Part shown: one piece after another, positions 1-64,000 of the stretch
Position numbering within the stretch: the stretch's first letter is position 1
Layout of the letters: each line of letters opens with the position of its first letter
Assembly: GCA_964544475.1 (NCBI GenBank)
Contig: CAZJBS010000010.1
Coordinates: 9,961 to 73,960, forward strand
Direction of reading: 5' to 3'
Length of the DNA: 64,000 nt
Source of the DNA: an uncultured Bacteroidota bacterium
GTDB taxonomy: Bacteria > CLD3 > SB21
Notes under the pieces: model-generated
Databases searched by the model: none
The model's input: the letters and a program-made list of their open reading frames with translations, nothing else
What the model was told of the DNA's origin: nothing
Program-made: the position numbers and the translations under genes

Positions 1-756
1 CCGCGATGCTTCGTGACCACAAACTCCCCGGATGGCGCCATCTCAATGATCGGGTATCCGATATCATGAAAAGATCCGACGTCCTCCCAGTCTGTTATGT
101 TGCCTCCTGTCGCCTGGGCGCCGCACTCGATAATATGACCGGCCACAATGCCGGCCGCCATTTTGTCCCAATCATCCATGGCCCAGCCAAATTCGTGGAT
201 CATGGGAGCCAACGTGATACCGGTATCGGTGACCCTGCCGGTCACGACGATTTGACATCCGCTGTCCAGAGCCTTAACCACCGGCTCGGCGCCAAGATAG
301 ATATTGGCTGAGGAAATTCGCGAGCGCACATTGAGAAAGCTCTCACCGGTCTCCATATTCGTAAAACGTTCGCCGGCAGCGGTCAACTCATACAATTCAC
401 CGACAATATCGTCGCCATAGACGACACCCACTTTGATATCATGACCCATTTTTCTTGCCAATTCGATGATCTTACGGCCCAAACCGATCGGATTGATCCC
501 TCCGGCATTGGAGATGACGCAGACTTTTTTCTTCACGATCAGTGGCAGGCACTCCGTCATCTGCTCGAGAAAATCGGTGGCGTAGCCCAGTTCGGGATTT
601 GAGGCTCTCTGCCGCTGCAGGATTGACATGGTGATTTCGGCGAGAAAGTCCATCGTGATGTAATCCACGGGTCCGCCAAGCAATTGGCGCTTGAGGGCGG
701 ACAAATCATCACCCCAATATCCTCCCGCATTACCGATACGAATCTTCTTTTTCATG
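1..756 (-). CDS. AtuA-like protein (DUF1446 family), 3' partial (C-terminus lies beyond the window start)
   Basis: Minus-strand ORF starting with ATG at 754-756. The translation begins MKKKIRIGNAGGYWGDDLSALKRQLLGGPVDYITMDFLAEITMSIL, typical of the AtuA/DUF1446 N-terminus. It continues to the window edge. Confidence 0.55.
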
Positions 757-865
757 TGTCTGTGTGGTTTGGATGTGAGGCTGCGACCCGGCCGACAAGT
801 CGTTCCTCCGGCCTTTCGGCGGAAGAGCGGTGACGCCGCCATGTGTTAATACTTGAGCGGAAATA

Positions 866-1267
866 TCAATACCATTTCGGAACAAACTTGTGACCGTAAC
901 TGATGACGCCGGCATTTCCTTCGGATTGTATTTTTCTGAATTCGAGCCGGACCTCCATACCGATATGTATTTTCTCCACGTCACAATCCGCAAACTGCGC
1001 CATGAAACGCGTGCCGTTGGAGAGTTCTGCAATCCCCAGAGCGTAGGGGGCAAGGTCCTTGTGCTGAGCCGACGCGGTTCGAATGACCGTATACGTCAGA
1101 ATGTGGCCCGTATCCGGCAGCATGACCTTGACGCCTTCGGTGTCTCCGGTTGTAGGGTCAATTTTGCGCGGCGGATAGTAGGTTCTACCGCTCTTCTTGA
1201 ATTGAAACGCTTCCAGCCGGTAGCGCCGGGGATATTCACGCCAATTGCGGGAACTGAACATACTCAT
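866..1267 (-). CDS. DUF35 OB-fold / Zn-ribbon protein (thiolase / HMG-CoA synthase complex scaffold-like)
   Basis: 133-aa ORF directly downstream of and overlapping (4 bp) a thiolase gene. Its size and position match the DUF35 partner of archaeal-type thiolase/HMGCS complexes. Confidence 0.55.
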
Positions 1268-2427
1268 GAACCTGCCTCCAGTATGTGCACCACCGACGAA
1301 GCGCCGGTGCCGCCCATGTTTTGCGCCATGCCGATCCTGGGAAAGGACGGTATCTGGCGCCCGTTTTCAGCCTGACCGGTCAATTGTTTGTACACTTCGA
1401 CAATCTGAGCGACGCCGGTCGCACCGACCGGATGTCCTTTGGATTTCAATCCACCGGATGAGTTGATAGGAAACCTGCCTTCAAGCGATGTCTCGCAGGC
1501 CAGGATGGCCTCGCCGGCTTTGCCGGGTTCGAATATGCCGATGGATTCGGCGACGATAATTTCAGCAATGGTGAAACAATCGTGCAACTCCGCAAACTGA
1601 ATATCTTCGAGGCGTTTCCCCGACATCTTCAGGGCTCGTTTCATGGCGATCGTTGCGGACTGGATGGTCGTGAGATCCTCCCTGTGCGCAAGAGCGATGT
1701 AGTCAGTTCCGACGCCCGATGCCAGTATGCGGGTCCACGGCCTCTTCAATTTTTTTGCCATCTCCGGCGTTGTGACAATCACCGCCGCCGCGCCATCCGT
1801 AATGGGCGAACAATCGAGTATTCGAAGTGGGTCGGCAACCATGACGGACTGGGATACCTGATCCGCCGTCACTTCGAACGGATATTGGGCTTTTGGATTC
1901 CTGGATCCATTGCGATGATTCCTGACCGCTACGGCTGACAGCATCTCGCGCGTTGTACCGTACCGGGCCATGTGCGCATGGGCCATCATGGCGTACAACC
2001 CCGGGAACGTGGCGCCGTGAAACACCTCGTATTCCTGGTCGGCCGCCGTCGCCAAAGCGGCGGTGCCTTCATCGGAGGAACAGTCGGTCATTTTTTCAAC
2101 GCCGGAGGCCATGACGATATCCGATGCGCCGGACGCGACGTCCAGGAAAGCCAGCCGGACCGCCATGCCTCCCGATGCGCAGGCCGACTCGACCCGAACC
2201 GCGGGAAGACCCGGCATGCCAAGGTAATCGGCCATCAGTGCGCCAAGATGTTCCTGCCCGACGAACAAACCTCCGGACATGCACCCGACATACAGGGAAT
2301 CCAAATGGTCGACCCCGGCGTTGTTTATCGCTTCGGTCGCGGCATCGACAAACAAATCACGAATGGACGAACGCCACACTTCACCCCACTCGGATAATCC
2401 AACTCCAACTACGGCAACGTCACGCAT
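1264..2427 (-). CDS. Thiolase-family protein (acetyl-CoA acetyltransferase, SCP-x-like)
   Basis: 387 aa. N-terminus [15 protein letters not shown] and the active-site region [14 protein letters not shown] are typical of the thiolase fold. Confidence 0.8.
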
Positions 2428-2438
2428 GGGTTGTTCTC

Positions 2439-3488
2439 CTAATCGTTCTTGCGAATTTTGTGACGGAACTTGGCGTAGGTTCCATAATCTATATAGATGA
2501 GATTCTCGTTCAGGAGCTTTTTCGTCCGGACGGCACGGTCGCGCACCTCATCAATGCGTTCGGTCACTTTCCAGACAAACGCATCCGATCCGGCTCCGGA
2601 TCCGTATGAGCACATGAACACCAAATCGCCGGGTTTGCACACATCCAGTGTTGCTGTCAGTCCGATTGGGGAAGCGCCGGAGTATGTATTTCCAAGCGTA
2701 GGTGACAACCAGCCCGGATCGATCTGGTCTTGCGTAAATCCAAGTTCGAGGGCGACACGTTGAGGGAACTTGCCATTAGGCTGATGAAAGACGGCAAAGG
2801 CAAAATCCTTTGGCTTCATGCCGGCTTTTTCCAGGAGGGCCAACGACGCTCCTTTGGTGTGAGCAAAGTACGCCTCTTCGCCCGTAAATCGCCCCCCGTG
2901 TTGAGGGTAGAATTGATGTTCGCGGCGCCAGAAATCAGGTGTATCGGTCATGAAGGAATGCGTATGCAGGCATTCGGCAATCAGATGATCATTGCCCATG
3001 ATGAAAGCGCCGGCGCCGGCCGCGGCCGAAAATTCGAGCGCATCGGACGGCGCGCCCTGCGATGTGTCGGCCGCGATCGCCAGGGCATACTTCATGTAGC
3101 CCGCGGCCACGTGGGAGAGCGCCACAAACATCGCTTCCGAACCCGCCTTGCAGGCAAATTCGAAATCTGCGCAATGAATGTTCGGTGTCGCCCCGATCGC
3201 CTCGGCCACGGTGGTCCCTGACGGCTTGACGGCATACGGATGCGATTCCGACCCCACGTACACGGCCCCGATCTCCTGAGGATCAACGACGACCGCTCTC
3301 TTCATAGCGTTGCGGGCCGCCTCCACAGCCAGCGTGATCGTATCCATGTCGGGCGGAGGTACCGACTTCTCACGCAACATCAGGCCTTTTTTGTAACTCT
3401 GAGCATCCATACCCCAGGTTTTGGCAATTTCTTCGACTTTGATTCTGTGCCGGGGCAGATGCGCGCCATAGCCAACAATACCAGCCAT
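2439..3488 (-). CDS. Hydroxymethylglutaryl-CoA synthase-family protein (archaeal/bacterial HMGCS type)
   Basis: 349 aa with a thiolase-like condensing-enzyme fold ([13 protein letters not shown] ... FHQPNGKFP ... [11 protein letters not shown]). It is first in the HMGCS-thiolase-DUF35 gene order. Confidence 0.65.
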
Positions 3489-3667
3489 AACATCACCTCT
3501 GATGAATAGAAAAGGGCAAACGCTTGCTCATGTATCTTGAAAGAATGGAGAGAACAGATAATGATAGATGGTTGAGAAACGCTGATTGCATGACTGAAAA
3601 ATAGCCGTTGTCCGGCACAATTACAAGTGCCGCCCGTTATCGGTTGGAACGTATCAGTCGGCCGCCT

Positions 3668-3880
3668 TCACTTCCGTTGCGTGAGGATCTTGACGTCGGC
3701 TTCCTTTTCGTAGTACTCGCGCGTCTTTTTGGATTCGTCAACGCGTCCGAGCGTCTCAAACACTTTGGACACGTCGTCGCAGGAGGCGCCTTTGATGCCG
3801 CGAATCGTGTACTCGACGGAACCGTCTTTCTTTATGGTGAATTCAATCTCCTGGAAATCGTCGGCCACGATCACGCCCAC
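3668..3880 (-). CDS. DUF2997-like small protein
   Basis: 70-aa ORF overlapping by 10 bp an upstream DUF1257-like gene. This conserved pairing occurs in many bacteria. Confidence 0.4.
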   Translation of the reverse strand: MGVIVADDFQEIEFTIKKDGSVEYTIRGIKGASCDDVSKVFETLGRVDESKKTREYYEKEADVKILTQRK

Positions 3881-4242
3881 TTTCTGAGCACCAGCCGGAT
3901 CGACTGGTTGTCGTCGGAGGTCTCTTTGACCAGTTGGAAGCCGGCCTTTTTGGCGCCGGCCAGCACTTTTCGACAGGCGTATTTTTGGGTCAATTGGGAA
4001 ATGAACTTCGGGCTCTTCTTCAGAATCATGTCGTCACCCGCGAGTTCGTAGACGCCGGACTTGTTCCTGATGAACCCGACCATGCCAAAAGGCGTTTTGA
4101 CGGCGATGTCCACGTCGAATACCCGGTTGAGAAGAGTCTTGATCTTGCGCGTGCGCAGCACCTCGCATTTCATTTCGCGCAACGCTTCCTTAAGGAACAG
4201 TATTTCGGTCAACGACGTCTTGAGGGTGACGAACCTGGACAT
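3871..4242 (-). CDS. DUF1257-like protein
   Basis: The ORF track gives 3871..4341. The N-terminal 33 codons look spurious, so I place the start at the internal ATG (MSRFVTLKTSLTEILFLKEALREM...). The protein is 123 aa. Confidence 0.4.
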   Translation of the reverse strand: MSRFVTLKTSLTEILFLKEALREMKCEVLRTRKIKTLLNRVFDVDIAVKTPFGMVGFIRNKSGVYELAGDDMILKKSPKFISQLTQKYACRKVLAGAKKAGFQLVKETSDDNQSIRLVLRKWA

Positions 4243-4324
4243 GGGATACTTTCTTCTTTGCGACAAGTGTAGTATACTGTTGCGAAGGTAGAGAAATTCG
4301 CGATGTCTTGCAAACCATAATTCC

Positions 4325-4882
4325 ATGCGACGATTTCGCAAAACGCTGTTGACGTTGATGGCCCTGGCGGCGGCCTTTGGCGGGGGCGTGTATCACAAGG
4401 AAATCCTCCGTTTCGTGGAAACCGTGCAATCCGGAAGTCTCCGGCCGGATGACGCCGTTGTGCGTCGTGTCGTCGACGGTGACACGTTCGTCATTTTTGT
4501 GGATGGCCGCGAGGAAAAAGTAAGGCTGATCGGCGTCGATACACCCGAATCCCGCGCCAATGAGAAAGCCGGAAAAGACTCCAAACGCAGCGGGAAGGAT
4601 CTTCAAAGTATCATGGCCCAGGGCAAACAGGCCAAACATTTCGTGGAAAAGCTGGTTCCTGCGGGAACGTCCGTCCGTATTGAAATCGACGTGCAGAAGC
4701 GCGACAAATACGGACGTATGCTGGCGTACCTCTATTTGCCCGACGGACGCATGGTCAACGAAGAAATCATCAAAGCCGGCTTTGCCTCGCCGATGACCTA
4801 TCCTCCCAATGTGAAGCATGAGGCCAGGTTCAGACTGGCCTATCAGAAGGCCCGTGAAAACAAGGTCGGACTTTGGAAATAA
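4325..4882 (+). CDS. Secreted thermonuclease (staphylococcal nuclease / SNase-like)
   Basis: 185 aa. N-terminal signal-like segment MRRFRKTLLTLMALAAAFGGG. SNase motifs VVDGDTF ... RLIGVDTPE ... KYGRMLAYLY. Confidence 0.7.
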   Translation: MRRFRKTLLTLMALAAAFGGGVYHKEILRFVETVQSGSLRPDDAVVRRVVDGDTFVIFVDGREEKVRLIGVDTPESRANEKAGKDSKRSGKDLQSIMAQGKQAKHFVEKLVPAGTSVRIEIDVQKRDKYGRMLAYLYLPDGRMVNEEIIKAGFASPMTYPPNVKHEARFRLAYQKARENKVGLWK

Positions 4883-5300
4883 ATCTTTACGGAATTATTT
4901 TTCCCCAATAACTCTATTCGTACCCCTCAAAACCTGACGAAGGTCATTTACAAGTGAACGATATGGCCCTATCTTGGAGATGTTTATCGCAATGTTCTTT
5001 GAAAAATCGTATCAGACTCACTGGTACTTTAGAAATCCTCCTTAAAGTGCAGGGAAGCTACAATCATCTCAACATCCTTGCAGATTGACTTGAATCCCAC
5101 AGTGAGGCTATCTAATCGATTGTAGATCGGGCAACGGGATTGAACCTGGACTGATTACACGCTCATCTGGACGGCGCTTGAACCTCAACTCAGCAGCGTG
5201 ACAAAATTTGCCCGGTTTCAGTGGATTGGATAGCCTCATCCCACCTTCAAAATCAACTCTTCTAACGCGAATCAACCCTCGGACGGCAAATGTGCGCTCG

Positions 5301-6584
5301 TCATGGTTTGGAATGCGTCGTAATGGTCTCCAACCCGTGACCCGCGGGTCCCATTTCATTTCTTCGGAGGAGGTATGCGAACACCAATCCGACAAATCCC
5401 AGACACGAAAAGATCCACATACCCAGGGCGTAACCACCGGGATTTTCCGGGCCGGCGAATGAGATGTCATTGGCCCAGCCGATGAGCAGATTGAAACCGG
5501 CCAGTCCCACATTCTGAATGAGCGTCATGAGACCGTACGCCGTGCCGAGCTTGTTTTCTTCGACAATGTAGGCTACCGACGGCCACATGATCGCCGGTAT
5601 CAGGGAAAACGCCACACCCATCATGGCCATGGGAACGTACAAGCTGACGTGGGTGTAGGCCATAATCAGGTACACCGGGATCAGCAGGAGCGACCCGAAG
5701 ATCATGGAAAGGGCGCGTTTGCCCACACGATCAACCAACAGCCCGAACAGCGGCGTGGCAATCATCGCAAACAAGGTCAGCATGCTTGAAAGAAATCCGC
5801 CCAGTTCGCGGGTGGCCCCGTGCGCATCAATGAAAAACTTGACGGCAAAAGTCTGAAACGGAAAGATACCGGAATAGAAGGTGATGCACAGCGCCACGAT
5901 GTACCAATACGATTTGCCGAATTTCCACAAATCCGAAAAAACGACTTTATCGGTCTGAGCGGCCGAGCCCATCTCGTATCTGGATTCCGCCCGTACTTCA
6001 AGTATCCAATATATCAGCGCGCCCACAATGCACATGATCGCGAAGATCACCGAAATGATCAGCGGCCATTGCCAGTTGTCGTAATAGGCTTCGGCCCATG
6101 ACGGCGAATTCAAAGCCGCAAAGGATCCAAGCCGTGCGATGGTCAGGTTGACGCCAAAGGCAAAACTCAGTTCCTTGCCTTTGAACCACTTGGCGATGGC
6201 CGTCGTGACGGCCACGATCAGCGACTCGGCGCCCAGGCCGAATACAAGTCTTCCGGAAGCCATGATCCACAGCGTGCCGGTGGCCGCCGTGATGGCCGCG
6301 CCCAGCAAACACAGGGCGGCAAAAATAAACGTGGCCTTTCGCGTGCCGATCCGGTCAATGATCATTCCGCCGATCAGGACCATCAGGATATTCGGTATGC
6401 TGTAAATCGCCTGCAGCAAGCCGATGTCCGAATCCGAAAAATGAAGTTGCGAGGCCAGCAGGTCGGCGAGCGGGCTGATGGCGTCGTAGACATAATAATT
6501 GCCGAACATGGCGAGACTGATGAAAACCAAAACGGACCACCGGAACATTCTGGAAGGTGGGTTTTTCGGAGCGGGTGATGTCAT
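5301..6584 (-). CDS. MFS transporter
   Basis: 427 aa, about 12 predicted hydrophobic helices. MFS-like motif GGMIIDRIGTRKA after TM2. Confidence 0.75.
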   Translation of the reverse strand: MTSPAPKNPPSRMFRWSVLVFISLAMFGNYYVYDAISPLADLLASQLHFSDSDIGLLQAIYSIPNILMVLIGGMIIDRIGTRKATFIFAALCLLGAAITAATGTLWIMASGRLVFGLGAESLIVAVTTAIAKWFKGKELSFAFGVNLTIARLGSFAALNSPSWAEAYYDNWQWPLIISVIFAIMCIVGALIYWILEVRAESRYEMGSAAQTDKVVFSDLWKFGKSYWYIVALCITFYSGIFPFQTFAVKFFIDAHGATRELGGFLSSMLTLFAMIATPLFGLLVDRVGKRALSMIFGSLLLIPVYLIMAYTHVSLYVPMAMMGVAFSLIPAIMWPSVAYIVEENKLGTAYGLMTLIQNVGLAGFNLLIGWANDISFAGPENPGGYALGMWIFSCLGFVGLVFAYLLRRNEMGPAGHGLETITTHSKP

Positions 6585-6675
6585 GACGAATCCTGATGTG
6601 TCTGGAGAAATGGAAAAAAAAGCGGTCCTCTCTCCGGGAGAGTCAGACCGCTTTTGAACGATTGTTTGACAAACG

Positions 6676-8133
6676 CTAGTTGACGTTCTTCAGAATACCG
6701 AGAAGAAAAGTCCAGAACTTCTCGACCGTGTCGATATAGATCTTCTCGTCCGGTGAGTGCACCCCTTCCAACGTCGGACCAAACGACACCATGTCCATCC
6801 CGGGGCATTTTTCGCCGATGATCCCGCATTCCAGACCCGCGTGGATGGCTTTCACGTGCGGTTCCTTCCCGTACAATTGCTTGTACGTGGATTGGGCGAC
6901 TTTCAGTATCGGAGAATTCAGGTTCGGTTTCCATCCCGGATAACCCTCGTTCCACGAAATGTCGGCGTGGCCCAGATTGAAGATACAACCGACGGATTGC
7001 GTAATTTCGATGATTTCCGAGGCGACCGAACTGCGCTGGCTGGTGGTCAGCGATATTTTCTTCTTATCCGTGATGATCACAGCCACATTGGTTGACGTCT
7101 CGACCAGACCAGGAATATCGGCGCTCATCTTGGTCACGCCATGGGGCAGGCTGGCAATCGTCTGGAGAATCTTCTTCTGCAGGCTCTTTTTGAAAACTTT
7201 GGCGCCGCGGAGGCCCTTGATCTCGGACACCGTCATTTGAAAATCGGGATCGACTGTCGAGATCTCAGCCTGAATGGTTTTTTGAAACGCGCTCACCAGG
7301 CTGACCGCCTCATCAAACCTCTTTTTCGGAATAAAAACCACCGCTTCGGCTTCGCGCGGAATGGCGTTGGTCTTGTTGCCGCCGTTGATCGAAGAAACAC
7401 GTCCGCCGATTTCGGACAGCGCCATGAGCGCGCGGTTCAGGCTTTTGATGGAATTGCCGCGCCCTTTGTCGATCTCCAGTCCCGAATGACCGCCTTTCAG
7501 GCCTTTCACGATCACGTGCACAGGCATGTGATTGGCGGGCACGGCGTCGTATTCGGCTTTCCAGGTGCCGGTCGTGTTCTTTCCGCCGGAGCAGCCGACG
7601 TAGACCGCGCCTTCTTCTTCAGAATCCAGGTTCAGCAACGTCCTGCTTTCAAGAAGATCGCCGCTCAGGTTGCTGGCTCCCGTCAATCCGGTCTCTTCGT
7701 CGACCGTGAAAAGAAATTCCAGGGGCCCGTGTTCCAGGGATTTGTCCTCCATAATGGCCAGATTGGTCGCCACGGCGATGCCGTTGTCGGCGCCCAGCGT
7801 CGTGCCATCGGCCATCAACACATTGCCATTCCGGATCAATTCAAGCGGATCCTTGGAAAAATCATGAACCTTGTCTTTGTTTTTTTCGCAGACCATGTCG
7901 AGGTGCCCCTGCAGGCAGACCGAACGTACATGTTCGCGGCCCTGCGACGCCGGTTTCTTCACAACGACATTGCCCGTTTCATCCCGCCGCGACGTCAAAC
8001 CCAGCCGCCTGGCAACCCCGGTGACGTAGTCAATCATCTTTTCTTCATGTTTCGAGCAACGCGGAATTTTCGAAATCTCGGCGAAATACCGCCAAACCGC
8101 TTCCGGTTTTAATCCTTCAATCGCCTTTGACAT
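6676..8133 (-). CDS. pepD: Aminoacyl-histidine dipeptidase (Xaa-His dipeptidase, M20 family)
   Basis: 485 aa. N-terminal region LKPEAVWRYFAEISKIPRCSKHEEKMIDYV and metal-binding motifs HLDMV, DNGIAVA and EEEG match PepD. Confidence 0.8.
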   Translation of the reverse strand: MSKAIEGLKPEAVWRYFAEISKIPRCSKHEEKMIDYVTGVARRLGLTSRRDETGNVVVKKPASQGREHVRSVCLQGHLDMVCEKNKDKVHDFSKDPLELIRNGNVLMADGTTLGADNGIAVATNLAIMEDKSLEHGPLEFLFTVDEETGLTGASNLSGDLLESRTLLNLDSEEEGAVYVGCSGGKNTTGTWKAEYDAVPANHMPVHVIVKGLKGGHSGLEIDKGRGNSIKSLNRALMALSEIGGRVSSINGGNKTNAIPREAEAVVFIPKKRFDEAVSLVSAFQKTIQAEISTVDPDFQMTVSEIKGLRGAKVFKKSLQKKILQTIASLPHGVTKMSADIPGLVETSTNVAVIITDKKKISLTTSQRSSVASEIIEITQSVGCIFNLGHADISWNEGYPGWKPNLNSPILKVAQSTYKQLYGKEPHVKAIHAGLECGIIGEKCPGMDMVSFGPTLEGVHSPDEKIYIDTVEKFWTFLLGILKNVN

Positions 8134-8151
8134 TGGAGTATCCTTCCGTGG

Positions 8152-8550
8152 TTAATTCAGGCATGGCTGGCCGGATGTGGCCGTCGGGAGAAGAATGAAC
8201 TTCTCCTTTTCCAGCGCCCGGATGAATTTTCCGATTCGATCATACACCGGTTCGACCGATTCGCCGAAGGTGTCTTTCATGCTTTCGGCAATCCGGCGCA
8301 CGGGCGTATCGCCGTCAAATCGCTGCCAGAGAAAACTGCCGTACGCGTCGAGTTTGATTCTGAAATTCGGTTTGGAGAGCATCGGCATGATGTACTTCAC
8401 GGCTAACCGGCTCTTGAATTTCGGAATCAGCAGAACCACTTGTTCCTGTTCCGCCATTTCCCATGACACATTGCGCACGGGACACAATTCCAGCAGATTG
8501 ACCTCGGCCTGCCCGCCCGGTTTGTTGGAACTTTTCATCGTATGACTCAC
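8152..8550 (-). CDS. PqqD-family-like small protein
   Basis: 132 aa. The C-terminal roughly 90 aa follow the PqqD pattern (VSWEMAEQEQVVLLIP ... LDAYGSFLWQRFDGDTPVRRIAESM ... VYDRIGKFIRALEKEKFIL). It lies between pepD and an OPT transporter gene. Confidence 0.4.
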   Translation of the reverse strand: MSHTMKSSNKPGGQAEVNLLELCPVRNVSWEMAEQEQVVLLIPKFKSRLAVKYIMPMLSKPNFRIKLDAYGSFLWQRFDGDTPVRRIAESMKDTFGESVEPVYDRIGKFIRALEKEKFILLPTATSGQPCLN

Positions 8551-10589
8551 TAAAACACGGCCGTCGGAGGCGCGGGTTCATCCGGCTTTCCCGCATTTCG
8601 GATCGGAATCTGGATGAGTATCAGCGCGATGACCGCAAACACGCCCAGACTCACGAGGAACGACGGTTGATCAAAAAACGCAAATAACCTGGTGTCGGTA
8701 AAGGCCAGCGTGGCAAACAAGAGTCCGATCAGCGCTTCGCCCGCGATCAAACCCGCCGCCAGAAGCACGCCGGTGTTTTCGACACGCGCCTTCTGGGCCG
8801 CGTTGTGCTGGCGCTTTTCATTGAACCGCTCGACGACGCCTTTGATGAGGCCGCCGATAAAAATGGCGAAGGTTGTTTCCAGGGGCAGGTACATGCCGAC
8901 GCTGACCAGCATTGGGCTTTTGACCTGCATCAGAATAAAACAGAAACCCATCAGCATGCCGACAATGATCAGCGGCCACGCCATGTCGCCGCCGACTATG
9001 CCCTGCGACAACAACGCCATCAGGCTCGCCTGCGGAGCGGGCAGGTTGCGGCCGCCGAAGCCTGTGCCGCCCGTGTTGATGTCGCCCTGGTGCAATACGA
9101 CCAGAGGCAGAAACATGATCACGGAAGCCAGGCCGACCCCGAGAAGATCGCCGATCTGCATTTTCCACGGCGTTCCACCGAGGATGTGACCGACTTTGAG
9201 GTCCTGCAACATTTCACCGGCCACCGCCGCCGAAACGCAAACCACGGCCGCGACGCCCAAAACGGCCGCGACCCCGGTCGCGCCTTTCATGCCGAGCGCC
9301 ACCATCAGAATGGCCGCGACCAGCAGCGTCGAAAGCGTCAAGCCGCTGATCGGATTATTGCTGGAACCGATGATGCCGACGAGATATCCGGAAACGGCGG
9401 CAAAGAAAAAGCCCGCTATGATCATGACCACAGTCGCGACCAGGGCGGCCACCACGTCGCCGGCGAAATAATAATAAATAAAAAATGTCGCCACGGCGCT
9501 GCCAAGGATGCCCAGCATGATCCAGTTGAATTTCAAATCCTGTTCCGTGCGGCTCGTCGTGTGTTCACCGGTCGCCGCCTTCTTGACGTCGCTGATGGAA
9601 CGGCTGATGCCGGTGATCAGGCTTTTGCGCATGCGGAATAGCGTGAACCCCGCCCCAACCAACATGCCGCCGATCGCAATCGGTCGCACAATGAAACGCC
9701 ATATATTGGTCGCCAGGGCCAGCCAGGTGTCGGCATCCGCCGTCTGCCCTTCCGGCACCAGCGTCGGCAATAACGACGGCGCGAGGAAATACGTGATGAT
9801 CGGAACCAGAAGTCCCCAGGCGAGCAACCCGCCTGAAAAATTCAACGACGCAAGTTTCGGACCGATGATGTATCCGACGCCGATGTAAGCCGGGCTGACG
9901 CCGGGCGAACTCAACACGATGCCGCCCTGCGCACCGGCCTGGCCGGACGCCCGCAGACTGATCGACGCCTTCGAAAAGCCGATGAATTTTTCCCACGTCG
10001 TCGCAAAAAATTTGAATTGACCCAGCGCCTGGATCAACGCGCCAATACCCATGGCGCCGAACAAAAACTTGGCGCCCGTGCCGCCGGAACGGCCGGCCTT
10101 GTGAATTTCAGACGCGGCGACCGATTCCGGGAATGGCAGGTCCACATCCTCCACCATCACACGCCGCAACAAGGCGACAAACATGATGCCGAGCACGCCG
10201 CCCACAAACATAATCGCCGTTGAGGCGAGGTAGTGCTCCATGGTGGCAAATTCATTCCAGTCCGGCAGAACTTCCCGGGCGATGAAAAAAGCCGGAATCG
10301 TGAAAATGGCCCCGGCCGCGACAGACTCGCCGATGGAGCCAACGGTTCGGGCAAAGTTTTCTTCCAGAATGGATCCCTTCATAAGACGCAACAAAGCCAT
10401 GCCGATGACGGCGGCCGGATACGTCGCGGCTATCGTCATGCCGGCTTTCAGACCCAAATAGGCATTGGCGGCGCCCAGCACCACACTCATGACCAGACCG
10501 ATCACCAACGCGCGAATCGTGAACTCGCTCATCGACGTTTCAGCCGGAACATACGGCTGGAACTTCGATCCCGATGTGCTGTCAGACAT
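8550..10589 (-). CDS. OPT-family oligopeptide transporter
   Basis: 679 aa, polytopic membrane protein. Its N-terminal region (IRALVIGLVMSVVLGAANAYLGLKAGMTIAATYPAAV) is typical of OPT/YgjI-type transporters. Confidence 0.8.
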   Translation of the reverse strand: MSDSTSGSKFQPYVPAETSMSEFTIRALVIGLVMSVVLGAANAYLGLKAGMTIAATYPAAVIGMALLRLMKGSILEENFARTVGSIGESVAAGAIFTIPAFFIAREVLPDWNEFATMEHYLASTAIMFVGGVLGIMFVALLRRVMVEDVDLPFPESVAASEIHKAGRSGGTGAKFLFGAMGIGALIQALGQFKFFATTWEKFIGFSKASISLRASGQAGAQGGIVLSSPGVSPAYIGVGYIIGPKLASLNFSGGLLAWGLLVPIITYFLAPSLLPTLVPEGQTADADTWLALATNIWRFIVRPIAIGGMLVGAGFTLFRMRKSLITGISRSISDVKKAATGEHTTSRTEQDLKFNWIMLGILGSAVATFFIYYYFAGDVVAALVATVVMIIAGFFFAAVSGYLVGIIGSSNNPISGLTLSTLLVAAILMVALGMKGATGVAAVLGVAAVVCVSAAVAGEMLQDLKVGHILGGTPWKMQIGDLLGVGLASVIMFLPLVVLHQGDINTGGTGFGGRNLPAPQASLMALLSQGIVGGDMAWPLIIVGMLMGFCFILMQVKSPMLVSVGMYLPLETTFAIFIGGLIKGVVERFNEKRQHNAAQKARVENTGVLLAAGLIAGEALIGLLFATLAFTDTRLFAFFDQPSFLVSLGVFAVIALILIQIPIRNAGKPDEPAPPTAVF

Positions 10590-10923
10590 AAGAGACTCCT
10601 AGCATTAGGTGGAATGAATTGCCAATCAAGGTTGTCCGTTACTTTGGTTGAATTCGCGGGTTCTTTTCAGAAGGTTCTACGAGAAGAAGCCGTAAAAGAT
10701 GTGTCAAAAGCGGCAAAAATATAGAGAGCGGGTCTTTCAAAGTCAACCTTTTTGGCAGCTTTGTCCATGTGAAACGGAAACGCGCTCTTTGGTGTTGCCC
10801 TCCTCGCGAAGTTGGCGGTCGCCGCGAAAAACGGTGTGAGGCCGGTGAGCGATCGGGCCAAAAACAAATTGATTTTCTATCCAACGCTGGGTAGATTCGT
10901 CGCAATCATTCGCGGACATCACC

Positions 10924-11640
10924 ATGATACAGGCGGTCGTTTTCGACATGGGCAATACGCTCCTTCGCCAGGACCGGTTGCTTTGGAATCGTTTGATGAA
11001 GGCAGGTCTCATCAATCAGATTAATGTGTTTCGGAAACGCGGGCTGCGAAAGCCGACGCTGCGCGAATGGGCCGGTTCCTTTGAAGCGCTGCGGGCGGCG
11101 CTGGAGAGTGTTGCCGAAAAAAACCTCGTCGAAGTGAACGTGGAGAAGATATTTCACTATATGCTCGCATACCATGAAGTCCCGTCGGACATTGCTCCGG
11201 CCATGATGGTCAGCTTGCTTTTTGAGCCCATGATGACGGCCCGCCGGTTATTTCCGGAGGTGACGGACAGTCTTCAGCGCCTGCACGACCGTCGCTGCCC
11301 GATGGCGCTGGTCTCCAACACCATGGTGCCGCCGGCCATTTGCCGTTCGGCGCTGGACCGGCTCAACATTCTGCATTTTTTTGAATGCACGCTCTTCTCG
11401 TCGGAATGGACCTTTCGAAAACCGCACCCGGCCATGTTTGAGATGACGGCTCGCCGTTTAAGAATCAAACCCGGCCGCCTGTTGTATGTCGGTGACCGGA
11501 TCATCGATGACGTCCAGGGAGCGGCCGGCGCCGGCCTGAGGACCGCCTGGATCAACCGGGATGGAAAAAGAATCCAAAACCGCGTCAAACCCGACTACAT
11601 CCTTCGGTCATTGGAAGAAATTCCGGAAATACTCCGGTGA
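10924..11640 (+). CDS. HAD-superfamily hydrolase
   Basis: 238 aa. HAD motif I (VVFDMGNTL) and a C-terminal YVGDRIIDDVQGA motif. Confidence 0.7.
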   Translation: MIQAVVFDMGNTLLRQDRLLWNRLMKAGLINQINVFRKRGLRKPTLREWAGSFEALRAALESVAEKNLVEVNVEKIFHYMLAYHEVPSDIAPAMMVSLLFEPMMTARRLFPEVTDSLQRLHDRRCPMALVSNTMVPPAICRSALDRLNILHFFECTLFSSEWTFRKPHPAMFEMTARRLRIKPGRLLYVGDRIIDDVQGAAGAGLRTAWINRDGKRIQNRVKPDYILRSLEEIPEILR

Positions 11641-11693
11641 TTGGACAGGCCGGCAGCTTCGTTTCCTTGCTTTGGCCATTAACACATTAACGA

Positions 11694-12356
11694 ATGAAAA
11701 ATATCCATCATATCCTGTTTGACTTCGATTACACGCTCGCGGATTCTTCCGAGGGCATTATTGCCAGCGTTAATTTTGCGCTTGGCCGCGTCGGGCGTCC
11801 CCCTGCGCACCCGTCCGCCATTCGCAACATGATCGGCCATTCGCTCGAAGAAACGTTCGGTCAATTCATCGATCCGACCGACGCGAATCTGATTGCCACC
11901 TGCAAAAGATTGTTCATGGAATATGCCGACACCGGCGCCATGGTGAAAAGCACGGTGATTCTGGAGGGTGTGCGCCAGACGCTTGAACATCTTTTCGACC
12001 ATATGTACACGATGGGCATTGTGTCCACCAAACGTCGGTCGACGATTGAGGATACGCTGGAGACCCACGAGTTGGATGATCTGTTTGACATCGTCATCGG
12101 GTATGAGGACGTCACCGACCTGAAACCGAAACCCGAGGGTCTCCTTAAAGCCATGGATGAACTGGCGGGATCGACGGCGGACACGGTCTACGTGGGCGAC
12201 AGCCTGATCGACGTCGCGGCGGGACGCAGCGCGGGTTTGCCGGTGATCGCCGTGGCTTCCGGAATGACGTCGTACGATACGCTCAAAGCCAACGGACCGG
12301 CCATGGTCCTTAAACGTTTTCCGGAACTCGTCGACATTTTTTCGCCGGGCTCATGA
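11694..12356 (+). CDS. HAD-superfamily hydrolase (phosphoglycolate phosphatase-like)
   Basis: 220 aa. Motif I (ILFDFDYTL), then VSTKRRSTIE and a C-terminal VYVGDSLIDVAAGRSAG. Confidence 0.7.
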   Translation: MKNIHHILFDFDYTLADSSEGIIASVNFALGRVGRPPAHPSAIRNMIGHSLEETFGQFIDPTDANLIATCKRLFMEYADTGAMVKSTVILEGVRQTLEHLFDHMYTMGIVSTKRRSTIEDTLETHELDDLFDIVIGYEDVTDLKPKPEGLLKAMDELAGSTADTVYVGDSLIDVAAGRSAGLPVIAVASGMTSYDTLKANGPAMVLKRFPELVDIFSPGS

Positions 12357-12847
12357 AACGCACTCTGACAGCGTTCTGGCTCGCGGTTCTCCTGGTGTCA
12401 CCCGTTTCGGCGCAGAACGGTATGAACGGCAAGAGCCGGATTGACACAGCGATCACCGATGCCACCTTCGACCTGCGGGTATTGGGAGACGACATCTGGA
12501 AACCACCCCTCATCGTCCGGCGCTTCAAAGGGTTGCGTGTGGGGAACGACACATTGCCTCTGCGGATGCCCGCCGACAGTGGTATGGTGGTTGAAACCTC
12601 GGTGATGGGCTATCGCGTCCAGATCCATCACACCAACAATTACAACCAGGCCATCGTCATTCGCAACGATGCGATTCTGAAATTTCAGGAAGAAGTGTAC
12701 GTCGACTATGAGGCGCCCAACTACAAAATCCGCCTGGGCGACTTTCGGCGGTTCGAACAGGCGGAAGAACTGAAGGACTATGTCAAAACGATGGGATACC
12801 CCGACGCCTGGGTGGTCAAAACCAAAGTGAACATTCGCCGGGAATGA
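12353..12847 (+). CDS. SPOR-domain lipo/periplasmic protein
   Basis: 164 aa with an N-terminal signal peptide (MKRTLTAFWLAVLLVSPVSAQ). The C-terminal region (GYRVQIHHTNNYNQA ... YKIRLGDFRRFEQAEELKDYVKTMGYPDAWVV) looks like a SPOR domain. It overlaps the upstream HAD gene by 4 bp. Confidence 0.5.
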   Translation: MKRTLTAFWLAVLLVSPVSAQNGMNGKSRIDTAITDATFDLRVLGDDIWKPPLIVRRFKGLRVGNDTLPLRMPADSGMVVETSVMGYRVQIHHTNNYNQAIVIRNDAILKFQEEVYVDYEAPNYKIRLGDFRRFEQAEELKDYVKTMGYPDAWVVKTKVNIRRE

Positions 12848-12929
12848 CCACCGACAGTTTCGTTTGATTTTCACAATTAATTTCGGCATATACCCGTAGT
12901 CGCTTATTCAACACAAGGAGTAACAGGAC

Positions 12930-13841
12930 ATGCAGGTGAAAGACATGAAGACCATCGGTGTGCTGGGTTGCGGCCTGATGGGATCGGGCATTGCCCAGGT
13001 GGCCGCCGCCGCCGGATTCAAGACGATCGCTCGCGAAATCAATCAGGAACTGATTGACAAGGGTCTGGGGAACATCAAAAAACAGTTGGAACGCAACGCG
13101 GCCAAAGGCAAAATCACGGTGGAAGAAAAAGACCGCATCATCGCCAACCTGAGCGGCACGATTCATCTGGACGATTTGAAACATTGCGACGTCATCATCG
13201 AAGCCGTGACGGAAGATCCTGTCGTGAAAAATGAAATGTACAGTCACTTGGACAAGGTGTGTCCCGCCCACACGATTTTCGCTTCCAATACTTCAAGCCT
13301 GACGATCACTGAGATGGCCGCATCCACGCAACGCCCGGACCGCTTCTGCGGCATGCATTTTTTTAATCCGGTGCCCGTCATGAAATTGGTGGAAATCGTC
13401 AAAGGTATTCGGACGTCCGATGAAACGTACCAGACGGCATTTGAATTGGGCAAGGCGCTGGGCAAGACGCCGATCGGCGCCAAGGACAATTCAGGCTTTG
13501 TCGTCAATTTTCTTCTCGTGCCCTATCTCCTGGGCGCCATTCGCGCCGTGCAAAACGGCGTGGCGTCGATCGAGGATATCGACAAAGGCATGATGCTGGG
13601 ATGCGGATATCCGATGGGACCGCTGACGTTGCTTGATTTTGTGGGCATCGACACCACGTACCGCATCGCCGAAATCATGACAAAAGAGTACGGCGAGACC
13701 ATGTACACGTGTCCGCCACTGCTGAAGAAAATGTTTCTGGCGGGATTCTACGGCAAGAAATCCGGAAAAGGATTTTATGACTATAGTTCAGGAACTCCTG
13801 TTGTAAATAAGGAAATCGTTGCTTATATTAAAACCATGTAA
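12930..13841 (+). CDS. hbd: 3-hydroxybutyryl-CoA / 3-hydroxyacyl-CoA dehydrogenase
   Basis: 303 aa. Rossmann motif GVLGCGLMGSGIAQV, and an HBD-family middle and C-terminal region (NTSSL ... HFFNPVPVMKLVEIV). Confidence 0.85.
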   Translation: MQVKDMKTIGVLGCGLMGSGIAQVAAAAGFKTIAREINQELIDKGLGNIKKQLERNAAKGKITVEEKDRIIANLSGTIHLDDLKHCDVIIEAVTEDPVVKNEMYSHLDKVCPAHTIFASNTSSLTITEMAASTQRPDRFCGMHFFNPVPVMKLVEIVKGIRTSDETYQTAFELGKALGKTPIGAKDNSGFVVNFLLVPYLLGAIRAVQNGVASIEDIDKGMMLGCGYPMGPLTLLDFVGIDTTYRIAEIMTKEYGETMYTCPPLLKKMFLAGFYGKKSGKGFYDYSSGTPVVNKEIVAYIKTM

Positions 13842-13889
13842 CGGCGGCTACCGTAATGGCCGGAATTCATTCCGTTATAGGTAAAGAGA

Positions 13890-13930
13890 AAAAGGGACTT
13901 CTTCCGTCATGAAGAAGTCCCTTTTGTTTC
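13890..13930 (+). terminator. Rho-independent terminator downstream of hbd (possibly bidirectional)
   Basis: Perfect inverted repeat aagggacttcttc / gaagaagtccctt with a 6-nt loop, followed by ttttgttt. The A-rich 5' flank could also terminate the convergent minus-strand gene. Confidence 0.7.
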
Positions 13931-14005
13931 GTGGCTGATTTTTTCCGCTCTCGATCCGCGCTCCGGCTTTCTGCTGGTCACTAAATCATCGCCTGCATCG
14001 TACCG

Positions 14006-14521
14006 CTATCCAACAATGAATAGTATTTCACCTTTTTCGACATTGCGCCCCTGTTGGGCTGTGATCCTGGTGATGTTTCCGGGCACCGGCGATTTGATTT
14101 CATTTTCCATTTTCATGGCTTCGAGAATCAGCACACCCTGACCCTGTGTGACGTTGTCGCCTTCTGCCGCGAGAATTTTGGTGACAAGTCCCGGGATGGG
14201 CGCTTTCACCTCACCGCCTCCGGACGCACTTTTGTTGTTGATCAGCGAACGCATCAAGAAGGTCCGCTCATCCTCCACCGTCAACTGGAACCGGTGCCCG
14301 CGGGTGAACACCGCGTGACCAGCCCTGTCTTTCTGAATAATCATCCGGAAGGATTCATGGCCGACCAGCATGGAAAACAACGACCCTGCACCGGCCGACT
14401 TGAAATCGACATCCAACGTGTCGGATTCTTTCCCGTCGCTGATGTGCACACGATGACGTCCGTCAATTTCGGAAATTGTGACATCGTACGTCTTTGATGG
14501 TGTGGATACTTTGTAATTCAT
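14006..14521 (-). CDS. Biotin/lipoyl attachment (biotin carboxyl carrier-like) protein
   Basis: Start moved to the internal ATG (MNYKVSTPSK...), giving 171 aa. The C-terminal domain carries the canonical biotinylation motif EAMKMEN. The upstream part of the listed 358-aa ORF overlaps the convergent + strand gene and is treated as spurious. Confidence 0.6.
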   Translation of the reverse strand: MNYKVSTPSKTYDVTISEIDGRHRVHISDGKESDTLDVDFKSAGAGSLFSMLVGHESFRMIIQKDRAGHAVFTRGHRFQLTVEDERTFLMRSLINNKSASGGGEVKAPIPGLVTKILAAEGDNVTQGQGVLILEAMKMENEIKSPVPGNITRITAQQGRNVEKGEILFIVG

Positions 14522-14743
14522 ACGCTGGCAAGATACTCTTCGGTTCACAAAAAAACAAGCTCCGATCTCGGGGCCATTGTCCATTGGCGGTTGTTGTCCG
14601 TCGGATTGGCGGCCTACAGAAGGCCTGCGAGTCCTTAGATTATCATTGATTTTATTGGGCAGAATGGCAAAATTGCAAAGGTGACTCACCTGCGCTGCAT
14701 TAACGATTCGATTCCACATGCGGAAGGATTTCCAAACGGACAG

Positions 14744-16009
14744 ATGGCTATGTATCGTCTGCTGACTTTTTGGATTTGTTTTTTGTGCACCGGGTTGCCG
14801 GCCCAGGATTATTTTGGGGCTGCCATTCCATTCAGCGTGTACAATCAGCCGAGCGCGTTTACCGTCGGGGACATGCACAATGACGGCACGTTGGATGTCG
14901 TGGCCGTTGGAAGAAATGACGGCACCAGACAGGGATTTGTGGCTGTGATATTTGGCCGTGGTGACGGCAGCTTTCTGAGCAAGACAGAACTGGTATCCGA
15001 GTACTATCCGGTCGACGTGATCGTCGACGACCTGGACAAGGACGGACTGCCGGATATCGTGACGGCCAATGCCGGATCTCAAACGTTAAGTCTTTTTGTC
15101 AATCAGGGCGGCGGCGCTTTCAAGCTGAAAGAAAATTTCAAAATCAAAGGCGAACCGGCGCGGCTGTCCATCGGGGATTATAACAAGGACGGCTTGCGAG
15201 ATCTCATGGTGCTCATGAAAGGGGGACGCGACATCCAGATTTTCAAGGGAACCGGCAAGGCCCAGTTCAAAAATGTCGCGACTGTTCCGCTGGAATTTCC
15301 AGCCGTCGCGATACAGTTCAGGGACTATGCGGGCGCCGGTAATGACGGGCTGATCGTATTGCACGAAAACGAGACATTGGTCACGTTGATCAATCCTGTC
15401 GAGAAGTCCGGCAAATGGACATTCCAGAGCGCGAGGATTGACATGTTCACGAAGCCGGTTTTTGCGCAAATGGCGGATATCAACGGCGACGGATGGCCGG
15501 ACGCTTTGACCCTGTCTGGCGGCGCCATGAACGTCATGTGGAGCGCGGCGGGCGGGCTGTTGCTGGATCAGACCGTGGCGCTGGACATACCCGACGAGGT
15601 GGTTTCGTTTGAGGTCGGCGATTTCAATCGTGATGGACACAGCGATGTAGCCGTTCTGGATCCGGCGACCGCGCAAATACTCCTGTATCTGAATGCGTCG
15701 ACATCGACACCGAAGGCCTCAGCCACCAGGCCGGGAATCGTCATTCTTTGTGACAAGGACGATGCCAAACCCAAAACCGCCGACGTCGGCATGCTGGCCC
15801 ACATCCGGCACGTCAACATGTCGCTGTTTGACGGCTCGGGCAAGTTGATCCGAAAGTATTTCGAATTCGATTCGGATCTGCCCGACGGTCAATTCATGTT
15901 GGATTGGAATGGAACGGATGAAAACGATGCGGAGGTGCCCAACGGCCGGTATATTTTCTACTACAAACTCGGCGCCCTCACCGTGATCCGACCGCTGCAA
16001 AAGCCATAA
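14744..16009 (+). CDS. FG-GAP/VCBS-repeat protein with T9SS-type C-terminal sorting domain
   Basis: Signal peptide (MAMYRLLTFWICFLCTGLPAQ). Repeated GDxNxDGxxD motifs (GDMHNDGTLDV, DDLDKDGLPDIV, GDYNKDGLRDL, ADINGDGWPDA, GDFNRDGHSDV). The C-terminal roughly 80 aa form a beta-rich tail resembling Por-secretion or FlgD-Ig-like domains. Confidence 0.55.
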   Translation: MAMYRLLTFWICFLCTGLPAQDYFGAAIPFSVYNQPSAFTVGDMHNDGTLDVVAVGRNDGTRQGFVAVIFGRGDGSFLSKTELVSEYYPVDVIVDDLDKDGLPDIVTANAGSQTLSLFVNQGGGAFKLKENFKIKGEPARLSIGDYNKDGLRDLMVLMKGGRDIQIFKGTGKAQFKNVATVPLEFPAVAIQFRDYAGAGNDGLIVLHENETLVTLINPVEKSGKWTFQSARIDMFTKPVFAQMADINGDGWPDALTLSGGAMNVMWSAAGGLLLDQTVALDIPDEVVSFEVGDFNRDGHSDVAVLDPATAQILLYLNASTSTPKASATRPGIVILCDKDDAKPKTADVGMLAHIRHVNMSLFDGSGKLIRKYFEFDSDLPDGQFMLDWNGTDENDAEVPNGRYIFYYKLGALTVIRPLQKP

Positions 16010-16028
16010 CGAGGAAACAAAAACCAAC

Positions 16029-17513
16029 ATGGTGAAACAATGGCTGGCGCTTTGCCTTTGCGGCGTCATTACTGTCCAGGGCGTGGCCCAGAGACCATCG
16101 TCCGGCACGCAGGCCCTCAGCCGGGAAATCGACGCCCTCCTCAACCAACCTTTCATCCGAAACGCCACCTGGTCGATCGTCATTGAATCCTTGACCCGCG
16201 GGGATACGTTGTACTCGTTGAATGGGGAAAAAGGCCTTGTTCCCGCCTCCAATATGAAACTGTTCACCAGCGCCTTCGTGCTGGATCAGTTGGGTCCGGA
16301 CTTCACTTACAAAACGACCCTCTGGGCGCAGGGCCGTTTTGAAAACGATACGACGCTGGATGGAAACCTTATCCTTCGTGGTCAGGGCGATCCGACGCTG
16401 GGTGGCCGGTTTCGCGACGATAAGATGCTGCAGATATTCGAAGAATGGACCGACAGCGTCAAAGCTCGGAAGATCAAGGTGATCTGCGGTCACGTCATCG
16501 GCGATGACAATTTCTTTTCCGATGACATCATGGGCCGCCATTGGGAATGGGACAGCGAATCCTACTGGTATTCCGCGCAAGTCAGCGGATTGTGCTTCAA
16601 CGACAACTGCATCGATTGGTACATCACACCCGGCAAACCCGGCCATCGCGCGCGCGTGCTGGTGATGCCGAATACCAATTACGTGGACATTCGCAACCGC
16701 ACTCTCACTATTTCATCGCCGGTTTCGAAAATACCGGTGGACGTCACGCGGGAACGGGTTTCCAATGTGTTCACCGCCACCGGGCAGATCCCGGCGGATG
16801 CAGGTACCCTTGTCGGATGGGCGACCGTCGAAAACCCGACCTGGTACACGGCCACCGTTTTCAAAGAAGTTGTGGAAAAGAGCGGAATTCAGACCCACGG
16901 TCAGGCGTTGGACATTGACAGTGTTCCGGGATTTCGATACGATCTTTCCGATTCCAACATGATCCGGCTGGCCACGTATGAATCTCCGAAAATGTCCGAA
17001 ATCCTGAAAGTGGTCAACAAACGCAGCCAGAATTTATATGCGGAGCAAATTTTGAGGACCGTTCCGGCCATTCAGACAGGTGTCGGATCCGGGGATAGCG
17101 CCATTGCCATGGAAAAGAGATTCCTCGATTTCATGGGCATCGCCACGGATAAGATGACAATCACGGATGGTTCCGGCTACGCCAGAACCAACCAGGTTTC
17201 CACTCAGCATATCGTTCAGCTCCTCCGATCGATGCGACGGCATAAATACTGGAAAACGTTTCGCGAATCTTTGCCGGTGGCCGGTGTGGACGGCACGCTC
17301 ACCTACCGCATGAAAGGCACCGTGGCCCAGGGCAATGTGCGGGCGAAGACGGGATATGTGGACAAGGTCCGGTCGATATCGGGATACCTCGTGACCGCCA
17401 ACGGCGAAGAATTGGTTTTTAGCATGATTTGTAATAACTTCACCATCGACAAACTGGATGTGGAAAAAATTCAGGATACGATACTCGTACGACTGGCCGG
17501 ATTGAATCGATGA
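16029..17513 (+). CDS. dacB: D-alanyl-D-alanine carboxypeptidase/endopeptidase (PBP4, peptidase S13)
   Basis: 494 aa, signal peptide, SxxK-type active-site region PASNMKLFTS, and PBP4-family layout throughout. Confidence 0.8.
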   Translation: MVKQWLALCLCGVITVQGVAQRPSSGTQALSREIDALLNQPFIRNATWSIVIESLTRGDTLYSLNGEKGLVPASNMKLFTSAFVLDQLGPDFTYKTTLWAQGRFENDTTLDGNLILRGQGDPTLGGRFRDDKMLQIFEEWTDSVKARKIKVICGHVIGDDNFFSDDIMGRHWEWDSESYWYSAQVSGLCFNDNCIDWYITPGKPGHRARVLVMPNTNYVDIRNRTLTISSPVSKIPVDVTRERVSNVFTATGQIPADAGTLVGWATVENPTWYTATVFKEVVEKSGIQTHGQALDIDSVPGFRYDLSDSNMIRLATYESPKMSEILKVVNKRSQNLYAEQILRTVPAIQTGVGSGDSAIAMEKRFLDFMGIATDKMTITDGSGYARTNQVSTQHIVQLLRSMRRHKYWKTFRESLPVAGVDGTLTYRMKGTVAQGNVRAKTGYVDKVRSISGYLVTANGEELVFSMICNNFTIDKLDVEKIQDTILVRLAGLNR

Positions 17514-19087
17514 AAGACTTCCTGGACAACCGTTTGTTCGAGGGTCTCAACGCCGATGATTTCGAACATCTGGAAAAATTCATTCGTGTCGAAACGTATC
17601 CCGCAGGCGCCATTCTTATGGACGAGGGTCAGGCGGGAGACGCCCTGTATCTGCTGGGGCGCGGATCGGTGCACGTGTCCAGAAAATCCCCGGAAGGCCG
17701 CGATATTCCGCTGACCACGCGCCATACCGGTGATTTTTTCGGTGAAATGGCCCTGATCGAAGACGCCCCCCGCTCGGCCAAAGTGATTACGGCTGAGGCG
17801 TGCCGCGTCGGCCTGATATCAAAAACCGACTTCAACGCCATGTGGCACCATCAGCCGCAGATCGCTCTCAATATCATCAAAACGATCAGCGCGCGGCTTC
17901 GTCAAAGCAACGATCAGACGGTCCAGCACTTCCTCGAACGGGAGCAGATGCAGGCGCGGCAGCTCGAACGCCTGAGAGCGTTGTTTGATTTTTCGAAACT
18001 CGTGGCGCTGAGGGAACACGACAAGACTTTGTTTTATCTCGTACCGGATCTTGTCCATCGCCATGTACCATGCCGTGCCGCGATGTTGTTTGTGCGGGAG
18101 GAAAACGACGGCCGCTTTTACACCGAATCCAGGACCGATCATGTGGATACGCGTTGCGTGGTGGAGTCCGAAACCTCGGAGCGGATTAGCGCCATGCCGT
18201 CGTCGGACTACGCCGATCCGGAACTGGCCGCCCGGCTCCGCAACCTGGTGCCGGCCATACAAGAAGGTCCCCTCTGGATTGAGGGTCTTTTCTATGAATC
18301 CGAGTGGCTCGGGTTTCTGCTTTTCGAGCACGAGGCATGGAACGAAGAGGACCAGACGTTCATCCAGACTCTCGCCTCGTATCTGGCCGTGGTTCTAAGA
18401 AATATTCAGTTGACAAATCGTATGGTCGACGACGAAAAAATGTCGGCCATAGGCCGCGCGTCCAGTTCGTTCATGCATGACTGCAAAAACCTCATCGCCA
18501 TTGTCCATCTTTATGCGCAAATGATCTCGAGGACTTCCGACAAGAAGGAGATGGACGACATGATTGCCGAAATTGTCCGGAGCGCCAATCTCATCATGGC
18601 GATGTCCCGTGAAGTGTTATTCTACGCGAACGGCGAAATTCGTGTGAATCGGGAAGTGTTGAACGTGAGGCGCCTGATTGAAACCGCGCTGGCTTTGGCG
18701 AAGGACGACATGCAAAAACGCGAGATTGGAGTGACCCTGCATGTGCCCGACCATTTGTCGTACGCGTTTGACCAGGACAAAATGATTCGCGTTTTGTACA
18801 ACTTGATTTTGAATGCCTGCCAGGCTTCCGGGCCTGGCGGCGGACGCCTTCATATCGAGGCGATTCGCGAGGCGCACGATCTGATCATATTGATTCGCGA
18901 CAACGGTCCTGGTATTCCACGAGAAATCATGGCCCGCATGTTCACGCCGTTTGCGACGACGCGACAGGACGGCACCGGACTCGGTCTGGCCATTGTCAAA
19001 AGTATCGTGGAGGCCCACGACGGTGAGGTGACCGTCGAAAACAGGCCGGATGGCGGCGCGCAATTTGAATTGTCATTTCCTTTATGA
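17510..19087 (+). CDS. Sensor histidine kinase with N-terminal cyclic-nucleotide-binding domain
   Basis: 525 aa. cNMP-binding signature GDFFGEMALIEDAPRSAKV, a central GAF-like region, a His-containing dimerisation region (SSSFMHDCKNL) and a HATPase_c domain (IRDNGPGIP ... GTGLGLAIVKSIVEAHDG). Confidence 0.75.
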   Translation: MKDFLDNRLFEGLNADDFEHLEKFIRVETYPAGAILMDEGQAGDALYLLGRGSVHVSRKSPEGRDIPLTTRHTGDFFGEMALIEDAPRSAKVITAEACRVGLISKTDFNAMWHHQPQIALNIIKTISARLRQSNDQTVQHFLEREQMQARQLERLRALFDFSKLVALREHDKTLFYLVPDLVHRHVPCRAAMLFVREENDGRFYTESRTDHVDTRCVVESETSERISAMPSSDYADPELAARLRNLVPAIQEGPLWIEGLFYESEWLGFLLFEHEAWNEEDQTFIQTLASYLAVVLRNIQLTNRMVDDEKMSAIGRASSSFMHDCKNLIAIVHLYAQMISRTSDKKEMDDMIAEIVRSANLIMAMSREVLFYANGEIRVNREVLNVRRLIETALALAKDDMQKREIGVTLHVPDHLSYAFDQDKMIRVLYNLILNACQASGPGGGRLHIEAIREAHDLIILIRDNGPGIPREIMARMFTPFATTRQDGTGLGLAIVKSIVEAHDGEVTVENRPDGGAQFELSFPL

Positions 19088-19097
19088 AAGGTCCCTC

Positions 19098-20024
19098 ATG
19101 CGTTTCCCAGTGATGTTGATTCTGACGATTTTGACCATGCGCCCCGCCATTGCCGGAACGGGTGAAACGGGTTTTGCGTTTATGAAAATCGGCGTGGATG
19201 CCCGTGCGGCCGGCATGGGCGAGGCCATGACCGCCGTATCGACCGATGCCACGGCGTGGTTCTGGAATCCGGCCGGCATGGCCATGTCGGACCGGGCCGG
19301 CGTCGCCCTTACGCACAATCAATGGATTGAAGATGTCAGCCACAATTTTCTTGGCCTGAAAATCAATACGCGGGGCCACTATTTCGGAATCCATTACATC
19401 GCCACCGGCGTGTCGGACATTGAACAGCGGGAGATTCCGTCCGACGAGCCGACAGCCTTGTTTTCATCTCACGATGTGAATCTGGGTCTTTCGTATGCTC
19501 GTCGATTGAATGAGCGATGGTCGGTTGGCGCGACGGTCAATTACATGTACGAACGCATACAACACAGCGTCGATGCCGTGGGCGTGGATGCCGGCGTATG
19601 GTACAACGTCAGGTATGGGTACGACAATCCGGACATGAACGACCGCTGGCGGGTGGGTCTGGCCGTCTCAAATATCGGTCATTCGGGGAAACTCATCGAT
19701 CAGACCGTTCGCCTGCCGGGCGCCATACGGCTGGGGTCATCGTATGATATGGTACGTCAGACCGACGCGCGTCATCGCGTGACGATGGCCGTTGATCTGG
19801 TGAAACCGATCAAAGAGGATATCCATCTTCATACAGGGGCGGAATATGCGTTTCGTGAACGCATGTTTTTCCGCGCAGGTTATGTGGTCGGTTATGCGTC
19901 CCGGAGTTTTTCGGGAGGTGTCGGGATGAAAGTGTGGGAACGCTGGCGGTTGGATTATGCCGTCGTGCCGTTCAAGTATGAACTGGGCCTATCCCACCGG
20001 CTGACGGCGGCGTTTGAATTCTAA
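19098..20024 (+). CDS. PorV/PorQ-family outer-membrane beta-barrel protein (T9SS-associated)
   Basis: Start placed at MRFPVMLILTIL (signal peptide). The mature N-terminus GFAFMKIGVDARAAGMGEAMTAVSTDATAWFWNPAGMA matches the PorV/PorQ hallmark (GARxxGMGxA ... NPAG). C-terminal aromatic residue (F). Confidence 0.5.
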   Translation: MRFPVMLILTILTMRPAIAGTGETGFAFMKIGVDARAAGMGEAMTAVSTDATAWFWNPAGMAMSDRAGVALTHNQWIEDVSHNFLGLKINTRGHYFGIHYIATGVSDIEQREIPSDEPTALFSSHDVNLGLSYARRLNERWSVGATVNYMYERIQHSVDAVGVDAGVWYNVRYGYDNPDMNDRWRVGLAVSNIGHSGKLIDQTVRLPGAIRLGSSYDMVRQTDARHRVTMAVDLVKPIKEDIHLHTGAEYAFRERMFFRAGYVVGYASRSFSGGVGMKVWERWRLDYAVVPFKYELGLSHRLTAAFEF

Positions 20025-20033
20025 CGTATCGGC

Positions 20034-20513
20034 CTACGTACCGGTGGTTTTCTTGGCGAACTCAGACAACAGACTGTTGGTGGCGCGCAGCCGCCGGGCA
20101 AACGTCGTGCAAAATGCCCAGAGCACTTTCCGGGCAAAATTATCGTCATCCATCACCATCTTGATGAACTGACTGTTCTTCACTTCCAGGACCTTCGTCG
20201 CATCGACGGCCACCACGGACGCCGACCGCGGCTCTCCGTCCAGCAGAGCCATCTCGCCGAAATAGTCACCGCTCTTGAGCGTCGCCACGTCTTCGATCTT
20301 GTCCCCCTCCAGAGTCTTCGTCACCTTGACCTTACCGTCGATGATCAGATAAAAGCAATCGCCGATGTCTCCCTCCTTGAAGATCACGTGACCGGGCTCA
20401 AATTTCCGGCCATTGGCCGCCTTCAGCACTTTGTTGATATCCCGGGTTTCCAAGCCGTCAAAAATCTCGACGCTCTTGATCAGTTCCTCGAGAGTTTTAT
20501 GTTGATCCGCCAT
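20034..20513 (-). CDS. Cyclic-nucleotide-binding domain protein
   Basis: 159 aa stand-alone cNMP-binding fold (FKEGDIGDCFYLIIDGKVKV ... GDYFGEMALLDGEPRSASVVA). Confidence 0.7.
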   Translation of the reverse strand: MADQHKTLEELIKSVEIFDGLETRDINKVLKAANGRKFEPGHVIFKEGDIGDCFYLIIDGKVKVTKTLEGDKIEDVATLKSGDYFGEMALLDGEPRSASVVAVDATKVLEVKNSQFIKMVMDDDNFARKVLWAFCTTFARRLRATNSLLSEFAKKTTGT

Positions 20514-20527
20514 GGGGCACCGCCGGT

Positions 20528-21538
20528 TTAACTGCGTTGATCATAGTTCTTTTTCATGAATTCCTGGAACGCCTTCTGTTTTTCTTTGATGGTCCGCCAC
20601 CAGGCTTCGTTGCGAACATACCACTGAATGGTCTCGACGATGGCGTCTTCGAATTTGAATTTCGGAGACCATCCCAGGGCTTTAACCTTGCGACAGTCGA
20701 CGGCGTACCGGCGGTCATGGCCGGGCCGGTCGGCTACCTTTTTGATCAGGGAATCCGGCTTGCGGAGCGTCTGCAGGATGGTCCGGGTGATATCGACATT
20801 CGTACGCTCGTTGCCGCCGCCAATATTGTAAACGTCTCCCGTTTTTCCATGGTGAAGAACGTGATCGACGGCTTCACAATGATCTGTCACGTACAGCCAG
20901 TCCCGCACATTCATGCCGTCGCCATACAAGGGCAGAGGCATTTGGTCGATCGCATTGGTGACGAACAGGGGAATGAGTTTCTCGGGGTATTGATACGGTC
21001 CGTAGTTGTTGGATGCCCGGGTGATGAGCGTCGGCGTGCCGTAGGTGCGAAAATACGCGCGCACCATCATGTCACCGCCCGCCTTGCTGGCCGAATACGG
21101 GCTGTTGGGGGCAAGGGAGGATTCCTCGGTGAATTCGCCATGCTCGATGGAACCGTACACTTCATCGGTCGAAATTTGAAGATACCTTTCGTGGCCGTAC
21201 TTTCTTGCCGCGTCCAGGAGCACCATGGTTCCGATCACATCGGTTTGAACAAAACTGTCGGCTTCGTGAATGGAACGATCCACATGCGTCTCGGCGGCAA
21301 AATTGACAATCGCGTCGACATTGGATGCGAGGTTGTCGACGACGGAGCGATCGCAGATGTTGCCGTGGTAGAAGAAGAACCGGGGATTCCTTTCCAGATC
21401 GGCCAGGTTTTCCCGGTTGCCGGCATACGTCAGCGCATCCAATACGATCAGACGATACGATGGATATTTGGCCAGCATATAGCGGACGAAGTTGCTTCCG
21501 ATGAAACCGGCTCCGCCGGTGACCAACAGAGATAACAC
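20528..21538 (-). CDS. rfbB: dTDP-glucose 4,6-dehydratase
   Basis: 336 aa. GGAGFIGS Rossmann motif, YSASKA catalytic motif, and full-length RfbB-like sequence. Confidence 0.9.
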   Translation of the reverse strand: MLSLLVTGGAGFIGSNFVRYMLAKYPSYRLIVLDALTYAGNRENLADLERNPRFFFYHGNICDRSVVDNLASNVDAIVNFAAETHVDRSIHEADSFVQTDVIGTMVLLDAARKYGHERYLQISTDEVYGSIEHGEFTEESSLAPNSPYSASKAGGDMMVRAYFRTYGTPTLITRASNNYGPYQYPEKLIPLFVTNAIDQMPLPLYGDGMNVRDWLYVTDHCEAVDHVLHHGKTGDVYNIGGGNERTNVDITRTILQTLRKPDSLIKKVADRPGHDRRYAVDCRKVKALGWSPKFKFEDAIVETIQWYVRNEAWWRTIKEKQKAFQEFMKKNYDQRS

Positions 21539-21602
21539 AGTGGGAGACTCCTTACGTTAGCGGTACCAAAATCACATCCGAACGCGAATGCGAGAGTTGC
21601 GA

Positions 21603-22538
21603 TTATTTCTTGAGACTGAGCAGGTACAAAACGGCCATGCGGATGGCCACGCCATTGAGGACCTGGTCGAGAATGACCGAATGGACGCTGTCCGCCACGT
21701 CACTGGTCAATTCGACACCACGATTGATCGGTCCCGGGTGCATGATCGTAATCGGTTTTGCGGCCGCCGCGAGGCGTTCTCGCGTGATGCCAAATTGTTG
21801 CCGGTACTCACGAATGGATGGAAACAGGGCGGCCGCCTGTCTTTCGAGTTGAATCCGCAAAACGTTCAGCACATCGGCATTCCGGATGGCATCCATCACG
21901 TCGGTGTACACTTTGATGCCCAATTCGGTCATCCTGGGTGGTATGAATGTCGAAGGTCCGCACACGGCGACGTCCGCACCCATGGCGCGAAGTCCATGAA
22001 CATTGGACATGGCCACGCGGCTGTGGACAATGTCTCCCACAATAACGACGCGCAATCCAGAAAGGTCTCCATGTTTTTCCCGCAACGTGAAAATATCCAA
22101 CAAACCCTGTGTCGGATGCTCATGGGCGCCATCGCCGGCATTCAGCACATTGGATCGAAGTCGTTCCGACAAAAACTGGGCGGCTCCGGCCGCCGCATGG
22201 CGGATCACCACCATGTCCACTTTCATGGCCTCGATATTCCGGGCCGTGTCTTTCAGGGTTTCGCCCTTGACCGTACTGCTGGCGCTGGCCGTAAAATTGA
22301 TGGTGTCGGCGGAAAGTCTCTTTTGAGCGAGTTCGAAGGAAATGCGCGTGCGGGTCGAGGGTTCGAAAAACAAATTGACGATCGTATAACCCTGAAGCGT
22401 CGGAACTTTCTTGACGGGGCGGCTGAGAACTTCCTTGAATGAAGCCGCCGTATCGAGGATCAGGACGATTTCATCTTTCGTCATGCCCTCGAGGCCCAGG
22501 AGATGACGGCTCCGAAGCTCTGTGGCCATTCCATTCAA
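21603..22538 (-). CDS. pyrB: Aspartate carbamoyltransferase catalytic subunit
   Basis: 311 aa. STRTR carbamoyl-phosphate motif (FEPSTRTRISFE), HPTQ motif (EHPTQGLLD) and HPGP motif (IMHPGPINRG). Confidence 0.9.
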   Translation of the reverse strand: MNGMATELRSRHLLGLEGMTKDEIVLILDTAASFKEVLSRPVKKVPTLQGYTIVNLFFEPSTRTRISFELAQKRLSADTINFTASASSTVKGETLKDTARNIEAMKVDMVVIRHAAAGAAQFLSERLRSNVLNAGDGAHEHPTQGLLDIFTLREKHGDLSGLRVVIVGDIVHSRVAMSNVHGLRAMGADVAVCGPSTFIPPRMTELGIKVYTDVMDAIRNADVLNVLRIQLERQAAALFPSIREYRQQFGITRERLAAAAKPITIMHPGPINRGVELTSDVADSVHSVILDQVLNGVAIRMAVLYLLSLKK

Positions 22539-22662
22539 CCATTCGCAAAATAAATAAACTTGCGCAATATATCATGCGAACCCCTATTAATCAAGGGACA
22601 ATGTGCTCCGCAGATCGCGATAGTTGTTCCCGCGAAGCGGCGCTTCGCGGAACAGCCGGGCC

Positions 22663-25600
22663 TCAGGCGGCCGGGCCGTTCGAATTTTGTTGGCCCCGCA
22701 CACTCTGGATGAGCCCTTTCACCCAGTTTATCCGGTCTTCCATCCATGAATACGTGGTCGGCACGATCACGAGAGTCAGGAACGTCGACACGGACAAGCC
22801 GAAAATGATGGCCACGCCGAGCGGCCTCCAGAAGTCGCTGCTTTCTGCGCCGGTGACGAGGTGAAAATTGCGCCAATCGAAATCCACGCCCGTGGCGAGA
22901 GGTACAATGCCGAGAATCGTCGCCGCCGCCGTCAACAGGACGGGTCGCAAACGTGTGCGGCCGGCTTCCATGAGCGCTTCATCCAACGGCATGCCTCTTT
23001 CCCGCAGGTGTTTCGAAAAATCCAGCAGCACGATCGCATTCCGGACCACAATGCCGGCGAGCGACACGACGCCCACACCGGTCATGATAATGCCAAACGG
23101 CGTCTGAGTCACAAGCAGACCCATGAAAACACCTATGAGCGACAACGGCACGGAAATCATGATGACAAACGGCACGAGCACCGAATTGAATTCCGATACG
23201 ACCACCATGAAGATCAAAAGAATGGTGACAATCATGGCCTTGGCAAGAAAAGCGGAGGCTTTGTCCTGCTCCTTGTTCTCGCCCGTATAATCCAGCTTGT
23301 AACCGCCCGGCAGGGGGAACGACTGCAGGCGTTCTTTCACGTCGTGAAGCACGTCGCTTGAGAGACGGCCCTGGGCATCCGCCGTGATCGTGACCACGCG
23401 CTTGAGGTCTTTGCGACGGATATTGGTTATGCCGCTCGTATGAATGACGGCGGCCACGGAAACCAGAGGCACGGACATCAGCTGGCCCTGTCGGTTCATG
23501 AATGTGATGCTGAGATTTTCAATATCCTTGGGCGATTGGCGCTGTTCTTCGCGCAGACGAACCGTGATCTTGTGTTCATCCTCGCCGATGCGGAATTTGG
23601 ACGCCTCGGCGCCGCTGATGGCCGTGCGCACGACGGAGCCGACCTGGCCGGTGCTGATCTCCAGCAAGGCCGCCTTTTCGCGATCAACGACCACTTCGAT
23701 TTCCGGCCGTCCCTGGTCGTAATCGTCTTTGAGATCAACCAGGCCCTCGATGCCCCTGATTGCATCCTGAATCTGAATGGACAGGGCCGCGAGCGCCTTG
23801 AAATCCTCTCCCGACAATTCGATGCTGATCGCCGCGCCGACCGGCGGGCCCATGTCTTCGGACTGCACTTTGATTTCCGCACCCGGCACATGGCCGGCCG
23901 CTTCACGGATTTCGTCCATGGTGTCAAAGGTGTTTTGCCGGCGTTCCGTCCGCTCGAAGAAGTTGATCGAAATCTGGGATTTGTTCGGTGTGCCGCGTCC
24001 TCCGAAATCAAACGGATCCTCCGACGTGCCGACGTTGGTGACACGAAATTCGATGTCGGTCTTGCCCGGAATTTCACGAACCCGCTCTTCCAACATGGTC
24101 GTTATGCCGTTGGTTACGTCGAGCGGGGTGCCCGGCGGCATCGCCACGTTCACCACGACGCGGTTGGGCTGCGTCTCAGGAAAAAATTCGACGCCTTTGT
24201 TGAACACAACAAAAAGTGCGGTCATGCCGACAAGACCCACACCGGCCAGGATCACCGTCTTCCATTTGTGAGCGAGCGTCCATCGCAACGTGTGCACGTA
24301 TTTCGTCTGCATCATTGGGAAGAAGCGATGATCCACCCAGTGGTACAGCACGGTGAACGGGTTGTACCGGCGCCATAACCCGCCATGCCGGACCGCGTGC
24401 CGCACGCCGGCGATCTCCTTGTGATAGTCGATAAATTGCGCCCCCTGCACCGGACTGATGACAAATGCGGTGAACAGCGACGCGGTCATCGTGATGATCA
24501 GCGTCAATGGCAGGTAGGACATGAAGTCACCGACGACGCCGGGCCAGAACAACATCGGCACAAAACCGGAGATCGTTGTGATCGTCGACGTGGCGACCGG
24601 TACGGCCACCTCGGCCGTGCCGTCCTTGGCCGCCTGGATTGGAGTCTTGCCATACTCCTGCTGATGCCGGTAAATATTCTCGATCACGACGATGGCATCA
24701 TCGACCAGGATACCCAGCACAAGCACCAGCGCAAAAAGCACGACAAAATTGAGCGTGATGCCCATGGCCGACAATACCACGAATCCCGTAAACATCGACA
24801 AGGGAATGGCCGTGCTGATGAGAAATGAGTTTTTCAGGCCGAAGAACATAAACAGGCACACGACCACGAGGAACATGCCGGTCATCATGGAATTTTCAAG
24901 CTCGAAAACCATTCGTTTGATTTCCTTGCTGGCGTCATTGGTGATGCTGACCTCGAGACCGGCGGGAAACGACGGACGCTCCTCTTCAATGATGGCTTTC
25001 ACTTCATCGGCGATTTGGATCAGGTTCTCTCCGGCCCGTTTCCGGACGCTGAGAGTGACCACCGGTTTGTCATTCAGCCGGCTGTAAGTTTGCCGGTCTT
25101 CGAAGGCGTACCGGACTTCAGCCACATCCCGAATATAGATGGGACGTCCGTGCCGCATCTTGACGATGATGTCTTCGATGGGTTTGGGGTTCTTGTACTC
25201 TCCCGGTACGCGAATGCTGTAATCGGTGATAGTGTTGTTGATCGAGCCGCCGGGAATGGTGATGTTTTCTGAACGGATGGCGTCGATCACATCGCCAAAC
25301 CCTATCTGATATCCCTTCAGCCGGTACACGTCGCAAAGAATCTGGACCTCCGGCTCCAGGTCGCCCGTGATGTCGGCGCTGAGCGTGCCGGGCACTGCCT
25401 CGATCCGGTCCTGAAGATCCTCGGCGATTTTCTTGAGCCTCGCCAATCCGAGATCGCCGCCCAGCACGACATACATGATGGGGAATTCGCTGAAATTAAT
25501 TTCGTTGATGAGCGGTTCCAGGATTTCAGACGGTAGTTTTGGTTTCATCTGGTTGACCTTGTCGCGCACGCGGCGAAGGGCTTCGTCAATATCGATGCCG

Positions 25601-25890
25601 GTTTCGAATTCGATCCGGATTGTCGACAGGCCTTCCTTCGATGACGAGGAGATTTCCTTGACGTCCTTCAGGGATTTCAATTCCTTCTCCAGCGGCTGGG
25701 TGACCAGACCTTCCACGTCCGTCGGGCTGACGCCGACATAAGGTACGGACACGATCACGAGAGGAATCGTAATGTCCGGCGCCGCTTCGCGCGGAAGGCT
25801 CGAGTATGAAGAGACACCGAACAACGTGAGCAGGGCCACGAGGATGTAGACGGTGACTTTATTGTCGACGGCCAGATTGGAGAGTTTCAT
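22663..25890 (-). CDS. RND efflux transporter permease (AcrB/HAE1 family)
   Basis: About 1075 aa from the internal start MKLSNLAVDNKV. It has the two large periplasmic loops and 12 TM helices of AcrB-like pumps. Confidence 0.9.
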   Translation of the reverse strand: MKLSNLAVDNKVTVYILVALLTLFGVSSYSSLPREAAPDITIPLVIVSVPYVGVSPTDVEGLVTQPLEKELKSLKDVKEISSSSKEGLSTIRIEFETGIDIDEALRRVRDKVNQMKPKLPSEILEPLINEINFSEFPIMYVVLGGDLGLARLKKIAEDLQDRIEAVPGTLSADITGDLEPEVQILCDVYRLKGYQIGFGDVIDAIRSENITIPGGSINNTITDYSIRVPGEYKNPKPIEDIIVKMRHGRPIYIRDVAEVRYAFEDRQTYSRLNDKPVVTLSVRKRAGENLIQIADEVKAIIEEERPSFPAGLEVSITNDASKEIKRMVFELENSMMTGMFLVVVCLFMFFGLKNSFLISTAIPLSMFTGFVVLSAMGITLNFVVLFALVLVLGILVDDAIVVIENIYRHQQEYGKTPIQAAKDGTAEVAVPVATSTITTISGFVPMLFWPGVVGDFMSYLPLTLIITMTASLFTAFVISPVQGAQFIDYHKEIAGVRHAVRHGGLWRRYNPFTVLYHWVDHRFFPMMQTKYVHTLRWTLAHKWKTVILAGVGLVGMTALFVVFNKGVEFFPETQPNRVVVNVAMPPGTPLDVTNGITTMLEERVREIPGKTDIEFRVTNVGTSEDPFDFGGRGTPNKSQISINFFERTERRQNTFDTMDEIREAAGHVPGAEIKVQSEDMGPPVGAAISIELSGEDFKALAALSIQIQDAIRGIEGLVDLKDDYDQGRPEIEVVVDREKAALLEISTGQVGSVVRTAISGAEASKFRIGEDEHKITVRLREEQRQSPKDIENLSITFMNRQGQLMSVPLVSVAAVIHTSGITNIRRKDLKRVVTITADAQGRLSSDVLHDVKERLQSFPLPGGYKLDYTGENKEQDKASAFLAKAMIVTILLIFMVVVSEFNSVLVPFVIMISVPLSLIGVFMGLLVTQTPFGIIMTGVGVVSLAGIVVRNAIVLLDFSKHLRERGMPLDEALMEAGRTRLRPVLLTAAATILGIVPLATGVDFDWRNFHLVTGAESSDFWRPLGVAIIFGLSVSTFLTLVIVPTTYSWMEDRINWVKGLIQSVRGQQNSNGPAA

Positions 25891-25912
25891 GAAAGTGCGT
25901 CCTTGTGCCGGT

Positions 25913-26989
25913 TCAGTTCTGGATGGAAATGGGCTGCGCGTTGACGAGATTCTGGAAACCGGCGACAATCAGCTCGTCGCCATCGTTCAATCCTTCGAGG
26001 ATACGTACGAGGTATCCGTCTGTTCCACCGATCCGAACGGCTCGCTCGACGGCGTGGCCGTCTTTGGCGACATACACGACGTGTCGCCCGACGTCCACTT
26101 GCTGGACATAATCCTGCGGAATGGCTATGGCCGACGCACCGGCGCTAAGCTTGAGCGTGACACGGGCCATCATGTTGGGCTTGATGCGTGAGCCCGAATT
26201 GGAAAAATACACTTCCGTTGGAATGGTGCGGTTGTCCACGGCCACCGCCGCTCCGACATAACCGATTTGGCCGGAAAACGTTTCGCCCGGCACGGGATCG
26301 ACGGAAAAATCAATGGTTTGGCCGACACGGATGAGACCGGCGTATCGTTCGGGAACGCCAAGCAGGATTTTGAGGCTCCGTTGATCGATCACATGGACGG
26401 CCGGCATGCCGGGGCCGATCATCTCGCCTTCATCGACGTACCGGTCGTTGACAATGCCGTTGACCGGCGAGATGATACTGGTATGTTCGAAACGTCGGCG
26501 GGCCATGTCGAGCTGGGCTTTGGCCGCATCGCGCTGATACTCCAGGTTCTTGAGTTGAAGTTCTGAAATGGCCTGCTCATCGTACGCCTTCTTCTGTTTT
26601 TCGTAGTTCACGTCGGCCATATTGAATTGGGCGGTGGCGGCGTCAAAAGCGGCTTTGAGCAAAGAGGCGTCGATGCGGCCCATCACCTGGCCTGCAGACA
26701 CCGGCGAGCCCTTGCCCACCAGCCATTCCACAAGTCGACCGCCTTCCTCAGCCGGCACAATGATATCGTTTGTCGACTCGATGGAACCCGTGAGCTTGAT
26801 GGTTTCGGCAAAATCGACCGGCTTGATGGTCTGCGTTTTGACGACCACGGCGGTGGTTTGGAGTCGTTCTTTCTTGGAGGATTCGGCGTTGGAATTTCCG
26901 CACGAATGGATGCCGGTGGCCAAAACCACGGCGGCAATAATTGTCAACACGGCTTTCATAGGGCGCCTCATTCCGGTTTGTTTGAACAA
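25913..26989 (-). CDS. RND efflux periplasmic adaptor (membrane-fusion protein)
   Basis: 358 aa, lipoprotein-like N-terminus with a Cys in the signal region. Coiled-coil, lipoyl and beta-barrel MFP architecture. It sits between the RND permease and the TolC-like gene. Confidence 0.8.
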   Translation of the reverse strand: MFKQTGMRRPMKAVLTIIAAVVLATGIHSCGNSNAESSKKERLQTTAVVVKTQTIKPVDFAETIKLTGSIESTNDIIVPAEEGGRLVEWLVGKGSPVSAGQVMGRIDASLLKAAFDAATAQFNMADVNYEKQKKAYDEQAISELQLKNLEYQRDAAKAQLDMARRRFEHTSIISPVNGIVNDRYVDEGEMIGPGMPAVHVIDQRSLKILLGVPERYAGLIRVGQTIDFSVDPVPGETFSGQIGYVGAAVAVDNRTIPTEVYFSNSGSRIKPNMMARVTLKLSAGASAIAIPQDYVQQVDVGRHVVYVAKDGHAVERAVRIGGTDGYLVRILEGLNDGDELIVAGFQNLVNAQPISIQN

Positions 26990-28272
26990 AAGATTTCGTC
27001 GAGATCGGCCACGGCCATCAGGTGATCAAAAACGGCCTGTACACGATTGAGCCGGGCGCGCAGGAGCGCGACATCCGCGTCGTTCACTTCCAACTGGGTG
27101 CCACTCCCGGTTCGATAGCGTGTGGTGGCTATTTGGTAAGTCTTTTCGGCAAGTTCCACGGTGCGTTGCTGGCTGCGAACGCGGCGTTCGGCTTCGTGGA
27201 TGCGCAGTTTGATCGACTGGACCTGCGTCCGCAACGTTGTTTTGAGATTGGAAATTTGTTCCTCGGTTTTGCGCTTGTCGGATTGCGCCTGGCTGACGCG
27301 GGACGTGGTCTGAAATCCGTTGAAGAGATTGACACTGAGCGACAGACCGACTTGCGAACTGGAAATAAAATCCCTGGATCCGATCGCCAGCGAATTCTTC
27401 TGTGCCTGCCATTGGTAATTACCAAAGGCGGCAAGCGTCGGCAGGTATTCCGAACGCGTGATGGTCATGACTTTGCCGCTGATATCCCGCTGGTATTCGA
27501 GCCACCGGACGGTCGCGTTGTCGTCGACGAGCGATTCAACGATGCGCAGGCTGTCCACAGGCTGGAATTCGAGGGCGCCGGTCACGTCCAGGGGTTCATC
27601 CGCACCGAGGCCGATGGCTATTTTCAGTGCGTTCAGGGCGACCAGCACGTTCTTTTCCGCCTCGATGACCATCGGACGCACGTTTTCCACCTGAACTTCC
27701 GCACGAATGCGGTCGTAGTCGGATACGATGCCTTGTTCATTTAGAATGCGGACGTTGTTGAAGTTTTCTTCGGCGTTTTTCATGGAGGCCACGGTCGTGG
27801 CATGGACCTGCCGGGTGAGCAACGCCGCATAGAAAGCCCGTTGGGTGTTGGTGACGGTCCGGTTATAAACGGCCCGGTAGTTTTCGTGCGACGCTTTTTC
27901 CCAGACCGATGCCGTACCCACACCGATAAAAACGGCGGAATTGAAGAGCACCTGCGTGGCCGTAAAACCGGCCTGCACGGCATTGTCGGAACCGACCCTG
28001 ATCGGCGTGACTTTGCCTTCCATTTCGAAGAAGAAAACAGGCACTTTCAACGCACGGGTATAAGTTGCGTCGAAATTGAGCGACGGCATCGCATGGCCCC
28101 ACGCCTGACGCACCTGTTGATCCGCCTTGTCCATGTCCAATCGTGCGATTTTCAGATCGGCGTTGTTGGCGATAGCGGTCCGGATGGCGTCTCCGAGCGA
28201 GAGGGTCTTCGAGGTCTGTGCCGATGCGGAGACGGCGAGTGCGAAACCCAGAATCGCAACGATGAATCTCAT
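26968..28272 (-). CDS. TolC-like outer-membrane efflux protein
   Basis: Start placed at MRFIVAILGFALAVSASAQ. Two OEP repeats. It overlaps the upstream tetR stop by 4 bp. Confidence 0.75.
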   Translation of the reverse strand: MRFIVAILGFALAVSASAQTSKTLSLGDAIRTAIANNADLKIARLDMDKADQQVRQAWGHAMPSLNFDATYTRALKVPVFFFEMEGKVTPIRVGSDNAVQAGFTATQVLFNSAVFIGVGTASVWEKASHENYRAVYNRTVTNTQRAFYAALLTRQVHATTVASMKNAEENFNNVRILNEQGIVSDYDRIRAEVQVENVRPMVIEAEKNVLVALNALKIAIGLGADEPLDVTGALEFQPVDSLRIVESLVDDNATVRWLEYQRDISGKVMTITRSEYLPTLAAFGNYQWQAQKNSLAIGSRDFISSSQVGLSLSVNLFNGFQTTSRVSQAQSDKRKTEEQISNLKTTLRTQVQSIKLRIHEAERRVRSQQRTVELAEKTYQIATTRYRTGSGTQLEVNDADVALLRARLNRVQAVFDHLMAVADLDEIFCSNKPE

Positions 28273-28898
28273 ATGGGCAACTCCTGCGTCAGAGGCATCG
28301 GCGTCCCATGCGCGAGTCCGATGCCGTGTAACAAGTTGTCGATCGATTTTTTCCACTCGTCGGCGGGATTGATTTTCCCGTCGTAATTCCACTGAATGAT
28401 CAGGCCGTCGAAAAGCGCAATGATTTGCCGTGCCAGGGACTCCGGATCCACCCCGGGCTTCAAAATCTGTCGCTGGATGGCGCTGTGGATGAACTCACCG
28501 GCTTTGGTTTTGTGGTCATGGTACATCCGTGTCAGTTTTTTCCGGATGCCGGCGTTTTCGATGGACAGGCTCCACAATTGCATGAAAAAATGGGGATAAG
28601 TGTCAAGATCGCTTTGGGTCATCAAATACTTCGGATATTCATAGAGCAATTCGTCCAGTTGACATTCGAGAGCCATTTTGAAAAGCGCCTGTTGGCTTCG
28701 TTCGGTCCAGTTGTCGACCATGGCGAGGATGAGTTCGTCTTTGCTTTTGTAGTACCAATAGACGGCGCCCTTGCTCAATCCCGCCACTTTGGCGATTTCG
28801 TCCATGGTTACCGAGTCGAAATTCCTTGCGGAAAGACACTTGAAGGCCGCCTTCAGGATTTGTTCCTTTCTGGTACCTTCCAAGTCGGTTGATTCCAT
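28269..28898 (-). CDS. TetR/AcrR-family transcriptional regulator
   Basis: 209 aa. N-terminal TetR HTH (ILKAAFKCLSARNFDSVTMDEIAKVAGLSKGAVYWYYKSKDEL). It is the first gene of the tetR-tolC-MFP-RND operon. Confidence 0.85.
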   Translation of the reverse strand: MESTDLEGTRKEQILKAAFKCLSARNFDSVTMDEIAKVAGLSKGAVYWYYKSKDELILAMVDNWTERSQQALFKMALECQLDELLYEYPKYLMTQSDLDTYPHFFMQLWSLSIENAGIRKKLTRMYHDHKTKAGEFIHSAIQRQILKPGVDPESLARQIIALFDGLIIQWNYDGKINPADEWKKSIDNLLHGIGLAHGTPMPLTQELPI

Positions 28899-28930
28899 GA
28901 CTTGCCCGATTTGATATTGTTAAATATTGT

Positions 28931-28951
28931 TTTAGATAAATTGTATCTAAA
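28931..28951. promoter_or_regulatory. Candidate TetR operator palindrome upstream of the efflux operon
   Basis: TAGATAaattgTATCTA inverted repeat about 35 bp upstream of the tetR start, in an AT-rich promoter region. A second A/T palindrome-like stretch (atattgttaaatat) lies just 5' of it. Confidence 0.35.
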
Positions 28952-29051
28952 TCATCGACTGACTGGTCGGTCGAAATATAGGATATGAGTATTTGTTTGT
29001 CAAATGTTTTCACGGGGATCTAGCGGAAATAACGACTGTGAGAGAGCCGGC

Positions 29052-30068
29052 TTAGACCGTGGCCCCGCCACAGCTGCTTCCGCCGCCGGCCGTACAACCA
29101 AAACAATGGGAATCCACCCGAATGCGACGCGCCACGACTTCGTCATAATTGAAATGCCAAATGTCCAGCGGCTTCTTTCCGGAAGCCGGCATGTCCAGCA
29201 TCTGGTTGAAATCGCAGTCGTAAATCGTGCCATCATATCCCACACTGATGAGCGTGCGGCACATCACGCCCAGCGCCGCGGCCGGATTGAATGCACCGAT
29301 CAGTTTATCCATGTACTCCCCATACTTGCCTGTCCGTTCGAGTTCTTCCCGAAAACGATGAATGGGCATGTTGGTGATGGTGAAAAGCCGGTTGAAATGG
29401 AGGCCAAATTTGCTCTTCAGGTTGCGCTTGTAATCGGCTTCCAACGAGGCCTGGGCCGCAGGCAAATACGTACCGACCGGATTGTAAACCAGATCAAGCA
29501 CGAGGCCGCTTCCCTCCATCCCGTAACCCAAATCGTTTAAGAGACGCATGGACTCAACGCTCTTGGCGAAAACGCCTTTGCCGCGCTGGCGATCGGTGAA
29601 ATATTCCTCATAATATGGCAATGACGAGACGACCTCGACGCCATGCTCGGCGTAGAAGCGTGGCAGATATCGCTTGGATTCGCCCGTCTCCGGATGCCCA
29701 TCCAACGTCACCGTCAGATTATGACGGACCATCACGTGTTTGCCGAGTTGACGGGCGGTCGTGACCATGTGGTCGAAGTGGGCATTGAGTTCGGGAGCGC
29801 CGCCCGTGATATCCAGCGTCCGGATGAGATCATGACCGGCCAGGATCTCCAGGCAACGGTCGATGGTTTTTCGATCCATGTGTTCCGTTCGCCTGGGTGA
29901 TGCATCCACGTGGCAATGACGACAGGCCTGGTTGCACTGGCGTGTGACGTTGACCTGAAGAGTCGTCACCGACAATGGAGGAATTTCGAGCCGATGACGC
30001 TGCAGCATCGCGTCGAAATCATACGGGGAAACGGGAAGAACCGGCAACAAAGGAAAGAGTTCGGCCAT
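29052..30068 (-). CDS. arsS: Arsenosugar-biosynthesis-type radical SAM protein
   Basis: 338 aa. CNQACRHC radical SAM cluster motif, ITGGAPELN, and the characteristic C-terminal Cys/Gly-rich tail (CFGCTAGGGSSCGGA) of the ArsS family. Confidence 0.65.
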   Translation of the reverse strand: MAELFPLLPVLPVSPYDFDAMLQRHRLEIPPLSVTTLQVNVTRQCNQACRHCHVDASPRRTEHMDRKTIDRCLEILAGHDLIRTLDITGGAPELNAHFDHMVTTARQLGKHVMVRHNLTVTLDGHPETGESKRYLPRFYAEHGVEVVSSLPYYEEYFTDRQRGKGVFAKSVESMRLLNDLGYGMEGSGLVLDLVYNPVGTYLPAAQASLEADYKRNLKSKFGLHFNRLFTITNMPIHRFREELERTGKYGEYMDKLIGAFNPAAALGVMCRTLISVGYDGTIYDCDFNQMLDMPASGKKPLDIWHFNYDEVVARRIRVDSHCFGCTAGGGSSCGGATV

Positions 30069-30074
30069 GTCGTC

Positions 30075-30410
30075 TCACTCCACATTTTCACGTTCGAGGA
30101 CGTTGTGCATTTGCACGCCGTGCACGAGCGTCATACCGGCCTCCATCACAGCCGCCACGTGGACCGCTTCGGTCATCTGGTCGGGGCTCGCACCTGTTTC
30201 AAGACATTGGGTGGTGTAGGCGTCGATGCAATACGGACACTGTTTGGCGTGCGCCACGGCCAGCGCGATCAATGCCTTTTCTCGTTTGGTCAGCGCGCCG
30301 TCCTCTCCGGTCACCTTGCCATAATACGCAAAGAACAAATCCATGAGTTCTTTGCGGAATTTGCCGAAATCGGCAAAACGGCCGAGGTCCTTGCTTTCGT
30401 AGTAATTCAT
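30075..30410 (-). CDS. AhpD-like (carboxymuconolactone decarboxylase family) peroxidase-like protein, arsenosugar-cluster associated
   Basis: 111 aa with the AhpD CxxC motif (HAKQCPYCID). It is directly downstream of arsS with a 6-bp gap, the arrangement seen in arsS clusters. Confidence 0.6.
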   Translation of the reverse strand: MNYYESKDLGRFADFGKFRKELMDLFFAYYGKVTGEDGALTKREKALIALAVAHAKQCPYCIDAYTTQCLETGASPDQMTEAVHVAAVMEAGMTLVHGVQMHNVLERENVE

Positions 30411-30617
30411 GATACTCCTGGTGAATGACGTGATGACGCCCTCAAGGGGACGAATTCCAATATGGTCCTAATAATCGCAGAGTTGAAACAGAAAAACGAT
30501 GATGATTCAAAAAAATTCCGTGGCGTCATGCCAACGTTCCGTCTTGCTGAAAACCATTTTATGTATTTGAATTTCATGTCAATTTCATGCAAACTCCATC
30601 ACACGGAAAGGAAGACC

Positions 30618-31016
30618 ATGAAGGATATCGTTGCCTTGCTGAAGGAAGAGGGGATCGTGATTGCTGTCGTCGGCGCCAATGACCATCCCGGGAAATACGG
30701 CCACACCATCTATCGCGATCTGAAACGAAAAGGGTACCGCGTCGTTCCCGTCAATCCCAACCGTCCGACCGTGGACGGCGATCCGGCGTATGCTTCGCTG
30801 GCCGATCTTCCGGAAAAACCGGGCATGGTTAATATCGTGACTCCGCCGAACATTACGATCACGGTGCTCGCGCAATGCGAAAAACTCGGCTTGCCCAATG
30901 TATGGCTCCAACCGGGTTCCGAAGATGACGCCGTCATGGCATTTCTTGAAGGAAGCCAGCTCAATCACCTGGCCAACGCATGTATCATGGTCGAAAGCAA
31001 GTATCACCAGACGTAG
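30618..31016 (+). CDS. CoA-binding domain protein (YccU-like)
   Basis: Start moved to ATG at 30618 (MKDIVALLKEEGIVIAVVGANDHPGKYGHTIYRDL), preceded by a ggaaagga Shine-Dalgarno sequence. 132 aa. Confidence 0.6.
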   Translation: MKDIVALLKEEGIVIAVVGANDHPGKYGHTIYRDLKRKGYRVVPVNPNRPTVDGDPAYASLADLPEKPGMVNIVTPPNITITVLAQCEKLGLPNVWLQPGSEDDAVMAFLEGSQLNHLANACIMVESKYHQT

Positions 31017-31040
31017 ACGTATGATTTCGGCACCAGCGGT

Positions 31041-31877
31041 CTAGAGGGCCGTGGCATCAATGGTCACGTAGGGTATTTTGAGCCTGAAATGACCGGCCAT
31101 CCGGCAAACCTCGTCGATTTTCCTTTCGGCCATCCTGAATACCGATTCCCTCCGTTCTGCCGGAATTATTTCCTTCCACGACCCCAGAAACCAGTGTTTG
31201 ATCAGATGATGGTTGAACAGCGCCATCGAATTCGCGAAATCGATGTTGAATTCTCTTTGCACCACACCTTCGACATGGAACATGGCCTCGGTCAGATGCG
31301 CACCCATGTGTTCGACAGGCATTCGTTTTCTGGCGATGTGATCGTGAACATCTTTTACCTTGTCACCCAAACCCAACTCCATGAATACGGCCTCAAGAAT
31401 ATCGTACCATGCCCGCATGGTGCCGTTCAGGTTGTAGGTCATGACGAATTGGGCGCCGGGCCTGGCCACACGCCGGCATTCGGCCAGCGACTGGCGTACA
31501 TCGTCGACATTGTTGATCCCGTTATTCGAAACGAGCAGATCGAACAATCCGTCGCCAAAGGGCATCCGTTCCGCGCGGCCTGCGACGACGTCCGCCTGCT
31601 CAATTCCGAAACGACGTATCTTCATGCGGGCCCTCGACAATGCCGGCTGCCATGGATCCAGACCGATCACACGACTGCCGGGGCCAAGACGTTCGGCGAT
31701 TTCCAGCAAAGGAAATCCCATGCCGCAGCCGATATCCAGAACATCGACGTGCGAGCGAAGGCGAACCGTGTTCAGGAGTTCCATTCCAAAAGGGGCCGAC
31801 CAAAGCGACAACTCGTCCGTCACGGAGACGAGTTCATGGTCGTCGGCATCGAAGGTATATTTCAGATAATCCGTCAT
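31041..31877 (-). CDS. Class I SAM-dependent methyltransferase (possibly ArsM-like, given the neighbouring arsS)
   Basis: 278 aa. SAM-binding motif VLDIGCGMGFPLL and motif II/III spacing. It lacks the usual ArsM cysteine triad, so its role in arsenic methylation is uncertain. Confidence 0.65.
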   Translation of the reverse strand: MTDYLKYTFDADDHELVSVTDELSLWSAPFGMELLNTVRLRSHVDVLDIGCGMGFPLLEIAERLGPGSRVIGLDPWQPALSRARMKIRRFGIEQADVVAGRAERMPFGDGLFDLLVSNNGINNVDDVRQSLAECRRVARPGAQFVMTYNLNGTMRAWYDILEAVFMELGLGDKVKDVHDHIARKRMPVEHMGAHLTEAMFHVEGVVQREFNIDFANSMALFNHHLIKHWFLGSWKEIIPAERRESVFRMAERKIDEVCRMAGHFRLKIPYVTIDATAL

Positions 31878-31887
31878 CGCAACGCCG

Positions 31888-32634
31888 TCATTTTCGTCCG
31901 GACTTCGTCCTGGCTTTCTTTACGCTTTTCCCGCCGACAAAAAAGGCACAAACCGAATTCAGGGAGCACTCCCCGCATTTTGGCTGGGAGGGCCTGCAGA
32001 TGTCCCGCCCAAGAAACGAAATGGCCATACCGGCTTCGCCCCATTGTTCTCGTGGCAGCGCCTCCATCAATTGTTTTTCAATCTTGTCAGGCCTCGTTTC
32101 GGTCACCAATCCCAACCTCGGCGCAACCCGGACAACGTGCAAATCGACGATGACGCCTTCGGCCTGCCCTCCCGATTCACGAATAATGACGCTGGCCGAC
32201 TTGCGTCCGATGCCCGGCAATTCGGTGAGCAATGCCATGGTCGTAGGAATGCGATCATCATTCTGTATCAATCCGGCCATGGTCGTCAGCCACTTCGATT
32301 TGTTTCGAAAATTGCGAACGGAACTCAGCAGAGGATACAGGTCCTCCTTATTGGCAGCGGCAAGGGCCGTCATGTCCGGGTATTGCGAGAAAAACGCCGG
32401 AGCAATTTTGTTGATGTGTCGATCGGAATCCTGTGCGGACAGGACCACAGCCACCAGAAGCTGGTACCGCGACAAATAGTCCAGCGGGTGCTTCCGACCC
32501 CTGAATTTTTCGATCAGCCTTCCAATTTCAGCAGACCAATTGACAGGAGCCGGGCGTGCATTTGAGACCCGTGACCTGGATGACGCACGAACCTTCAGGG
32601 CCTTTGTGGCGGGCCTGGCTGTCTTCTTTGGCAT
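31888..32634 (-). CDS. nth: Endonuclease III (DNA glycosylase / AP lyase) with a Lys/Arg-rich N-terminal extension
   Basis: HhH-GPD core (LTELPGIGRKSASVII) and a C-terminal [4Fe-4S] motif CxxxxxxCxxCxxxxxC (CRPSQPKCGECSLNSVC). Confidence 0.75.
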   Translation of the reverse strand: MPKKTARPATKALKVRASSRSRVSNARPAPVNWSAEIGRLIEKFRGRKHPLDYLSRYQLLVAVVLSAQDSDRHINKIAPAFFSQYPDMTALAAANKEDLYPLLSSVRNFRNKSKWLTTMAGLIQNDDRIPTTMALLTELPGIGRKSASVIIRESGGQAEGVIVDLHVVRVAPRLGLVTETRPDKIEKQLMEALPREQWGEAGMAISFLGRDICRPSQPKCGECSLNSVCAFFVGGKSVKKARTKSGRK

Positions 32635-32820
32635 AGTGTTTGACCTATTTTGAGTTGTTGAATGACTGCCGTTTGGATCAAACTGATTTTATTGCGGTTA
32701 AGTCAGGACAACGACACGGTTAATTCAGATTTCTGAAAAACCGATCAGTTTTTTGACAAGTTTTGGATGTTATTAGGGCAAAATTGCTCCCGATTCGATC
32801 AAGTCGGGGACAATTTCGAA

Positions 32821-32856
32821 GCGTTGCAGTTTATTAGGTTTCTGCAGCGCTTTTTT
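32821..32856 (+). terminator. Orphan rho-independent terminator-like hairpin with T10 tract in an otherwise gene-less 230-bp gap
   Basis: gcgttgcag ... ctgcagcgc forms a 9-bp stem (one G-U pair), followed by tttttttttt. No annotated + strand gene lies upstream. Confidence 0.35.
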
Positions 32857-32866
32857 TTTTGCCGGC

Positions 32867-33964
32867 CTAGCTCTTCACTCTCGCCAGGACAAAGAGACTC
32901 AAAACCACGAAGATGCCATTGCCGGCCCATGCGGCATGAACGGGATCCAGGGACTGGTTGTAGCCCATGTACCGGCCCACCTGGATGGAAATCCAATAGC
33001 CAAAACAGACGACGAGGGTCAGGAATATGTTGACCCCGGCGCCGCTCTTCTTTCGGGATGCCGCCAGGGGCGCCCCGAACATGACCATGCAAAAACACGT
33101 CAGGGGATAGGCGAATTTCAAGTGATAGTCCACTTCCCAGCGTTCCGTTCGAGACCCGCTGCGCCGGAGTTTGTTTATGAATTGCCGGAGATCGATGAAG
33201 TCCATTTCATCGGGACTCCTTTCACGTCTGAGTATGTCGTCCGGTGTGAAAAACAAATCGCTCCGTTCCAACAACGTGAAGCGTTCGATCTTTTCGGTAC
33301 CTTGATCAAACGTTCTGACGGCGCCGTTTTTCAGCGCCCACGCCGATTTGGCCGAATCCCACGTCGCTTCCTGGGCGTCCACACGACCGGTCAGAGTCGT
33401 GCCGAAGTACTGTTGAATCGAGATGTTCTTCGCCACCATCAGTTTGTGATCAAAACGGTCGATCACCACTTTGGCGCCCGCAGGATCATACATCGCTATG
33501 TTCGTCCCGCTCGTGCGACGCTGGGCCGAAGAGCGTTCCACGTGCTGCTTCCACAATTCGGATTTTCTCTGGTTGGCCGAAGGCACGATGGATTCACTGA
33601 TCCAGAAATCCGCCGCGCTGATGACGCCGCCCAGCAGAAGCAGCGGCCACACGACGCGAAAAATGCTGATGCCGCTGGCCTTGACGGCGGTCAGTTCATT
33701 GAAACGCGCCATGCTGCCGACCGAAAACAGGCTGGCCAGCATGACGTCGACCGGCAGGGTCAATGTGACGATGTGCGGTATGAAATTCAGGTAATATTCA
33801 ATGACCACCTGCGTGGGAACTTTACGATCGATGAACCGATCGGCGTTTTCCACGTAATTGACCGCCACAAAAATCGACACCATGGCCACAACGGAAAAAA
33901 CAAGGACAGCCAGAAATTTGCGGATCAGATAGCCGTCAAGGATGGACAGAAGTCGCATGTTCAC
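32867..33964 (-). CDS. lptG: LPS export ABC permease, LptF/LptG family (YjgP/YjgQ)
   Basis: 365 aa. N-terminus LSILDGYLIRKFLAVLVFSVVAMVSIFV, six TM helices, and a periplasmic beta-jellyroll insert. Confidence 0.75.
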   Translation of the reverse strand: MNMRLLSILDGYLIRKFLAVLVFSVVAMVSIFVAVNYVENADRFIDRKVPTQVVIEYYLNFIPHIVTLTLPVDVMLASLFSVGSMARFNELTAVKASGISIFRVVWPLLLLGGVISAADFWISESIVPSANQRKSELWKQHVERSSAQRRTSGTNIAMYDPAGAKVVIDRFDHKLMVAKNISIQQYFGTTLTGRVDAQEATWDSAKSAWALKNGAVRTFDQGTEKIERFTLLERSDLFFTPDDILRRERSPDEMDFIDLRQFINKLRRSGSRTERWEVDYHLKFAYPLTCFCMVMFGAPLAASRKKSGAGVNIFLTLVVCFGYWISIQVGRYMGYNQSLDPVHAAWAGNGIFVVLSLFVLARVKS

Positions 33965-36072
33965 CTGACAATTAGAAAGTCAATCTCTCCTTTTTCCCGG
34001 CTCACGGCCACCACACGTATCGTCACCTGATCGCCCAACTGGTAGACCTTGCGGTGACGTTTTCCAACCAGACGATAATTCTTTTCGTCATACGTGTAAT
34101 AGTCGTCATCGAGGTCGCGGATATGGACGAGACCCTCTATCAGGTAGTCGGGAATTTCAACGAAAATGCCGAAACCCATCACTCCGGATACGATGCCCGG
34201 ATACTCCATGCCGACCTTGTCCAGCATGAATTCCACCTGTTTGACTTTGATGGAGTCTCTTTCCGCCTCTGTTGCTGTTTTTTCCCGACCGGAGCAATGG
34301 CGGGCCATTTCGTCCAGTTTCGTACTCCACGCCTCCAGGCGCTGGACGGTCATGCCCTGCGCGTACTCCTTGAGGAGACGGTGCACAATCAGATCAGGAT
34401 ACCGGCGGATCGGGGAGGTGAAGTGCGCATAATGCGCGAATGCCAGGCCGAAATGACCAATATTATTTGGAGAGTATTCCGCTTTGGCCATGGTTCGGAT
34501 GGCCACCTTTTCGATAAGGCCCTGCTCCTTTTTGCCTTTGACTTTGGAAATCACCTGCTGAAATTGGGCCGGTGTCACGTGACCCGCCCGTCCGTGAGCC
34601 GCCAATGAGTAACCGAACACTTTGAGCAGGCGCAGGAAGTTCTCAAGTTTTTCCGATGGCGGCTTGTCATGAATCCGGTACATGAAGGGCCACTTTTTAG
34701 AAGCGTGTTTGTTTTGTCCCTCATCGGAGGCGTCCGCGATGTGCCGTGCCGTCACCTGGTTGGCCATCAACATGAATTCTTCAACGAGCCGGTGACTGTC
34801 GAGGCGGTCTTTGCGGTAACATTCGACCGGTACTCCGTCGTCGTTGAGCCGGAATTTCGTTTCCGGAGTATCGAAATCGATGCTGCCTTCGCGAAGCCGT
34901 TTTGCCGTCAGCGTTCTGGACAGACGGTGCATTTCAAAAAGGGTCTGCGCCACGTCGGAGCCGTCGTGAAGATGGGCTTCTTCACCCAGAATGACCTGAA
35001 CTTCTTCGTACGTGAAACGCCGCTTGCTGTGGATCACCGACTCGACGATATCGTAGTCAAGAAGCCGGCCGTTTTTGTCCAACTTCATGAGCACACTGAA
35101 CGTAAGACTGTCTTCATGCGGCCGGAGGCTGCACACCTCATTGGATAATTTTTCGGGCAGCATCGGAATCACGCGGTCGACCAGGTACGTGCTTGTGCCG
35201 CGTTTGTAGGCTTCTTTATCCAGCCACGTCCCTTCCCGGACATAATAACTCACGTCGGCAATATGAACGCCCAGGATCCAATGGCCCTCCGGCGTCGTCT
35301 CCAACGACACGGCGTCATCAAAATCCCTGGCGTCAAACGGATCGATGGTAAAAACCAGATGGTTTCTAAGATCAAGACGCTTGGCCATTTCCGATGCGGG
35401 TATCGTATCTGAAATGGCCCGGCATTCTTCTTCCACTTTTCTTGGAAACTCGAAGTGGAGATCGTGGCCCTTGACGACTGACAGCACATCCACGCCCTTT
35501 TCACCCGGAAATCCGATCACTTCGATGATTGAGCCTTGGGGATTCAGGTGTTCGTCCTCCCATTTATCCAGCTGGACAACGACCTTCTGGCCGTGTTTGG
35601 CGCCGCCCGTACTGTCCTTGGCTACGTAGATGTCTCTGGGGATTTTGCGGTTGTCAGGCACCACAAACGCAAATTCCGTATTGCTCTCAAATGTCCCAAC
35701 GATCCGGGTGTTGTGGCGCTCCACCACCGCCACAACTTCGGCTTCATGACGCCGCGCCCGGCCCGTACGCCGGAAGGCAATGATCAGCACTTTGTCCCCG
35801 TTCATGGCCGTCTTCAAGCGGGACGGAGCGATAAAAAAGTCCGAGTCGTATCCTTCCACCGTGACAAAACCCTCGCCGGCTTTGTTCACCGAAAGCGTGC
35901 CCATCAGCTCCGCCGATTTCAATCCGTATCGTTTTTTCTGTTTTTCAAGAATACCCCGCAGGCACATGTCGGCCACGACTTCCTGCACCTTTTCCTTTTG
36001 CGACTTCGACAATTCCAATTCGTCGATTAGCTCACGAACTTTGAATGTGGCTCCCGGGTGGGTCCGGTACAC
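33961..36072 (-). CDS. rnr: Ribonuclease R
   Basis: 703 aa. Cold-shock/OB folds, the RNB catalytic domain (FTIDPFDARDFDDAVS) and a C-terminal S1 domain. It overlaps lptG by 4 bp. Confidence 0.85.
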   Translation of the reverse strand: MYRTHPGATFKVRELIDELELSKSQKEKVQEVVADMCLRGILEKQKKRYGLKSAELMGTLSVNKAGEGFVTVEGYDSDFFIAPSRLKTAMNGDKVLIIAFRRTGRARRHEAEVVAVVERHNTRIVGTFESNTEFAFVVPDNRKIPRDIYVAKDSTGGAKHGQKVVVQLDKWEDEHLNPQGSIIEVIGFPGEKGVDVLSVVKGHDLHFEFPRKVEEECRAISDTIPASEMAKRLDLRNHLVFTIDPFDARDFDDAVSLETTPEGHWILGVHIADVSYYVREGTWLDKEAYKRGTSTYLVDRVIPMLPEKLSNEVCSLRPHEDSLTFSVLMKLDKNGRLLDYDIVESVIHSKRRFTYEEVQVILGEEAHLHDGSDVAQTLFEMHRLSRTLTAKRLREGSIDFDTPETKFRLNDDGVPVECYRKDRLDSHRLVEEFMLMANQVTARHIADASDEGQNKHASKKWPFMYRIHDKPPSEKLENFLRLLKVFGYSLAAHGRAGHVTPAQFQQVISKVKGKKEQGLIEKVAIRTMAKAEYSPNNIGHFGLAFAHYAHFTSPIRRYPDLIVHRLLKEYAQGMTVQRLEAWSTKLDEMARHCSGREKTATEAERDSIKVKQVEFMLDKVGMEYPGIVSGVMGFGIFVEIPDYLIEGLVHIRDLDDDYYTYDEKNYRLVGKRHRKVYQLGDQVTIRVVAVSREKGEIDFLIVR

Positions 36073-36105
36073 GTCGAGAATGTGTTGTTCAATAGATTTG
36101 ATAAA

Positions 36106-37647
36106 CTACTCCTGTGTGTTTCTTCCGATGGCCGTGGACAGCGTTTGCCGCTCTTCACTCGTCAAAACAAATTTCCAGCCGATCCAAAGGTAGTGAATTA
36201 TGAATAAAGCAAAAAGTACTATCTCAAAGACGGCATGAGTCCATCCGGCCAGCGCGAGCCCTTCCTTGAAGAGACCGAAAACCGCCATGCTGATCAGCCC
36301 AAAGCCGACGACCCAAAGGTAATTCCATGTCAGTGGACGAACCCTGAGTATGCGGTACAGAAGAACCATCTGCAGCAGGGCCGTCGTTGAACTGGCTGCC
36401 ACGCTCGCCGCCGCCGCCCCCCAAAGACCGTGGGACGGTATCAGCAAAAAATCCAATGTCAGATTGATCACCACGAAGAGAATGTTGTTGATCAGATTGA
36501 GATAGGGATAACCCGACATGATCAGGGCGGGTTCGACCGTGGAACTGACCGTATGCAACATGATTCCAAAACACGTGATGATCAGTGCCGTGAATCCGAC
36601 CGTGTAGGTGCTTCCGTAGACGCCCATCAGAAGATCACCGAACAACACGATCATGACAAAGAAACCAAAAGCAAGAAACAGGCTGATCCGCATCACCACC
36701 GCGTAGACATGATTGAGGGAATCGTAGTTGCGTCGGCGGCGCATTTCCACGACGATCGGCATCAGGATGGGATCCACGGCCTGGGGAATGTTGCGCATGA
36801 CGTTGGATATGTTGAGGACAACCTGGAAGACCGCCACGTGCGATGTGCCCACGAGGATGCTCAAGGCGATAATGTCCACCTTCAGAATAACAATGGAAAG
36901 AAAATCGGCCAGCATGACGGGGAAACCGAAAGTCAGGATTTTCTTCCATGTGGCGGCGTTCGGCCACACGCCGAGGAGTCGTCGCCATTGAAAATGACGC
37001 GTAAAAAACAGAAAGGCCCACGCCGAACCCATCGTGAAAGAGGTGGCTTTGGCATAAAAGGGAGCGGCGAACGATCCGAACAAAAGGAAAACACTCACAA
37101 GCAATAGCAGGTCTGAGAAGGGTTCAATCGCATTGCGCACCACCACCCACAAGGCCATGATTTTGATGCCTCGAGTGGCGGTCAGAAAGATCGTGGTCAT
37201 ACAATAAAAAGGCGCCGACCAGGACATGATTTTGAGGTATTCGGCCACCGGTGGTTTGTCGATGAAGGCGGCCAGCGTGTCGGCCCACAGATGAATGGCC
37301 AACACCAGCCAGAAACTCAGAAAAAGACTGACGACCAGGCAGCCGACGATGGCGCGGTAATACTCCGACTCATCATTGTCCCGGTGACGGGCGACGTAAT
37401 CGATGACCAGGCGATGCGCGCCAAAATAGCAGACGATCAAGGCCAGGTGCATGAACAACCACGTGGTGCTGAAGTAACCGTAGGTCGCCTGACCCAGAAC
37501 CCTGGAAGCGATAACGTCAAAAGCAAAATGAGAAAGTTTGCCCGCGTTGCCGATCAGGTTGATGAAAGCCCCTTTGGCCACCTGACCGGTTTCATGCGCG
37601 GTGGGCGCTTGTTCGCTGGACGTCACCGGCTCCTCGTCAACCAACAA
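36106..37647 (-). CDS. Polysaccharide-biosynthesis flippase-family membrane protein (Wzx/MurJ-like MOP superfamily)
   Basis: 513 aa, about 14 TM helices. N-terminus GAFINLIGNAGKLSHFAFDVIASRVLGQATYGYF is typical of oligosaccharide flippases. Confidence 0.6.
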   Translation of the reverse strand: MLVDEEPVTSSEQAPTAHETGQVAKGAFINLIGNAGKLSHFAFDVIASRVLGQATYGYFSTTWLFMHLALIVCYFGAHRLVIDYVARHRDNDESEYYRAIVGCLVVSLFLSFWLVLAIHLWADTLAAFIDKPPVAEYLKIMSWSAPFYCMTTIFLTATRGIKIMALWVVVRNAIEPFSDLLLLVSVFLLFGSFAAPFYAKATSFTMGSAWAFLFFTRHFQWRRLLGVWPNAATWKKILTFGFPVMLADFLSIVILKVDIIALSILVGTSHVAVFQVVLNISNVMRNIPQAVDPILMPIVVEMRRRRNYDSLNHVYAVVMRISLFLAFGFFVMIVLFGDLLMGVYGSTYTVGFTALIITCFGIMLHTVSSTVEPALIMSGYPYLNLINNILFVVINLTLDFLLIPSHGLWGAAAASVAASSTTALLQMVLLYRILRVRPLTWNYLWVVGFGLISMAVFGLFKEGLALAGWTHAVFEIVLFALFIIHYLWIGWKFVLTSEERQTLSTAIGRNTQE

Positions 37648-37705
37648 AAAGCTGACCCGGAAGTCCGTTTGGCTTCCGACTCAGCCAGTCCGGGATAGAA
37701 CATGA

Positions 37706-40700
37706 TTATTTTGTGACCGCGATCTTGATGGTTCGTGTGACTTTCCTCCCTGAAGCGCCCCTGGCCTCGACTTTGGCGAAGTACACCCCGCTCTGGATGC
37801 CGCCGAGATTCCAGGACACCTCGTTTTCCGTCAGTGCCACACCCGTGCCCGTCAGGGTCGTCACAAGGTCACCCGCCATGTCGAAGATGCGAATCTTCAC
37901 GGTGGCCGTTTCGGCGAGATAATACCGGATGGTCGTGGCATGTCCCCGAGCCGGATTCGGATAATTATAAACCTGCCGTTTCGGCATCAGGGATTCGCCG
38001 GGATTTGGAATGACATGGCTTTCGAAGGTCTGGGACGTGCGGGCCGCGTCGTGTTGCCATTGGCCCCAACGAATGGAAGCGGTCTGACCCGCGTTTGGCG
38101 CCGACCAGGCGTACAGAAAACCATCCTCGGACGCGGCGACAATATCCAGTGTGCCATCGCCTTCCCAGTCTATAATGACGGGCGTCGACGTGACAGTGCT
38201 TCCGGTTGCCAGCGGAAATCCGGCCAGGGCACGGCCATGCCGATCAAAGGCATACACTTTGCCGTCGGTTGCCGCGGCAATGACATCGCTTTCGCCATCG
38301 CCGCTTACATCGGCAATTAACACCGATCCTTCGAGCCGGCCGGCCGGTGTCGTGCGATCCAGAACGATCGGGAAATTCGATGACAACGTGCCATTATGAT
38401 TGTACGCGTACACGGCATTGTCCGATCCGAAGATCACTTCCAGGAATCCGTCCTGGTCGATGTCCGACACGCTGGGTGAACTCGATATGATATCCGGGGT
38501 ATCAAAAGGCCATCCCGGAAGACCTCCGAAAAACGAAACCGCCCGGTCCGTCTCCAGGGCAACGAGATTCATTTCGTCGGCGTGCGCCAGATCGCCGGAT
38601 GCCAGGGCCGGTCCGCTGAAATTTCCTCCGGCCAGCACGGTGAACAGACCAGTGGACAACTCAAGAAATCCAATTTCGTCTTCCGTTTGCACGACCAATG
38701 TATCGGAACCGATCACGGACAGACCGACGATGGGAGCGGAACGATGGGCTGAATGCCGGAGCGCGCCCGCGGCATCCAGGACCAGAATATCGCCATTGGC
38801 ATAACCAACGGCCACGCGCAGTCCAGGGATCATCACCGGTGACGAGGAGACTGCGGCGGGACCCCGGTGGGTCCACAACGTGTCGGCAACCTCGTCGTGG
38901 TCTGCGTCGAAACCCCGCCACACATAAAGCCGGCCGGATTTGTCGCCCACGATCACTTCGCACAATCCGTCCTCATCGAGATCACCCAGCGCGGGCGATG
39001 TCAAAACCGAGTCACCGGCTCTGGCAAAAAAAGCCACGGACCACGACGTGGAGTCCCCGCCCAAACCGTATGACGTCCGCCGGGTCGAGCCCGGCACGAC
39101 ACTCTGTCCGCTCCACTGCCACGCGAGAACCTCACCACCCTGTCCGACGCCGACGACTTCCGATTCGGAGCCACCCGAGATATTGCCGGCGGCCAGAGCA
39201 TTGTGGCCGAATCCATTTCCTGAAAAGACCGGAAATCCACGCTTCAATGCGGACGATTTCAAATCAAAACTCATGACCGGTTGTTTTTCGCTGACATTGG
39301 TCAATGATATTCCGGAGTAACTGCGATCATTGGCCAACGAATTCGGTACGGAGGTGGGCGTCAGGAAAGTGGAATCCGCCTGACGATTGTAGAAGGCGAA
39401 CGCTTCGTTGCCTTTGTAATAGTAGTCAAATCGATTGCCGGCATCCACGGATGAGAATGGACCTGCGCTGAAGTAGTAGCCGATGTCCTGGCTTCCGGAT
39501 GCTTCCATCAACCTTACTCCGCGATGCCGGATGTCGTTGTTGATCGTGTTTGTCGTCAGCCGGCTTCGTATGACGTTCTCGTCGATGTGCCAGATCAGAA
39601 GTCCGTTTCCGGGCAGCGCGCCGTCGTATTCGTCAATCTTCGTGATGACGCCGGTGACCGGCGATCGTTCGACGCCTACCGCATACACCGTATCGTACGT
39701 CTGTGAACCATCCTGGTTGTTGATCGTGTCAATCCTGGATAACTCGGCGGGTGACAGTGCATTGGAGATCAGATCGCGTTGTTTGTTCTCGATCAGAAAA
39801 TACTCCGACGCATTGATCGGTATCTTCAGGATACGGCTTCGTCCAACCATCTGCTTTGGCGGGCATAACACGCCGACGCTGTCCATGACGACCAAAGGTG
39901 TCGTCCATCCCATATAGATTTTTGTCCACGGATCGGGCTCAGCCGGAATAAGACCGTCTCCGTTGACCGCGCCCTGATCTTCAAGTCCAAACACGCCGAT
40001 GCCAGGCTGGCCGGTTTCCGTATTGAACAGATCCGGCATGCCAATGGCGCTGCCAAAATTGGCGCACAGTATGCCGGTCAATCCGATCTCGGTGAATACA
40101 TCCAGGCCAAAAACCGGATCGATCAGAGTCTGGCTCTCCGTTTCCGGCACGACCACGCCGCCATGGATGATTCCGCCGGTCACGGGGATGCCGTTGAATC
40201 CCGGATAACGCTCTCGCATCAGATCGGGCGACACGAAACGGGACGCAAGGTCATTGGGCGTGTCATCTTCCGTGGAGAAATCCTGACCGACACCGGCGTG
40301 AAATATGATCACGTGGTCATAGCCGGAAAAATCGATGACGCCGACCGCGTCGGCTTTTCGTATGGCATCGTTGAAAAATTCGGCCAACCGCACGTCGCGC
40401 TGTTCCTGAGTTCCTAAAATACCATAATAGGCCATGAATGTATCGAGTGTAACCGCGTCATCAAGACCGTCCGGTTTGACGGTGTAATCGACCACGACAT
40501 GGCTGTCGGACACGTCCAGAAAATAATTTCTCAGAGCCAGCAGATGATCCTCGAAGTAGTTTTTGTTGTGGGGCGGAGGATCGAGCGATTGGCCGGCGCT
40601 GCTCCCAAGATCGAAATGCCCGTTTCCGGTGGTTGACGGGTTATCGGGATTTTCCTGCTTGAATTGCACCCTCAGAGCCAGCACGCGTACGGTTCGGGGC

Positions 40701-40837
40701 GTCGATGCGTGCGAGACGACTGGGTCGATTCCGGTGTGAGTGACCAGTCGGCGCGCCGGCTTGAATTTTGGCAAGGCCTGAGCCATGGCCATCTGAATCG
40801 TGGTCGAATACAGTAGAATGAGTAGTAGAAGCCTCAT
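37706..40837 (-). CDS. Large secreted FG-GAP/VCBS-repeat protein with T9SS C-terminal sorting domain (T9SS cargo)
   Basis: Start placed at MRLLLLILLYSTTIQMAMAQA (signal peptide). Multiple GDxDxDG-type repeats. C-terminal T9SS tail YNYPNPARGHATTIRYYL ... GVYFAKVEARGASGRKVTRTIKIAVTK. It is immediately upstream of porV-porU. Confidence 0.65.
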   Translation of the reverse strand: MRLLLLILLYSTTIQMAMAQALPKFKPARRLVTHTGIDPVVSHASTPRTVRVLALRVQFKQENPDNPSTTGNGHFDLGSSAGQSLDPPPHNKNYFEDHLLALRNYFLDVSDSHVVVDYTVKPDGLDDAVTLDTFMAYYGILGTQEQRDVRLAEFFNDAIRKADAVGVIDFSGYDHVIIFHAGVGQDFSTEDDTPNDLASRFVSPDLMRERYPGFNGIPVTGGIIHGGVVVPETESQTLIDPVFGLDVFTEIGLTGILCANFGSAIGMPDLFNTETGQPGIGVFGLEDQGAVNGDGLIPAEPDPWTKIYMGWTTPLVVMDSVGVLCPPKQMVGRSRILKIPINASEYFLIENKQRDLISNALSPAELSRIDTINNQDGSQTYDTVYAVGVERSPVTGVITKIDEYDGALPGNGLLIWHIDENVIRSRLTTNTINNDIRHRGVRLMEASGSQDIGYYFSAGPFSSVDAGNRFDYYYKGNEAFAFYNRQADSTFLTPTSVPNSLANDRSYSGISLTNVSEKQPVMSFDLKSSALKRGFPVFSGNGFGHNALAAGNISGGSESEVVGVGQGGEVLAWQWSGQSVVPGSTRRTSYGLGGDSTSWSVAFFARAGDSVLTSPALGDLDEDGLCEVIVGDKSGRLYVWRGFDADHDEVADTLWTHRGPAAVSSSPVMIPGLRVAVGYANGDILVLDAAGALRHSAHRSAPIVGLSVIGSDTLVVQTEDEIGFLELSTGLFTVLAGGNFSGPALASGDLAHADEMNLVALETDRAVSFFGGLPGWPFDTPDIISSSPSVSDIDQDGFLEVIFGSDNAVYAYNHNGTLSSNFPIVLDRTTPAGRLEGSVLIADVSGDGESDVIAAATDGKVYAFDRHGRALAGFPLATGSTVTSTPVIIDWEGDGTLDIVAASEDGFLYAWSAPNAGQTASIRWGQWQHDAARTSQTFESHVIPNPGESLMPKRQVYNYPNPARGHATTIRYYLAETATVKIRIFDMAGDLVTTLTGTGVALTENEVSWNLGGIQSGVYFAKVEARGASGRKVTRTIKIAVTK

Positions 40838-40944
40838 GACGGTACACTCTGCATGGTTTGAAAAAGAAAGCCGAATCGGACAGCGATTCGGCGATATCGG
40901 ATGATTCCGGATTGTAGAAAACAAATAATCGAACGCATCAAGAA

Positions 40945-42039
40945 CTAAAACGCCACCCCGATACTGTAGAATTGCGATCCATCCCGTGCGTTGAAGTCAC
41001 CGGCCAGCTTCGTGGTGTATGCAAAATCGAATTTGAATATCGAATACGTTATGCCGGCGCCAAAATTGAGATCATACAGTTTTCCGGCCACGTCCAGGGC
41101 GCTTCCGGCCCGTAAGGCGAGAAAATCCGCGTAATCATATTCCAAACCGATATTATGACCGATCCGGTGCCAGCCGTTGTCCGTCCACGTCGTGAACAGT
41201 GCGGATCTGGTGAAGAACTTGCCTGAAAAACTGACCAGCGGATCGCTCCCCGTCGGGCGCCCTCGAACGATCAGGCGGTTGATTTCATACGTCGCATGGA
41301 CATTGTTGAATTCCGACTTGTAGACCGGGTACGTCAGCCCAACGCGCAGGTTGGTCGGCAACGGATCGGCCTGGTCTTCATCGACGTAGGCGATCTTCGG
41401 ACCGATATTCGCCAGGCTGGCGCCAAACGTCAGGTCGTTGATCAGGAGATTCTTTTTCATCACGCCGATATCGAGAGCCACCGAACTGCCGTATCCCTTT
41501 TGGGATTCGCCGGTGGCATTCTTGTTGGCCAGCTTGCTGTAGATGAATTTCAAATTTCCGCCGACGCCAAGATCCTCGCTGAGTTTTGTGCCATATGATG
41601 CGGCCAGGGAGAGGTCGAAGCTCGTAATGCGGCCCAGAACATCACCCTGGTTGTTCGTGATGTCCTGTTCACCGAGGTTAAAGAATGTGAAATTGAATCC
41701 CACGACGCCGATGTCTTCCAGATACCACAGGAAAGAGCCGTAATCGTAATAGAGGTCGCTCAGATTAAAAGCCGGCAGCCAGTTGACATGCATGAAGGCA
41801 ACGTTCTTGTTTCTTTCCGGCGTCGCCACAAAGCCGAGGGCGCCCGGATTCCAGTAGATTGCGTTGGCGTCATTTACATTGGACACACCGGACTGTCCGA
41901 GTCCGTTTTGACGGGCCCCGGGCGGAATGAGCAAAAATAAGACGCCGGCTTCACTCGTTTGGGCGCGGACGGAAAAGGAAGGGAAACCGACCCCGACGGA
42001 TGCCAGAATCAGCGCTGTCAAACAACCACGAAACAACAT
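40945..42039 (-). CDS. porV: Type IX secretion outer-membrane protein PorV (LptO)-like
   Basis: Start placed at MLFRGCLTALILASV. Mature N-terminus GVLFLLIPPGARQNGLGQSGVSNVNDANAIYWNPGALG, which is the PorV hallmark. C-terminal F. It is directly downstream of porU, the canonical porU-porV arrangement. Confidence 0.6.
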   Translation of the reverse strand: MLFRGCLTALILASVGVGFPSFSVRAQTSEAGVLFLLIPPGARQNGLGQSGVSNVNDANAIYWNPGALGFVATPERNKNVAFMHVNWLPAFNLSDLYYDYGSFLWYLEDIGVVGFNFTFFNLGEQDITNNQGDVLGRITSFDLSLAASYGTKLSEDLGVGGNLKFIYSKLANKNATGESQKGYGSSVALDIGVMKKNLLINDLTFGASLANIGPKIAYVDEDQADPLPTNLRVGLTYPVYKSEFNNVHATYEINRLIVRGRPTGSDPLVSFSGKFFTRSALFTTWTDNGWHRIGHNIGLEYDYADFLALRAGSALDVAGKLYDLNFGAGITYSIFKFDFAYTTKLAGDFNARDGSQFYSIGVAF

Positions 42040-42121
42040 GCGAATCCTCCAAAATGACCTTGGAATATGTGAAAATACAATCAAAAGTTGAATAGTTCAA
42101 TCCCTGAACCGTTTGTTGCTC

Positions 42122-45100
42122 CTACCTCGCGATCATCAGCTTTCCGATGGTGTGCGACTCGGAGGCATTGTCCAGTGATTTGACTTTGACCTTGTACAGG
42201 TAGACGCCATTCGCGAGACGGCTGCCGTCCTCATCCCTTCCGTCCCATGGTATGGAATTGTATCCAAAATTGGCCTGGCTGTCGAGCCGGCGAATCCTTT
42301 TACCCGATACCGTGTAAATGGTGATCTGGACCTCGGCGGCCGAGTGACTGACAACAAAGGTGAAGTTCGTTGAGGATCGGAACGGGTTGGGATAGTTCAT
42401 CAACCTGTCAATCTGGATGTGCGATTGATTGAAATCGCTGTCTTCGGTGTTGAGAACTTCAAAATTGAAACTTGCCGACGACGGATTATTGGCGTTATCG
42501 AAGGCGAGTATCCTGGCCGAATGTTTGCCAATAGCCAGTCCGGACAAGGTGACCTGCGCCGACCCGGAACGATAGGAGCCGACGTCGTAGGCAAAAGCCT
42601 CCGAAATATCATAGACGTGCCGGTCATCGATAATGGCCTGAAACTGGTGACCCATCGCGCCCGTGACATTGATGCCGGAGGAATCCCGGAGAACGATTTT
42701 CATGGTTGGCGTCCGTCGTACGGCATCACCCGACGCAAAGGATTGTCCCTCAAATTCTATCTGTATCGAAGGTCCGGTTGTGTCGGCCAGAACAGCTGAG
42801 ACGGAGTCGATGACAATCTGTCTGCTTGAACCGCCGGCATAGACTTCTCCGTCCGCTCCGTAAGCAATGACCGAGCCCTGTTTGTAGCTGTAACTGATAT
42901 CCCTGGGGGTCACAAACGTGGTGGAAAAAGTACCGTCGGTCACGCGGACTCTTCCGCGATACAATACCGGCGGTTCCAGGGCATACGTGATGCGCTGATT
43001 CACATCTGACGTGTATGTCTTTGCCAGCGACCGGTCGAAAACGGAAACGAGAAGGGTTCCGTTAAAATCGGTGTCAATGATCCCGGGTTGCCCTTCCACA
43101 GAACCCGTCAATGTGACCGGACTTAAAGCCGTCAGCACGGCCGGCTGTGCCAGATTGAAGCGGACATTCCGCGTTGCATAATGAATGTCGGCGGCCGGAT
43201 CGCCAAGATAATTGTACTTCTGCTTGTTGTCCTGATCGGAGAATCTTTCGACTTTTCCAAGGCGAATGGCTTCACCAATATTGCCCTGCACTTTCAGGTA
43301 TTTGAAAATGGAGGTCATCAAGTTAGTATTATTAACAGCGAAAACAGCTCGTGTCGCCGCCAGCAGACCAAAGCAACCCCGCTCTTTGGCCACGACGAGC
43401 TCTTCACCGCCACCTTGGACGTTCAGTTGATCAAACATGGCAAAAGAACAGGAGAAGTTTGTGAACAGGAAGTACTTGTCACGGTTTACTATCAACGGAA
43501 AATCGCGCGCATGCAAATAAACTTCCTCGTGGGCCAGTTGCCTAGGATTGCCGTGGCCGACATAGTTAATGATCAGAGCGCCCTGGTTGATTCTCTCAAT
43601 CAGAGCGTCTCTTGCCAGGATTTTCCGGCGGCGCGTCCCGGCCCATTCGTACGGATAGTCGATCAGATAGATTTTGTCCTGAATCAGATACGAGGGAATC
43701 TTGGTTGTATCGACGGCGAGACTTTCGGTCGGCTCCGTGTGCAGACTCAGTTCGTGAATACTCTGGTCGGCAATCTCGTCATCGGCAACGAAGGCAATCG
43801 TCTGTCGCCAGGCCGCCTGAGTCGACTGGGTTTCATGGAAGATAGTTTTCGTGATGCAGTTCGAGGCCTCATCCACCGTATTGCATGGTATCCGCCCGAT
43901 GCTGATGTCCGGTGACGCCAATTGGAAATAGGGAAACGCATACGGCTCGTCGATCGTGAATGCCACGGACACATCATTGATCCATGTGAACGCCTCGTCG
44001 ACCTGGCGATTGTACAGGAAGTACCCCGCTTCTGGCGAGTCATTGTGGATATAGTACGTGGGCACCCAATTGTGATTGGATCGGACCACAATGTGGCGAT
44101 AGTCGTAATCGGCATCTCCCAGCAGCAGAACGTGGGAAAGCCGGTCGCCTCTGTTGGGGGTTTGCCAGCGATAATAGGCATACCGAAGGAAGTCCCGTAT
44201 GGCCGTAGGATCCGGAATGCCCGCGGCAAATTCGTCAAAGATGTCCTGAACGTCGACAACCATGGTCTTGAAGCCGTTGTAGGCGGAGCGATGCTGAGCC
44301 AGCCGGTCAGCCTCATCCATGAAAGCCCGCGGCGTGATGATAACATAGTCGGCGGAATTGGCGGCGCTCTGCAGGTCGGAATTACGATCCCGTTCGACCT
44401 TCGATTTTGAAACGGATTTGGTCCTGGAGGTTGAAAACACGTGATAGCGTTTCGGCGATCCAATATTGGTTGTGTCGCTGAAGGTGACAGTGCCCGCACC
44501 GGTGGATCGCTGGATTTCCCTGGTGGACCAGGGCGTCGTGATATCCCAGACCTTTACTTTTCCCGGATCGGCATCGCGCGTGTTGATCGTGTACTGGTAA
44601 TTGCCGGCGGCAATGGGCGAGAAAACCGCCAGTTCGCCATCTCTCATAATGAGCATCCGGTCGTATTGGATCTCAAACCAGTCCAGAGCGGCCTGGCTTC
44701 CGGATGACGTCGGCTGATACGTCACGGAAAGCCGCCCCTGCGAAATCTGGGAAAGCGGTATCGAGAATGACAGGAATTTGGCGGCCGCGTACGAAAAGAC
44801 GGACGTCGTATACGGACCATTGTTGTCGACCATGACGGAGAAACGGTGTTGGGACGATTTGTTGTTGGCGCCCTTGAAACGAACCGTGTAGTCGGCCGCG
44901 GTGCCGGTCAACGGATCCTTGATCAGTCCTCCGGAGGGCATGTCCGACGATGCCGGGTACGTGGCGTTTTGCCCGCTCGTCAGGAGATCGAAAACCCATA
45001 GCAATCCGGATTCGTGAAAATTCGTCTCGTCTTTTTCAAAATGAAAATTGTCGCGGAATGAACCCTGCGGCGCAGGGTTGTCGCCGGTCGAAGCGCGTGT

Positions 45101-46216
45101 TTCCATCCGGAGACCATCCACGCCATCATTGAACGTCAGCCAATAAATATTCTCTTCACTGTAGTAATTCAGTTGATAGACATGCTTATTGCGAGAGGGA
45201 TCGAATTTCCAATAACGATTTCCCCTTCCATAAAAAAGGACATAGTCGTTGTTGTCGAATTTGCCGTCGGATTCGCCTTCTACGACTATCGCATTTTCCC
45301 GGAGAGCCAGGCCCGACACGCCGACCGGATCGGACGGGTTGGACAAATCCAGTCCCGCCGGCAGGACCGGCAGCAAGCCGCCTCCGTTGTTGTAGATTTT
45401 TATCGTACTCGGATCGATGGTGGACGCGCTGATGCCCAGGCTTTCAAAGAAGGTCTTGTCCAGTTTGTATACGCCTTCTTCGGTGATCCGGATCTTATAC
45501 CAATCACCTGTGTTCATCCCATTGGACGTTTTCCTCAGCATGGCGGAAGCCGCACGCACCTTAAACTGTGCGGCCGATGGATGATTCAGGAAAAGGTTAT
45601 CGGCCGTGGACTTCTCCGTTCGGCCGGCCTGCCGGTAAGCCACGCGTTGGTTTCCGGGAGTGAACACAACCGTTACGGTGAGTTTTTTGTAAAGACGAAG
45701 CCGTTTTTGAACGGGATTGTATCGGACCGGATACACGTTGACATACACGGTATTCCAATCCTGCAGGAGATTCGGCGAGGTGGCGACCGCCGGTGTGGAA
45801 GGAATCCACGCATCCCGCCGGTAGGATTCTCCTTCGACATATTCAACGGATGTCAACATCTGATCCTCAAACGAGGGCAAGCCCACCGGCCGCAACCGGA
45901 CATCCGTCCACTCGACGCTTTCACCTTCGGACACGGTCACCTGAGCCTGCGAGCCAACAGGCAGGGCCAGCAAAAAGCTCCGGTAGGGCAATTCGGGCTC
46001 CATCGCCTTTGACTCCAACTCAAAGTCAGGACCCAGGCGAACCACAGAGTACGACGCGTTTTCGGCCTCAAACGTCTCGATGGGACAGGTTTCCGTCGAT
46101 AGGACGAACCCGCATCCCTGTTCATTCGACCAGAGCAACTCCGTCTTTGACTGCGCAACGCCGCTTGCCGAAAATCCGGCAAAGGCCAAACAAAGCAATA
46201 ATAATATTCTTGCCAT
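42122..46216 (-). CDS. porU: Type IX secretion C-terminal signal peptidase PorU (C25 gingipain-like peptidase family)
   Basis: About 1365 aa from MARILLLLCLAFAG. Central C25-like region (DYVIITPRAFMDEADRLAQHR ... VLLLGDADYDYRHIV ... NYVGHGNP). C-terminal T9SS tail NYPNPFRSSTNFTFVV ... GVYLYKVKVKS. Confidence 0.65.
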   Translation of the reverse strand: MARILLLLCLAFAGFSASGVAQSKTELLWSNEQGCGFVLSTETCPIETFEAENASYSVVRLGPDFELESKAMEPELPYRSFLLALPVGSQAQVTVSEGESVEWTDVRLRPVGLPSFEDQMLTSVEYVEGESYRRDAWIPSTPAVATSPNLLQDWNTVYVNVYPVRYNPVQKRLRLYKKLTVTVVFTPGNQRVAYRQAGRTEKSTADNLFLNHPSAAQFKVRAASAMLRKTSNGMNTGDWYKIRITEEGVYKLDKTFFESLGISASTIDPSTIKIYNNGGGLLPVLPAGLDLSNPSDPVGVSGLALRENAIVVEGESDGKFDNNDYVLFYGRGNRYWKFDPSRNKHVYQLNYYSEENIYWLTFNDGVDGLRMETRASTGDNPAPQGSFRDNFHFEKDETNFHESGLLWVFDLLTSGQNATYPASSDMPSGGLIKDPLTGTAADYTVRFKGANNKSSQHRFSVMVDNNGPYTTSVFSYAAAKFLSFSIPLSQISQGRLSVTYQPTSSGSQAALDWFEIQYDRMLIMRDGELAVFSPIAAGNYQYTINTRDADPGKVKVWDITTPWSTREIQRSTGAGTVTFSDTTNIGSPKRYHVFSTSRTKSVSKSKVERDRNSDLQSAANSADYVIITPRAFMDEADRLAQHRSAYNGFKTMVVDVQDIFDEFAAGIPDPTAIRDFLRYAYYRWQTPNRGDRLSHVLLLGDADYDYRHIVVRSNHNWVPTYYIHNDSPEAGYFLYNRQVDEAFTWINDVSVAFTIDEPYAFPYFQLASPDISIGRIPCNTVDEASNCITKTIFHETQSTQAAWRQTIAFVADDEIADQSIHELSLHTEPTESLAVDTTKIPSYLIQDKIYLIDYPYEWAGTRRRKILARDALIERINQGALIINYVGHGNPRQLAHEEVYLHARDFPLIVNRDKYFLFTNFSCSFAMFDQLNVQGGGEELVVAKERGCFGLLAATRAVFAVNNTNLMTSIFKYLKVQGNIGEAIRLGKVERFSDQDNKQKYNYLGDPAADIHYATRNVRFNLAQPAVLTALSPVTLTGSVEGQPGIIDTDFNGTLLVSVFDRSLAKTYTSDVNQRITYALEPPVLYRGRVRVTDGTFSTTFVTPRDISYSYKQGSVIAYGADGEVYAGGSSRQIVIDSVSAVLADTTGPSIQIEFEGQSFASGDAVRRTPTMKIVLRDSSGINVTGAMGHQFQAIIDDRHVYDISEAFAYDVGSYRSGSAQVTLSGLAIGKHSARILAFDNANNPSSASFNFEVLNTEDSDFNQSHIQIDRLMNYPNPFRSSTNFTFVVSHSAAEVQITIYTVSGKRIRRLDSQANFGYNSIPWDGRDEDGSRLANGVYLYKVKVKSLDNASESHTIGKLMIAR

Positions 46217-46412
46217 ATAGGACAACAACGCTGGTTTTATGGAACTCTCGTGAGGAAAGAGAGACTTCAATCAGATCCTTTTCATCAATAACAACAAACA
46301 AGAACAGAAAGTTATTGTATCAAAGCGACCGATTGGTTCTCCTTTTATGGCGGTTTATTGGGCTGAGTGCAATATAGAAGCCTGCGCCAGTATTGTCAAG
46401 TACATTAAACGG

Positions 46413-46450
46413 GGAGAAAAAAACCAACCGGGCCACACGAGGTGGCCCGG
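46413..46450 (-). terminator. Rho-independent terminator on the minus strand downstream of the 46466..46753 gene
   Basis: Perfect 9-bp stem ccgggccac / gtggcccgg with a 5-nt loop. On the minus strand it is followed by a U-tract (ttggttttttt). It lies 16 nt after the stop codon. Confidence 0.45.
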
Positions 46451-46465
46451 CCAGCGCTGCTGAGG

Positions 46466-46753
46466 CTAGTAGGAGGGAAAATAACGCTTGAAAAGCACAT
46501 CGGTCAACCCGGTCGCTTCCTTGCTGTCCGGTTTGATGTTTCTCTTTGAGAATTCCGCCTCCAGGTAAGCCAGGACTTCTTTCCATTCTTCCATGTTTTC
46601 AATGGGCGCCACAAACCGGGAAAAGTCAGCGGCATTGCCGCTAAACAATTTCTTGATCGCTTTGTTGCGCTTGTCCGCCCAATCGGGTTGGGAATCAAAA
46701 AGGTCCTTGACGGAAATAAGATTACGGCGAATTGCCTCCTGGACTATCGGCAT
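46466..46753 (-). CDS. Hypothetical protein (95 aa)
   Basis: Internal start MPIVQEAIRRNLISVKDL... chosen over the listed 147-aa ORF, because the upstream part has a different character and a terminator follows the stop. No family recognised. Confidence 0.4.
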   Translation of the reverse strand: MPIVQEAIRRNLISVKDLFDSQPDWADKRNKAIKKLFSGNAADFSRFVAPIENMEEWKEVLAYLEAEFSKRNIKPDSKEATGLTDVLFKRYFPSY

Positions 46754-46769
46754 ACGGTTCTCCTTTCGG

Positions 46770-46891
46770 CTAACGTTGAGTGACATCCGTTGGTTTTTTA
46801 TCTGATTTGTCTGACTTAAGAAACAAATGTATGAAGGTACCCAGCACGGCGATGGCCAACATAAAGACCACGACCTTGGTCGTTGTGTCCA
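46770..46891 (-). CDS. Candidate 40-aa single-TM small protein
   Basis: ATG ... TAG ORF not in the ORF track (shorter than 60 aa). It encodes MDTTTKVVVFMLAIAVLGTFIHLFLKSDKSDKKPTDVTQR, a hydrophobic helix followed by a Lys-rich tail. It is immediately upstream of the 95-aa gene on the same strand. Confidence 0.25.
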
Positions 46892-47502
46892 TAAATGAAC
46901 TCCGTTCAATGATCATTGACGCGTCCAATGAGGACGCCCGGTTACGGCCTTCGAATCCTGGTCCGAAAGGCCAATAAGAAACACGAATGGATGGGAATCA
47001 GGAAACGGGGGGGCCGCGAAAAGAACTCGAACGACCGAGACAGGCGGTATGCGTCGATAGATTGTGGATGAAAAAGCGATGAATTCTGAAAAAGGCCAGC
47101 TGATAGGAGCGTGGCGGCGGAAGCGAAAATTTCAATTTCGGTTGTGACCATTGAGAGGTCACATCATCCTTCGGCCCATTCAAAAGAGCGTGGGAACTCT
47201 CGTGATCCGGGAGGAGGATCTTGTGGGAAGGCAGGGCTGTTCCTCTGGAATCGCCGCGAGCCACGTCGGTCGGAACGGAGGCCCAGAGAAGGCCGGCATT
47301 CAGGAAAAGCAGAACCATCCAGCCGGCATACCACTTCTTGATGTGGGAATACACATTCATCTGGATCAAAACTTAGGTCAGACCGCCCGAAAATGCAAGC
47401 CTTGATTGGTCGTGGCTGACCCAGGAAACCTGGAATGGATTAAAACTTGCGTCCGTGTGGTTTTTTTTCTACGTTGCCAGAAGTTTCAGAAAAAGTTGAA
47501 AG

Positions 47503-48597
47503 TTGAAAAGTATGCTGGACGTGGTTCTTGATAAAATACAAAGCGGCGAGCGGCTGACGTTTGAGGACGGGGTGGCCCTTTTCCAGTGCTACGAATTGCC
47601 GACGCTTGGATTTCTGGCCCATACCGCGCGGCAGGCGCGTTGTCCGGAACCGGTCGTGACGTACATCATCGACCGGAATATCAATTACACCAACGTGTGC
47701 GTGGACCTGTGCAGTTTTTGCGCCTTCTACCGGCCGGTCGGCTCTGCCGAGGGATACGTTCTGCCGTATGAGGTCATCGATCAGAAAATAGACGAACTGA
47801 TCGCTTTGGACGGCATCCAAATATTGATGCAGGGCGGGCTTAATCCAAAACTCAAGATCGAATACTACGAAGACTTGTTCCATCATCTCAAGACCAAATT
47901 CCCGCAGATATGGCTGCACGTCCTGAGCGCTCCGGAAATCAACTACATCGCCAAAGTCTCAGGGCTGGATCTGGAGACCACGTTGAGCCGTCTCAAAGCG
48001 GCGGGTCTCGACTCGGTGCCGGGCGCCGGCGCGGAAATTCTCGTGGATCGCGTTCGCGAGGAGATTTCCCGCGGCAAATGCGACGCCGAATCCTGGCTGA
48101 ATGTCCATCGAACCTGCCACCGTCTGGGCATACCGACGACGGCCACCATGATGTACGGTCATGTCGAGTCCATCGAGGAACGCGTGGAGCATCTGCTCAA
48201 AATCCGCGACGTGCAGGACGAAAGCCTGGCCCGGTACGGGTCGGGATTCACGGCTTTTATTCCGTGGAATTTCCAACCGGACAACGTGCCCCTCGGACAG
48301 AATCCCAATGTTCGACTGACCACCACCGTCGAGTACCTGCAGACGCTGGCCATCTCGCGCCTGATGCTGGATAATATTGTGAATTTCCAGGTGTCGTGGG
48401 TGACCCAGGGTCAGGATGTCGCCCAATTGGGCCTGTATTACGGCGCCAACGATTTTGGGAGCCTGATGATCGAGGAAAATGTGGTGAGTCAGAATGGGAC
48501 GAGTTTCAAGGTCACGGTTCGTGACATCGAAAAGATGATCGCGGACGCCGGATTTGTACCCAAGCGCCGCAACAACACCTACCAGACCCTCAACTGA
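47503..48597 (+). CDS. Radical SAM enzyme, MqnE/MqnC family (futalosine-pathway menaquinone biosynthesis)
   Basis: 364 aa. Cluster motif CVDLCSFCAF (CX3CX2C). Size and C-terminal region are consistent with aminofutalosine or cyclic dehypoxanthinyl futalosine synthases. Confidence 0.6.
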   Translation: MKSMLDVVLDKIQSGERLTFEDGVALFQCYELPTLGFLAHTARQARCPEPVVTYIIDRNINYTNVCVDLCSFCAFYRPVGSAEGYVLPYEVIDQKIDELIALDGIQILMQGGLNPKLKIEYYEDLFHHLKTKFPQIWLHVLSAPEINYIAKVSGLDLETTLSRLKAAGLDSVPGAGAEILVDRVREEISRGKCDAESWLNVHRTCHRLGIPTTATMMYGHVESIEERVEHLLKIRDVQDESLARYGSGFTAFIPWNFQPDNVPLGQNPNVRLTTTVEYLQTLAISRLMLDNIVNFQVSWVTQGQDVAQLGLYYGANDFGSLMIEENVVSQNGTSFKVTVRDIEKMIADAGFVPKRRNNTYQTLN

Positions 48598-48603
48598 GAC
48601 GTC

Positions 48604-49863
48604 TCAGTACGTCTTGCGAATCGTCGTTCCCCTGTAAAAGAACTGCAGAATCTGACCGTACGTATAGCCTTGTCTGGCCAGCTCCAGCGCGGCGTACTGG
48701 CACATGCCTACACCGTGTCCAAATCCCGCGCCCTGGCACTTCAGGGTCTTGATCGTTCCATCGTCATGCCGTTCGATGGCCACCCGGAATAGGGCACTGT
48801 AGAGGATATTCCTGGGTCCCCTCAGAATGCGCCGGGCCTGTTCCCCGGTGACGGTGTAACTGTCCTTGGTAAAACCGAATTTCACTTCGGTGATCCGTTG
48901 GGAGGAGTCTCGACCCAGAACGGCGACATTATACAGCCGTTGTGAGGCCAGTTTTGAAAAATCCTCACCGGCCAGCGACGGTCCGAGGACCTTTGGCAGA
49001 TTCGTTTTGACCAGTTCCTCGAGGTCCTGGCCGTTCCACGAGACCTCCCAGCGGTAATGCGGCGATTTTTCGCACAGGCATTTCTCGCCGATGCGGTCGC
49101 TGACACGGGTCAAATATCCCACCGCGGTCGAGCTCTTCCACACGTCCACCGGATTGGAAGTGACGCCGCCGCAGGTTGAAAAATACAGGGCATTGATGGG
49201 TTTGCCGTCAAACTCGGCGATTTCGCCGGCCGTCTCAATGACCGCCTGGTTCGTGGCGTCACTTTCGCTCGAGGCGCCCTGGTACACCTGGTCGTTCTGG
49301 TCGTTGACGAAATCGAAGGCCTTCTTGTATTTGCCTTTATTGCGGACGGCATAGGTGCGGGCGGCGATCGCCTGGGCCTTGGCCGCCTCAATCTGATCTC
49401 CGCTCACCCGGCCGATCTCGTTGCGTACGACGCCCATCAGATAGGATTCCATGTCCAGCGTATTGACCACATGCAGCACACTGTCTTCCACAAAGGCGGC
49501 CAGGTCGCCGCGATACGATTGGCCACCGAGCTCAAACCGGTTTGCCGGTCCGGGTGCGGGGATCATGATGCGCGCCGCCCGCGTCAAAAAAATACCTTGC
49601 GCGTCTGACACTTCCACTGTATCATTGGCCCGCCTGAGTTGGAATTTCTGATTGGGCTGGACGGCCAGCATCTCTTTGCCGTTTTCGTCTTTGACCGAAA
49701 TTACCGAAGTGGCGGATACGGTGACAAACAAATCGGCTTTGGCCACCAGAATTCGAACCACCGGAATGGTTTTGGTGTCCGGCAGGGCGCGCGTCGTCAC
49801 CCGGGGTGAGCAGGCGAGGATATTTAAGCTTAATAAAAATAGAAGGATTGAACGTTGTTTCAT
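48604..49863 (-). CDS. SpoIID/LytB-domain protein
   Basis: 419 aa with signal peptide. Central SpoIID region (NTLDMESYLMGVV ... ALYFSTCGG ... VGMCQYAA). Confidence 0.75.
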   Translation of the reverse strand: MKQRSILLFLLSLNILACSPRVTTRALPDTKTIPVVRILVAKADLFVTVSATSVISVKDENGKEMLAVQPNQKFQLRRANDTVEVSDAQGIFLTRAARIMIPAPGPANRFELGGQSYRGDLAAFVEDSVLHVVNTLDMESYLMGVVRNEIGRVSGDQIEAAKAQAIAARTYAVRNKGKYKKAFDFVNDQNDQVYQGASSESDATNQAVIETAGEIAEFDGKPINALYFSTCGGVTSNPVDVWKSSTAVGYLTRVSDRIGEKCLCEKSPHYRWEVSWNGQDLEELVKTNLPKVLGPSLAGEDFSKLASQRLYNVAVLGRDSSQRITEVKFGFTKDSYTVTGEQARRILRGPRNILYSALFRVAIERHDDGTIKTLKCQGAGFGHGVGMCQYAALELARQGYTYGQILQFFYRGTTIRKTY

Positions 49864-49944
49864 TTTTTGACCGTTGGTTTAGCTTGCTTGTACAATGATG
49901 TTACTTGCGCATCCGAGTCGTCCAAACACTTCTGAGAGAGAGAA

Positions 49945-50034
49945 ATGACCGAAGTACTGTTGATTGTCATGGCCGGAGGACTTTTCCTGGCCTTTTGCGG
50001 CACGCTCCTCGTCCTGCATCGTTACTATAAATAG
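49945..50034 (+). CDS. Candidate 29-aa hydrophobic small peptide
   Basis: ATG preceded by gagagagag. It encodes MTEVLLIVMAGGLFLAFCGTLLVLHRYYK in a 185-bp gap between two minus-strand genes. Speculative. Confidence 0.2.
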   Translation: MTEVLLIVMAGGLFLAFCGTLLVLHRYYK

Positions 50035-50048
50035 AAGACTCCGGAAAA

Positions 50049-51419
50049 TCAACCGCCATTTTCTCCTTCCGTTTCCGAACCCAGGCCGTAGTATTTCATT
50101 TTCTTGTGCAGGTTCGTCCTTTCAATGCCAAGCTCCGCCGCCGAACGCGTCACGTTGCCAAGGTGTTTCTGAAGCGTTTGCGCAATCAGGTTTCTTTCCA
50201 TCTCTTCTTTGAGATCTTTCAGGGTCTTTCCTTCCGGCAGGGGACCTGAAGGGATTTCCGTTTTCCGGTTTCGCAGCGGCAGGTCCTCTTCGGTGATGGC
50301 GGCGCCGGGGGCCAGGATCAAAAGGCGCTCGATGAGATTCCGCAGTTCACGGATATTCCCCGGCCAGTCGTAGGCGCTCAAACGCCGAAGCGCTTCGGGG
50401 GTCAGCGTTTTGGCCGCCAGCCCTCCCTCTTCGGCGCACACGCGCAGGAAATACTCGACCAGCATCGGCAGGTCTGTCATGCGCTCCCGCAGCGGCGGCA
50501 TCGTCAGGGGCACGACATTGAGCCGGAAATAAAGATCCTCGCGGAAGCGTCCCTGCGCGACCTCCTTCGTGAGATCTTTGTTGGTGGCCGCAATGACCCG
50601 CACATCGACCTTCATCGTTTTCGAACTGCCCACTTTTTCAAATTCGCCCTCCTGCAGGACGCGAAGCACTTTGGCCTGCACTTTCAGGCTCATGTCGCCG
50701 ATTTCGTCCAGGAATAACGTGCCGCCGTGGGCCAGGGCGAACTTGCCTTCCCGGTCCGCGACGGAGCCCGTGTAAGCGCCCCTGACCGCGCCGAACAATT
50801 CGCTCTCGATCAGGTCCTCCGGAATGGCGGCGCAATTGACTTTGATGAAGGGACGGGCGCGGCGCGGGCTGTGGTCATGGATGGCGCGTGCCACCAACTC
50901 CTTACCGGTGCCGCTTTCACCCAGAATGAGCACGCGCGCATTGGTCGGGGCCGCGCGGCCGATGAGCTCGCGCACGATTTGCATGGGCCGGCTGTCGCCG
51001 ATCATGTTGAACCGGCTGGATATCTCGCTGCGCAGAGCGCGGTTTTCGTCGCGGAGCGAACGGTGCTCGACGGCGTTGCGCACGGTGACCAGGATCTTTT
51101 CCTTCGTCAGCGGTTTTTCCAGAAAATCGTACGCGCCCAGTTTGACCGCCTCGACGGCGTGTTCGATCGTGCCGTGACCCGACATCAGGATGACGGTCGC
51201 GGAAGGGCCCGCCGTCAGCATCGCCCTGAGCACGTCGATGCCCGTCTGATCCGGCAGCAGCAAATCCAGAAACACCAGCTCCCAGGACCGTTTTCCGAAC
51301 ACCTCCAACGCCTCCCGCCCGGATTCGGCGGACATCACGTCATGGCCCTCCGCCGCCAGAATCATTTCGATCGACCGCCGGATGTTCTTTTCGTCATCGA
51401 CAATCAGAATGGAAGCCAT
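50049..51419 (-). CDS. Sigma-54-dependent response regulator (NtrC family)
   Basis: 456 aa. Receiver domain (ILIVDDEKNIR ... D in VFLDLLLPD), AAA+ sigma-54 activation domain (GESGTGKE, GAFTGA-like region ESELFGAVRGAYTGS) and a C-terminal Fis-type HTH. Confidence 0.85.
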   Translation of the reverse strand: MASILIVDDEKNIRRSIEMILAAEGHDVMSAESGREALEVFGKRSWELVFLDLLLPDQTGIDVLRAMLTAGPSATVILMSGHGTIEHAVEAVKLGAYDFLEKPLTKEKILVTVRNAVEHRSLRDENRALRSEISSRFNMIGDSRPMQIVRELIGRAAPTNARVLILGESGTGKELVARAIHDHSPRRARPFIKVNCAAIPEDLIESELFGAVRGAYTGSVADREGKFALAHGGTLFLDEIGDMSLKVQAKVLRVLQEGEFEKVGSSKTMKVDVRVIAATNKDLTKEVAQGRFREDLYFRLNVVPLTMPPLRERMTDLPMLVEYFLRVCAEEGGLAAKTLTPEALRRLSAYDWPGNIRELRNLIERLLILAPGAAITEEDLPLRNRKTEIPSGPLPEGKTLKDLKEEMERNLIAQTLQKHLGNVTRSAAELGIERTNLHKKMKYYGLGSETEGENGG

Positions 51420-51420
51420 G

Positions 51421-53034
51421 TCAACTCCGTTTGGCGAACCGCCCCATCACGCGATGGAGGACGGCAAAATCCGCGCATTTGAAAATCACCGTAAGACCCA
51501 CGTAACAAACCGCTCCGACCGCCATGCCGGAAAATGTACGAATCAAATAGACCATCCGCGGCCCGGCCGAGGCCAACAAATCACTCCGGTCAAACATCAC
51601 ATTCAGTCCCCACACCACCAATCCCATCACCGCGGCGCACAGGCTGAGCCTGGCCGATGTCTGCAAAACCTGCGACAGGTCAAACTCCGGCACGCGCCGT
51701 TTGAGGCCTGCCGTGAAAAGCACAATCTGTATGACAAAGGCCACCAGAATGCCGAGCGAAAACGACGAAGGCCCGAGACGATCGGCCAGCCCATAACTGA
51801 TGCCCAGATTGATCACGGTGCCGGCGAACCGGTACCAAAACGGCGTCCACGTGTCCTTGAGGGCATAATACGCGCGGGCATACAGATACCACAGGCTTTC
51901 GAAGGGGACCGCCAGCGCATAAAACAAAAGAATGGAGGACGTCATCCGGACGTCGCCGGAGGTGAATTCGCCGCCCGACAGGATGAGACCGATGATGTCA
52001 TGGGACAATACCGCCATGCCGACGCCGGCGGGTAAGGTCAGATACAGAATCTGCCGGTAGGAATTCTGTATGTTGTAATTGAAATTCACAAAATTTTTCC
52101 GGCTGGCGTTTTCCGCGAGATAGGGAAAAATGGCGGTCACGAAGGAAATCCCGAAAAGGCTGACCGGAAAACTCTCGAAATTGAGGGCGTACCGGAACGC
52201 GCTGTACGCGCCGGCTTCCAGCGAAATGGACAGTTTGGAATACACGAGGAACACAAACTGAAGCAGGCCCATGTTGAGAAAATTGGGAATGGCCAGCAGG
52301 TAGATCTGGCGGATGCCGGCGCCCTTCCATTGCCACGACCACGAGTACCGATACGGCGTGCTCATCAGATCGGCGAGGTTCACGATCGCATTGACGACGG
52401 CCCCGATCAGGGCGCCATACGCGGCCGAATAAATGCCGTATTGATCGTGGAACAGCCAGATGCCCAGTATGATGCAGGGATTGTATGAAACCAGCGCCAG
52501 CGCATACGCGGTGAAGTGTTTGTGCGTCTGCAGCATGCCGCTGAATATCTTGCTCGCCGCAAAGGCGATCTGGGACAACAGAAAAACCCTGGTGATGAAA
52601 ACGATCGCTTCTTTCTGGCTGCCGGGGATGCCCGTCCCGAGCCAGACGTCCGTGATCGAGGGCATGAATACCCATACCGCCGCGCACACCACGACAAACG
52701 CGCCCAACGTCACATTCAGGAAACTGGAAGCCATCCGGTTGGCTTCCTCGCGCGTGTGGTTGGACAGGTATTCCGCCAGAATCGGAATGAACGACGAACT
52801 GGTGACGCCCATGATCAGGACATTCTGGAGAAGATCGGGAATGGTGTATCCGTAGTTGTAGAAATCCGTTTCGAGGCTGGCCCCGAAGAAGTGGGCCATG
52901 ACTTTGTCGCGCACCAGTCCCAGCACGGTGCTGAGCAACGTCGCGCTCGTCACAAAGAGGGCGGCAATGCCGGCCTGGTGGGATTTGAAAAATCCCTTCC
53001 CTGCCGTCGAACCGGTGTCCGGGGAATCGGTCAT
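51421..53034 (-). CDS. murJ: Lipid II flippase MurJ
   Basis: 537 aa, 14 TM helices. MurJ-like N-terminus (ALFVTSATLLSTVLGLVRDKVMAHFFGAS). Confidence 0.8.
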   Translation of the reverse strand: MTDSPDTGSTAGKGFFKSHQAGIAALFVTSATLLSTVLGLVRDKVMAHFFGASLETDFYNYGYTIPDLLQNVLIMGVTSSSFIPILAEYLSNHTREEANRMASSFLNVTLGAFVVVCAAVWVFMPSITDVWLGTGIPGSQKEAIVFITRVFLLSQIAFAASKIFSGMLQTHKHFTAYALALVSYNPCIILGIWLFHDQYGIYSAAYGALIGAVVNAIVNLADLMSTPYRYSWSWQWKGAGIRQIYLLAIPNFLNMGLLQFVFLVYSKLSISLEAGAYSAFRYALNFESFPVSLFGISFVTAIFPYLAENASRKNFVNFNYNIQNSYRQILYLTLPAGVGMAVLSHDIIGLILSGGEFTSGDVRMTSSILLFYALAVPFESLWYLYARAYYALKDTWTPFWYRFAGTVINLGISYGLADRLGPSSFSLGILVAFVIQIVLFTAGLKRRVPEFDLSQVLQTSARLSLCAAVMGLVVWGLNVMFDRSDLLASAGPRMVYLIRTFSGMAVGAVCYVGLTVIFKCADFAVLHRVMGRFAKRS

Positions 53035-53086
53035 TCAGAAACCGTCCTTGAAGTGGCCGGGCCGTAGCCCGTGTGAAAAAGGCGTG

Positions 53087-53728
53087 TCACAACGTTTTGT
53101 TGTGGAGGTGGCCATTGCCGCTGATGAGGCTCTCGATGTCACGGCTGGCGCGGGTCCGGTCCATCAGGCGGCGCAGGGCGGCCTCGGATTTTTTCAGGCG
53201 TTCCGCCACGGACGTCATTTCCAGGAAGGCCTGCTTTTCGGCCAGCGTGAATCCCGCCGCGGCCGGAATCAGGAATGACAGATCGCGGTAGGTCAGTTGC
53301 TCGGGCAATTCCGGCATCGCTTCGGTGGACATTTCGCGAAGGATGTCTTTGTAAAGCGTGCTTGTCGCCCGCGACAGCGCTTCGAGTTCCTCGGAGCCTT
53401 CCGTCGGATCGTCGTCAAAGAATTCCACCTCGCCGACCAGGTACGGTTTGTCGGACACGATATTCCGGATGACAAAACGCCGCCGGCCCGCGGTGATGAT
53501 GTCGAGGCGCCCGTCTTCGTAGCGATGGACGGTGGAGGTGATCGCCGCGGAGCATCCGATCCGGTAAAAATCCTTGCCGGTGTAATACACGACGCCGAAA
53601 ACCGTATTTTGTTCGAGGCACTCGCCGATCATCTGTTTGTACCGGTCTTCAAAGATATGCAAGGGCAGGGGCATGCCGGGAAACAGCACGACGCCGAGGG
53701 GAAACAACGGAATTTGCGGATGGTTCAT
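53087..53728 (-). CDS. Lon protease N-terminal (LON substrate-binding) domain protein
   Basis: Start moved to MNHPQIPLFPLGVVLFPGMPLPLHIFEDRYKQM, the classic Lon-N domain opening. 213 aa. The upstream 24 Pro/Gly-rich codons are treated as spurious. Confidence 0.6.
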   Translation of the reverse strand: MNHPQIPLFPLGVVLFPGMPLPLHIFEDRYKQMIGECLEQNTVFGVVYYTGKDFYRIGCSAAITSTVHRYEDGRLDIITAGRRRFVIRNIVSDKPYLVGEVEFFDDDPTEGSEELEALSRATSTLYKDILREMSTEAMPELPEQLTYRDLSFLIPAAAGFTLAEKQAFLEMTSVAERLKKSEAALRRLMDRTRASRDIESLISGNGHLHNKTL

Positions 53729-54876
53729 GGCCGGCTTCTTTCGTTCAGGAGGTTCAGGGCCCACGCCAGGCTCTGGCGCAGCGCCCGGCGGTCGTGCCAT
53801 TCGAATAGTCCGGCTTTGCCGATGTCACGCAACAGCACCAGCCGGAGCCGGCCGTCGCGCTTTTTTTTGTCATGGTCCATCCGGCGAATAACGTCTCCGG
53901 CGTCGACGCGGCGAAGGAACGACCGGACCGGTTTTTGCGAGACCACCTGCGCCAGCGGCCGCTCTATCGTCATCAGAATGGTTTCCAGATCGTCCTCGCC
54001 GATCAGGCCGGCCTGTAACGACAGATACGACGCCGCGAGCATGCCGATCCAGACGGCTTCCCCGTGGCGGATTGCCGAAAACCCGCCGGCGCTCTCCAGC
54101 GCATGCCCGAACGTGTGCCCGAAATTGAGGATCATCCGCCTGCCGGCGTCTTTTTCATCCTTTGCCACGACACCGGCCTTGAGGCGCACGCTTTCGCGGA
54201 TGGCTTTCCGGACGACGGGGCCGCGGCTCATCAGGGCCGCATGATGTTTTCTGAGCCATTGAAAAAAAGACGCATCGACGGCCAGACCGTACTTGAAGAC
54301 TTCGGCGAGGCCCGCCAGGTATTCGCGATCGGGCAATGTGTCCAGAAACGCCGTGTCCGTGAGGACCAGCGACGGCTGGTGAAAGACGCCGATGATATTT
54401 TTGGCCAATGGATGGTTGACGGCGACTTTGCCGCCGACGGAACTGTCCACCATCGCCAGCAGAGTCGTGGGCGCCATGACGAGCGGCACGCCGCGCATGT
54501 AGGTGGCCGCCACAAATCCCGCGAGATCGCCGATGACGCCGCCGCCCAGCGCCACGATAACGCTGTCCCGGTCCGCCCCGGCGGTGATGAGACGCGTGTG
54601 AAGATCGAACGCGCGGTCATACGTTTTGAAGGCTTCCCCATCGGGCACCATGAGGATGCGCGCGTCCAGGGCGCGAAACACCGGACGCAGCCGGGGACCA
54701 TGCCGCCGGAGAATGACCGGATTGGTGATGACAAAAAAACGAAACGCGCGGACGGTGCGACGGATCAGCCGGTCCAGACGCGATACGGCGTCGAAAACCA
54801 CCGGGTAGGTGTGACGTCCGGCGCGGACGGTCAGCATGCGGGCCGTCGTGGGCAACGTGGGCGCGGGATCATACAT
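53725..54876 (-). CDS. aroB: 3-dehydroquinate synthase
   Basis: Motifs GGGVIGDLAGFVAATYMRGV, VDSSVGGK and the HTFGHALE metal-binding His pair. The start could instead be the ATG at 54837, which would avoid the 8-nt overlap with ychF. Confidence 0.8.
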   Translation of the reverse strand: MYDPAPTLPTTARMLTVRAGRHTYPVVFDAVSRLDRLIRRTVRAFRFFVITNPVILRRHGPRLRPVFRALDARILMVPDGEAFKTYDRAFDLHTRLITAGADRDSVIVALGGGVIGDLAGFVAATYMRGVPLVMAPTTLLAMVDSSVGGKVAVNHPLAKNIIGVFHQPSLVLTDTAFLDTLPDREYLAGLAEVFKYGLAVDASFFQWLRKHHAALMSRGPVVRKAIRESVRLKAGVVAKDEKDAGRRMILNFGHTFGHALESAGGFSAIRHGEAVWIGMLAASYLSLQAGLIGEDDLETILMTIERPLAQVVSQKPVRSFLRRVDAGDVIRRMDHDKKKRDGRLRLVLLRDIGKAGLFEWHDRRALRQSLAWALNLLNERSRP

Positions 54877-55963
54877 TGAACTTGAAGTGCATCACATCGC
54901 CGTCGCGCACGACGTAGTCGCGGCCTTCGGTGCGGAGAAGACCTTTGTCGCGGCAGGCCTGTTCGGTTTTGTATTTCACATAGTCCTCCCACCAGATCAC
55001 ATCGGCGCAGATGAATCCCCGTTCAAAATCCGAATGGATCGTGCCGGCCGCCTGCGGGTTTTTGGCGCCGCGATGAATGGTCCACGCGCGCACTTCGTCG
55101 GGACCCGCCGTCAGGAAACTCACGAGGTCGAGCAGTACGTAGGTTTCACGGATCAGCGTGTGCAGGCCGGGTTCCTTCAGGCCGATGCTTTCCAGGAAGG
55201 CCGTGCGCTCCTCCGCGGGGAGTTCCGATATTTCCGCTTCGATTTTTCCCGAGATGACGACCACGCGGGCGTTTTCGCGCGACGCGATGGTCCGTACGGT
55301 CTCGACGTACCGGTTGCCGGACAGGACGTCCTGCTCGGATACGTTGCAGATGTAGAGCACGGGTTTGTCGGTCAGGAGGAAGAGGTCGGCGACGTGGTGT
55401 TTTTCCGTTTCGGAAAGGCGGAGCAGGCGGAGCGGTTGGCCGGTGTCGAGATGGGATTTGACGCGCGACAGCGCTTCCACGGCGGCTTTGGCGTCCTTGT
55501 CGCCGGTCTTGGCGGTGCGCTCGGTCTGGGGAAGGCGTTTCTGCACGCTTTCGAGATCCTTGAGCACGAGTTCGGTATGGATGATATCGATGTCGCGGGC
55601 CGGATCGATGCTGCCTTCGACGTGCACGACGTCGGGGTCATCGAAGCACCGCACGACGTGGCCGATGGCGTCGACTTCGCGAATGTGGCTCAGGAACTGG
55701 TTGCCGAGGCCTTCGCCCGCATTGGCGCCTTTGACGAGACCGGCGATATCGACGAAATTGACGGTGGTATAGATGGTTTTTTTCGGTTTCAGCAAAGCCG
55801 ACAGCTGGTCGATGCGGTGGTCCGGCACGATGACGACGCCGACGTTTGGTTCGATGGTGCAGAACGGGTAATTGGCCGCCGCCGCGCCGGCCGCGGTCAG
55901 GGCATTGAATATCGTGGATTTTCCGACATTGGGCAGTCCGACAATTCCGCAATGTAGAGGCAT
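54869..55963 (-). CDS. ychF: Redox-regulated ATPase YchF (Obg-family GTPase)
   Basis: 364 aa. G1 motif GIVGLPNVGKST, a TGS domain and the C-terminal YchF domain. Confidence 0.9.
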   Translation of the reverse strand: MPLHCGIVGLPNVGKSTIFNALTAAGAAAANYPFCTIEPNVGVVIVPDHRIDQLSALLKPKKTIYTTVNFVDIAGLVKGANAGEGLGNQFLSHIREVDAIGHVVRCFDDPDVVHVEGSIDPARDIDIIHTELVLKDLESVQKRLPQTERTAKTGDKDAKAAVEALSRVKSHLDTGQPLRLLRLSETEKHHVADLFLLTDKPVLYICNVSEQDVLSGNRYVETVRTIASRENARVVVISGKIEAEISELPAEERTAFLESIGLKEPGLHTLIRETYVLLDLVSFLTAGPDEVRAWTIHRGAKNPQAAGTIHSDFERGFICADVIWWEDYVKYKTEQACRDKGLLRTEGRDYVVRDGDVMHFKFNV

Positions 55964-56132
55964 GACGCGGGCAACTCCTTCATGGAACGTATGTTTTCAA
56001 AAGACGCGCTAAAGTAGTCGTTCCCGCGAAGAAAATAAAGGAGAATGTGCCGCGCCGGCGTAAAAAACGCCGCGCGGAGTTTCCCGGGCGGCGCGAAAAA
56101 AAAGTGAAACGATTAATTCCTTGACAACCATC

Positions 56133-56162
56133 GGAGCGTGCGCTAACTTGGAACAGCTATCG
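56133..56162 (+). promoter_or_regulatory. Weak sigma-70-like promoter candidate for the first island gene
   Basis: TTGACA, then a 17-bp spacer, then TAACTT. The -10 is poor, so this is a low-confidence call. Confidence 0.2.
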
Positions 56163-56278
56163 CTATCGGGTTATCGTATGAATTCCAGAACAGACTATTT
56201 CAGCGTCGAAATTTTTCACGTCCGGCGGCAGGCTATGGCCGGCCAAGCCAGAACAGCCAGGAACAAAATAACCGACAT

Positions 56279-57049
56279 ATGTCGTCTATCACGCCCAAAA
56301 TGAGAAGATATACGACATGGATCATTCGTTTATGCAATAGTTATCCGACATGGCCCTCGACGAAGAAACACATGAGCGGAGATACTAAACCTGGTGTTCC
56401 TCATCAAACTCTTGGGGACGCAGCCCACGCGCTTCTGAAAGGAACTATCGGCAGTGTTCCGGTAGGCGGTGCTCTTGCTGCGGAATTTTTTAGTTTCGTA
56501 CTAAAACCTCCCATGCAGAAGCGAATGGAGGACTGGATGGCCGACCTGGTTCAGAGGCTGACCGAGATGAAGATGTCGATCGACGATTTGCAAGAGAACC
56601 AGCGTTTCGTCACAAATACACTGCAATCTCTGCGTATTGTTCAAATGACACACTCACCTGAGAAGCTCAGAGCCTTACGGAATGCAGTTCTCAATTCAAT
56701 CGCGCCACCGCCTTTCGACGAATCCTTGGAACAGGTGTTCCTTTCGTATGTTGATTCTTTCACTGATTACCATATTAGGTTTCTTGCTATGATCGCGGAA
56801 CCGAATTGGCCGATCAAACAACGCAAGGTGGTTACCTCACCTGACGCAAATCTTTATGAAATCATCTACCATCACTTTCCGCAGCTGCAAGGATCATCGT
56901 TTGTCACTCAAGTCTTTCAGGATTTGAACGCGCGTGGGCTGCTGGAACCCAACTGGGACCGTGGCTTTAAGCTAAGCTGGAGTAGTGGATATCCGGTGTT
57001 GTCTCCACTCGGAAGATCGTTTCTCAAGTTCATTTCGGAGGCTGAGTAG
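56279..57049 (+). CDS. Hypothetical protein (first gene of the lower-GC island)
   Basis: 256-aa ORF with alternative in-frame starts at 56300 and 56372 (MSGDTKPGV...). The 56279 ATG lies inside a perfect palindrome, cgacatatgtcg. No family recognised. Confidence 0.5.
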   Translation: MSSITPKMRRYTTWIIRLCNSYPTWPSTKKHMSGDTKPGVPHQTLGDAAHALLKGTIGSVPVGGALAAEFFSFVLKPPMQKRMEDWMADLVQRLTEMKMSIDDLQENQRFVTNTLQSLRIVQMTHSPEKLRALRNAVLNSIAPPPFDESLEQVFLSYVDSFTDYHIRFLAMIAEPNWPIKQRKVVTSPDANLYEIIYHHFPQLQGSSFVTQVFQDLNARGLLEPNWDRGFKLSWSSGYPVLSPLGRSFLKFISEAE

Positions 57050-57067
57050 ATGTCTCGGGCCACGTCC

Positions 57068-57234
57068 GATAACATGCGTGCACACGATTGGTCGCCCCGA
57101 CGCGAGCGTCAGATGCCCCCGGCCACGATTTTTGTGCGTCGGGGCTCCCCTACGGCGCACCGCGCGGAACGAATTGAAAACAAATTCATTGATACCGCTT
57201 GTGCGCCGCAGCGTGTGCACGCAGACCGTTATGT
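57068..57234 (+). repeat. attC-like imperfect palindromic element 1
   Basis: 5' end GATAAC-a-tgcgtgcacacg and 3' end cgtgtgcacgca-gacc-GTTATGT. The terminal 12-mers are inverted repeats. It contains an internal 10-bp hairpin (gccccgacgc / gcgtcggggc). It lies in the gap after the first island gene. Confidence 0.45.
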
Positions 57235-57243
57235 GCAATGCCG
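57089..57243 (+). repeat. 155-bp direct repeat, copy A (about 88% identical to 62580..62733)
   Basis: Aligned by eye: tggtcgccccgacgcgag[c/t]gtcagatgcccccggc ... cgaattgaaaacaaattcattgataccg ... cagcgtgtgcacgc ... gttatg[t/c]gcaatg, with a few substitutions and one indel. Confidence 0.8.
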
Positions 57244-57301
57244 CCTAAAAATATGAACAAACCGCACGCCATCATTCTCAACATACATAGGAGAACGTAA
57301 A

Positions 57302-57811
57302 GTGAAATCAAAGACGAACGAGGTTGTCAAGAAACTTCGTGAACTCAACACGATAATAAAATCACTGGATCCTTCTATCCGGCCGCAGTCTTTTGAATTG
57401 CTCCGTCCAGTCTTCTTCAGCGATGAGCCTGAGCACGAGCGAGATCAACGAGACCAGCAAACAGAGACGGCTGGCAAGTCAACAGGCACTCACAACAAAG
57501 AAAAGTTTTTCGGGTCGTTTGATCACAAAAAGCCCAGTGATAACGTCTTCTTGATTGCAGCATGGCTCTACTCCCAACACGGAGTTTTTCCACTCACATC
57601 AGATACTATTAAGGCGGTGGCGGACGAAACAGGTGTCACTGTTCCCGGTAGGCCAGATATGACCCTCAAAGCGGCTCAAAAAAAGGCAAAGCACCTATTT
57701 TCCAAACAAGGCGCTGGTTATAAACCAACTGTTCACGGTGAGACGTTCCTCAAAGACACATATCGAGTCAAGAAAGGAAACAGCCCCATACCAAAGGAGC
57801 CTGAGAATTGA
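57302..57811 (+). CDS. Hypothetical protein, upstream partner of the HEPN-motif protein
   Basis: 169 aa. Its stop overlaps the next gene's start by 4 bp. The C-terminal roughly 70 aa (FLIAAWLYSQHG ... LTSDTIKAV ... GAGYKPTVHGETFLKD) resemble the N-terminal domain of the downstream protein, so the two share a domain. Confidence 0.5.
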   Translation: MKSKTNEVVKKLRELNTIIKSLDPSIRPQSFELLRPVFFSDEPEHERDQRDQQTETAGKSTGTHNKEKFFGSFDHKKPSDNVFLIAAWLYSQHGVFPLTSDTIKAVADETGVTVPGRPDMTLKAAQKKAKHLFSKQGAGYKPTVHGETFLKDTYRVKKGNSPIPKEPEN

Positions 57812-58551
57812 CAATAGTCGAGTTTCTACATCCAATACTGAGATCACCGCACCGGGACCTTTGTGTTGCGGCTCTGTATTATTCGAAAAGATTCCAACAG
57901 TCTGATTCATTAACCGTCGATCAAATTCGTTCGTTGCTTAGAAGAGCTCGTGTTCCAAGTGTTAATAACATCAACATAGCAGACGTGCTTGCTAAATCAG
58001 CTCCTCATGTCGACAGTGCTGGCAAGAAAGGAAAAGCTTTTCTTTGGGCGATCACTTCGTCAGGCGAAAAGCACATACGAGCCTTGCTAAATATTCCTGA
58101 GGTCGATATTGCAACGGTCCATGAGGTCGGCACACTTGAGCGCCTTATCAACTCCATCGGTGATCCTGATGTGGCCAACTATCTAACAGAAGCAGTCACT
58201 TGCCTACGTGTTGACGCTCTTCGTGCCTCTATCGTGTTTCTGTGGGCTGGCGCCGTTCGTACCATTCAAAAGGAAATGATCGATCTTGGCGCGTCCTCAG
58301 TTGACACCGCCTTAAAGAAATTCGACCCCAAATCCCGGTCGATCAAAGGGCTAGACGACTTTGCGTATGTCAAGGATTCGACAGTGCTTCTAGCAGCCCA
58401 AGAACTTGCCATCTTTGACAAGAATGAGCGGTCCACACTCGAGGAGGCTCTGAACTTAAGGAACAAATGTGGTCATCCCAGTAAGTATCGACCTGGCCCG
58501 AAAAAGGCTGCAAGTTTTATTGAAGACGTCACAACCATCGTTTTTTCTTGA
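57808..58551 (+). CDS. HEPN-motif protein (predicted RNase, toxin or abortive-infection type)
   Basis: 247 aa, apparent TTG start. C-terminal R-N-x-x-x-H motif (LNLRNKCGHP, about nt 58459-58476) inside a predicted helical domain, matching the HEPN Rx4-6H signature. N-terminal domain is shared with the preceding gene. Confidence 0.5.
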   Translation: MTIVEFLHPILRSPHRDLCVAALYYSKRFQQSDSLTVDQIRSLLRRARVPSVNNINIADVLAKSAPHVDSAGKKGKAFLWAITSSGEKHIRALLNIPEVDIATVHEVGTLERLINSIGDPDVANYLTEAVTCLRVDALRASIVFLWAGAVRTIQKEMIDLGASSVDTALKKFDPKSRSIKGLDDFAYVKDSTVLLAAQELAIFDKNERSTLEEALNLRNKCGHPSKYRPGPKKAASFIEDVTTIVFS

Positions 58552-58580
58552 GATGGCGTGCGGTTGATAGCGGCACTGCA

Positions 58581-58724
58581 CATAACAGGCCGCACTACGA
58601 CGTTCGCTCATTTGATATGGCGATAAGAAAGCTGTGCAAGAAACAAAAGTGCTCACTCAATGGCTAACCATTCCGCTATTGCTCCATTCGTTAGCTACTG
58701 CGTAGTGCGGCCGGAACGTTAGGC
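58581..58724 (+). repeat. attC-like imperfect palindromic element 2 (best-preserved copy)
   Basis: 5' CATAAC-a-ggccgcactacg and 3' cgtagtgcggcc-ggaac-GTTAGGC. The 12-bp arms are perfectly complementary. The 3' end is a canonical attC core sequence GTTRRRY (GTTAGGC), and the 5' end is an inverse-core-like ATAAC. Confidence 0.5.
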
Positions 58725-58752
58725 GGCATGTCCACGAATCTGAGTATTACAT

Positions 58753-59340
58753 ATGAACCTATTCACAACTGAAGCCCTGCGGCTATTTGTTGTCTTTTTC
58801 GTACCTGGCTTCATTTCAATGCGTGCTTTCTCCCTACTAGTCGCGTCTGAAAGACATGATTTTTCAAAATCATTGGTCGAAGCAATCGCATTTAGTTGCT
58901 TAAACTTTGCTCTTCTTTACTGGCCCATGAGTGTCATCCATTCGAATGATTTTGCTCATCAGTACCCAATACTATACTACCTCAGTGCTCTGGGTATTCT
59001 GTTAGTTGCACCGTGTGCTTGGGCATGGTTGTTCTATCGAATTATGATTTCTGACTGGTACTCGAAACGATTTCGAGACCCTTACCCAACTCCATGGGAC
59101 AGCTTTTTCGCTCGCGGAGAAGCATGTTGGGTAGTTATCCACCTAAAGAGTGGCAGGAAGATTGGTGGTATTTATTCTGGACGCTCTCGCGCATCAGCTT
59201 ATCCGACCGAACAACAAGTCTATCTCGAAGAAGTGTGGGAGGTGGATCAGAAGACCCAACGCTTTCTACGTAAGAAGAATCGGACAGCTGGACTTATAAT
59301 CAGCAGATCAGAGATGACTCACATTGAGTTCTACAGTTAA
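58753..59340 (+). CDS. Hypothetical membrane protein (3 TM helices plus C-terminal soluble domain)
   Basis: 195 aa. Hydrophobic segments LRLFVVFFVPGFISMRAF, AIAFSCLNFALLYWPMSVI and LYYLSALGILLVAPCAWAWLFY. No family recognised. Confidence 0.5.
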   Translation: MNLFTTEALRLFVVFFVPGFISMRAFSLLVASERHDFSKSLVEAIAFSCLNFALLYWPMSVIHSNDFAHQYPILYYLSALGILLVAPCAWAWLFYRIMISDWYSKRFRDPYPTPWDSFFARGEACWVVIHLKSGRKIGGIYSGRSRASAYPTEQQVYLEEVWEVDQKTQRFLRKKNRTAGLIISRSEMTHIEFYS

Positions 59341-59354
59341 GAAAGGATCCGCCA

Positions 59355-59525
59355 ATGGCAGACGAGACGAAAAACACGAATTCCTCTAACGTTCCGAAAT
59401 CGGACGAAAACAAGGGCTCAATCAAGGCGGGACGAGATATCAAAGAGAGTTACAGCCCACGCAACGAGCTCGATACTTCTAAACCGCCGCAGGGAGATGG
59501 TACATCAAAAAAGGACGATAAGTAA
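59355..59525 (+). CDS. Candidate 56-aa hydrophilic, low-complexity small protein
   Basis: ATG 14 nt after the membrane protein stop, preceded by gaaaggatcc (Shine-Dalgarno-like). It encodes MADETKNTNSSNVPKSDENKGSIKAGRDIKESYSPRNELDTSKPPQGDGTSKKDDK, predicted disordered. Not in the ORF track (shorter than 60 aa). Confidence 0.25.
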   Translation: MADETKNTNSSNVPKSDENKGSIKAGRDIKESYSPRNELDTSKPPQGDGTSKKDDK

Positions 59526-59540
59526 GAGCGTGGACTCGCC

Positions 59541-59716
59541 GCATAACAGGCGAGCACACGTTCGCTCGCGGCGTGCTCATTCCCGTCGGGTGCACGCCGC
59601 TTCGCACACGGCGCACCGACGATTTTCGATTGGAGATTATGAATAGATTTGATCTATGAAGAACGATGAAACCAAGATTGGCGGGCGCCGCGTCGTGTGC
59701 TCGCGAACCGTTATGC
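59541..59716 (+). repeat. attC-like imperfect palindromic element 3
   Basis: 5' GCATAAC-a-ggcgagcacacg and 3' cgtgtgctcgcg-aacc-GTTATGC. The arms are inverted repeats. It shares an internal 11-mer, acggcgcaccg, with element 1. Confidence 0.45.
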
Positions 59717-59755
59717 GCAGTTTGCCCGACTGATCACAACCACCAAGGTGCTAAA

Positions 59756-62098
59756 ATGAAACACTTTGCAGAAGTACTTCAAACTCTCGGCGCGAGTAAA
59801 ATCGAGCCACTTTCTGAAACTCAGCATTGGGACTTCTGGAAGGCAGTCTACTCGACTCCAATCTCCGAAGTGAGCGGCTACTATCTATATTTGAAATCGA
59901 GCTGTCCTTGGAAAGAAGGGAACAACAGGGCAAATTGGGACACATGGCAAAAACCTTCAAAGGGAAACTACGAAATTATTGTAACGCCGGCCAGTGACTT
60001 CATAAGGAAGCCCAGTCAAACTATTGCAGCCTTCAAGGGAACTCGCGTGAGAACATCGAAGGAACTCTTGCTGAACAATTTTGTGAAGAGCCTCACACTG
60101 GAAGAAATAATATCAGAGGAAAATTTCATCGACCCGACACTTGAACTTGAGAACGGTCGCGTGAGCCAGGATACCACACACTTTCTCATCTCTTGGATCA
60201 AGGGACGGGATAGTGCAACCAAAGGTGTATCCATTGCAGCTTTGGTTGCTGATGGCGGCGTTGGCAAAACCACAGTGTCTCGTGTACTGAGTCGATCTCT
60301 CCATGAGGACGATCCGACTGTTATCCCTATCCTCATAGAATCCGATCAATGGCGGCATCTGCTTAACACGCCTATTTCGCTTAGCAACCTTTGGGACTTG
60401 GCCATCTCACGGCGCTTTCAGAATGCCGCTAGACTGTTGTCTAATGAAATGGCTTTTCGCGTTCTCGTAAGGGAAGGACTCTTTGTAATCATCTTCGACG
60501 GTTTTGATGAACTTTGCGTTAATTCTTATGCTGTGTCGCGTCCCAAAGAAATTATCGACGAGCTTATAACCCTCCTGTCGCCTGAAGATGAGCCCGTACA
60601 AGCAAAAATTGTATTAACAGCCCGCAGCACGTTCTGGGAGTCATTGGCAGATGAAATCGAGCTTAAGGACATCGAGACATTTTACCTTCGGGGGTTCGAT
60701 AATGATCAACGCAAGAGCTATTTCGACAAAACGCTAACCACTCACGAAGAAAGAGACATTGCAAATCGTTTGTCTCGACAGATTAGTGGAGCCATGTACG
60801 AAGGCATCAAACCTGAAGATCACAATTACGAAAGACCTTCCGGAGTACCATTTATCTTGAGCCTAATCGCCCAGTACGTCCGGGGCAGTGTCCATTTGAT
60901 TGAGGTAAATCCATACATGGCGGACCCGTTGGAGCGTCTCCTCGAAGATATCTGTCGTCGAGAAAACCTTCGACAATCACTTGACATCGAGCCCACAAAA
61001 CAATTAGAGCTTTTTGAGGAACTCTTCCGGGAATATCAGGAATCAATCCAACTAACCGATTTGCAAATGTATCTTGACGTAATCTGCAACATCAACGACA
61101 AAGAGACCGCCAACCGGTTCACGAACCATGTTTTCCTAACTCGCACTGAAAAAGACACTTTTGGGCCGCGCTATGAAGTCCTCCGAGTATACTTTATAGC
61201 ACGCTTCCTTGCCAAAGGCCTGCTTGAGCTGACGACAAAAACTCCTCGACAACAAATCGCACGGTTGCTGGCAAAGAACAGCACCGGAAAGACCCAGGTC
61301 ATCGACTGGCTTATCTTGCAATTGCGTAATTTGGAACAAACAACCCTCATAAGGTCAATACACCACGCACTAGCCATTATTCGCGATCAAGATAACCGTT
61401 CTACGCTCTCTCAGTCTTCTTCGGCGATTTTCCATGTTGTTTCCAGCCTCATCTCGGGCGGCGACAAAGATGAACGCACTCGTCTACTCTGTGATTTCTA
61501 TAATATCGATAGAAGCGGCACAGTTGTTTTCAAGGCAGTTGTATTCGCAGGTGTGGTCCGGTCCTTCAGTTTTCGTGACGCAATCTTCGAGAAATGTGAA
61601 TTTTACGATGTCGAGTTTAAGAATTGCACTTTTGGCGATGCTTCTACATTCCGAACATGTAGCTTCTACGGAAATCTTAAATTTACTAATTGTTCAAATG
61701 CGGGCTCGATAAAAACACAGATCTGCACTTTTTCAAGGGAATCAGAGTTCGCACTTGATGTCATTAGAAACTCACACTCAAGAATGGAGCTAAAACGTTC
61801 TTTCGCAGAAGAAGCATTGTCCCGATCCCTTCGCAAGTTTCGAAAGGACAATCGGTTTATTCCTATCCAGTACGAGCACCGCAAGACTGGATTCAAGCCA
61901 GGCAACCCATATAACGAGACAGTGTGGCAGGAACTTGAACGAGCTGGGCTTATTCACTCTCATCACATATCTGGAGTCACCGGCGGAGGTCTCAACATTG
62001 TCGACGACAAGAACGTGCGACGAGAAGTGTCGTCCTTCCTGGACAATGGCGTACTTGGCAATTTGTTGACCAACGTGCTAACAAAAATGATCACATAA
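59756..62098 (+). CDS. STAND/NACHT-like P-loop NTPase with C-terminal pentapeptide-repeat region (antiphage-sensor-like architecture)
   Basis: Start placed at MKHFAEVLQ (ATG 59756, AAGGTG Shine-Dalgarno upstream), about 780 aa. Walker A ALVADGGVGKTTV (about nt 60254-60271). Walker B hhhhDGFDE (FVIIFDGFDEL, about nt 60497-60511). A long helical middle region. Pentapeptide-like repeats (AVVFAGVVRSFSFRDAIFEKCEFYDVEFKNCTFGDASTFRTCSFYGNLKFTNCSN, about nt 61580-61770). The N-terminal roughly 160 aa are of unknown function. Confidence 0.65.
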   Translation: MKHFAEVLQTLGASKIEPLSETQHWDFWKAVYSTPISEVSGYYLYLKSSCPWKEGNNRANWDTWQKPSKGNYEIIVTPASDFIRKPSQTIAAFKGTRVRTSKELLLNNFVKSLTLEEIISEENFIDPTLELENGRVSQDTTHFLISWIKGRDSATKGVSIAALVADGGVGKTTVSRVLSRSLHEDDPTVIPILIESDQWRHLLNTPISLSNLWDLAISRRFQNAARLLSNEMAFRVLVREGLFVIIFDGFDELCVNSYAVSRPKEIIDELITLLSPEDEPVQAKIVLTARSTFWESLADEIELKDIETFYLRGFDNDQRKSYFDKTLTTHEERDIANRLSRQISGAMYEGIKPEDHNYERPSGVPFILSLIAQYVRGSVHLIEVNPYMADPLERLLEDICRRENLRQSLDIEPTKQLELFEELFREYQESIQLTDLQMYLDVICNINDKETANRFTNHVFLTRTEKDTFGPRYEVLRVYFIARFLAKGLLELTTKTPRQQIARLLAKNSTGKTQVIDWLILQLRNLEQTTLIRSIHHALAIIRDQDNRSTLSQSSSAIFHVVSSLISGGDKDERTRLLCDFYNIDRSGTVVFKAVVFAGVVRSFSFRDAIFEKCEFYDVEFKNCTFGDASTFRTCSFYGNLKFTNCSNAGSIKTQICTFSRESEFALDVIRNSHSRMELKRSFAEEALSRSLRKFRKDNRFIPIQYEHRKTGFKPGNPYNETVWQELERAGLIHSHHISGVTGGGLNIVDDKNVRREVSSFLDNGVLGNLLTNVLTKMIT

Positions 62099-62131
62099 GG
62101 GATTTATAATGGCCGTGCGGTCGGGCAAACT

Positions 62132-62341
62132 GCGCATAACACGCGCATAAACCGTTCGTTCGGGCACTTGCTTTTGTGCGGTACCTGTGTCCCAATCTTT
62201 TGGGTAGTCAATCTGTAAACATTATGACCATTCAACAAAAAGTGCCCTCACCAACCATGCACGCGCCGCAAACAACAGCAGTTGAAGACTTTTATCAAAG
62301 GCGGCTTGTGCGTGGCTGCGGTTATACGCCGGACGTTAGGG
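62132..62341 (+). repeat. attC-like imperfect palindromic element 4
   Basis: 5' GCGCATAAC-acgcgcataaaccg, where the motif is tandemly reiterated, and 3' cggttatacgc-cggac-GTTAGGG. The arms are roughly complementary (gcgcataaaccg versus gcgtataaccg). Confidence 0.4.
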
Positions 62342-62579
62342 TTCCGTCGCACGACTTTTTTTCTTTCTCGACTTTGTTGGGGCTATGATGTAATTTGATC
62401 CTGTAAGTTCATTTCTTGGGGAGTAGCAAGTGGCTCTGGGTTCAGTTCTTTCGTGCATTTCAAGTCTCGTTCAGGAAAACGAATACCGCGCTCGTGCGAT
62501 TCGTACGGGGTTGAACGGTCATACCAGTTGCCGAGATTTCGATTGGGATTCCCGAATTCCTCCTCCCCGTGCCACGTCC

Positions 62580-62733
62580 TGGTCGCCCCGACGCGAGTGT
62601 CAGATGCCCCCGGCTGCGATTTTTGTGCGCCGGGCTTCCCTCGGCGCACGGCGCGGATCGAATTGAAAACAAATTCATTGATACCGATTGTGCACCGCAG
62701 CGTGTGCACGCGTGACGTTATGCGCAATGACTG
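62580..62733 (+). repeat. 155-bp direct repeat, copy B (about 88% identical to 57089..57243). A decayed attC-like element that keeps its 3' end.
   Basis: 3' end cgtgtgcacgcg-tgac-GTTATGC is retained. The 5' arm is degenerate (ccgtgccacg versus cgtgcacacg) and the ATAAC is lost (gaattc). The internal hairpin of copy A is disrupted here (gcgccgggc). Confidence 0.8.
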
Positions 62734-62755
62734 CGACCTGAGTCCCAACTAACTT

Positions 62756-63367
62756 ATGGCACCCTATCAGAGAATTCCCATATGGGAGAACCGGCTGCGC
62801 GTGAAGCGTCTTTGGCAGTTTCGAGAGGCTCTGCAACTGTACTTCGCCGCTTATTCAGCCTCGCGAGTATCGTTTAGCGATTCTCACAGACACCATCGCG
62901 TAACTGTGAACTTACAAATACACTCCGTCTATTCCATGGTTCAAGATGCAGGAATTGATACTTCGTTTTCTGGGCCTCATCGGTCATCATCTGTCACTCT
63001 TGATCGAAAGGCGGATCTTGTTCTAGACGTATTCTCTTTGGTAGATCTCAACATCGATCCCCAGTACCTTGGAGATTGTATTGTAAGAGCTATTGGTAAG
63101 TACAATGACGACCGCGCAAGAGCCGTTTTGCGAACGATCAATCCGTTGTTCTGGGCGGGTAAGCTGGTTGATGCCGTTCTTGATCTGCCATTGAAACTTT
63201 TGCGGAGCTTCGGTATCAAAGTACCCAAAATTGAAGACACACTTGCCGGCAGAGTTATTGGCGGACTGCTCAAGTCTGTGACTTATCTGGCCGCCTTTCT
63301 GACTGTCGCCGAAAAGCTGGGCTATCTTGAGACATTCAAAGGTTTTCTTAAATCTGCGTCACCCTGA
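62756..63367 (+). CDS. Hypothetical protein (203 aa)
   Basis: ORF about 20 bp downstream of repeat B. No family recognised. Confidence 0.5.
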   Translation: MAPYQRIPIWENRLRVKRLWQFREALQLYFAAYSASRVSFSDSHRHHRVTVNLQIHSVYSMVQDAGIDTSFSGPHRSSSVTLDRKADLVLDVFSLVDLNIDPQYLGDCIVRAIGKYNDDRARAVLRTINPLFWAGKLVDAVLDLPLKLLRSFGIKVPKIEDTLAGRVIGGLLKSVTYLAAFLTVAEKLGYLETFKGFLKSASP

Positions 63368-63436
63368 AACTGAGGGCGCAGTCAATGCGCATAACACCTT
63401 AAAAGAGTTCGAAGTCAATAGAAAAAGCCCTCCCGT

Positions 63437-63460
63437 GGCGACCGGGTCGCCTATTTTGTT
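63437..63460 (+). terminator. Rho-independent terminator downstream of the 62756..63367 gene
   Basis: ggcgacc-g-ggtcgcc perfect 7-bp stem followed by tattttgtt. It lies inside a candidate fifth palindromic element that is bounded by GCGCATAAC at 63387 and a weak GTTATCC at 63670. Confidence 0.45.
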
Positions 63461-63711
63461 GGCTTTTTGCTTCGATAACCGATGGGCCGACGCCTGGCAT
63501 GTCTTTACGAATGGTGAAGCAAGTTGCATCGACATCCATGACGATACGAATTGAAAATACGATTGAACCCATGGCCGAGACTTCACCCATGCCCTGCGCG
63601 AAGCCAAGGAATCCTCAAGGTAGGATTTGTCAGATGCGGCTTGCAGGGTACGGCGTGTATCGGCGGGACGTTATCCGACACCCCCAAAACAGTGCTCAAA
63701 AGAGGTATCAA

Positions 63712-64000
63712 ATGAATTTGCCAGAAGATCGTAATCGCACTTTATCCCAGTTTCGAGAAGGGCCGATGCTACTCGACAAGACTGTCAGCGATCTGCAAGA
63801 CTCCGAATTGGATCTCATTCCTACCGAAGGTGGATGGTCTATTCGACAGATCGTCCATCACATTGTGGATGGGGATGATATTTGGAAGTTTGGTATCAAG
63901 ATGGCCATTGGTAACGAACAGGCTGAATTTTCACTGGAATGGTACTCCTCACAGACGCAAGATACTTGGGCTGATCGATGGGCGTACACCCAAAGATCAA
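63712..64000 (+). CDS. DinB_2 (DinB/YfiT-like) family protein, 5' portion (runs off the window end)
   Basis: ATG at 63712. MNLPEDRNRTLSQFREGPMLLDKTVSDLQDSELDLIPTEGGWSIRQIVHHIVDGDDIWK contains the metal-binding His region typical of DinB_2. No stop before the window end. Confidence 0.55.
   Translation, partial: MNLPEDRNRTLSQFREGPMLLDKTVSDLQDSELDLIPTEGGWSIRQIVHHIVDGDDIWKFGIKMAIGNEQAEFSLEWYSSQTQDTWADRWAYTQRS

Follow-up and report, generated by a model that had tools for sequence, protein, structure and literature searches.

Region composition and gene layout

The window (the whole stretch of DNA analysed, 64,000 nucleotides) carries at its right-hand end, after ychF, an island of lower GC content. 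GC falls at 56 kb, from 0.59-0.64 at 53.7-55.7 kb to 0.44-0.54 beyond 56 kb, and averages 0.482 over 56184-63676 as against 0.55 over 1-55963, in agreement with the initial annotation, which had described the drop. From 56279 onwards every plausible gene of the window is on the + strand, also as first described, and the gene calls of the island are identical in an independent assembly (L084). Because the first putative cassette starts at 56340 and not at 56279, ORF1 is taken as 56372-57049. The features are given below, with bit scores from R1, a covariance model of the site family for which E4 was outside the training set.

55964-56339, no strand: left flank, from the ychF start to the first cassette; not a cassette, with no attI-like or attC-like feature
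56340-57228, + strand: cassette 1; core GTTATCC at 56340-56346; ORF 56372-57049, 225 aa
57067-57234, + strand: E1, attC-like site of cassette 1; arms 12/12; 54.6 bits
57229-58718, + strand: cassette 2; ORFs 57302-57811 (169 aa) and 57808-58551 (247 aa), 4-nt overlap
58580-58724, + strand: E2, attC-like site of cassette 2; arms 12/12; 127.6 bits; ends in GTTAGGC
58719-59710, + strand: cassette 3; DUF6338 membrane protein 58753-59340 and 56-aa ORF 59355-59525
59541-59716, + strand: E3, attC-like site of cassette 3; arms 11/12; 45.5 bits
59711-62335, + strand: cassette 4; NACHT/STAND NTPase with pentapeptide repeats, 59756-62098, 780 aa
62134-62341, + strand: E4, attC-like site of cassette 4; imperfect arms, ~9/12 with an indel; 37.5 bits
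62336-62717, + strand: cassette 5; ORF-less remnant ending in E5
about 62580-62729, + strand: E5, decayed site of cassette 5; 10.8 bits; R'' and left arm lost
62718-63670, + strand: cassette 6; ORF 62756-63367, up to 203 aa, no known family
63389-63676, + strand: E6, degenerate or composite attC-like site; GCATAAC at 63389-63395, GTTATCC at 63670-63676
63671-64000, + strand: probable cassette 7, start only; DinB_2 gene from 63712, running past the window end

The left flank is conserved among related strains at least to 56200-56210. Among related metagenome contigs none spans the junction between ychF and the array, and the ychF-bearing Logan contigs all end at 56183, 56200 or 56210. An R1 search with filters off gave no attI-like site at 55964-56339, and an Rfam search of the window gave no match. 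The 64-kb window holds neither a tyrosine recombinase nor a pseudogene of one, which upholds the earlier remark that it contains no IntI-like enzyme.

Cassettes and their cargo

The 225-aa protein of cassette 1 belongs to no known family (Pfam search, no match), and the 247-aa protein of cassette 2 carries an R-x4-H motif, with PF27235 (AF_1680) as a precomputed match. Pfam matches were obtained for DUF6338 in cassette 3 (9.4e-37), for NACHT (1.5e-8) and Pentapeptide_3 (1e-4) in the cassette 4 protein, and for DinB_2 in cassette 7 (8.5e-10). The last has a GC of 0.47, and homology to the metagenome contig L086 starts there immediately 3' of GTTATCC. The cargo had been described as defence-type, a description that found no support: PADLOC matched 0 of the 8 island proteins, and the only signals in that direction are the NACHT domain, which is generic, and the R-x4-H motif.

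The attC-like sites

Sites E1-E4 share one layout, (G)CATAAC, 1 nt and a 12-nt arm on the left, and a 12-nt arm, 3-5 nt and GTTAKGS on the right. The ends seen in the window are CGATAAC, ACATAAC or GCATAAC with GTTATGT, GTTAGGC, GTTATGC or GTTAGGG. E1 reads CGATAAC-A-TGCGTGCACACG ... CGTGTGCACGCA-GACC-GTTATGT, and its bottom strand has a predicted fold of -52.5 kcal/mol. E2 is the commonest subtype in metagenomes, with near-identical sites in L105, L114, L118 and L124. The element coordinates first reported are correct to within 1-2 nt. An element had also been reported for every gap; gaps of the type 58551-58753 do carry one, and there is none at 59340-59355, since both neighbouring ORFs belong to one cassette.

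What had been called a decayed copy is a real homologue of E1 (E5, ~90% identical over ~150 nt), with the homology beginning at 62580 and not at 62480; a 21-nt deletion of GATAACATGCGTGCACACGAT takes out its CATAAC and left arm. The weak copy placed at about 63387-63676 has two genuine ends (E6, 63389-63676), and the stretches 62717-62743 and 63369-63395 are complementary through GCATAAC (27 nt at 89%). Its inner arms show no pairing, and the R1 search gave it only 11.5 bits, for 63473-63676. A terminator-like hairpin lies within E6. E5 and E6 are degenerate, and part of the array may be decaying.

Fold and covariation of the sites

Within the 64-kb window R1 matches are confined to the island, with E4 at an E-value of about 1e-8, and the model gave 0 matches in 1.39 Mb of unrelated control DNA as against 91 in 177 kb of related arrays. 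RNAalifold analysis of 42 sites yielded 29 pairs, with compensatory changes at 23 of them. In the consensus fold the R box is followed by a G.T, then by 3-4 bulged nt (bottom strand, 5' or R'-L' side), then by 12 fully paired, covarying bp. The G.T beside the R box is kept in 39/42 sites, and the sequence of the site core is conserved over contigs whose GC ranges from 0.31 to 0.64. The initial annotation had proposed a check for two extrahelical bases and the R/L box geometry. The canonical inner geometry is not seen in the consensus fold, and as the 12-bp arm is fully paired, the family has no canonical T-N6-G extrahelical bases.

At position 11, 29 of 35 cassettes have a bottom-strand G.T wobble and only 1 of the 35 a Watson-Crick pair; elsewhere, two conserved positions aside, G.T and A.C are equally frequent (21 vs 20). 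The bottom strand is predicted to fold more stably than the top in 4/5 cassettes, and the reconstituted circular form to be 3-19 kcal/mol more stable in the fold than the array form. From these models the most likely form of the site is single-stranded and folded, presumably on the bottom strand.

Evidence for cassette recombination

The first 17-20 nt of a cassette pair with the sequence just before its own downstream site and not with that before the upstream one. Over 35 cassettes, positions 8-24 match the complement of their own pre-R'' sequence at 10.1/17 positions, as against 5.7/17 for other cassettes. Own-partner pairing in the window reaches 21/21, 27 nt at 89%, and 24 nt + 14 nt. In cassette 1, GTTATCCGACATGGCCC at 56340 is complementary at 15/17 positions to the 17 nt ending in R'' of E1; the start of cassette 2 is complementary to 58552-58593 (inverted repeats), that of cassette 3 matches the pre-R'' sequence of E3 at 17/24, and the complete 21-nt pairing is that of 59710-59730 with 62120-62140 in cassette 4.

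Metagenome contigs also show cassettes behind different neighbours. In L099, from another sample, window positions 62715-63531 recur with 100% identity after a cassette and attC other than those of the window, the match starting at AC|GTTATGC. L115 and L125 share an integrase and have first cassettes that differ after GTTATG, L126 and L127 diverge after the GTTA of the first attC, and L128 and L133 diverge after CAAACGTTA; in all four cases the switch is located within AC|GTTA. The cassette order of L098 is that of the window and the order of L099 is not, so the variation between samples anticipated for a cassette array was found. In the same samples the ychF flank does not differ, and the variant order was seen on metagenome contigs that do not span the ychF-array junction. 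Together with the layout above, these data support a co-oriented array with one structured attC-like site per cassette, as first suggested, and a crossover at G|TT(A).

Alternatively, the island could be operon-like and horizontally acquired, its palindromes being REP, BIME or MITE repeats, transcription terminators or regulatory hairpins; this would suit their positions 3' of genes, their G+C-rich hairpins, the 90% identity of E1 and E5 as repeats, and the hairpin inside E6. Such a reading leaves unexplained why a block's first 17-20 nt are complementary to the beginning of the element downstream of that block, why identical blocks stand behind different neighbours with the switch exactly at GTTA, and why related arrays open with a conserved site behind an integrase gene (see below). 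We consider such an origin highly improbable; it is contradicted by the junction switches at GTTA and the own-partner pairing.

Recombinase of related contigs

In related contigs a co-directional gene for a 300-aa recombinase lies directly upstream of arrays with sites of the same family. The order integrase, short GTTA-ended site and co-directional cassettes recurs in lineages whose integrases are 100%, 80%, 65% and 44% identical to that of L115, these four lineages being metagenome contigs of which none comes from the window's organism. A conserved short hairpin and GTTA follow the integrase stop codon directly on these related platforms, and the first cassettes then differ.

The IntI-specific domain reads extrahelical bases. 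The recombinase of the related contigs is 36% identical to IntI1 and lacks this domain of ~40 residues (IntI1 residues ~205-245); its best PDB match, VchIntIA, aligns in two stretches with residues 179-240 skipped, and P. abyssi XerA in a single continuous one. It scores 231 bits against TIGR02249, under the cut-off of 265, and passes the NCBIfam XerA model with 224 bits (cut-off 220). Its sequence is nonetheless closest to IntI, with 155 bits for VchIntIA vs 138 for XerA, and it has the C-terminal RSPLD motif in common with IntI1. All platforms found with sites of this family encode the domain-less enzyme, and a canonical IntI was found in none of the related loci retrieved. According to a passage in PMC9668308 citing Messier and Roy (2001), the additional domain specific to IntI defines the intI product. 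A complete integron has such an intI beside the array, with an attI site at which the first cassette varies; the window contains neither.

In length and domain layout the enzyme resembles XerA, XerC and XerD, and the arm beside the cleavage point resembles the XerC arm of dif. The array could accordingly consist of Xer-dependent modules, such as those at the pdif sites of Acinetobacter plasmids or IMEX, moved by host XerC/D or XerA acting on double-stranded dif-like flanking sites. The pass against the XerA model would agree with this, as would the outer arm TTATGCGCA, which matches 9 nt of the XerC arm of E. coli dif (GGTGCGCATAA) exactly. A Xer/dif module has a 28-bp duplex with two 11-bp arms, a 6-8 bp spacer and alternating sites. 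No such 28-bp site, with its arms on either side of the spacer, is present here; the substrates are long folded palindromes in which 130-280 nt separate the two GCATAA arms and a covarying stem connects them. All sites have a single orientation, whereas pdif modules alternate. Unlike a Xer gene, the recombinase gene of the related contigs opens a cassette array and has its own attI-like site; it does not lie at a chromosome terminus, and its product is nearer to IntI in sequence. With the arms distant and stem-joined and the sites in one orientation, identity with Xer/dif modules is rejected, and we give it next to no probability.

Relation to integrons and CALINs

The locus shares with sedentary chromosomal integrons and CALINs co-oriented, mostly promoterless-looking cassettes that end in an imperfect palindrome, a G|TT crossover with the first bases of the cassette belonging to its own site, strain-variable order, ORF-less cassettes, assemblies broken at the array and a reverse-oriented toxin-antitoxin cassette (Phd/YefM-YoeB, L115). 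Like a CALIN, the window array has no integrase nearby. In IntegronFinder's terms a CALIN is a cluster of attC sites that lacks an integron integrase; two or more sites are required, and no such integrase may lie within ~4 kb. Our own family model R1 finds four strong and two weak sites in 7.3 kb. A rival reading is an ordinary integron CALIN, with canonical attCs and a standard IntI encoded past 64 kb or at another place in the genome, and the domain-less recombinase would then be a side branch or coincidence. The R boxes fit or nearly fit the inverse core RYYYAAC and the core GTTRRRY, with GCATAAC deviating at one position and exact GCCTAAC/GTTAGGC present in the family; the crossover is the same; and the top matches of R1 in class 1 integron DNA are true attCs (arr-3, aacA4) on the bottom strand. 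Moreover, complete integrons have been reported in Chlorobi, Ignavibacteriae and Salinibacter (PMC9024848), and CALINs distant from any intI are common (PMC4889954).

Those canonical attCs, however, score only 7-12 bits with R1 (E 0.1-2), which is not significant, and lack the 3-nt bulge (arr-3 aligned to the model). In canonical attCs the central spacer is unpaired and two bases on one side stay extrahelical, typically as T-N6-G (PMC3053210), within the L box; the present sites differ in this inner geometry, with 1 nt after R'', 3-5 nt before R' and a perfectly paired 12-bp arm. The match to integron attC sites claimed at first thus extends to the R boxes and the crossover and not to the inner geometry. 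Also unlike canonical integrons are the ~12 bp of pairing outside the R box with its conserved wobble at position 11, the sequence-conserved site core and the lack of the IntI-specific domain in the associated integrase. With the domain-less enzyme on all platforms found and no canonical IntI in the loci retrieved, an ordinary CALIN is unlikely.

We propose that 56340 to at least 63676 is probably an orphan integron-like cassette array of six cassettes head-to-tail (seven counting DinB_2), whose cognate enzyme would be a ~300-aa recombinase related to IntI and XerA and devoid of the IntI-specific domain. Of the three options first raised, a distinct cassette system fits best, because the sites lack T-N6-G extrahelical bases and the integrases of related platforms lack that domain; the suggestion of an integron-like, possibly distinct system is therefore largely supported, its defence cargo apart. 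Each cassette would comprise one or two genes followed by a structured recombination site of 145-290 nt. Cassettes would enter and leave as circles through a tyrosine recombinase, with integron-like strand exchange at the G|TTA of the GTTAKGC core. An outer stem of ~12 bp, with the conserved G.T at position 11, would be present only in the circular cassette; inward of it would come the 7-bp R box, the 3-4 nt bulge, the covarying 12-bp stem and a conserved branched core. As the window has no integrase, its array would be an orphan (CALIN-like) copy beside ychF that is either inactive by now or acted on in trans.

In the 'inverted integrase' integrons of Treponema, Chlorobium and others the enzymes are reported to be bona fide IntIs with the extra domain. 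Their integrase gene reads in the direction of the cassettes, with the insertion site directly behind it, which is the arrangement of the related platforms described here, although the enzymes of the latter lack the extra domain. Typical Spirochaetota IntIs are in reverse orientation (PMC9668308).

Island and gene content

The array next to ychF and its palindromic sites are real and behave like integron cassettes, and within the window the array is an orphan, as no tyrosine recombinase, intact or decayed, was detectable in the 64 kb (the IntI1 query used was 100% identical to real IntI1). GC content passes from 0.59-0.64 at 53.7-55.7 kb to 0.44-0.54 past 56 kb, with a mean of 0.482 over 56184-63676 versus 0.55 in the rest of the window. 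All plausible genes from the 56 kb island to the window end lie on the + strand, and the gene calls agree with an independent Logan assembly identical to 57193-62385. The initial annotation had described the GC drop at about 56 kb, the all-+ strand array and the lack of an IntI-like recombinase; each is borne out, and no decayed recombinase copy was detected either. The cargo was assigned with Pfam as follows.

Cargo of the island (+ strand)
DUF6338 membrane protein
NTPase with NACHT and pentapeptide domains
DinB_2 protein
Overlapping two-gene pair, the larger member with an R-x4-H motif
Two proteins of no known family

The earlier label of "defence-type" genes was a guess, because PADLOC recognised none of the island cargo proteins. 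A sigma-70 promoter scan gave fewer sites than in shuffled sequences, none of them usable, and an Rfam gathering scan of the whole window returned no match. Two G+C-rich hairpins with flanking A runs are located at 56045-56100, upstream of the ychF start; they are kept in a related strain, where one stem carries paired substitutions (GCGG...GGCG versus ATGG...CCAC).

Palindromic sites

Four clear sites were delimited in the window.

Palindromic elements between gene blocks
57067-57234, E1
58580-58724, E2
59541-59716, E3
62134-62341, E4

E1-E4 share the layout (G)CATAAC, one base and a 12-nt arm, followed at the other end by the complementary arm, 3-5 nt and GTTAKGS, which upholds the architecture first proposed for them. 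E5 is a ~90% copy of E1, with homology from 62580, that has lost the 21 nt with CATAAC and the left arm, and E6 (63389-63676) has genuine ends and unpaired inner arms. Cassette 5 (62336-62717) has no convincing ORF and looks like a chimera or deletion product, because its site copies E1 down to the bases that precede the (G)CATAAC end, GCCACGTCC. The exact 26-mer common to E1 and E5 had no match in the genome or metagenome contigs searched.

Related sites were searched for with a pattern of conserved motifs alone, in which pairing was not demanded. The pattern retrieved 25 metagenome contigs, about 19 of which contain sites with at least 9 of 12 arm positions paired, and L106, L109, L112, L113 and L121 have arrays with as many as 8-9 co-oriented sites. 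One of these (L112, 249-2541) has runs of very short ORF-less cassettes, with 60-125 nt between sites, some of them repeats of one site. When 42 bottom strands were aligned, the consensus had 29 pairs, 23 of them with compensatory changes, and was made up of TAAC/GTTA, a G.T pair (39 of 42 sites), a bulge of 3-4 nt, a 12-bp stem in which many kinds of pair occur and an internal covarying hairpin, as well as the motif TTGAGYGAGC, which covaries with CGARCG. This motif (bottom strand; alignment columns 125-133 and 222-226) is kept in contigs of GC 0.31-0.64, with a window example at 58640-58655 (top strand, GTGCTCACTCAATG); its CGARCG partner adjoins the 12-bp arm, and tandem G.A pairs are possible there.

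A covariance model, R1, was built from this 42-site bottom-strand alignment. Its only clear matches in the window were E1-E4, with E5 and E6 weak, and E4, which was outside the training set, scored 37.5 bits. R1 gave 91 matches over 177 kb of array loci and none over 1.39 Mb of unrelated loci; on IMG/VR the motif pattern had one match, which the model did not confirm.

Two non-Watson-Crick pairs are conserved, each of which reads G.T on the bottom strand and A.C on the top strand. The pair beside the R box (7 bp) is non-Watson-Crick in 39 of 42 sites, and position 11 of the outer stem is a wobble in 29 of 35 cassettes and Watson-Crick in one; at other positions G.T and A.C are balanced (21 versus 20). 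Sites reconstituted in circular form are 3-19 kcal/mol more stable on the bottom strand than in array form, and in four of five window cassettes it is the bottom strand that gives the more stable fold of the two. Because the conserved G.T positions and the calculated fold stabilities both favour it, the bottom strand is likely to be the one that folds, as in integrons.

Cassette boundaries

A repeat search of the window revealed that the bases 3' of each GTTA core do not pair with the element that they touch and are complementary to those 5' of CATAAC in the next element downstream. The flanks of the NACHT gene (59710-59730 and 62120-62140) are complementary at 21 of 21 nt, 62717-62743 and 63369-63395 at 89% over 27 nt, and the flanks of cassette 2 over stretches of 24 nt and 14 nt. 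Such pairing of a cassette with its own downstream end is what head-to-tail integration of circles predicts, if the circles are cut inside the core of one long palindrome. In a set of 35 cassettes, drawn from the window and from related contigs, the match of positions 8-24 is 10.1 of 17 on average with their own partner and 5.7 of 17 with non-partners.

The same rule places the start of the first cassette at 56340, where GTTATCCGACATGGCCC is complementary to the bases 5' of E1 at 15 of 17 positions, and ORF1 is therefore 56372-57049. GTTATCG at 56171 was rejected as the array start, as its G is a T in a related strain and its pairing with E1 is confined to the 7-nt core. The first cassette (56340-56350) and the DinB_2 cassette (63670-63680) share their opening 11 nt, GTTATCCGACA, an identity that exceeds what the conserved core explains and may have been left by the way in which the block was inserted.

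Variation between samples

Cassette order varies between samples: L098, from another sample, has the cassette order of the window, whereas L099 contains window positions 62715-63531 at 100% identity behind another cassette, with another member of the site family. The identity in L099 begins at AC/GTTATGC (slash, junction), and its source sample also contains an identical ychF contig. More than 27 Logan contigs with this ychF, or with a copy at least 90% identical, all stop within 56183-56210, which fits a variable region, though the stop lies 130-160 nt short of the first cassette. Individual ychF contigs (L001-L003, L088-L097) end at one of three positions in this interval, and no site-like feature was found from the contig stops to 56340. 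Synteny comparison by YchF in GTDB representative genomes gave no close genome: identity is at most 61% among the best 80 loci retained, and the best relatives (52-61%) belong to many phyla.

Integrase of related contigs

Integrons are defined by an integrase whose unique extra domain reads the extrahelical bases of folded attC sites, and current software calls an integron only where that domain is present. In the related contig L115, a gene for a 301-aa tyrosine recombinase lies directly upstream of, and co-directional with, cassettes of the window type. The enzyme shares 36% identity with IntI1. Among solved structures it matches VchIntIA best, in a split match that omits IntIA residues 179-240, and its alignment to P. 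abyssi XerA is unbroken. Against NCBIfam it scores 231 bits for the integron integrase model TIGR02249, below the cut-off of 265, and 224 bits for XerA NF040815, above the cut-off of 220. In a multiple alignment the whole family is without the IntI1 segment at about 205-245, like XerC, and keeps the catalytic residues and an IntI-like RSPLD tail. In the VchIntIA-VCR structure the extrahelical bases are contacted by K209, Y210, W219, P232, H240 and H241 (PMC3053210), residues that sit in the missing segment.

Directly after the integrase stop codon of L115 comes a short, conserved hairpin with GTTA at its end. L125 has the same enzyme with a different first cassette; in L126 and L127 (80% identity) the same site is followed by 4-5 cassettes, with divergence after cassette 1; and in L128-L135 (65% identity) the layout is repeated, with first cassettes that differ after CAAACGTTA, at which several of these contigs end exactly. 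In a more distant relative (L140, 44% identity, GC 0.33) three downstream sites, each of 95 nt, follow this design too. The family is very large, with 7288 matches at E < 1e-40, and those members that are named belong to MAGs of Bacteroidota and Ignavibacteria.

In L115 the cassette nearest to the integrase (1536-2041; also in L106) is a Phd/YefM-YoeB toxin-antitoxin pair in reverse orientation, and reverse-oriented toxin-antitoxin cassettes are common in large chromosomal integrons. Some cassettes (L130, 5022-8128; L126, 6406-8102) are multi-gene, with an unknown protein, a PP2C phosphatase and a protein kinase, and one of them has an AAA_15 ATPase split over two ORFs.

Comparison with canonical integrons

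The match to integron attC sites claimed initially holds in part. R-box sequences and the G/TT crossover are common to window-type arrays and canonical integrons, as are cassette logic and orientation, ORF-less cassettes, strain variation and the reverse-oriented toxin-antitoxin cassette. Window-type sites differ in having no T-N6-G extrahelical pair, an outer stem of about 12 bp with a conserved wobble, and a conserved branched core, and their platforms in an integrase that lacks the defining domain and is transcribed along with the cassettes. A reciprocal test, R1 on two class 1 integron loci, was preferred to an attC model trained on class 1, because the short training sites of the latter would penalise the long loops here whatever their geometry. 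The top matches, all bottom-strand, were the genuine attCs of arr-3 and aacA4, at just 7-12 bits, and the alignment shows that the 3-nt bulge is absent from them.

We consider an ordinary CALIN (a cluster of attC sites without an integron integrase) served by a canonical IntI unlikely. The sites would in that case still be a useful new attC subtype and cassette reservoir. The best reading is that the array is a variant form within the integron kind, and its cognate enzyme is probably the domain-less IntI/XerA-like recombinase. We propose more tentatively, at somewhat below even chances, a widespread and so far unrecognised sister class of integrons, of Bacteroidota/Ignavibacteria type and in further lineages, in which this recombinase would capture cassettes without the domain that reads extrahelical bases, via folded sites with another asymmetry code (a 3-4 nt bulge and the position-11 G.T in an outer stem that the excised circle alone can form). 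Cassette recombination would then have no need of the extra domain, and these elements would exemplify a path from Xer to integrons that is either ancestral or parallel; they would also explain some of the CALINs in genomes without IntI.

Complete integrons have been found with IntegronFinder in Chlorobi, Ignavibacteriae and Salinibacter (PMC9024848), along with many unexplained CALINs (PMC4889954). The literature searched, which is incomplete, describes no cassette array that relies on an IntI-like enzyme without the domain, and this is not proof of novelty. For two questions, the reason for the many CALINs in genomes that have no recognisable IntI and the origin of integrons from Xer-like recombinases, the window and related contigs offer a concrete case, with strongly covarying sites, natural junctions, a candidate domain-less enzyme and sites without the ligands of the domain. 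If the enzyme is active on these sites, integrons will have to be defined more broadly, many arrays from uncultivated lineages can be interpreted, and engineering gains a simpler pair of recombinase and hairpin.

The DinB_2 gene

The DinB_2 gene (GC 0.47) is probably a seventh cassette, judged from its flank, because homology to genomes of 47% GC begins directly after GTTATCC at 63670-63676. Its homologues there, at 83-85%, have a fixed recX-dinB-panD context, and these genomes have nothing else in common with the window, so the gene was rejected as a bridge past 64 kb; no record of the exact window protein was found. In the 47% GC genomes (L086, 6140-6200 and 6700-6760; also L085) the homologue has recX on one side and a bPH_7 gene on the other. 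The bases ahead of it, ATTATGCACCACCCC, look like a cassette start, and a GCTAAC...GTTAGC hairpin of 45 nt comes after it; the homologue may be a single cassette that became fixed, or a gene from which a cassette was derived.

Follow-up and report, generated by a model that had tools for sequence, protein, structure and literature searches.

A complete integron comprises an intI gene, encoding a tyrosine recombinase that carries the IntI-specific insertion, situated within ~4 kb of a cluster of attC sites, together with an attI site and Pc. Crossover at G|TT produces chimeric sites, such that the start of a cassette complements the R'' box of the attC belonging to that same cassette. The Vibrio cholerae repeats (VCR) are an example of the attC found in sedentary chromosomal integrons. 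The attC consensus places the AAC of R'' and the GTT of R' within RYYYAAC and GTTRRRY, respectively (PMC5027507, PMC4889954). Clusters of attC lacking an integrase (CALINs) are recognised by the presence of two or more attC on the same strand, separated by at most 4 kb and without a neighbouring intI; such clusters are common, and attC are more alike within integrons than between them (PMC4889954). CALINs could plausibly arise through insertion into the genome at positions other than att sites (preprint 10.1101/2022.09.11.507474).

The window analysed here, the whole 64 kb stretch of DNA under study, is from an uncultured bacterium, and an earlier note had drawn attention to a pair of direct repeats within it, A and B. 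The region from 56.2 to 64.0 kb is likely to be the proximal part of an integron-type gene-cassette array, lying on the + strand beside ychF, and A and B are two related attC sites, those of cassettes 1 and 5, rather than the two ends of one unit. A repeat pair that had lacked an explanation can thus be placed in a defined structure, made up of the first seven cassettes of the array; the kind of element is well known, with a somewhat unusual site geometry and an uncultured host. From 56.2 kb until the window ends, every gap separating the co-oriented genes is filled by one of at least six structured sites, in the order A, E, C, D, B, F. Five sites are intact and two degenerate, all on the + strand:

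57067..57234, + strand: site A, which includes copy A; R'' CGATAAC (57067-57073), L'' GCGTGCACACG (57076-57086), centre 57087-57211 (125 nt), L' CGTGTGCACGC (57212-57222), spacer AGACC, R' GTTATGT (57228-57234)
58580..58724, + strand: site E; R'' ACATAAC, L'' GCCGCACTACG (58589-58599), centre 101 nt, L' CGTAGTGCGGC (58701-58711), spacer CGGAAC, R' GTTAGGC
59541..59716, + strand: site C; R'' GCATAAC, L'' GCGAGCACACG (59550-59560), centre 133 nt, L' CGTGTGCTCGC (59694-59704), spacer GAACC, R' GTTATGC
62134..62341, + strand: site D; R'' GCATAAC, L'' GCGCATAAACC, centre ~166 nt (by coordinates), L' GGTTATACGC, spacer CGGAC, R' GTTAGGG
62572..62723, + strand: site B, of A type, which includes copy B; L', spacer GTGAC and R' GTTATGC (62717-62723) intact
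63387-63395, + strand: F0, an orphan R'' word, GCGCATAAC
63473..63676, + strand: site F; R'' CGATAAC, interrupted L stems, spacer GGGAC, R' GTTATCC

The ~155 bp direct repeat pair is real: copies A (57089-57243) and B (62580-62733) align over 152 nt with 89.5% identity and a single 2-nt indel (blastn, E 6e-53), the identical runs quoted previously are found in both, and no further long direct repeats exist in the 64 kb. The longest identical run, of 28 nt, is central and holds a small inverted repeat, GAATT-N7-AATTC. Similarity ends abruptly at both edges and the flanks are not duplicated; on the assumption that 57068-57088 of A (21 nt) are missing from B, leaving a gap of that length, the homology extends 8 nt upstream, CCACGTCC (57060-57067 and 62572-62579). 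The conserved unit is, as had been supposed, non-coding, in that the indel shifts the frame and the ORFs crossing it have no Pfam match. Searching Rfam with the whole window at gathering thresholds returned nothing, and a search around copy A at E <= 10 gave noise only. Site C is a third, diverged relative, having a 3' 26-nt core and stem boxes in common with A and B and differing from A by a T>A / A>T pair of compensatory changes, and sites E, D and F are built to the same architecture from unrelated sequence.

The earlier note had A and B bracketing a 5.3 kb segment. That this segment is one unit is not supported: sites E, C and D, all of the same architecture, sit between them, and the 5.3 kb block therefore consists of four separate cassettes. 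It had also envisaged deletion or duplication of this block by homologous recombination between the copies, which is possible in principle, but no sign of it was seen: a contig from another sample (57193-62385) has the intervening genes in unchanged order. Barely credible is the idea that A and B are just remnants of a segmental duplication, relevant only as a substrate for such recombination. Direct repeats of ~150 bp with 90% identity could recombine at a low rate, although here the similarity halts exactly at the site borders, next to single-copy flanks, the longest identical run is only 28 nt, the block is intact in another sample and the full attC-like boxes are common to four non-homologous sites. 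The evidence essentially bears out the other alternative in the note, in which the pair is the duplicated recombination site of a family of mobile cassettes.

Both copies do lie just 5' of an ORF, at a distance of 22-58 nt, and this proximity, together with the inverted repeat in the 28-nt run, is what might be expected of a leader, in the form of a promoter/operator or structured 5' untranslated region co-regulating the downstream defence-like genes. We regard such a role as most improbable: besides the lack of an Rfam match, a scan of A and B for sigma-70-like promoters was empty, the substitutions in B destroy internal hairpins rather than keep them, interiors are unrelated among sites of the same architecture, and the gap between site and start codon varies from 28 to 67 nt. 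Conservation instead resides in a long-range stem and in AAC/GTT half-sites bearing a recombination footprint, not in sequence at a fixed distance, and the proposal of a leader is not supported.

The attC reading is grounded in the layout shared by the intact sites, ...TAAC-2 nt-L''(11 nt)...L'(11 nt)-5/6 nt-GTTA..., all five of which start ..ATAAC and end GTTA.., thereby presenting the AAC and GTT triplets, with unpaired spacers between the R and L boxes, of 2 nt in one arm and of 5-6 nt in the opposite arm. The R' word of site E fits GTTRRRY exactly; the others deviate from it at one or more of the degenerate positions, an example being GTTATGC, a word also present in a real class 1 site. 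The L''/L' stems of A, E and C, whose complementarity was checked directly on the sequences, are perfect over 11 bp though 6 of the 11 positions differ, all changes being compensated, and that of site D has nine pairs and one mismatch, its L'' arm bulging by 1 nt. The centre of site A is branched, forming a three-way junction with two hairpins, and the bottom strand of this site has a folding energy of -51.8 kcal/mol (z -7.8 relative to shuffles). Site F is the weakest of the intact sites (z -1.5). In site B, substitutions have broken and eroded the internal hairpins, the bottom-strand z is only -1.6, and R'' is absent, with AAC occurring nowhere within 62530-62600; B is probably dead, and with the loss of its R'', cassettes 5 and 6 have probably become fused, leaving cassette 5 no longer excisable alone.

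When the strict form of this geometry was sought, four matches were recovered, all on the + strand, all intergenic and all between 57 and 62.4 kb, as compared with 0.4 on average when the entire window was shuffled 200 times; the other 56 kb (~45 genes) had none, nor did the loci of relatives. A loose scan for AAC...GTT hairpins had no discriminating power (48 matches vs ~57 in shuffles) and was discarded. Long hairpins directly following stop codons, with a geometry unlike that of the known attC compared and with no integrase, could also be structured repeats having nothing to do with integrons (REPIN-, MITE- or IS200/IS605-derived, or mRNA-stabilising or terminator hairpins) in an accessory island. 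This explanation is highly unlikely on several grounds. Transposable copies would have common interiors, whereas E, D and F share stem architecture only; the sites are confined to the array; the stems have no 3' T-run and no target-site duplication was seen on inspection of the flanks; and the complementarity between the R' of one site and the R'' of the next would be left unexplained.

In attC sites, this last property is the trace left when cassettes insert at G|TT. The reverse complement of R' at each site matches R'' of the following site at 37 of 45 positions, against 20/45 for pairs within the same site, and the observed order is the unique best among 120 permutations of the sites. Individual examples include A R' with E R'' (8/9 positions), B R' with F0 (8/9) and C R' with D R'' (9/9, or 12/12 when extended). 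Three real class 1 arrays, used as a positive control, gave 41/63 for neighbours and 23/63 within sites.

Seven co-oriented cassettes of 0.38-2.6 kb are delimited in this way, with site-to-site distances of at most ~2.4 kb and sites that start 14-35 nt past the stop codons. All eight ORFs of the array read in the canonical direction (+), and its GC content is 48.0%, as against 55.0% in the housekeeping part of the window:

56170..56176, + strand: J0, the left junction of the array, GTTATCG, with the crossover G|TT at 56170/56171
56171..57228, + strand: cassette 1, an ORF at 56279-57049 (256 aa, no family) and site A
57229..58718, + strand: cassette 2, ORFs at 57302-57811 (169 aa) and 57808-58551 (247 aa) and site E
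58719..59710, + strand: cassette 3, a DUF6338 membrane protein (58753-59340), a 56-aa ORF (59356-59526) and site C
59711..62335, + strand: cassette 4 (2625 bp), a NACHT NTPase with pentapeptide repeats and site D
62336..62717, + strand: cassette 5 (382 bp), without a convincing ORF, ending in the defective site B
62718..63395, + strand: cassette 6, an ORF at 62756-63367 (203 aa, no family) followed by F0
63671..64000, continuing beyond the window, + strand: cassette 7, a DinB_2 family ORF from 63712 (PF12867, E 8.5e-10)

The two ORFs of cassette 2 overlap by 4 nt; there is a PF27235 match in this cassette in a precomputed annotation, and the 247-aa product has a C-terminal Rx4H HEPN-like motif. 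Translation of the NACHT NTPase begins at the ATG at 59756, its true start, giving 780 aa ending at 62098. A terminator-like hairpin is found at 63437-63451, between F0 and site F. Cassette boundaries can now be given for several defence-looking genes, namely the NACHT NTPase, the Rx4H HEPN-like pair and the DUF6338 gene. PADLOC models matched none of these, which makes them candidates for new cassette-borne functions. The reverse complement of J0 is identical at 7/7 positions to the R'' of site A (CGATAAC), and since it is without a hairpin partner, J0 resembles an attI-like or secondary (attG-like) insertion point. Upstream of it lie GCGCTAAC (56140-56147) and TTGACA-17 nt-TAACTT (56121-56149).

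In each of the five intact sites the bottom strand has the stabler fold of the two, by -1.3 to -5.6 kcal/mol, a bias that agrees with previous work (Nivina 2016, PMC5027507); among controls, 6/6 known attC have the same bias (-0.6 to -5.2 kcal/mol) and random segments of the window have a mean of 0.0 (sd 2.8). The letters flanking the half-sites, AAC|A in 5/6 sites and C|GTT in 6/6, are likewise those of known sites. Both observations bear on the possibility of the opposite polarity, under which the + strand would be recombinogenic, each site would belong to the ORF downstream of it, and the integrase and attI would lie beyond the right end of the window, with the genes facing the integrase. 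The extra unpaired bases, which in 5/5 sites are on the arm opposite the AAC of the + strand, the canonical position for a bottom strand, would accord with this arrangement, as would the absence of intI on the left, and the half-site footprint is compatible with either direction. We nevertheless consider it very unlikely, because the - strand is the stabler one in the manner of known bottom strands, the flanking letters fit + as the top strand, eight of eight ORFs have the canonical direction, and J0 has an R' word and no hairpin, as expected at an attI-proximal end.

With the - strand taken as the bottom strand, each cassette would consist of one gene or a short operon followed by its attC site. 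The single-stranded bottom strand of a site would fold through pairing of R' with R'' and of L' with L''; an integron integrase encoded elsewhere would cut at the bottom-strand AAC (equivalent to G|TT on +) and exchange strands with another site, allowing cassettes to leave as circles and then re-insert. The high similarity of A and B probably reflects common descent of attC made or propagated in one lineage, as for the near-identical attC of sedentary chromosomal integrons, rather than a role as two ends. We infer both that integrase recombination has acted here, in the past or at present, and which strand was used.

A validated IntI1 probe, run through tblastn and phmmer, detected no intI gene or remnant, nor any tyrosine recombinase, in any frame of the 64 kb (best E 2-3). 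The window does not contain a complete integron, and the right side of the array runs beyond it; on its left the array is flanked by 11 kb of housekeeping sequence (ychF, aroB, murJ etc.). On this evidence, because there is no integrase gene or remnant in the 64 kb, the array is a CALIN beside ychF, conditional on the sites being attC and on what the right flank holds beyond the window, where the 101 kb contig may carry an integrase.

The contigs of three other samples end at 56183, and in a lineage with a YchF of 93% identity the break falls at the same place. Other contig breaks occur in site A (57193), in site C (59591), just 5' of B (62562) and in cassette 5 (62385), and together the breaks argue for a variable region. 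The loci of the 86% and 82% relatives have no such sites. The nearest named relatives of YchF are only ~60% identical and belong to the Bacteroidota/Kapabacteria group. The collections scanned (reference genomes, metagenomes and plasmids) yielded no copy of the element from any other organism, and these particular cassettes are therefore only putatively mobile. The 28-nt core of A and B had no match in reference genomes, the 26-nt core of A, B and C had one chance match, within a coding sequence of a Lachnospiraceae member, in the metagenome collection as well as in that of genomes, and site A found nothing among plasmids (blastn). Relatives of the 256-aa ORF have only 30-32% identity and are located beside tRNA genes without attC, and the closest DinB homologue, at 85%, has an ordinary chromosomal context.

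[quoted passage not shown] The class 1 sites are 72-114 bp in length, whereas those of the window are 145-208 bp; the aac(6')-29a and blaVIM-2 sites have spacers of ~5 and 6 nt and single-base bulges on the L'' arm, where the R''-L'' spacer here is 2 nt. Unpaired bases on the left equal or exceed those on the right in 7/7 class 1 sites, while in the window the right exceeds the left by 2-4 nt in 5/5. Extrahelical bases on the L'' arm are absent from the L stems of A, C and E, and in D and F a lone single-base bulge occurs on the left, at a deeper position of the stem; some sites reportedly recombine efficiently without such extrahelical bases (Nivina 2016, PMC5027507). In the part considered, the published Spirochaetes attC model has single-base bulges modelled on the left arm of the L stem, unlike the sites here. 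The centres are variable in sequence and length, as is expected of attC, and branched, and at 101 (E), 125 (A), 133 (C) and ~166 nt (D) contrast with the 20-100 nt usual for the variable terminal structure (VTS) of attC.

That these departures (a 2-nt vs a 5-6-nt spacer, a bulge on the arm opposite the canonical one, a long and perfect L stem devoid of extrahelical bases and a 100-170 nt centre) define a distinct structural class of attC is doubtful. Were this so, and were strand choice set by the unpaired features, either a divergent integrase with other rules of strand selection would be implied, or the other strand would be recombined; the array would then represent, within a phylum that has been poorly sampled, a lineage of integrons whose site logic is altered and whose cassettes, such as that of the NACHT gene (2.6 kb), are unusually large. 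As site asymmetry is thought to guarantee cassette orientation, so consistent a departure from attC geometry merits a specialist look.

REP/REPIN and MITE families are also structured intergenic repeats just downstream of genes, but are distributed genome-wide, homologous over their full length and without half-site complementarity, whereas the sites here form one array with mostly unrelated interiors. CALINs offer a closer likeness, having cassettes of unknown function and low attC similarity within a cluster (PMC4889954), as here, though CALIN is an operational IntegronFinder call and the window's array is likened to it by definition. Sedentary chromosomal integrons typically have several near-identical attC per array alongside unrelated cassette genes (PMC4889954), a degree of similarity here limited to A and B (90%) and, more loosely, C; the extrahelical L-stem bases are mostly absent here and no integrase is in view. 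Their cargo is of unknown or defence-like function (preprint 10.1101/2024.07.02.601686), like that of the present array, and their attC, in common with the sites described here, are imperfect palindromes after each cassette ORF with terminal AAC/GTT half-sites, R and L stems and a variable centre.

Copies A (57089-57243) and B (62580-62733), the direct repeats reported in the earlier note, align over 152 nt with 89.5% identity and a single 2-nt indel (blastn E 6e-53), their similarity ending abruptly at both flanks; no further long direct repeats were found in the window. ORFs crossing the repeats are shifted in frame at the indel and matched no Pfam family, and no Rfam match was obtained at either gathering or permissive thresholds, so both the pair and the non-coding nature of the conserved unit are confirmed. 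The proposal of a single 5.3-kb unit bounded by the pair was not borne out, as three further sites (E, C and D) lie between A and B; the alternative reading, in which the repeat is the recombination site of a family of mobile cassettes, is judged to have been right.

With A as the blastn query, a third relative was found at 59685-59719 (83% identity, E 5e-5), and a 26-nt pattern built from the 3'-end sequences of A, B and site C, the last lying directly upstream of a NACHT gene, matched exactly those three positions and none in shuffled sequence. An inverted-repeat search identified long-range 11-nt arms in A (GCGTGCACACG / CGTGTGCACGC) and C (GCGAGCACACG / CGTGTGCTCGC), which differ from one another by compensatory change, and a perfect arm pair of unrelated sequence at 58589-58599 / 58701-58711. 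The remaining intergenic gaps share one layout, in which ...ATAAC is followed after 2 nt by an 11-nt arm and, beyond a long centre, the complementary arm is followed after 5-6 nt by GTTA...; its boxes are termed R'' (AAC side), L'', centre, L' and R' (GTT side).

Structured sites, with boundaries checked on the sequence
57067-57234, + strand, site A
58580-58724, + strand, site E
59541-59716, + strand, site C
62134-62341, + strand, site D
63473-63676, + strand, site F

L'' and L' are fully complementary in A, E and C despite 6 of 11 positions differing among these sites. A loose definition of the architecture gave no excess over chance (48 matches, versus approximately 57 in shuffles). A strict geometry (TAAC, 2 nt and a 9-mer, then its complement, 5/6 nt and GTTA, with at most two mismatches) matched only A, E, C and D, all of them on the + strand and intergenic, within the interval 57-62.4 kb, compared with a mean of 0.4 matches in 200 dinucleotide shuffles, although this test is post hoc, its definition being derived from the same data. 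No strict match occurred in the other 56 kb of the window or in the relatives' loci.

A test independent of this definition is provided by the footprint of recombination. Integron cassettes insert through crossover at G|TT, and, at a cassette's left end, the bases that follow GTT originate in the cassette's own attC. Hence the left end is expected to be complementary to the R'' of the site that comes next downstream, rather than to that of the site it now occupies. Across nine positions outside the triplet at five junctions, the reverse complement of each R' matched the following R'' at 37/45 positions (J0 to A, 6; A to E, 8; E to C, 6; C to D, 9; B to F0, 8), against 20/45 for R'/R'' pairs of the same site, and the observed order was the sole best among all 120 assignments. 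For example, GTTATGTGC is present in A only and GCACATAAC in E only, while GTTATGCGCAGT of C is complementary to ACTGCGCATAAC of D at 12/12 positions. Three class 1 integron arrays, found with an IntI1 probe 100% identical to plasmid IntI1, served as a positive control and gave 41/63 matches with the next site versus 23/63 within the same site. The rule also picks out J0, the left junction of the array (GTTATCG at 56170, the complement of CGATAAC in A), and F0, an orphan R'' word at 63387-63395 after the 203-aa ORF.

Several features together make the + strand the top (coding) strand, the canonical arrangement. The - strand fold is the more stable in all five intact sites, by -1.3 to -5.6 kcal/mol, where the strand difference of random window segments averages 0.0 (sd 2.8). 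Known attC sites folded likewise had the more stable bottom strand in 6/6 cases, in agreement with Nivina et al. (PMC5027507). The triplet neighbours AAC|A and C|GTT agree with known sites if + is the top strand, all ORFs of the array are on this strand, and J0 has no hairpin, as expected for the attI-proximal end.

Probable cassettes of the array
56171-57228, + strand, cassette 1: 256-aa ORF
57229-58718, + strand, cassette 2: 169-aa and 247-aa ORFs
58719-59710, + strand, cassette 3: DUF6338 and a 56-aa ORF
59711-62335, + strand, cassette 4: NACHT/pentapeptide, 780 aa
62336-62717, + strand, cassette 5: no ORF
from 62718, + strand, cassette 6: 203-aa ORF
from 63671, + strand, cassette 7: DinB_2, cut by the window edge

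The GC content of the array is 48.0%, against 55.0% in the housekeeping part, and no cassette protein matched a PADLOC model. The true start of the NACHT gene is ATG 59756, in line with the calls of two public assemblies, and not 59666; the mechanical 810-aa ORF from the latter position, with 59666-59755 as extra sequence, begins within site C. At 2625 bp, cassette 4, with its NACHT and pentapeptide-repeat regions, is unusually large for an integron cassette, exceeding the roughly 2 kb implied by Ghaly et al. for the largest annotated example. The two ORFs of cassette 2 (57302-58551) overlap by 4 nt, and the 247-aa product ends in LRNKCGH, an Rx4H HEPN-like motif; its precomputed match to PF27235 (AF_1680) was not reproduced with a local Pfam copy. 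The pair may represent a two-gene toxin or defence cassette. Cassette 5 (382 bp, GC 53.7%) contains no convincing ORF and may be a non-coding cassette or remnant. The sole homologues of the 256-aa ORF are distant (30-32%), on short contigs at L013 (about 1000-1090) and L014 (about 800-900), adjoining sequences judged by eye to be tRNA-like, which would fit these copies being island-borne rather than cassette-borne.

Site B lacks an R'' box, there being no AAC in 62530-62600. By alignment with A, either 21 nt (57068-57088 in A) would have been deleted, or L'' may have degenerated and the upstream sequence been replaced. Where A and B differ within the two internal hairpins, every substitution breaks a pair and none is compensatory: H1 falls from 10/10 pairs in A to seven plus one G-T in B, and H2 from 8/8 to 7/8. 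The fold z-score of B is -1.6, no better than shuffles, versus -7.8 for A. The preferred reading of site B is an attC in decay, with its cassette now fused to the next one. The F0 word, GCGCATAAC, complements R' of site B, and the matching L'/R' is absent; a terminator-like hairpin and its T-run lie downstream at 63437-63451. The region 63387-63451 looks like a second degenerate site, and cassettes 5 and 6 may have become fused, together with the sequence as far as site F.

Searching all six frames of the window with IntI1 (tblastn and phmmer) returned only noise (best E 2-3); this covers the window alone, and the array runs off its right edge (source contig, 101 kb). In the terms of Cury et al. 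(PMC4889954), the part in view would rank as a CALIN, an attC cluster lacking an integrase, provided that the sites are indeed attC. The 11 kb on the left side of the array carry housekeeping genes, among them ychF, aroB, a Lon-domain gene and murJ. A 373-aa ORF at 54836-55957 (+), wholly opposite ychF, was rejected as a gene, being a shadow ORF of the sort common in GC-rich coding sequence. Integrases have been documented to insert cassettes at genomic positions that are not att sites, and such events have been put forward as one origin of small clusters lacking an integrase (preprint 10.1101/2022.09.11.507474); were the array seeded in this way, it would account for J0 lying in the upstream region of ychF. 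Just before J0, TTGACA-17 nt-TAACTT (56121-56149) points into the array, below the promoter-scan threshold, and an R''-like word, GCGCTAAC (56140-56147), lies 22 nt before the junction; the former could serve as a cassette promoter, and the latter could be a site that has collapsed or resembles attI. In three independent samples with identical ychF (L004-L006), contigs all end at 56183, 13 nt past the G|TT of J0, and three more from a 93%-identical sister lineage (L008-L010) break approximately 231 nt upstream of ychF, which suggests that a variable or repeated region has a common starting point in the two lineages. Breaks in other contigs fall within sites A (57193) and C (59591), immediately upstream of B (62562) and in cassette 5 (62385). 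These breaks fit a repeated, variable region, short of proof for cassette exchange.

The geometry of the sites departs from that of known attC. When unpaired bases were counted by forcing the R box to pair and then walking the main stem, the R''-L'' arm of seven class 1 sites had at least as many as the other arm (5/4, 2/2, 7/1, 6/3, 6/4, 5/3 and 4/4), most having single-base bulges on the left, which are the extrahelical bases. A published attC model for Spirochaetes, in the part compared here, likewise has its modelled single-base bulges on the left side of the L stem. The window sites are skewed the other way (left/right 1/4 in A, 1/4 in C, 3/5 in D and 6/8 in F, with a 4-nt bulge on the R' side of E in an unconstrained fold), because their spacer is 2 nt rather than the approximately 5 nt of known sites read in detail. 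An L-stem bulge is absent from A, C and E, with one each in D and F. Centres of 101 nt (E), 125 nt (A), 133 nt (C) and, by coordinates, approximately 166 nt (D) exceed the usual 20-100 nt of Cury et al. (PMC4889954). Because the comparison drew on no more than seven class 1 sites and a single published model, this unusual geometry is not taken as proof of a new attC class. We consider it likely that the window sites are integron-type attC sites; the main reservations are the missing integrase and the unusual spacer geometry.

Hints of the host's lineage come from a Peptidase_C25 protein with a FlgD_ig domain (42122-46270) and from PorV and Por_Secre_tail genes in an 86% relative (L011), which hint at a type IX secretion system and so at the FCB group; the nearest named YchF relatives are only approximately 60% identical. 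In the classical picture of sedentary chromosomal integrons, some attC sites of an array are highly similar while their cassette genes are unrelated. The similarity of A and B, alongside unrelated cassette genes, resembles this arrangement, and attC likeness is known to be greater within than between integrons (PMC4889954). Integrons are known from Chlorobi, Chloroflexi, Planctomycetes, Spirochaetes and other phyla (PMC4889954), and defence cargo is established in chromosomal cassettes (preprint 10.1101/2024.07.02.601686). Taken with the likeness to sedentary chromosomal integrons, this phylum spread and cargo make the array an element of a known kind.

Follow-up and report, generated by a model that had tools for sequence, protein, structure and literature searches.

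A short intergenic motif as the probable outer box of integron-type attC sites in a cassette array of an uncultured Bacteroidota bacterium

Gene cassettes with attC recombination sites are described from several settings. CALINs are clusters of attC sites lacking an integrase, defined by two or more attC sites on the same strand within 4 kb of each other and by the lack of a nearby intI; they typically hold approximately five sites, and their cassettes are mostly of unknown function (Cury et al. 2016, PMC4889954). Sedentary chromosomal integrons, such as that of the Vibrio cholerae VCRs, have sites with RYYYAAC/GTTRRRY-type boxes and an invariant AAC/GTT, long, branched and variable terminal structures, a more stable bottom strand, and partial similarity among the sites of one array. 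The cassettes of mobile class 1-5 integrons consist of an ORF and an attC, have their stop codon close to or inside the R'' box, and leave a hybrid R' after insertion. The terminal structure of chromosomal-integron attC sites can be long, and the canonical extrahelical bases, G16 and T23/24, are located on the bottom-strand R''/L'' arm. In the textbook attC an unpaired central spacer of 5-6 nt per arm separates the R and L boxes, published attC lengths range over 57-141 nt, and the bottom strand is favored by 2.12 kcal/mol (PMC5027507). In attG insertion, cassettes enter genomic sites that are not att sites, so that a cassette is tied to non-palindromic DNA (Loot et al., bioRxiv 10.1101/2022.09.11.507474).

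We analyzed a window of 64,000 nucleotides from an uncultured Bacteroidota bacterium. From approximately position 56340 to the window end, it holds an island (GC content 0.48, compared to 0.55 in the core to its left) that we read as six or seven gene cassettes in a row, apparently promoter-less, each made up of one or two ORFs and, behind them, an imperfect palindrome of 145-208 nt. This kind of element is well known; the host is new and belongs to a lineage without classified relatives. The features of the array are as follows.

56184-56339, + strand: leader, from the end of the conserved ychF upstream region to the first joint; possible attI-like or secondary-site DNA
56340-56346, + strand: leftmost joint box GTTATCC, G/TT at 56340/56341; no family-type palindrome upstream
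56341-57228, + strand: cassette A, 888 nt, GC 0.516; ORF 56372-57049, 225 aa, without family match
57067-57234, + strand: attC1, 168 nt, CGATAAC ... GTTATGT; the - strand is probably the one folded and recombined
57229-58718, + strand: cassette B, 1490 nt; overlapping ORFs 57302-57811 (169 aa) and 57808-58551 (247 aa, AF_1680-like, PF27235)
58580-58724, + strand: attC2, 145 nt, ACATAAC ... GTTAGGC
58719-59710, + strand: cassette C, 992 nt; ORFs 58753-59340 (DUF6338) and 59355-59525 (56 aa)
59541-59716, + strand: attC3, 176 nt, GCATAAC ... GTTATGC
59711-62335, + strand: cassette D, 2625 nt; ORF 59756-62098, 780 aa, a NACHT NTPase with C-terminal pentapeptide repeats
62134-62341, + strand: attC4, 208 nt, with doubled boxes, GCATAAC-AC-GCGCATAAAC ... 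GGTTATACGC-CGGAC-GTTAGGG
62336-62717, + strand: unit E, 382 nt, without a convincing ORF, carrying the decayed attC5
about 62567-62723: attC5, decayed; an approximately 90% identical paralogue of attC1 with the ATAAC box gone and the 5' arm degraded
62718-63670, + strand: cassette F, 953 nt; ORF 62756-63367, 203 aa, without family match
63389-63676, + strand: attC6, composite, closed by GTTATCC at 63670-63676
63671-64000, + strand: start of cassette G; DinB_2-family ORF from 63712, running into the window end

All cassette ORFs are encoded on the same strand. In cassettes A, B, C, D and F, the ATAAC box is located 16-36 nt past the final stop codon; the GTTA... boxes are located 26-68 nt ahead of the next ORF start. 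A sigma-70 promoter scan gave nothing above shuffle level, for a promoter type that may not be the host's. The cassette products are mostly orphan proteins. For the products of A and F no database record was found, and PADLOC gave nothing useful. The first part of attC6 is cassette F's own GCATAAC box at 63389-63395, followed by a terminator-like hairpin at 63437-63451; a second box, CGATAAC at 63473-63479, starts a 204-nt family-type palindrome. We suggest that attC6 was probably formed by fusion of, or deletion between, two adjacent sites.

The array was found through a short motif that a sequence-only reading had reported in at least seven copies, listing seven between approximately 57228 and 63387. 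All seven listed copies are present, at the positions and in the orientations given there:

59710 (-), 62131 (+), 62717 (-) and 63386 (+): exact TGCGCATAAC
57228 (-), 58578 (+) and 59539 (+): one mismatch to TGCGCATAAC
62143 (+): a tandem second copy, one mismatch to TGCGCATAAC

The four exact copies compare with 0.10 expected, and none of 100 shuffles reached four. Two ATAAC-containing relatives, reported at 57068 and 63475, are likewise real (CGATAAC at 57067-57073 and at 63473-63479). The motif had not been noticed in the 56 kb of core; a pattern scan for GCRCATAAC agrees, with six matches in 56100-64000, all within 57228-63395, and none in the 56.1-kb core. The looser pattern C[AG]CATAAC occurs seven times in the island and twice in the core, the two core matches being one tandem GGTTATG(Y)G within the PorV coding sequence. 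Every island copy is intergenic and is located at the outer end of a long imperfect palindrome, again as first described. The copy at 62717 is part of the decayed element and has lost its partner box, and an additional boundary box, GTTATCC, is found at 56340; both are new to this analysis.

We conclude that the motif is very probably the outer box of integron-type attC sites that delimit the cassettes. The ...ATAAC end is the R'' box (inverse core, TGCGCATAAC) and the GTTAT... end is the R' box (core, GTTATGCGCA). The box pairs are CGATAAC/GTTATGT, ACATAAC/GTTAGGC, GCATAAC/GTTATGC, GCATAAC/GTTAGGG, and GCATAAC or CGATAAC/GTTATCC; AAC/GTT is invariant, as in VCR-type sites. Position 3 of the RYYYAAC consensus is systematically A instead of Y, for example in GCATAAC, with the complementary T in R'.

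With DNA parameters, the - strand of attC1 folds at -51.8 kcal/mol (z = -5.74). The + strand folds at -46.2 kcal/mol. The shape of attC1 is a Y, with a box helix, a 3-nt bulge, a 12-bp helix and then two hairpins. This Y-shaped plan is common to attC1-attC4, of which attC2 folds at -24.5 kcal/mol (z = -2.15), attC3 at -46.4 kcal/mol (z = -5.00) and attC4 at -36.0 kcal/mol (z = -2.04), all on the - strand. The - strand is the more stable in all six elements, by approximately 2.3 kcal/mol on average, close to the published bias. The elements also depart from the described sites in several respects. Their lengths (145, 168, 176 and 208 nt) are outside the published range and two to three times those of mobile integron sites, with the excess located in the branched terminal structure. 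The box comprises 9-10 nt. The spacer is one-sided, with 3-5 nt on the 5' arm of the - strand and 0-2 nt opposite, and the folds have no equivalent of the extrahelical G16. On the 3' arm of the - strand, approximately 11-12 nt beyond the spacer, there is an unpaired T, TAA or AAG at positions 18-24 (a lone T at position 21 in attC2, a bulged T in attC4) that resembles the distal canonical T. Each cassette has 16-27 nt of additional outer-stem pairing past the crossover point, private to that cassette and unlike the textbook or VCR-type attC. attC1, attC3 and attC5 share arms, and the interiors are otherwise dissimilar except between attC1 and attC5. A common left flank of attC1 and attC5 was considered and dropped, since realignment shows that the similarity is to the decayed stem. 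Two home-made attC detectors missed known sites and matched coding DNA, and were discarded.

The sequence-only reading had proposed that the motif could be a crossover site with exchange inside GTT/AAC, as in attC. Foldable palindromes after sets of ORFs support this, and so does the way in which the units begin and end. Each unit begins with the reverse complement of the sequence in which it ends: beyond GTTA, 13-18 of 21 positions match, compared to 5-13 of 21 when the ends of other cassettes are used. In cassette A, GTTATCCGACATGGCCC (56340-56356) is complementary to GGGCCACGTCCGATAAC (57057-57073), its end; start and end are complementary at 21/21 positions in cassette D and over 27 nt at 89% in cassette F. 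When the site of the circular form was rebuilt, the cassette's own start ranked first of seven for hairpin stability in all five cassettes (chance approximately 6e-5), and the resulting hairpin was 5-20 kcal/mol better than the array form. The bases after each GTTAT box belong to the next unit and complement that unit's far end. The joint therefore lies within the invariant GTTA, which is the interval to which its position is resolved. This match of own start to own end is the decisive evidence: it is what cassettes leave behind when they are cut and joined within GTTA, in the manner of integron attC sites.

We suggest the following mechanism. One strand of the palindrome, most likely the - strand, would fold into a hairpin that the ATAAC/GTTAT boxes close. 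A tyrosine recombinase of the integron type, supplied from another locus, would cut within the AAC/GTT triplet, presumably between G and TT, and either excise a cassette as a circle or insert one. Hybrid sites would be left behind, in which the bases after G/TT come from the next cassette, and the shared 9-10-nt box would let these sites still pair at the base. Taken alone, the location of the additional spacer bases, which are found on the 5' arm of the - strand, would suggest that it is the other strand that reacts. We therefore considered a reactive + strand, whose 3' arm carries these bases and for which the cassette ORFs would be antisense. We judged it less likely, since the - strand is the more stable in six of six elements, the order is ORF then attC, and unpaired bases are found on the 3' arm of the - strand.

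No integrase gene was found in the window. A Pfam search of core ORFs of at least 220 aa, leaving aside ORFs overlapped by longer ones and two of more than 1000 aa, detected no Phage_integrase domain. The precomputed Pfam families of the ORFs at 50-56 kb (sigma-54 regulator, murJ, lonN, aroB and ychF) include no integrase, and a scan for the integrase box II motif was negative. There is no intI adjoining the first cassette or across the 56 kb leftward, and to the right the window end leaves 0.3 kb. The sequence-only reading had also proposed looking for a co-occurring recombinase or HTH regulator; neither was found, the former in the window and the latter in the island. Since the window holds no tyrosine recombinase and the array abuts ychF, the array is a CALIN within the window; an integrase beyond 64000 is possible. 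It has six to seven attC-type sites on one strand, six of them 0.4-2.6 kb apart, a size close to that of a typical CALIN. A complete integron would have intI, a tyrosine recombinase with the IntI-specific insertion, beside the first cassette, where the window has none. The cassettes follow the layout of mobile integron cassettes. In contrast to mobile integrons, the island carries no resistance genes and no evident intI/attI/Pc platform, and its host is an unclassified environmental bacterium.

At the left end, the distance from the first joint leftward to the start of ychF is 377 nt. The leader at 56184-56339 has no good hairpin fold and contains the direct repeats CCAGAACAG (56184 and 56247) and CGACAT (56272, 56312 and 56346). 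The joint at 56340 is not palindromic and would fit an attI, an attG or a decayed attC; it resembles attG insertion in tying a cassette to non-palindromic DNA, and differs in that the island is a multi-cassette array rather than a solo insertion. A relative (L103) with the same ychF-aroB-lonN-murJ order has no array at this spot. Contigs of the same strain stop at 56183, and contigs of a close relative (YchF in the same cluster of at least 90% identity) stop at 56200 or 56210; in all, breaks at the ychF junction occur in more than 25 assemblies or metagenomes. Based on the empty relative and these breaks, the array is an accessory element. The breaks, which set it apart from described CALINs, suggest ongoing turnover and not a dead remnant. 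Among representative genomes the best ychF matches have only approximately 60% identity and are spread over many phyla, so the comparison of synteny is uninformative. The sequence GCGCTAAC...GGTTATCG at 56139-56176 was rejected as a crossover site: at this place the close relative reads TTTATCG, and conservation extends beyond it.

Other explanations of the motif were weighed against integron-type attC sites. A shared operator for an island-encoded regulator, the other proposal of the sequence-only reading, fits a 10-mer that recurs in both orientations in intergenic DNA. It is scarcely credible, as the island encodes no HTH protein or other regulator, the motif only terminates structured elements of 145-208 nt that follow the ORFs, it pairs with a partner 140-200 nt away and not within a compact operator palindrome, and the cassette joints account for its conservation. 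REP/BIME or MITE repeats, transposed or acting in RNA stability or termination and unrelated to cassettes, would also be intergenic palindromes with conserved ends, and one element does hold a terminator-like hairpin followed by a T-run. We regard this as highly improbable: there are no copies in the 56-kb core, the interiors are mostly dissimilar, an Rfam search of the elements gave no match, T-runs are otherwise missing, and complementarity of own start and own end over 0.9-2.6 kb is not a product of MITEs or REPs. It is quite unlikely that the sites serve a recombinase other than the canonical integron integrase, that is, a divergent tyrosine recombinase or another hairpin-acting enzyme, possibly using the + strand, that would recognize the one-sided bulge and the long outer stem. 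The lack of intI in the window, the missing extrahelical G, a spacer asymmetry that is the reverse of the prediction from ORF orientation, a host from an unclassified deep lineage, and a ychF junction that varies between assemblies without an adjacent integrase would fit such an enzyme. The AAC/GTT boxes, the cassette organization, the logic of the hybrid joints, the bottom-strand bias and the unpaired bases beyond the spacer fit integron biology, and CALINs serviced in trans are common (PMC4889954).

A different concern is that the join of core and island at approximately 56183 could be an assembly chimera, in which case the attC sites would stand, and the lack of an integrase and the location next to ychF would fall. 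No Logan contig bridges 56183, GC content steps from approximately 0.6 to 0.48 there, and the DinB gene of cassette G has approximately 88% DNA identity to genes from genomes of 47-48% GC. Against this, core and island proteins are recorded on one 101,053-nt NCBI contig, contigs from both parts are found together, at 100% identity, in the same samples, and strain variation is expected to break contigs at cassette arrays. We consider a chimera unlikely. Integron-type attC sites remain our preferred reading of the motif. As a more far-reaching and rather doubtful version, we speculate that the array could be an actively turning-over cassette store with non-canonical sites, served in trans by a divergent integrase or other hairpin recombinase. 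The cassette-private outer stem of 16-27 nt may then pair only in the excised circle, and new cassettes may enter beside ychF, at a junction that has no integrase gene next to it.

A short motif spotted by eye would in this locus be the signature of integron cassette recombination. The known host range of attC sites is extended, and so is their structural range, to long, Y-shaped sites whose spacer is one-sided and whose private stems are extended. Models trained on proteobacterial attCs may miss or mis-orient such sites, so curated examples can improve cassette discovery in metagenomes. The understanding of how integrons function is unchanged. Candidates for functional screening are the 780-aa NACHT/pentapeptide NTPase, the two-gene AF_1680-like module and the DUF6338 protein.

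Look-alike loci were also considered elsewhere. The exact attC subtype pattern CGTGTGCWCGCNNNNCGTTATGYGC had no match in representative genomes, and its sole metagenome match, inside a glucan phosphorylase gene, is due to chance. An array-like group (L090-L093), with small same-strand genes around a DinB homologue, was not used, as it shows no evident attC and one of its gaps is as short as 58 nt. A TAAC...GTTA mini-palindrome after another DinB gene (L088) was rejected as an attC, as it folds like its shuffles (z = -0.3 and -1.5). In an unrelated assembly (L102), a DinB gene 78% identical to that of cassette G is bounded by the same boxes, which supports the attC reading from outside this genome. 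This cassette ends with GGCGCATAAC and starts with the matching GTTCTGCGCC, and its stop codon is close to or inside R'', as in mobile integron cassettes.

GC content drops at approximately 56000, from 0.55-0.62 to 0.46-0.50. The genes to the left of the array (ychF, aroB, a gene for a Lon-N protein, murJ and a sigma-54 regulator) are all encoded on the negative strand, and to the right of this point every plausible ORF is on the positive strand. A box ending in ATAAC (R'') comes 16-36 nt past the stop codon of each ORF or ORF pair. A box starting with GTTA (R') lies 145-208 nt beyond the ATAAC box, and the next start codon is found 26-68 nt past the GTTA box.

Units of the array (ORFs on the positive strand; joint coordinates refer to the G of GTT)
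56340: leftmost joint box, no family palindrome upstream
56341-57228: cassette A, an orphan ORF
57229-58718: cassette B, two overlapping ORFs, one AF_1680-like
58719-59710: cassette C, DUF6338 and a 56-aa ORF
59711-62335: cassette D, a 780-aa NACHT NTPase with pentapeptide repeats
62336-62717: unit E, no ORF
62718-63670: cassette F, an orphan ORF and a composite site
Start of cassette G: DinB_2 gene, cut at the window end

The ORFs of cassette B (57302-58551) overlap by 4 nt and encode a 169 aa orphan and a 247 aa AF_1680-like protein (PF27235), which may form a two-component module. Cassette D, with 2.6 kb, is unusually large. The pentapeptide repeats are C-terminal in its product (ORF 59756-62098), the architecture of which is like that of STAND-type defence or signalling proteins; a PADLOC search with this NTPase gave no match. 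The site of unit E is a copy, at approximately 90% identity, of attC1, the first of the palindromic elements following the cassettes (attC1-attC6). It lacks the ATAAC box as well as part of its 5' arm, and for this reason the unit is not excisable alone. The boxes of attC4 are doubled in tandem on both arms, as GCGCATAAC-AC-GCGCATAAAC (62132-62152) and GGTTATACGC-CGGAC-GTTAGGG (62321-62341), so that two box helices form, one nested in the other; an aberrant or nested recombination event may have left this arrangement. The last complete site (63389-63676) looks like two sites fused by deletion. Here, cassette F's own box is followed by a hairpin that resembles a terminator and has a T-run (63437-63451), and then by a second box, CGATAAC (63473), which opens a family-type palindrome of 204 nt.

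The leftmost joint (56340-56350) and the last joint in the window (63670-63680) share the 11-mer GTTATCCGACA, which thus defines a second box subfamily, CGGATAAC/GTTATCCG, alongside GCGCATAAC/GTTATGCGC. The leader before the first cassette (56184-56355) contains short direct repeats, CCAGAACAG at 56184 and 56247 and CGACAT at 56272, 56312 and 56346. These may bind a recombinase, as the repeats of attI sites do.

The exact 10-mer TGCGCATAAC has four matches in the whole window, all within 59710-63395, against 0.10 expected, and no shuffled sequence attained four copies. The sequence-only reading had described the motif as restricted to the island, and this holds: with the variants it listed allowed for, GCRCATAAC gives six matches in 56100-64000, whereas the 56.1 kb of core to the left contain none. 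For the looser pattern C[AG]CATAAC, the counts are seven (island) and two (core). The core pair is a tandem GGTTATGTGGTCGGTTATGCG (GGTTATG(Y)G) at 19879-19899, within the coding sequence of PorV, a type IX secretion protein; these are the only such core copies and are incidental. On re-check, the positions and orientations listed for the motif copies were all correct, and the reported tandem copy (62132/62143) and CGATAAC relatives (57067 and 63473) are present.

The DNA between the boxes is an imperfect palindrome. Negative strand folds of the four intact elements, attC1-attC4, gave z scores of -5.74, -2.15, -5.00 and -2.04 (DNA parameters). All four have a common fold plan: a box helix of 6-9 bp, a bulge of 3-5 nt on one arm only, a helix of 11-13 bp and two terminal hairpins.

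An inverted-repeat search showed that each GTTAT box is directly followed by a stretch that can pair with the one immediately preceding the next ATAAC box, 0.6-2.4 kb downstream; one pair matched at 21/21 positions and another over 27 nt at 89%. Over the 21 positions past the shared GTTA, the start of a unit has 13-18 matches to the reverse complement of its own end, compared with 5-13 for the ends of other units. We rebuilt the site of the circular (excised) form as end flank, box, body, G and candidate start sequence. In all five units, the most stable fold was obtained with the own start, which ranked first of seven each time (probability by chance approximately 6e-5), and this fold beats that of the array form by 5-20 kcal/mol. 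Such pairing is the expected outcome if discrete circular units open and join within the invariant GTTA, in which case the bases past a joint travel with the next unit. Bases carried by a unit after the joint are the defining logic of integron cassettes. The data resolve the joint to within GTTA only; by analogy with the known integron system, we infer that it would lie between G and TT.

Two roles had been offered for the motif from the sequence, a crossover site as in attC and an operator shared by an island-encoded regulator. The own-start/own-end pairing, together with most of the criteria checked, backs the crossover site; the analysis gave no backing for the operator. Like integron attC sites, the elements have the boxes, the hairpin, the position after ORFs, hybrid joints and a strand bias, whereas their length, 145-208 nt, falls outside the attC criterion. 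In its workings the element resembles an array of integron attC sites, and by the majority of the criteria examined it is one, with recombination by IntI being putative. An attC array is an already known kind of element, here with some structural peculiarities.

A recombinase elsewhere on the DNA had also been proposed as something to look for. No tyrosine recombinase is encoded within the 64-kb window, as judged by Pfam scans of core ORFs of at least 220 aa (leaving aside ORFs overlapped by longer ones and two ORFs over 1000 aa) and by a six-frame motif scan, which gave no match. The start of ychF is 377 nt left of the first joint. A CALIN is defined as at least two attC sites with no nearby intI (PMC4889954). 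The visible part of the array, with a rightward view of only 0.3 kb, is a CALIN by the published definition.

In published attC sites, the bottom strand, which is the reactive one, carries R' (5'-RYYYAAC) at its 5' end, extrahelical bases sit on the R''/L'' arm, the spacer has 5-6 nt per arm, and bottom strands are on average 2.12 kcal/mol more stable (PMC5027507). The order of ORF and then site makes the negative strand the bottom strand. It is the more stable strand in 6/6 elements, by a mean of approximately 2.3 kcal/mol, and has an unpaired T, TAA or AAG on its 3' arm (positions 18-24, approximately 11-12 nt past the spacer). Counter to this, its surplus spacer bases are on the 5' arm and it lacks the canonical extrahelical G. 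On balance, the negative strand is probably the recombination substrate. It should be noted that the spacer and extrahelical geometry is a real difference from textbook attC sites, the spacer bulge being one-sided and of 3-5 nt as opposed to the published 5-6 nt on each arm.

The attC subtype pattern is absent from representative genomes, and a single metagenome match was rejected as a chance occurrence inside a coding gene. An unrelated metagenome assembly (GCA_015665585.1, JADDYB010204296.1) contains a DinB gene that is 78% identical and ends in GGTGGCGGCGCATAAC, with the stop codon inside the box. The unit begins with GTTCTGCGCCACCCCC, 13/16 complementary to its own end. This cassette (17-32, 551-700), with the same GCGCATAAC end box as in the window overlapping the stop codon, gives independent support for the attC reading. 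Its distal box has degenerated to GTGATGC and its hairpin is weak (-23 kcal/mol over 140 nt).

The DinB-homologue loci L087-L089 encode DinB proteins 83-85% identical (approximately 88% in DNA), with recX and panD as the neighbouring genes on either side; the genomes have a GC content of 47-48%, which fits the island and not the 55% core. The homology (63653-64000, versus 1165-1610 in L087 and 6050-6495 in L088) begins with the last GTTATCC box of the window; the L088 sequence at this point is CATTATGCACC. Based on the DNA identity, the island-like GC and the start of homology at the box, these sequences suggest that the DinB gene was transferred between lineages. A mini-palindrome after the DinB stop in L088 (6712-6760, GAGCTAAC...GTTAGCAC) is attC-like by eye, but its folding scored no better than that of shuffles (z = -0.3 and -1.5), and it is unlikely to be functional.

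At the left edge of the array (56183-56210), assemblies break systematically. The same strain is represented by Logan contigs with 99.9-100% identity to the window, none of which bridges 56183. Those with ychF stop at 56183 (3 samples; loci L003-L005 and L094-L101 cover both the strain and a close relative), and 24/24 contigs read from the close relative, which come from many samples, end at positions corresponding to 56200 or 56210. A break at the ychF-proximal edge is expected with strain-variable cassette content. NCBI records place the proteins of core and island on a single contig of 101,053 nt. We consider a chimeric join of core and island to be of low probability. A more distant relative (GCA_964415295.1, CAYPYN010000005.1, 1-8130; MurJ 67% identical) serves as an empty site comparison. 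It keeps the order ychF-aroB-lonN-murJ-RR and has ordinary genes upstream of ychF (amidase, DoxX, Cdd1, GAF/PAS, HSP90), with neither array nor integrase in this region. Since the array is missing there and the contigs stop at the ychF edge, the array is accessory.

By sequence comparison, the host has no classified relatives: the best identity of its YchF to any sequence from representative genomes is approximately 60%, and its closest relatives by MurJ carry only the label "[bacterium]". Hallmarks of type IX secretion are encoded in the core (14681-20024, 40945-46270), namely two PorV homologues, a C25 peptidase and FlgD_ig-tailed proteins. As, despite these hallmarks, the closest named relatives by MurJ and YchF have no classification, the host is a deep lineage with FCB-group-like features.
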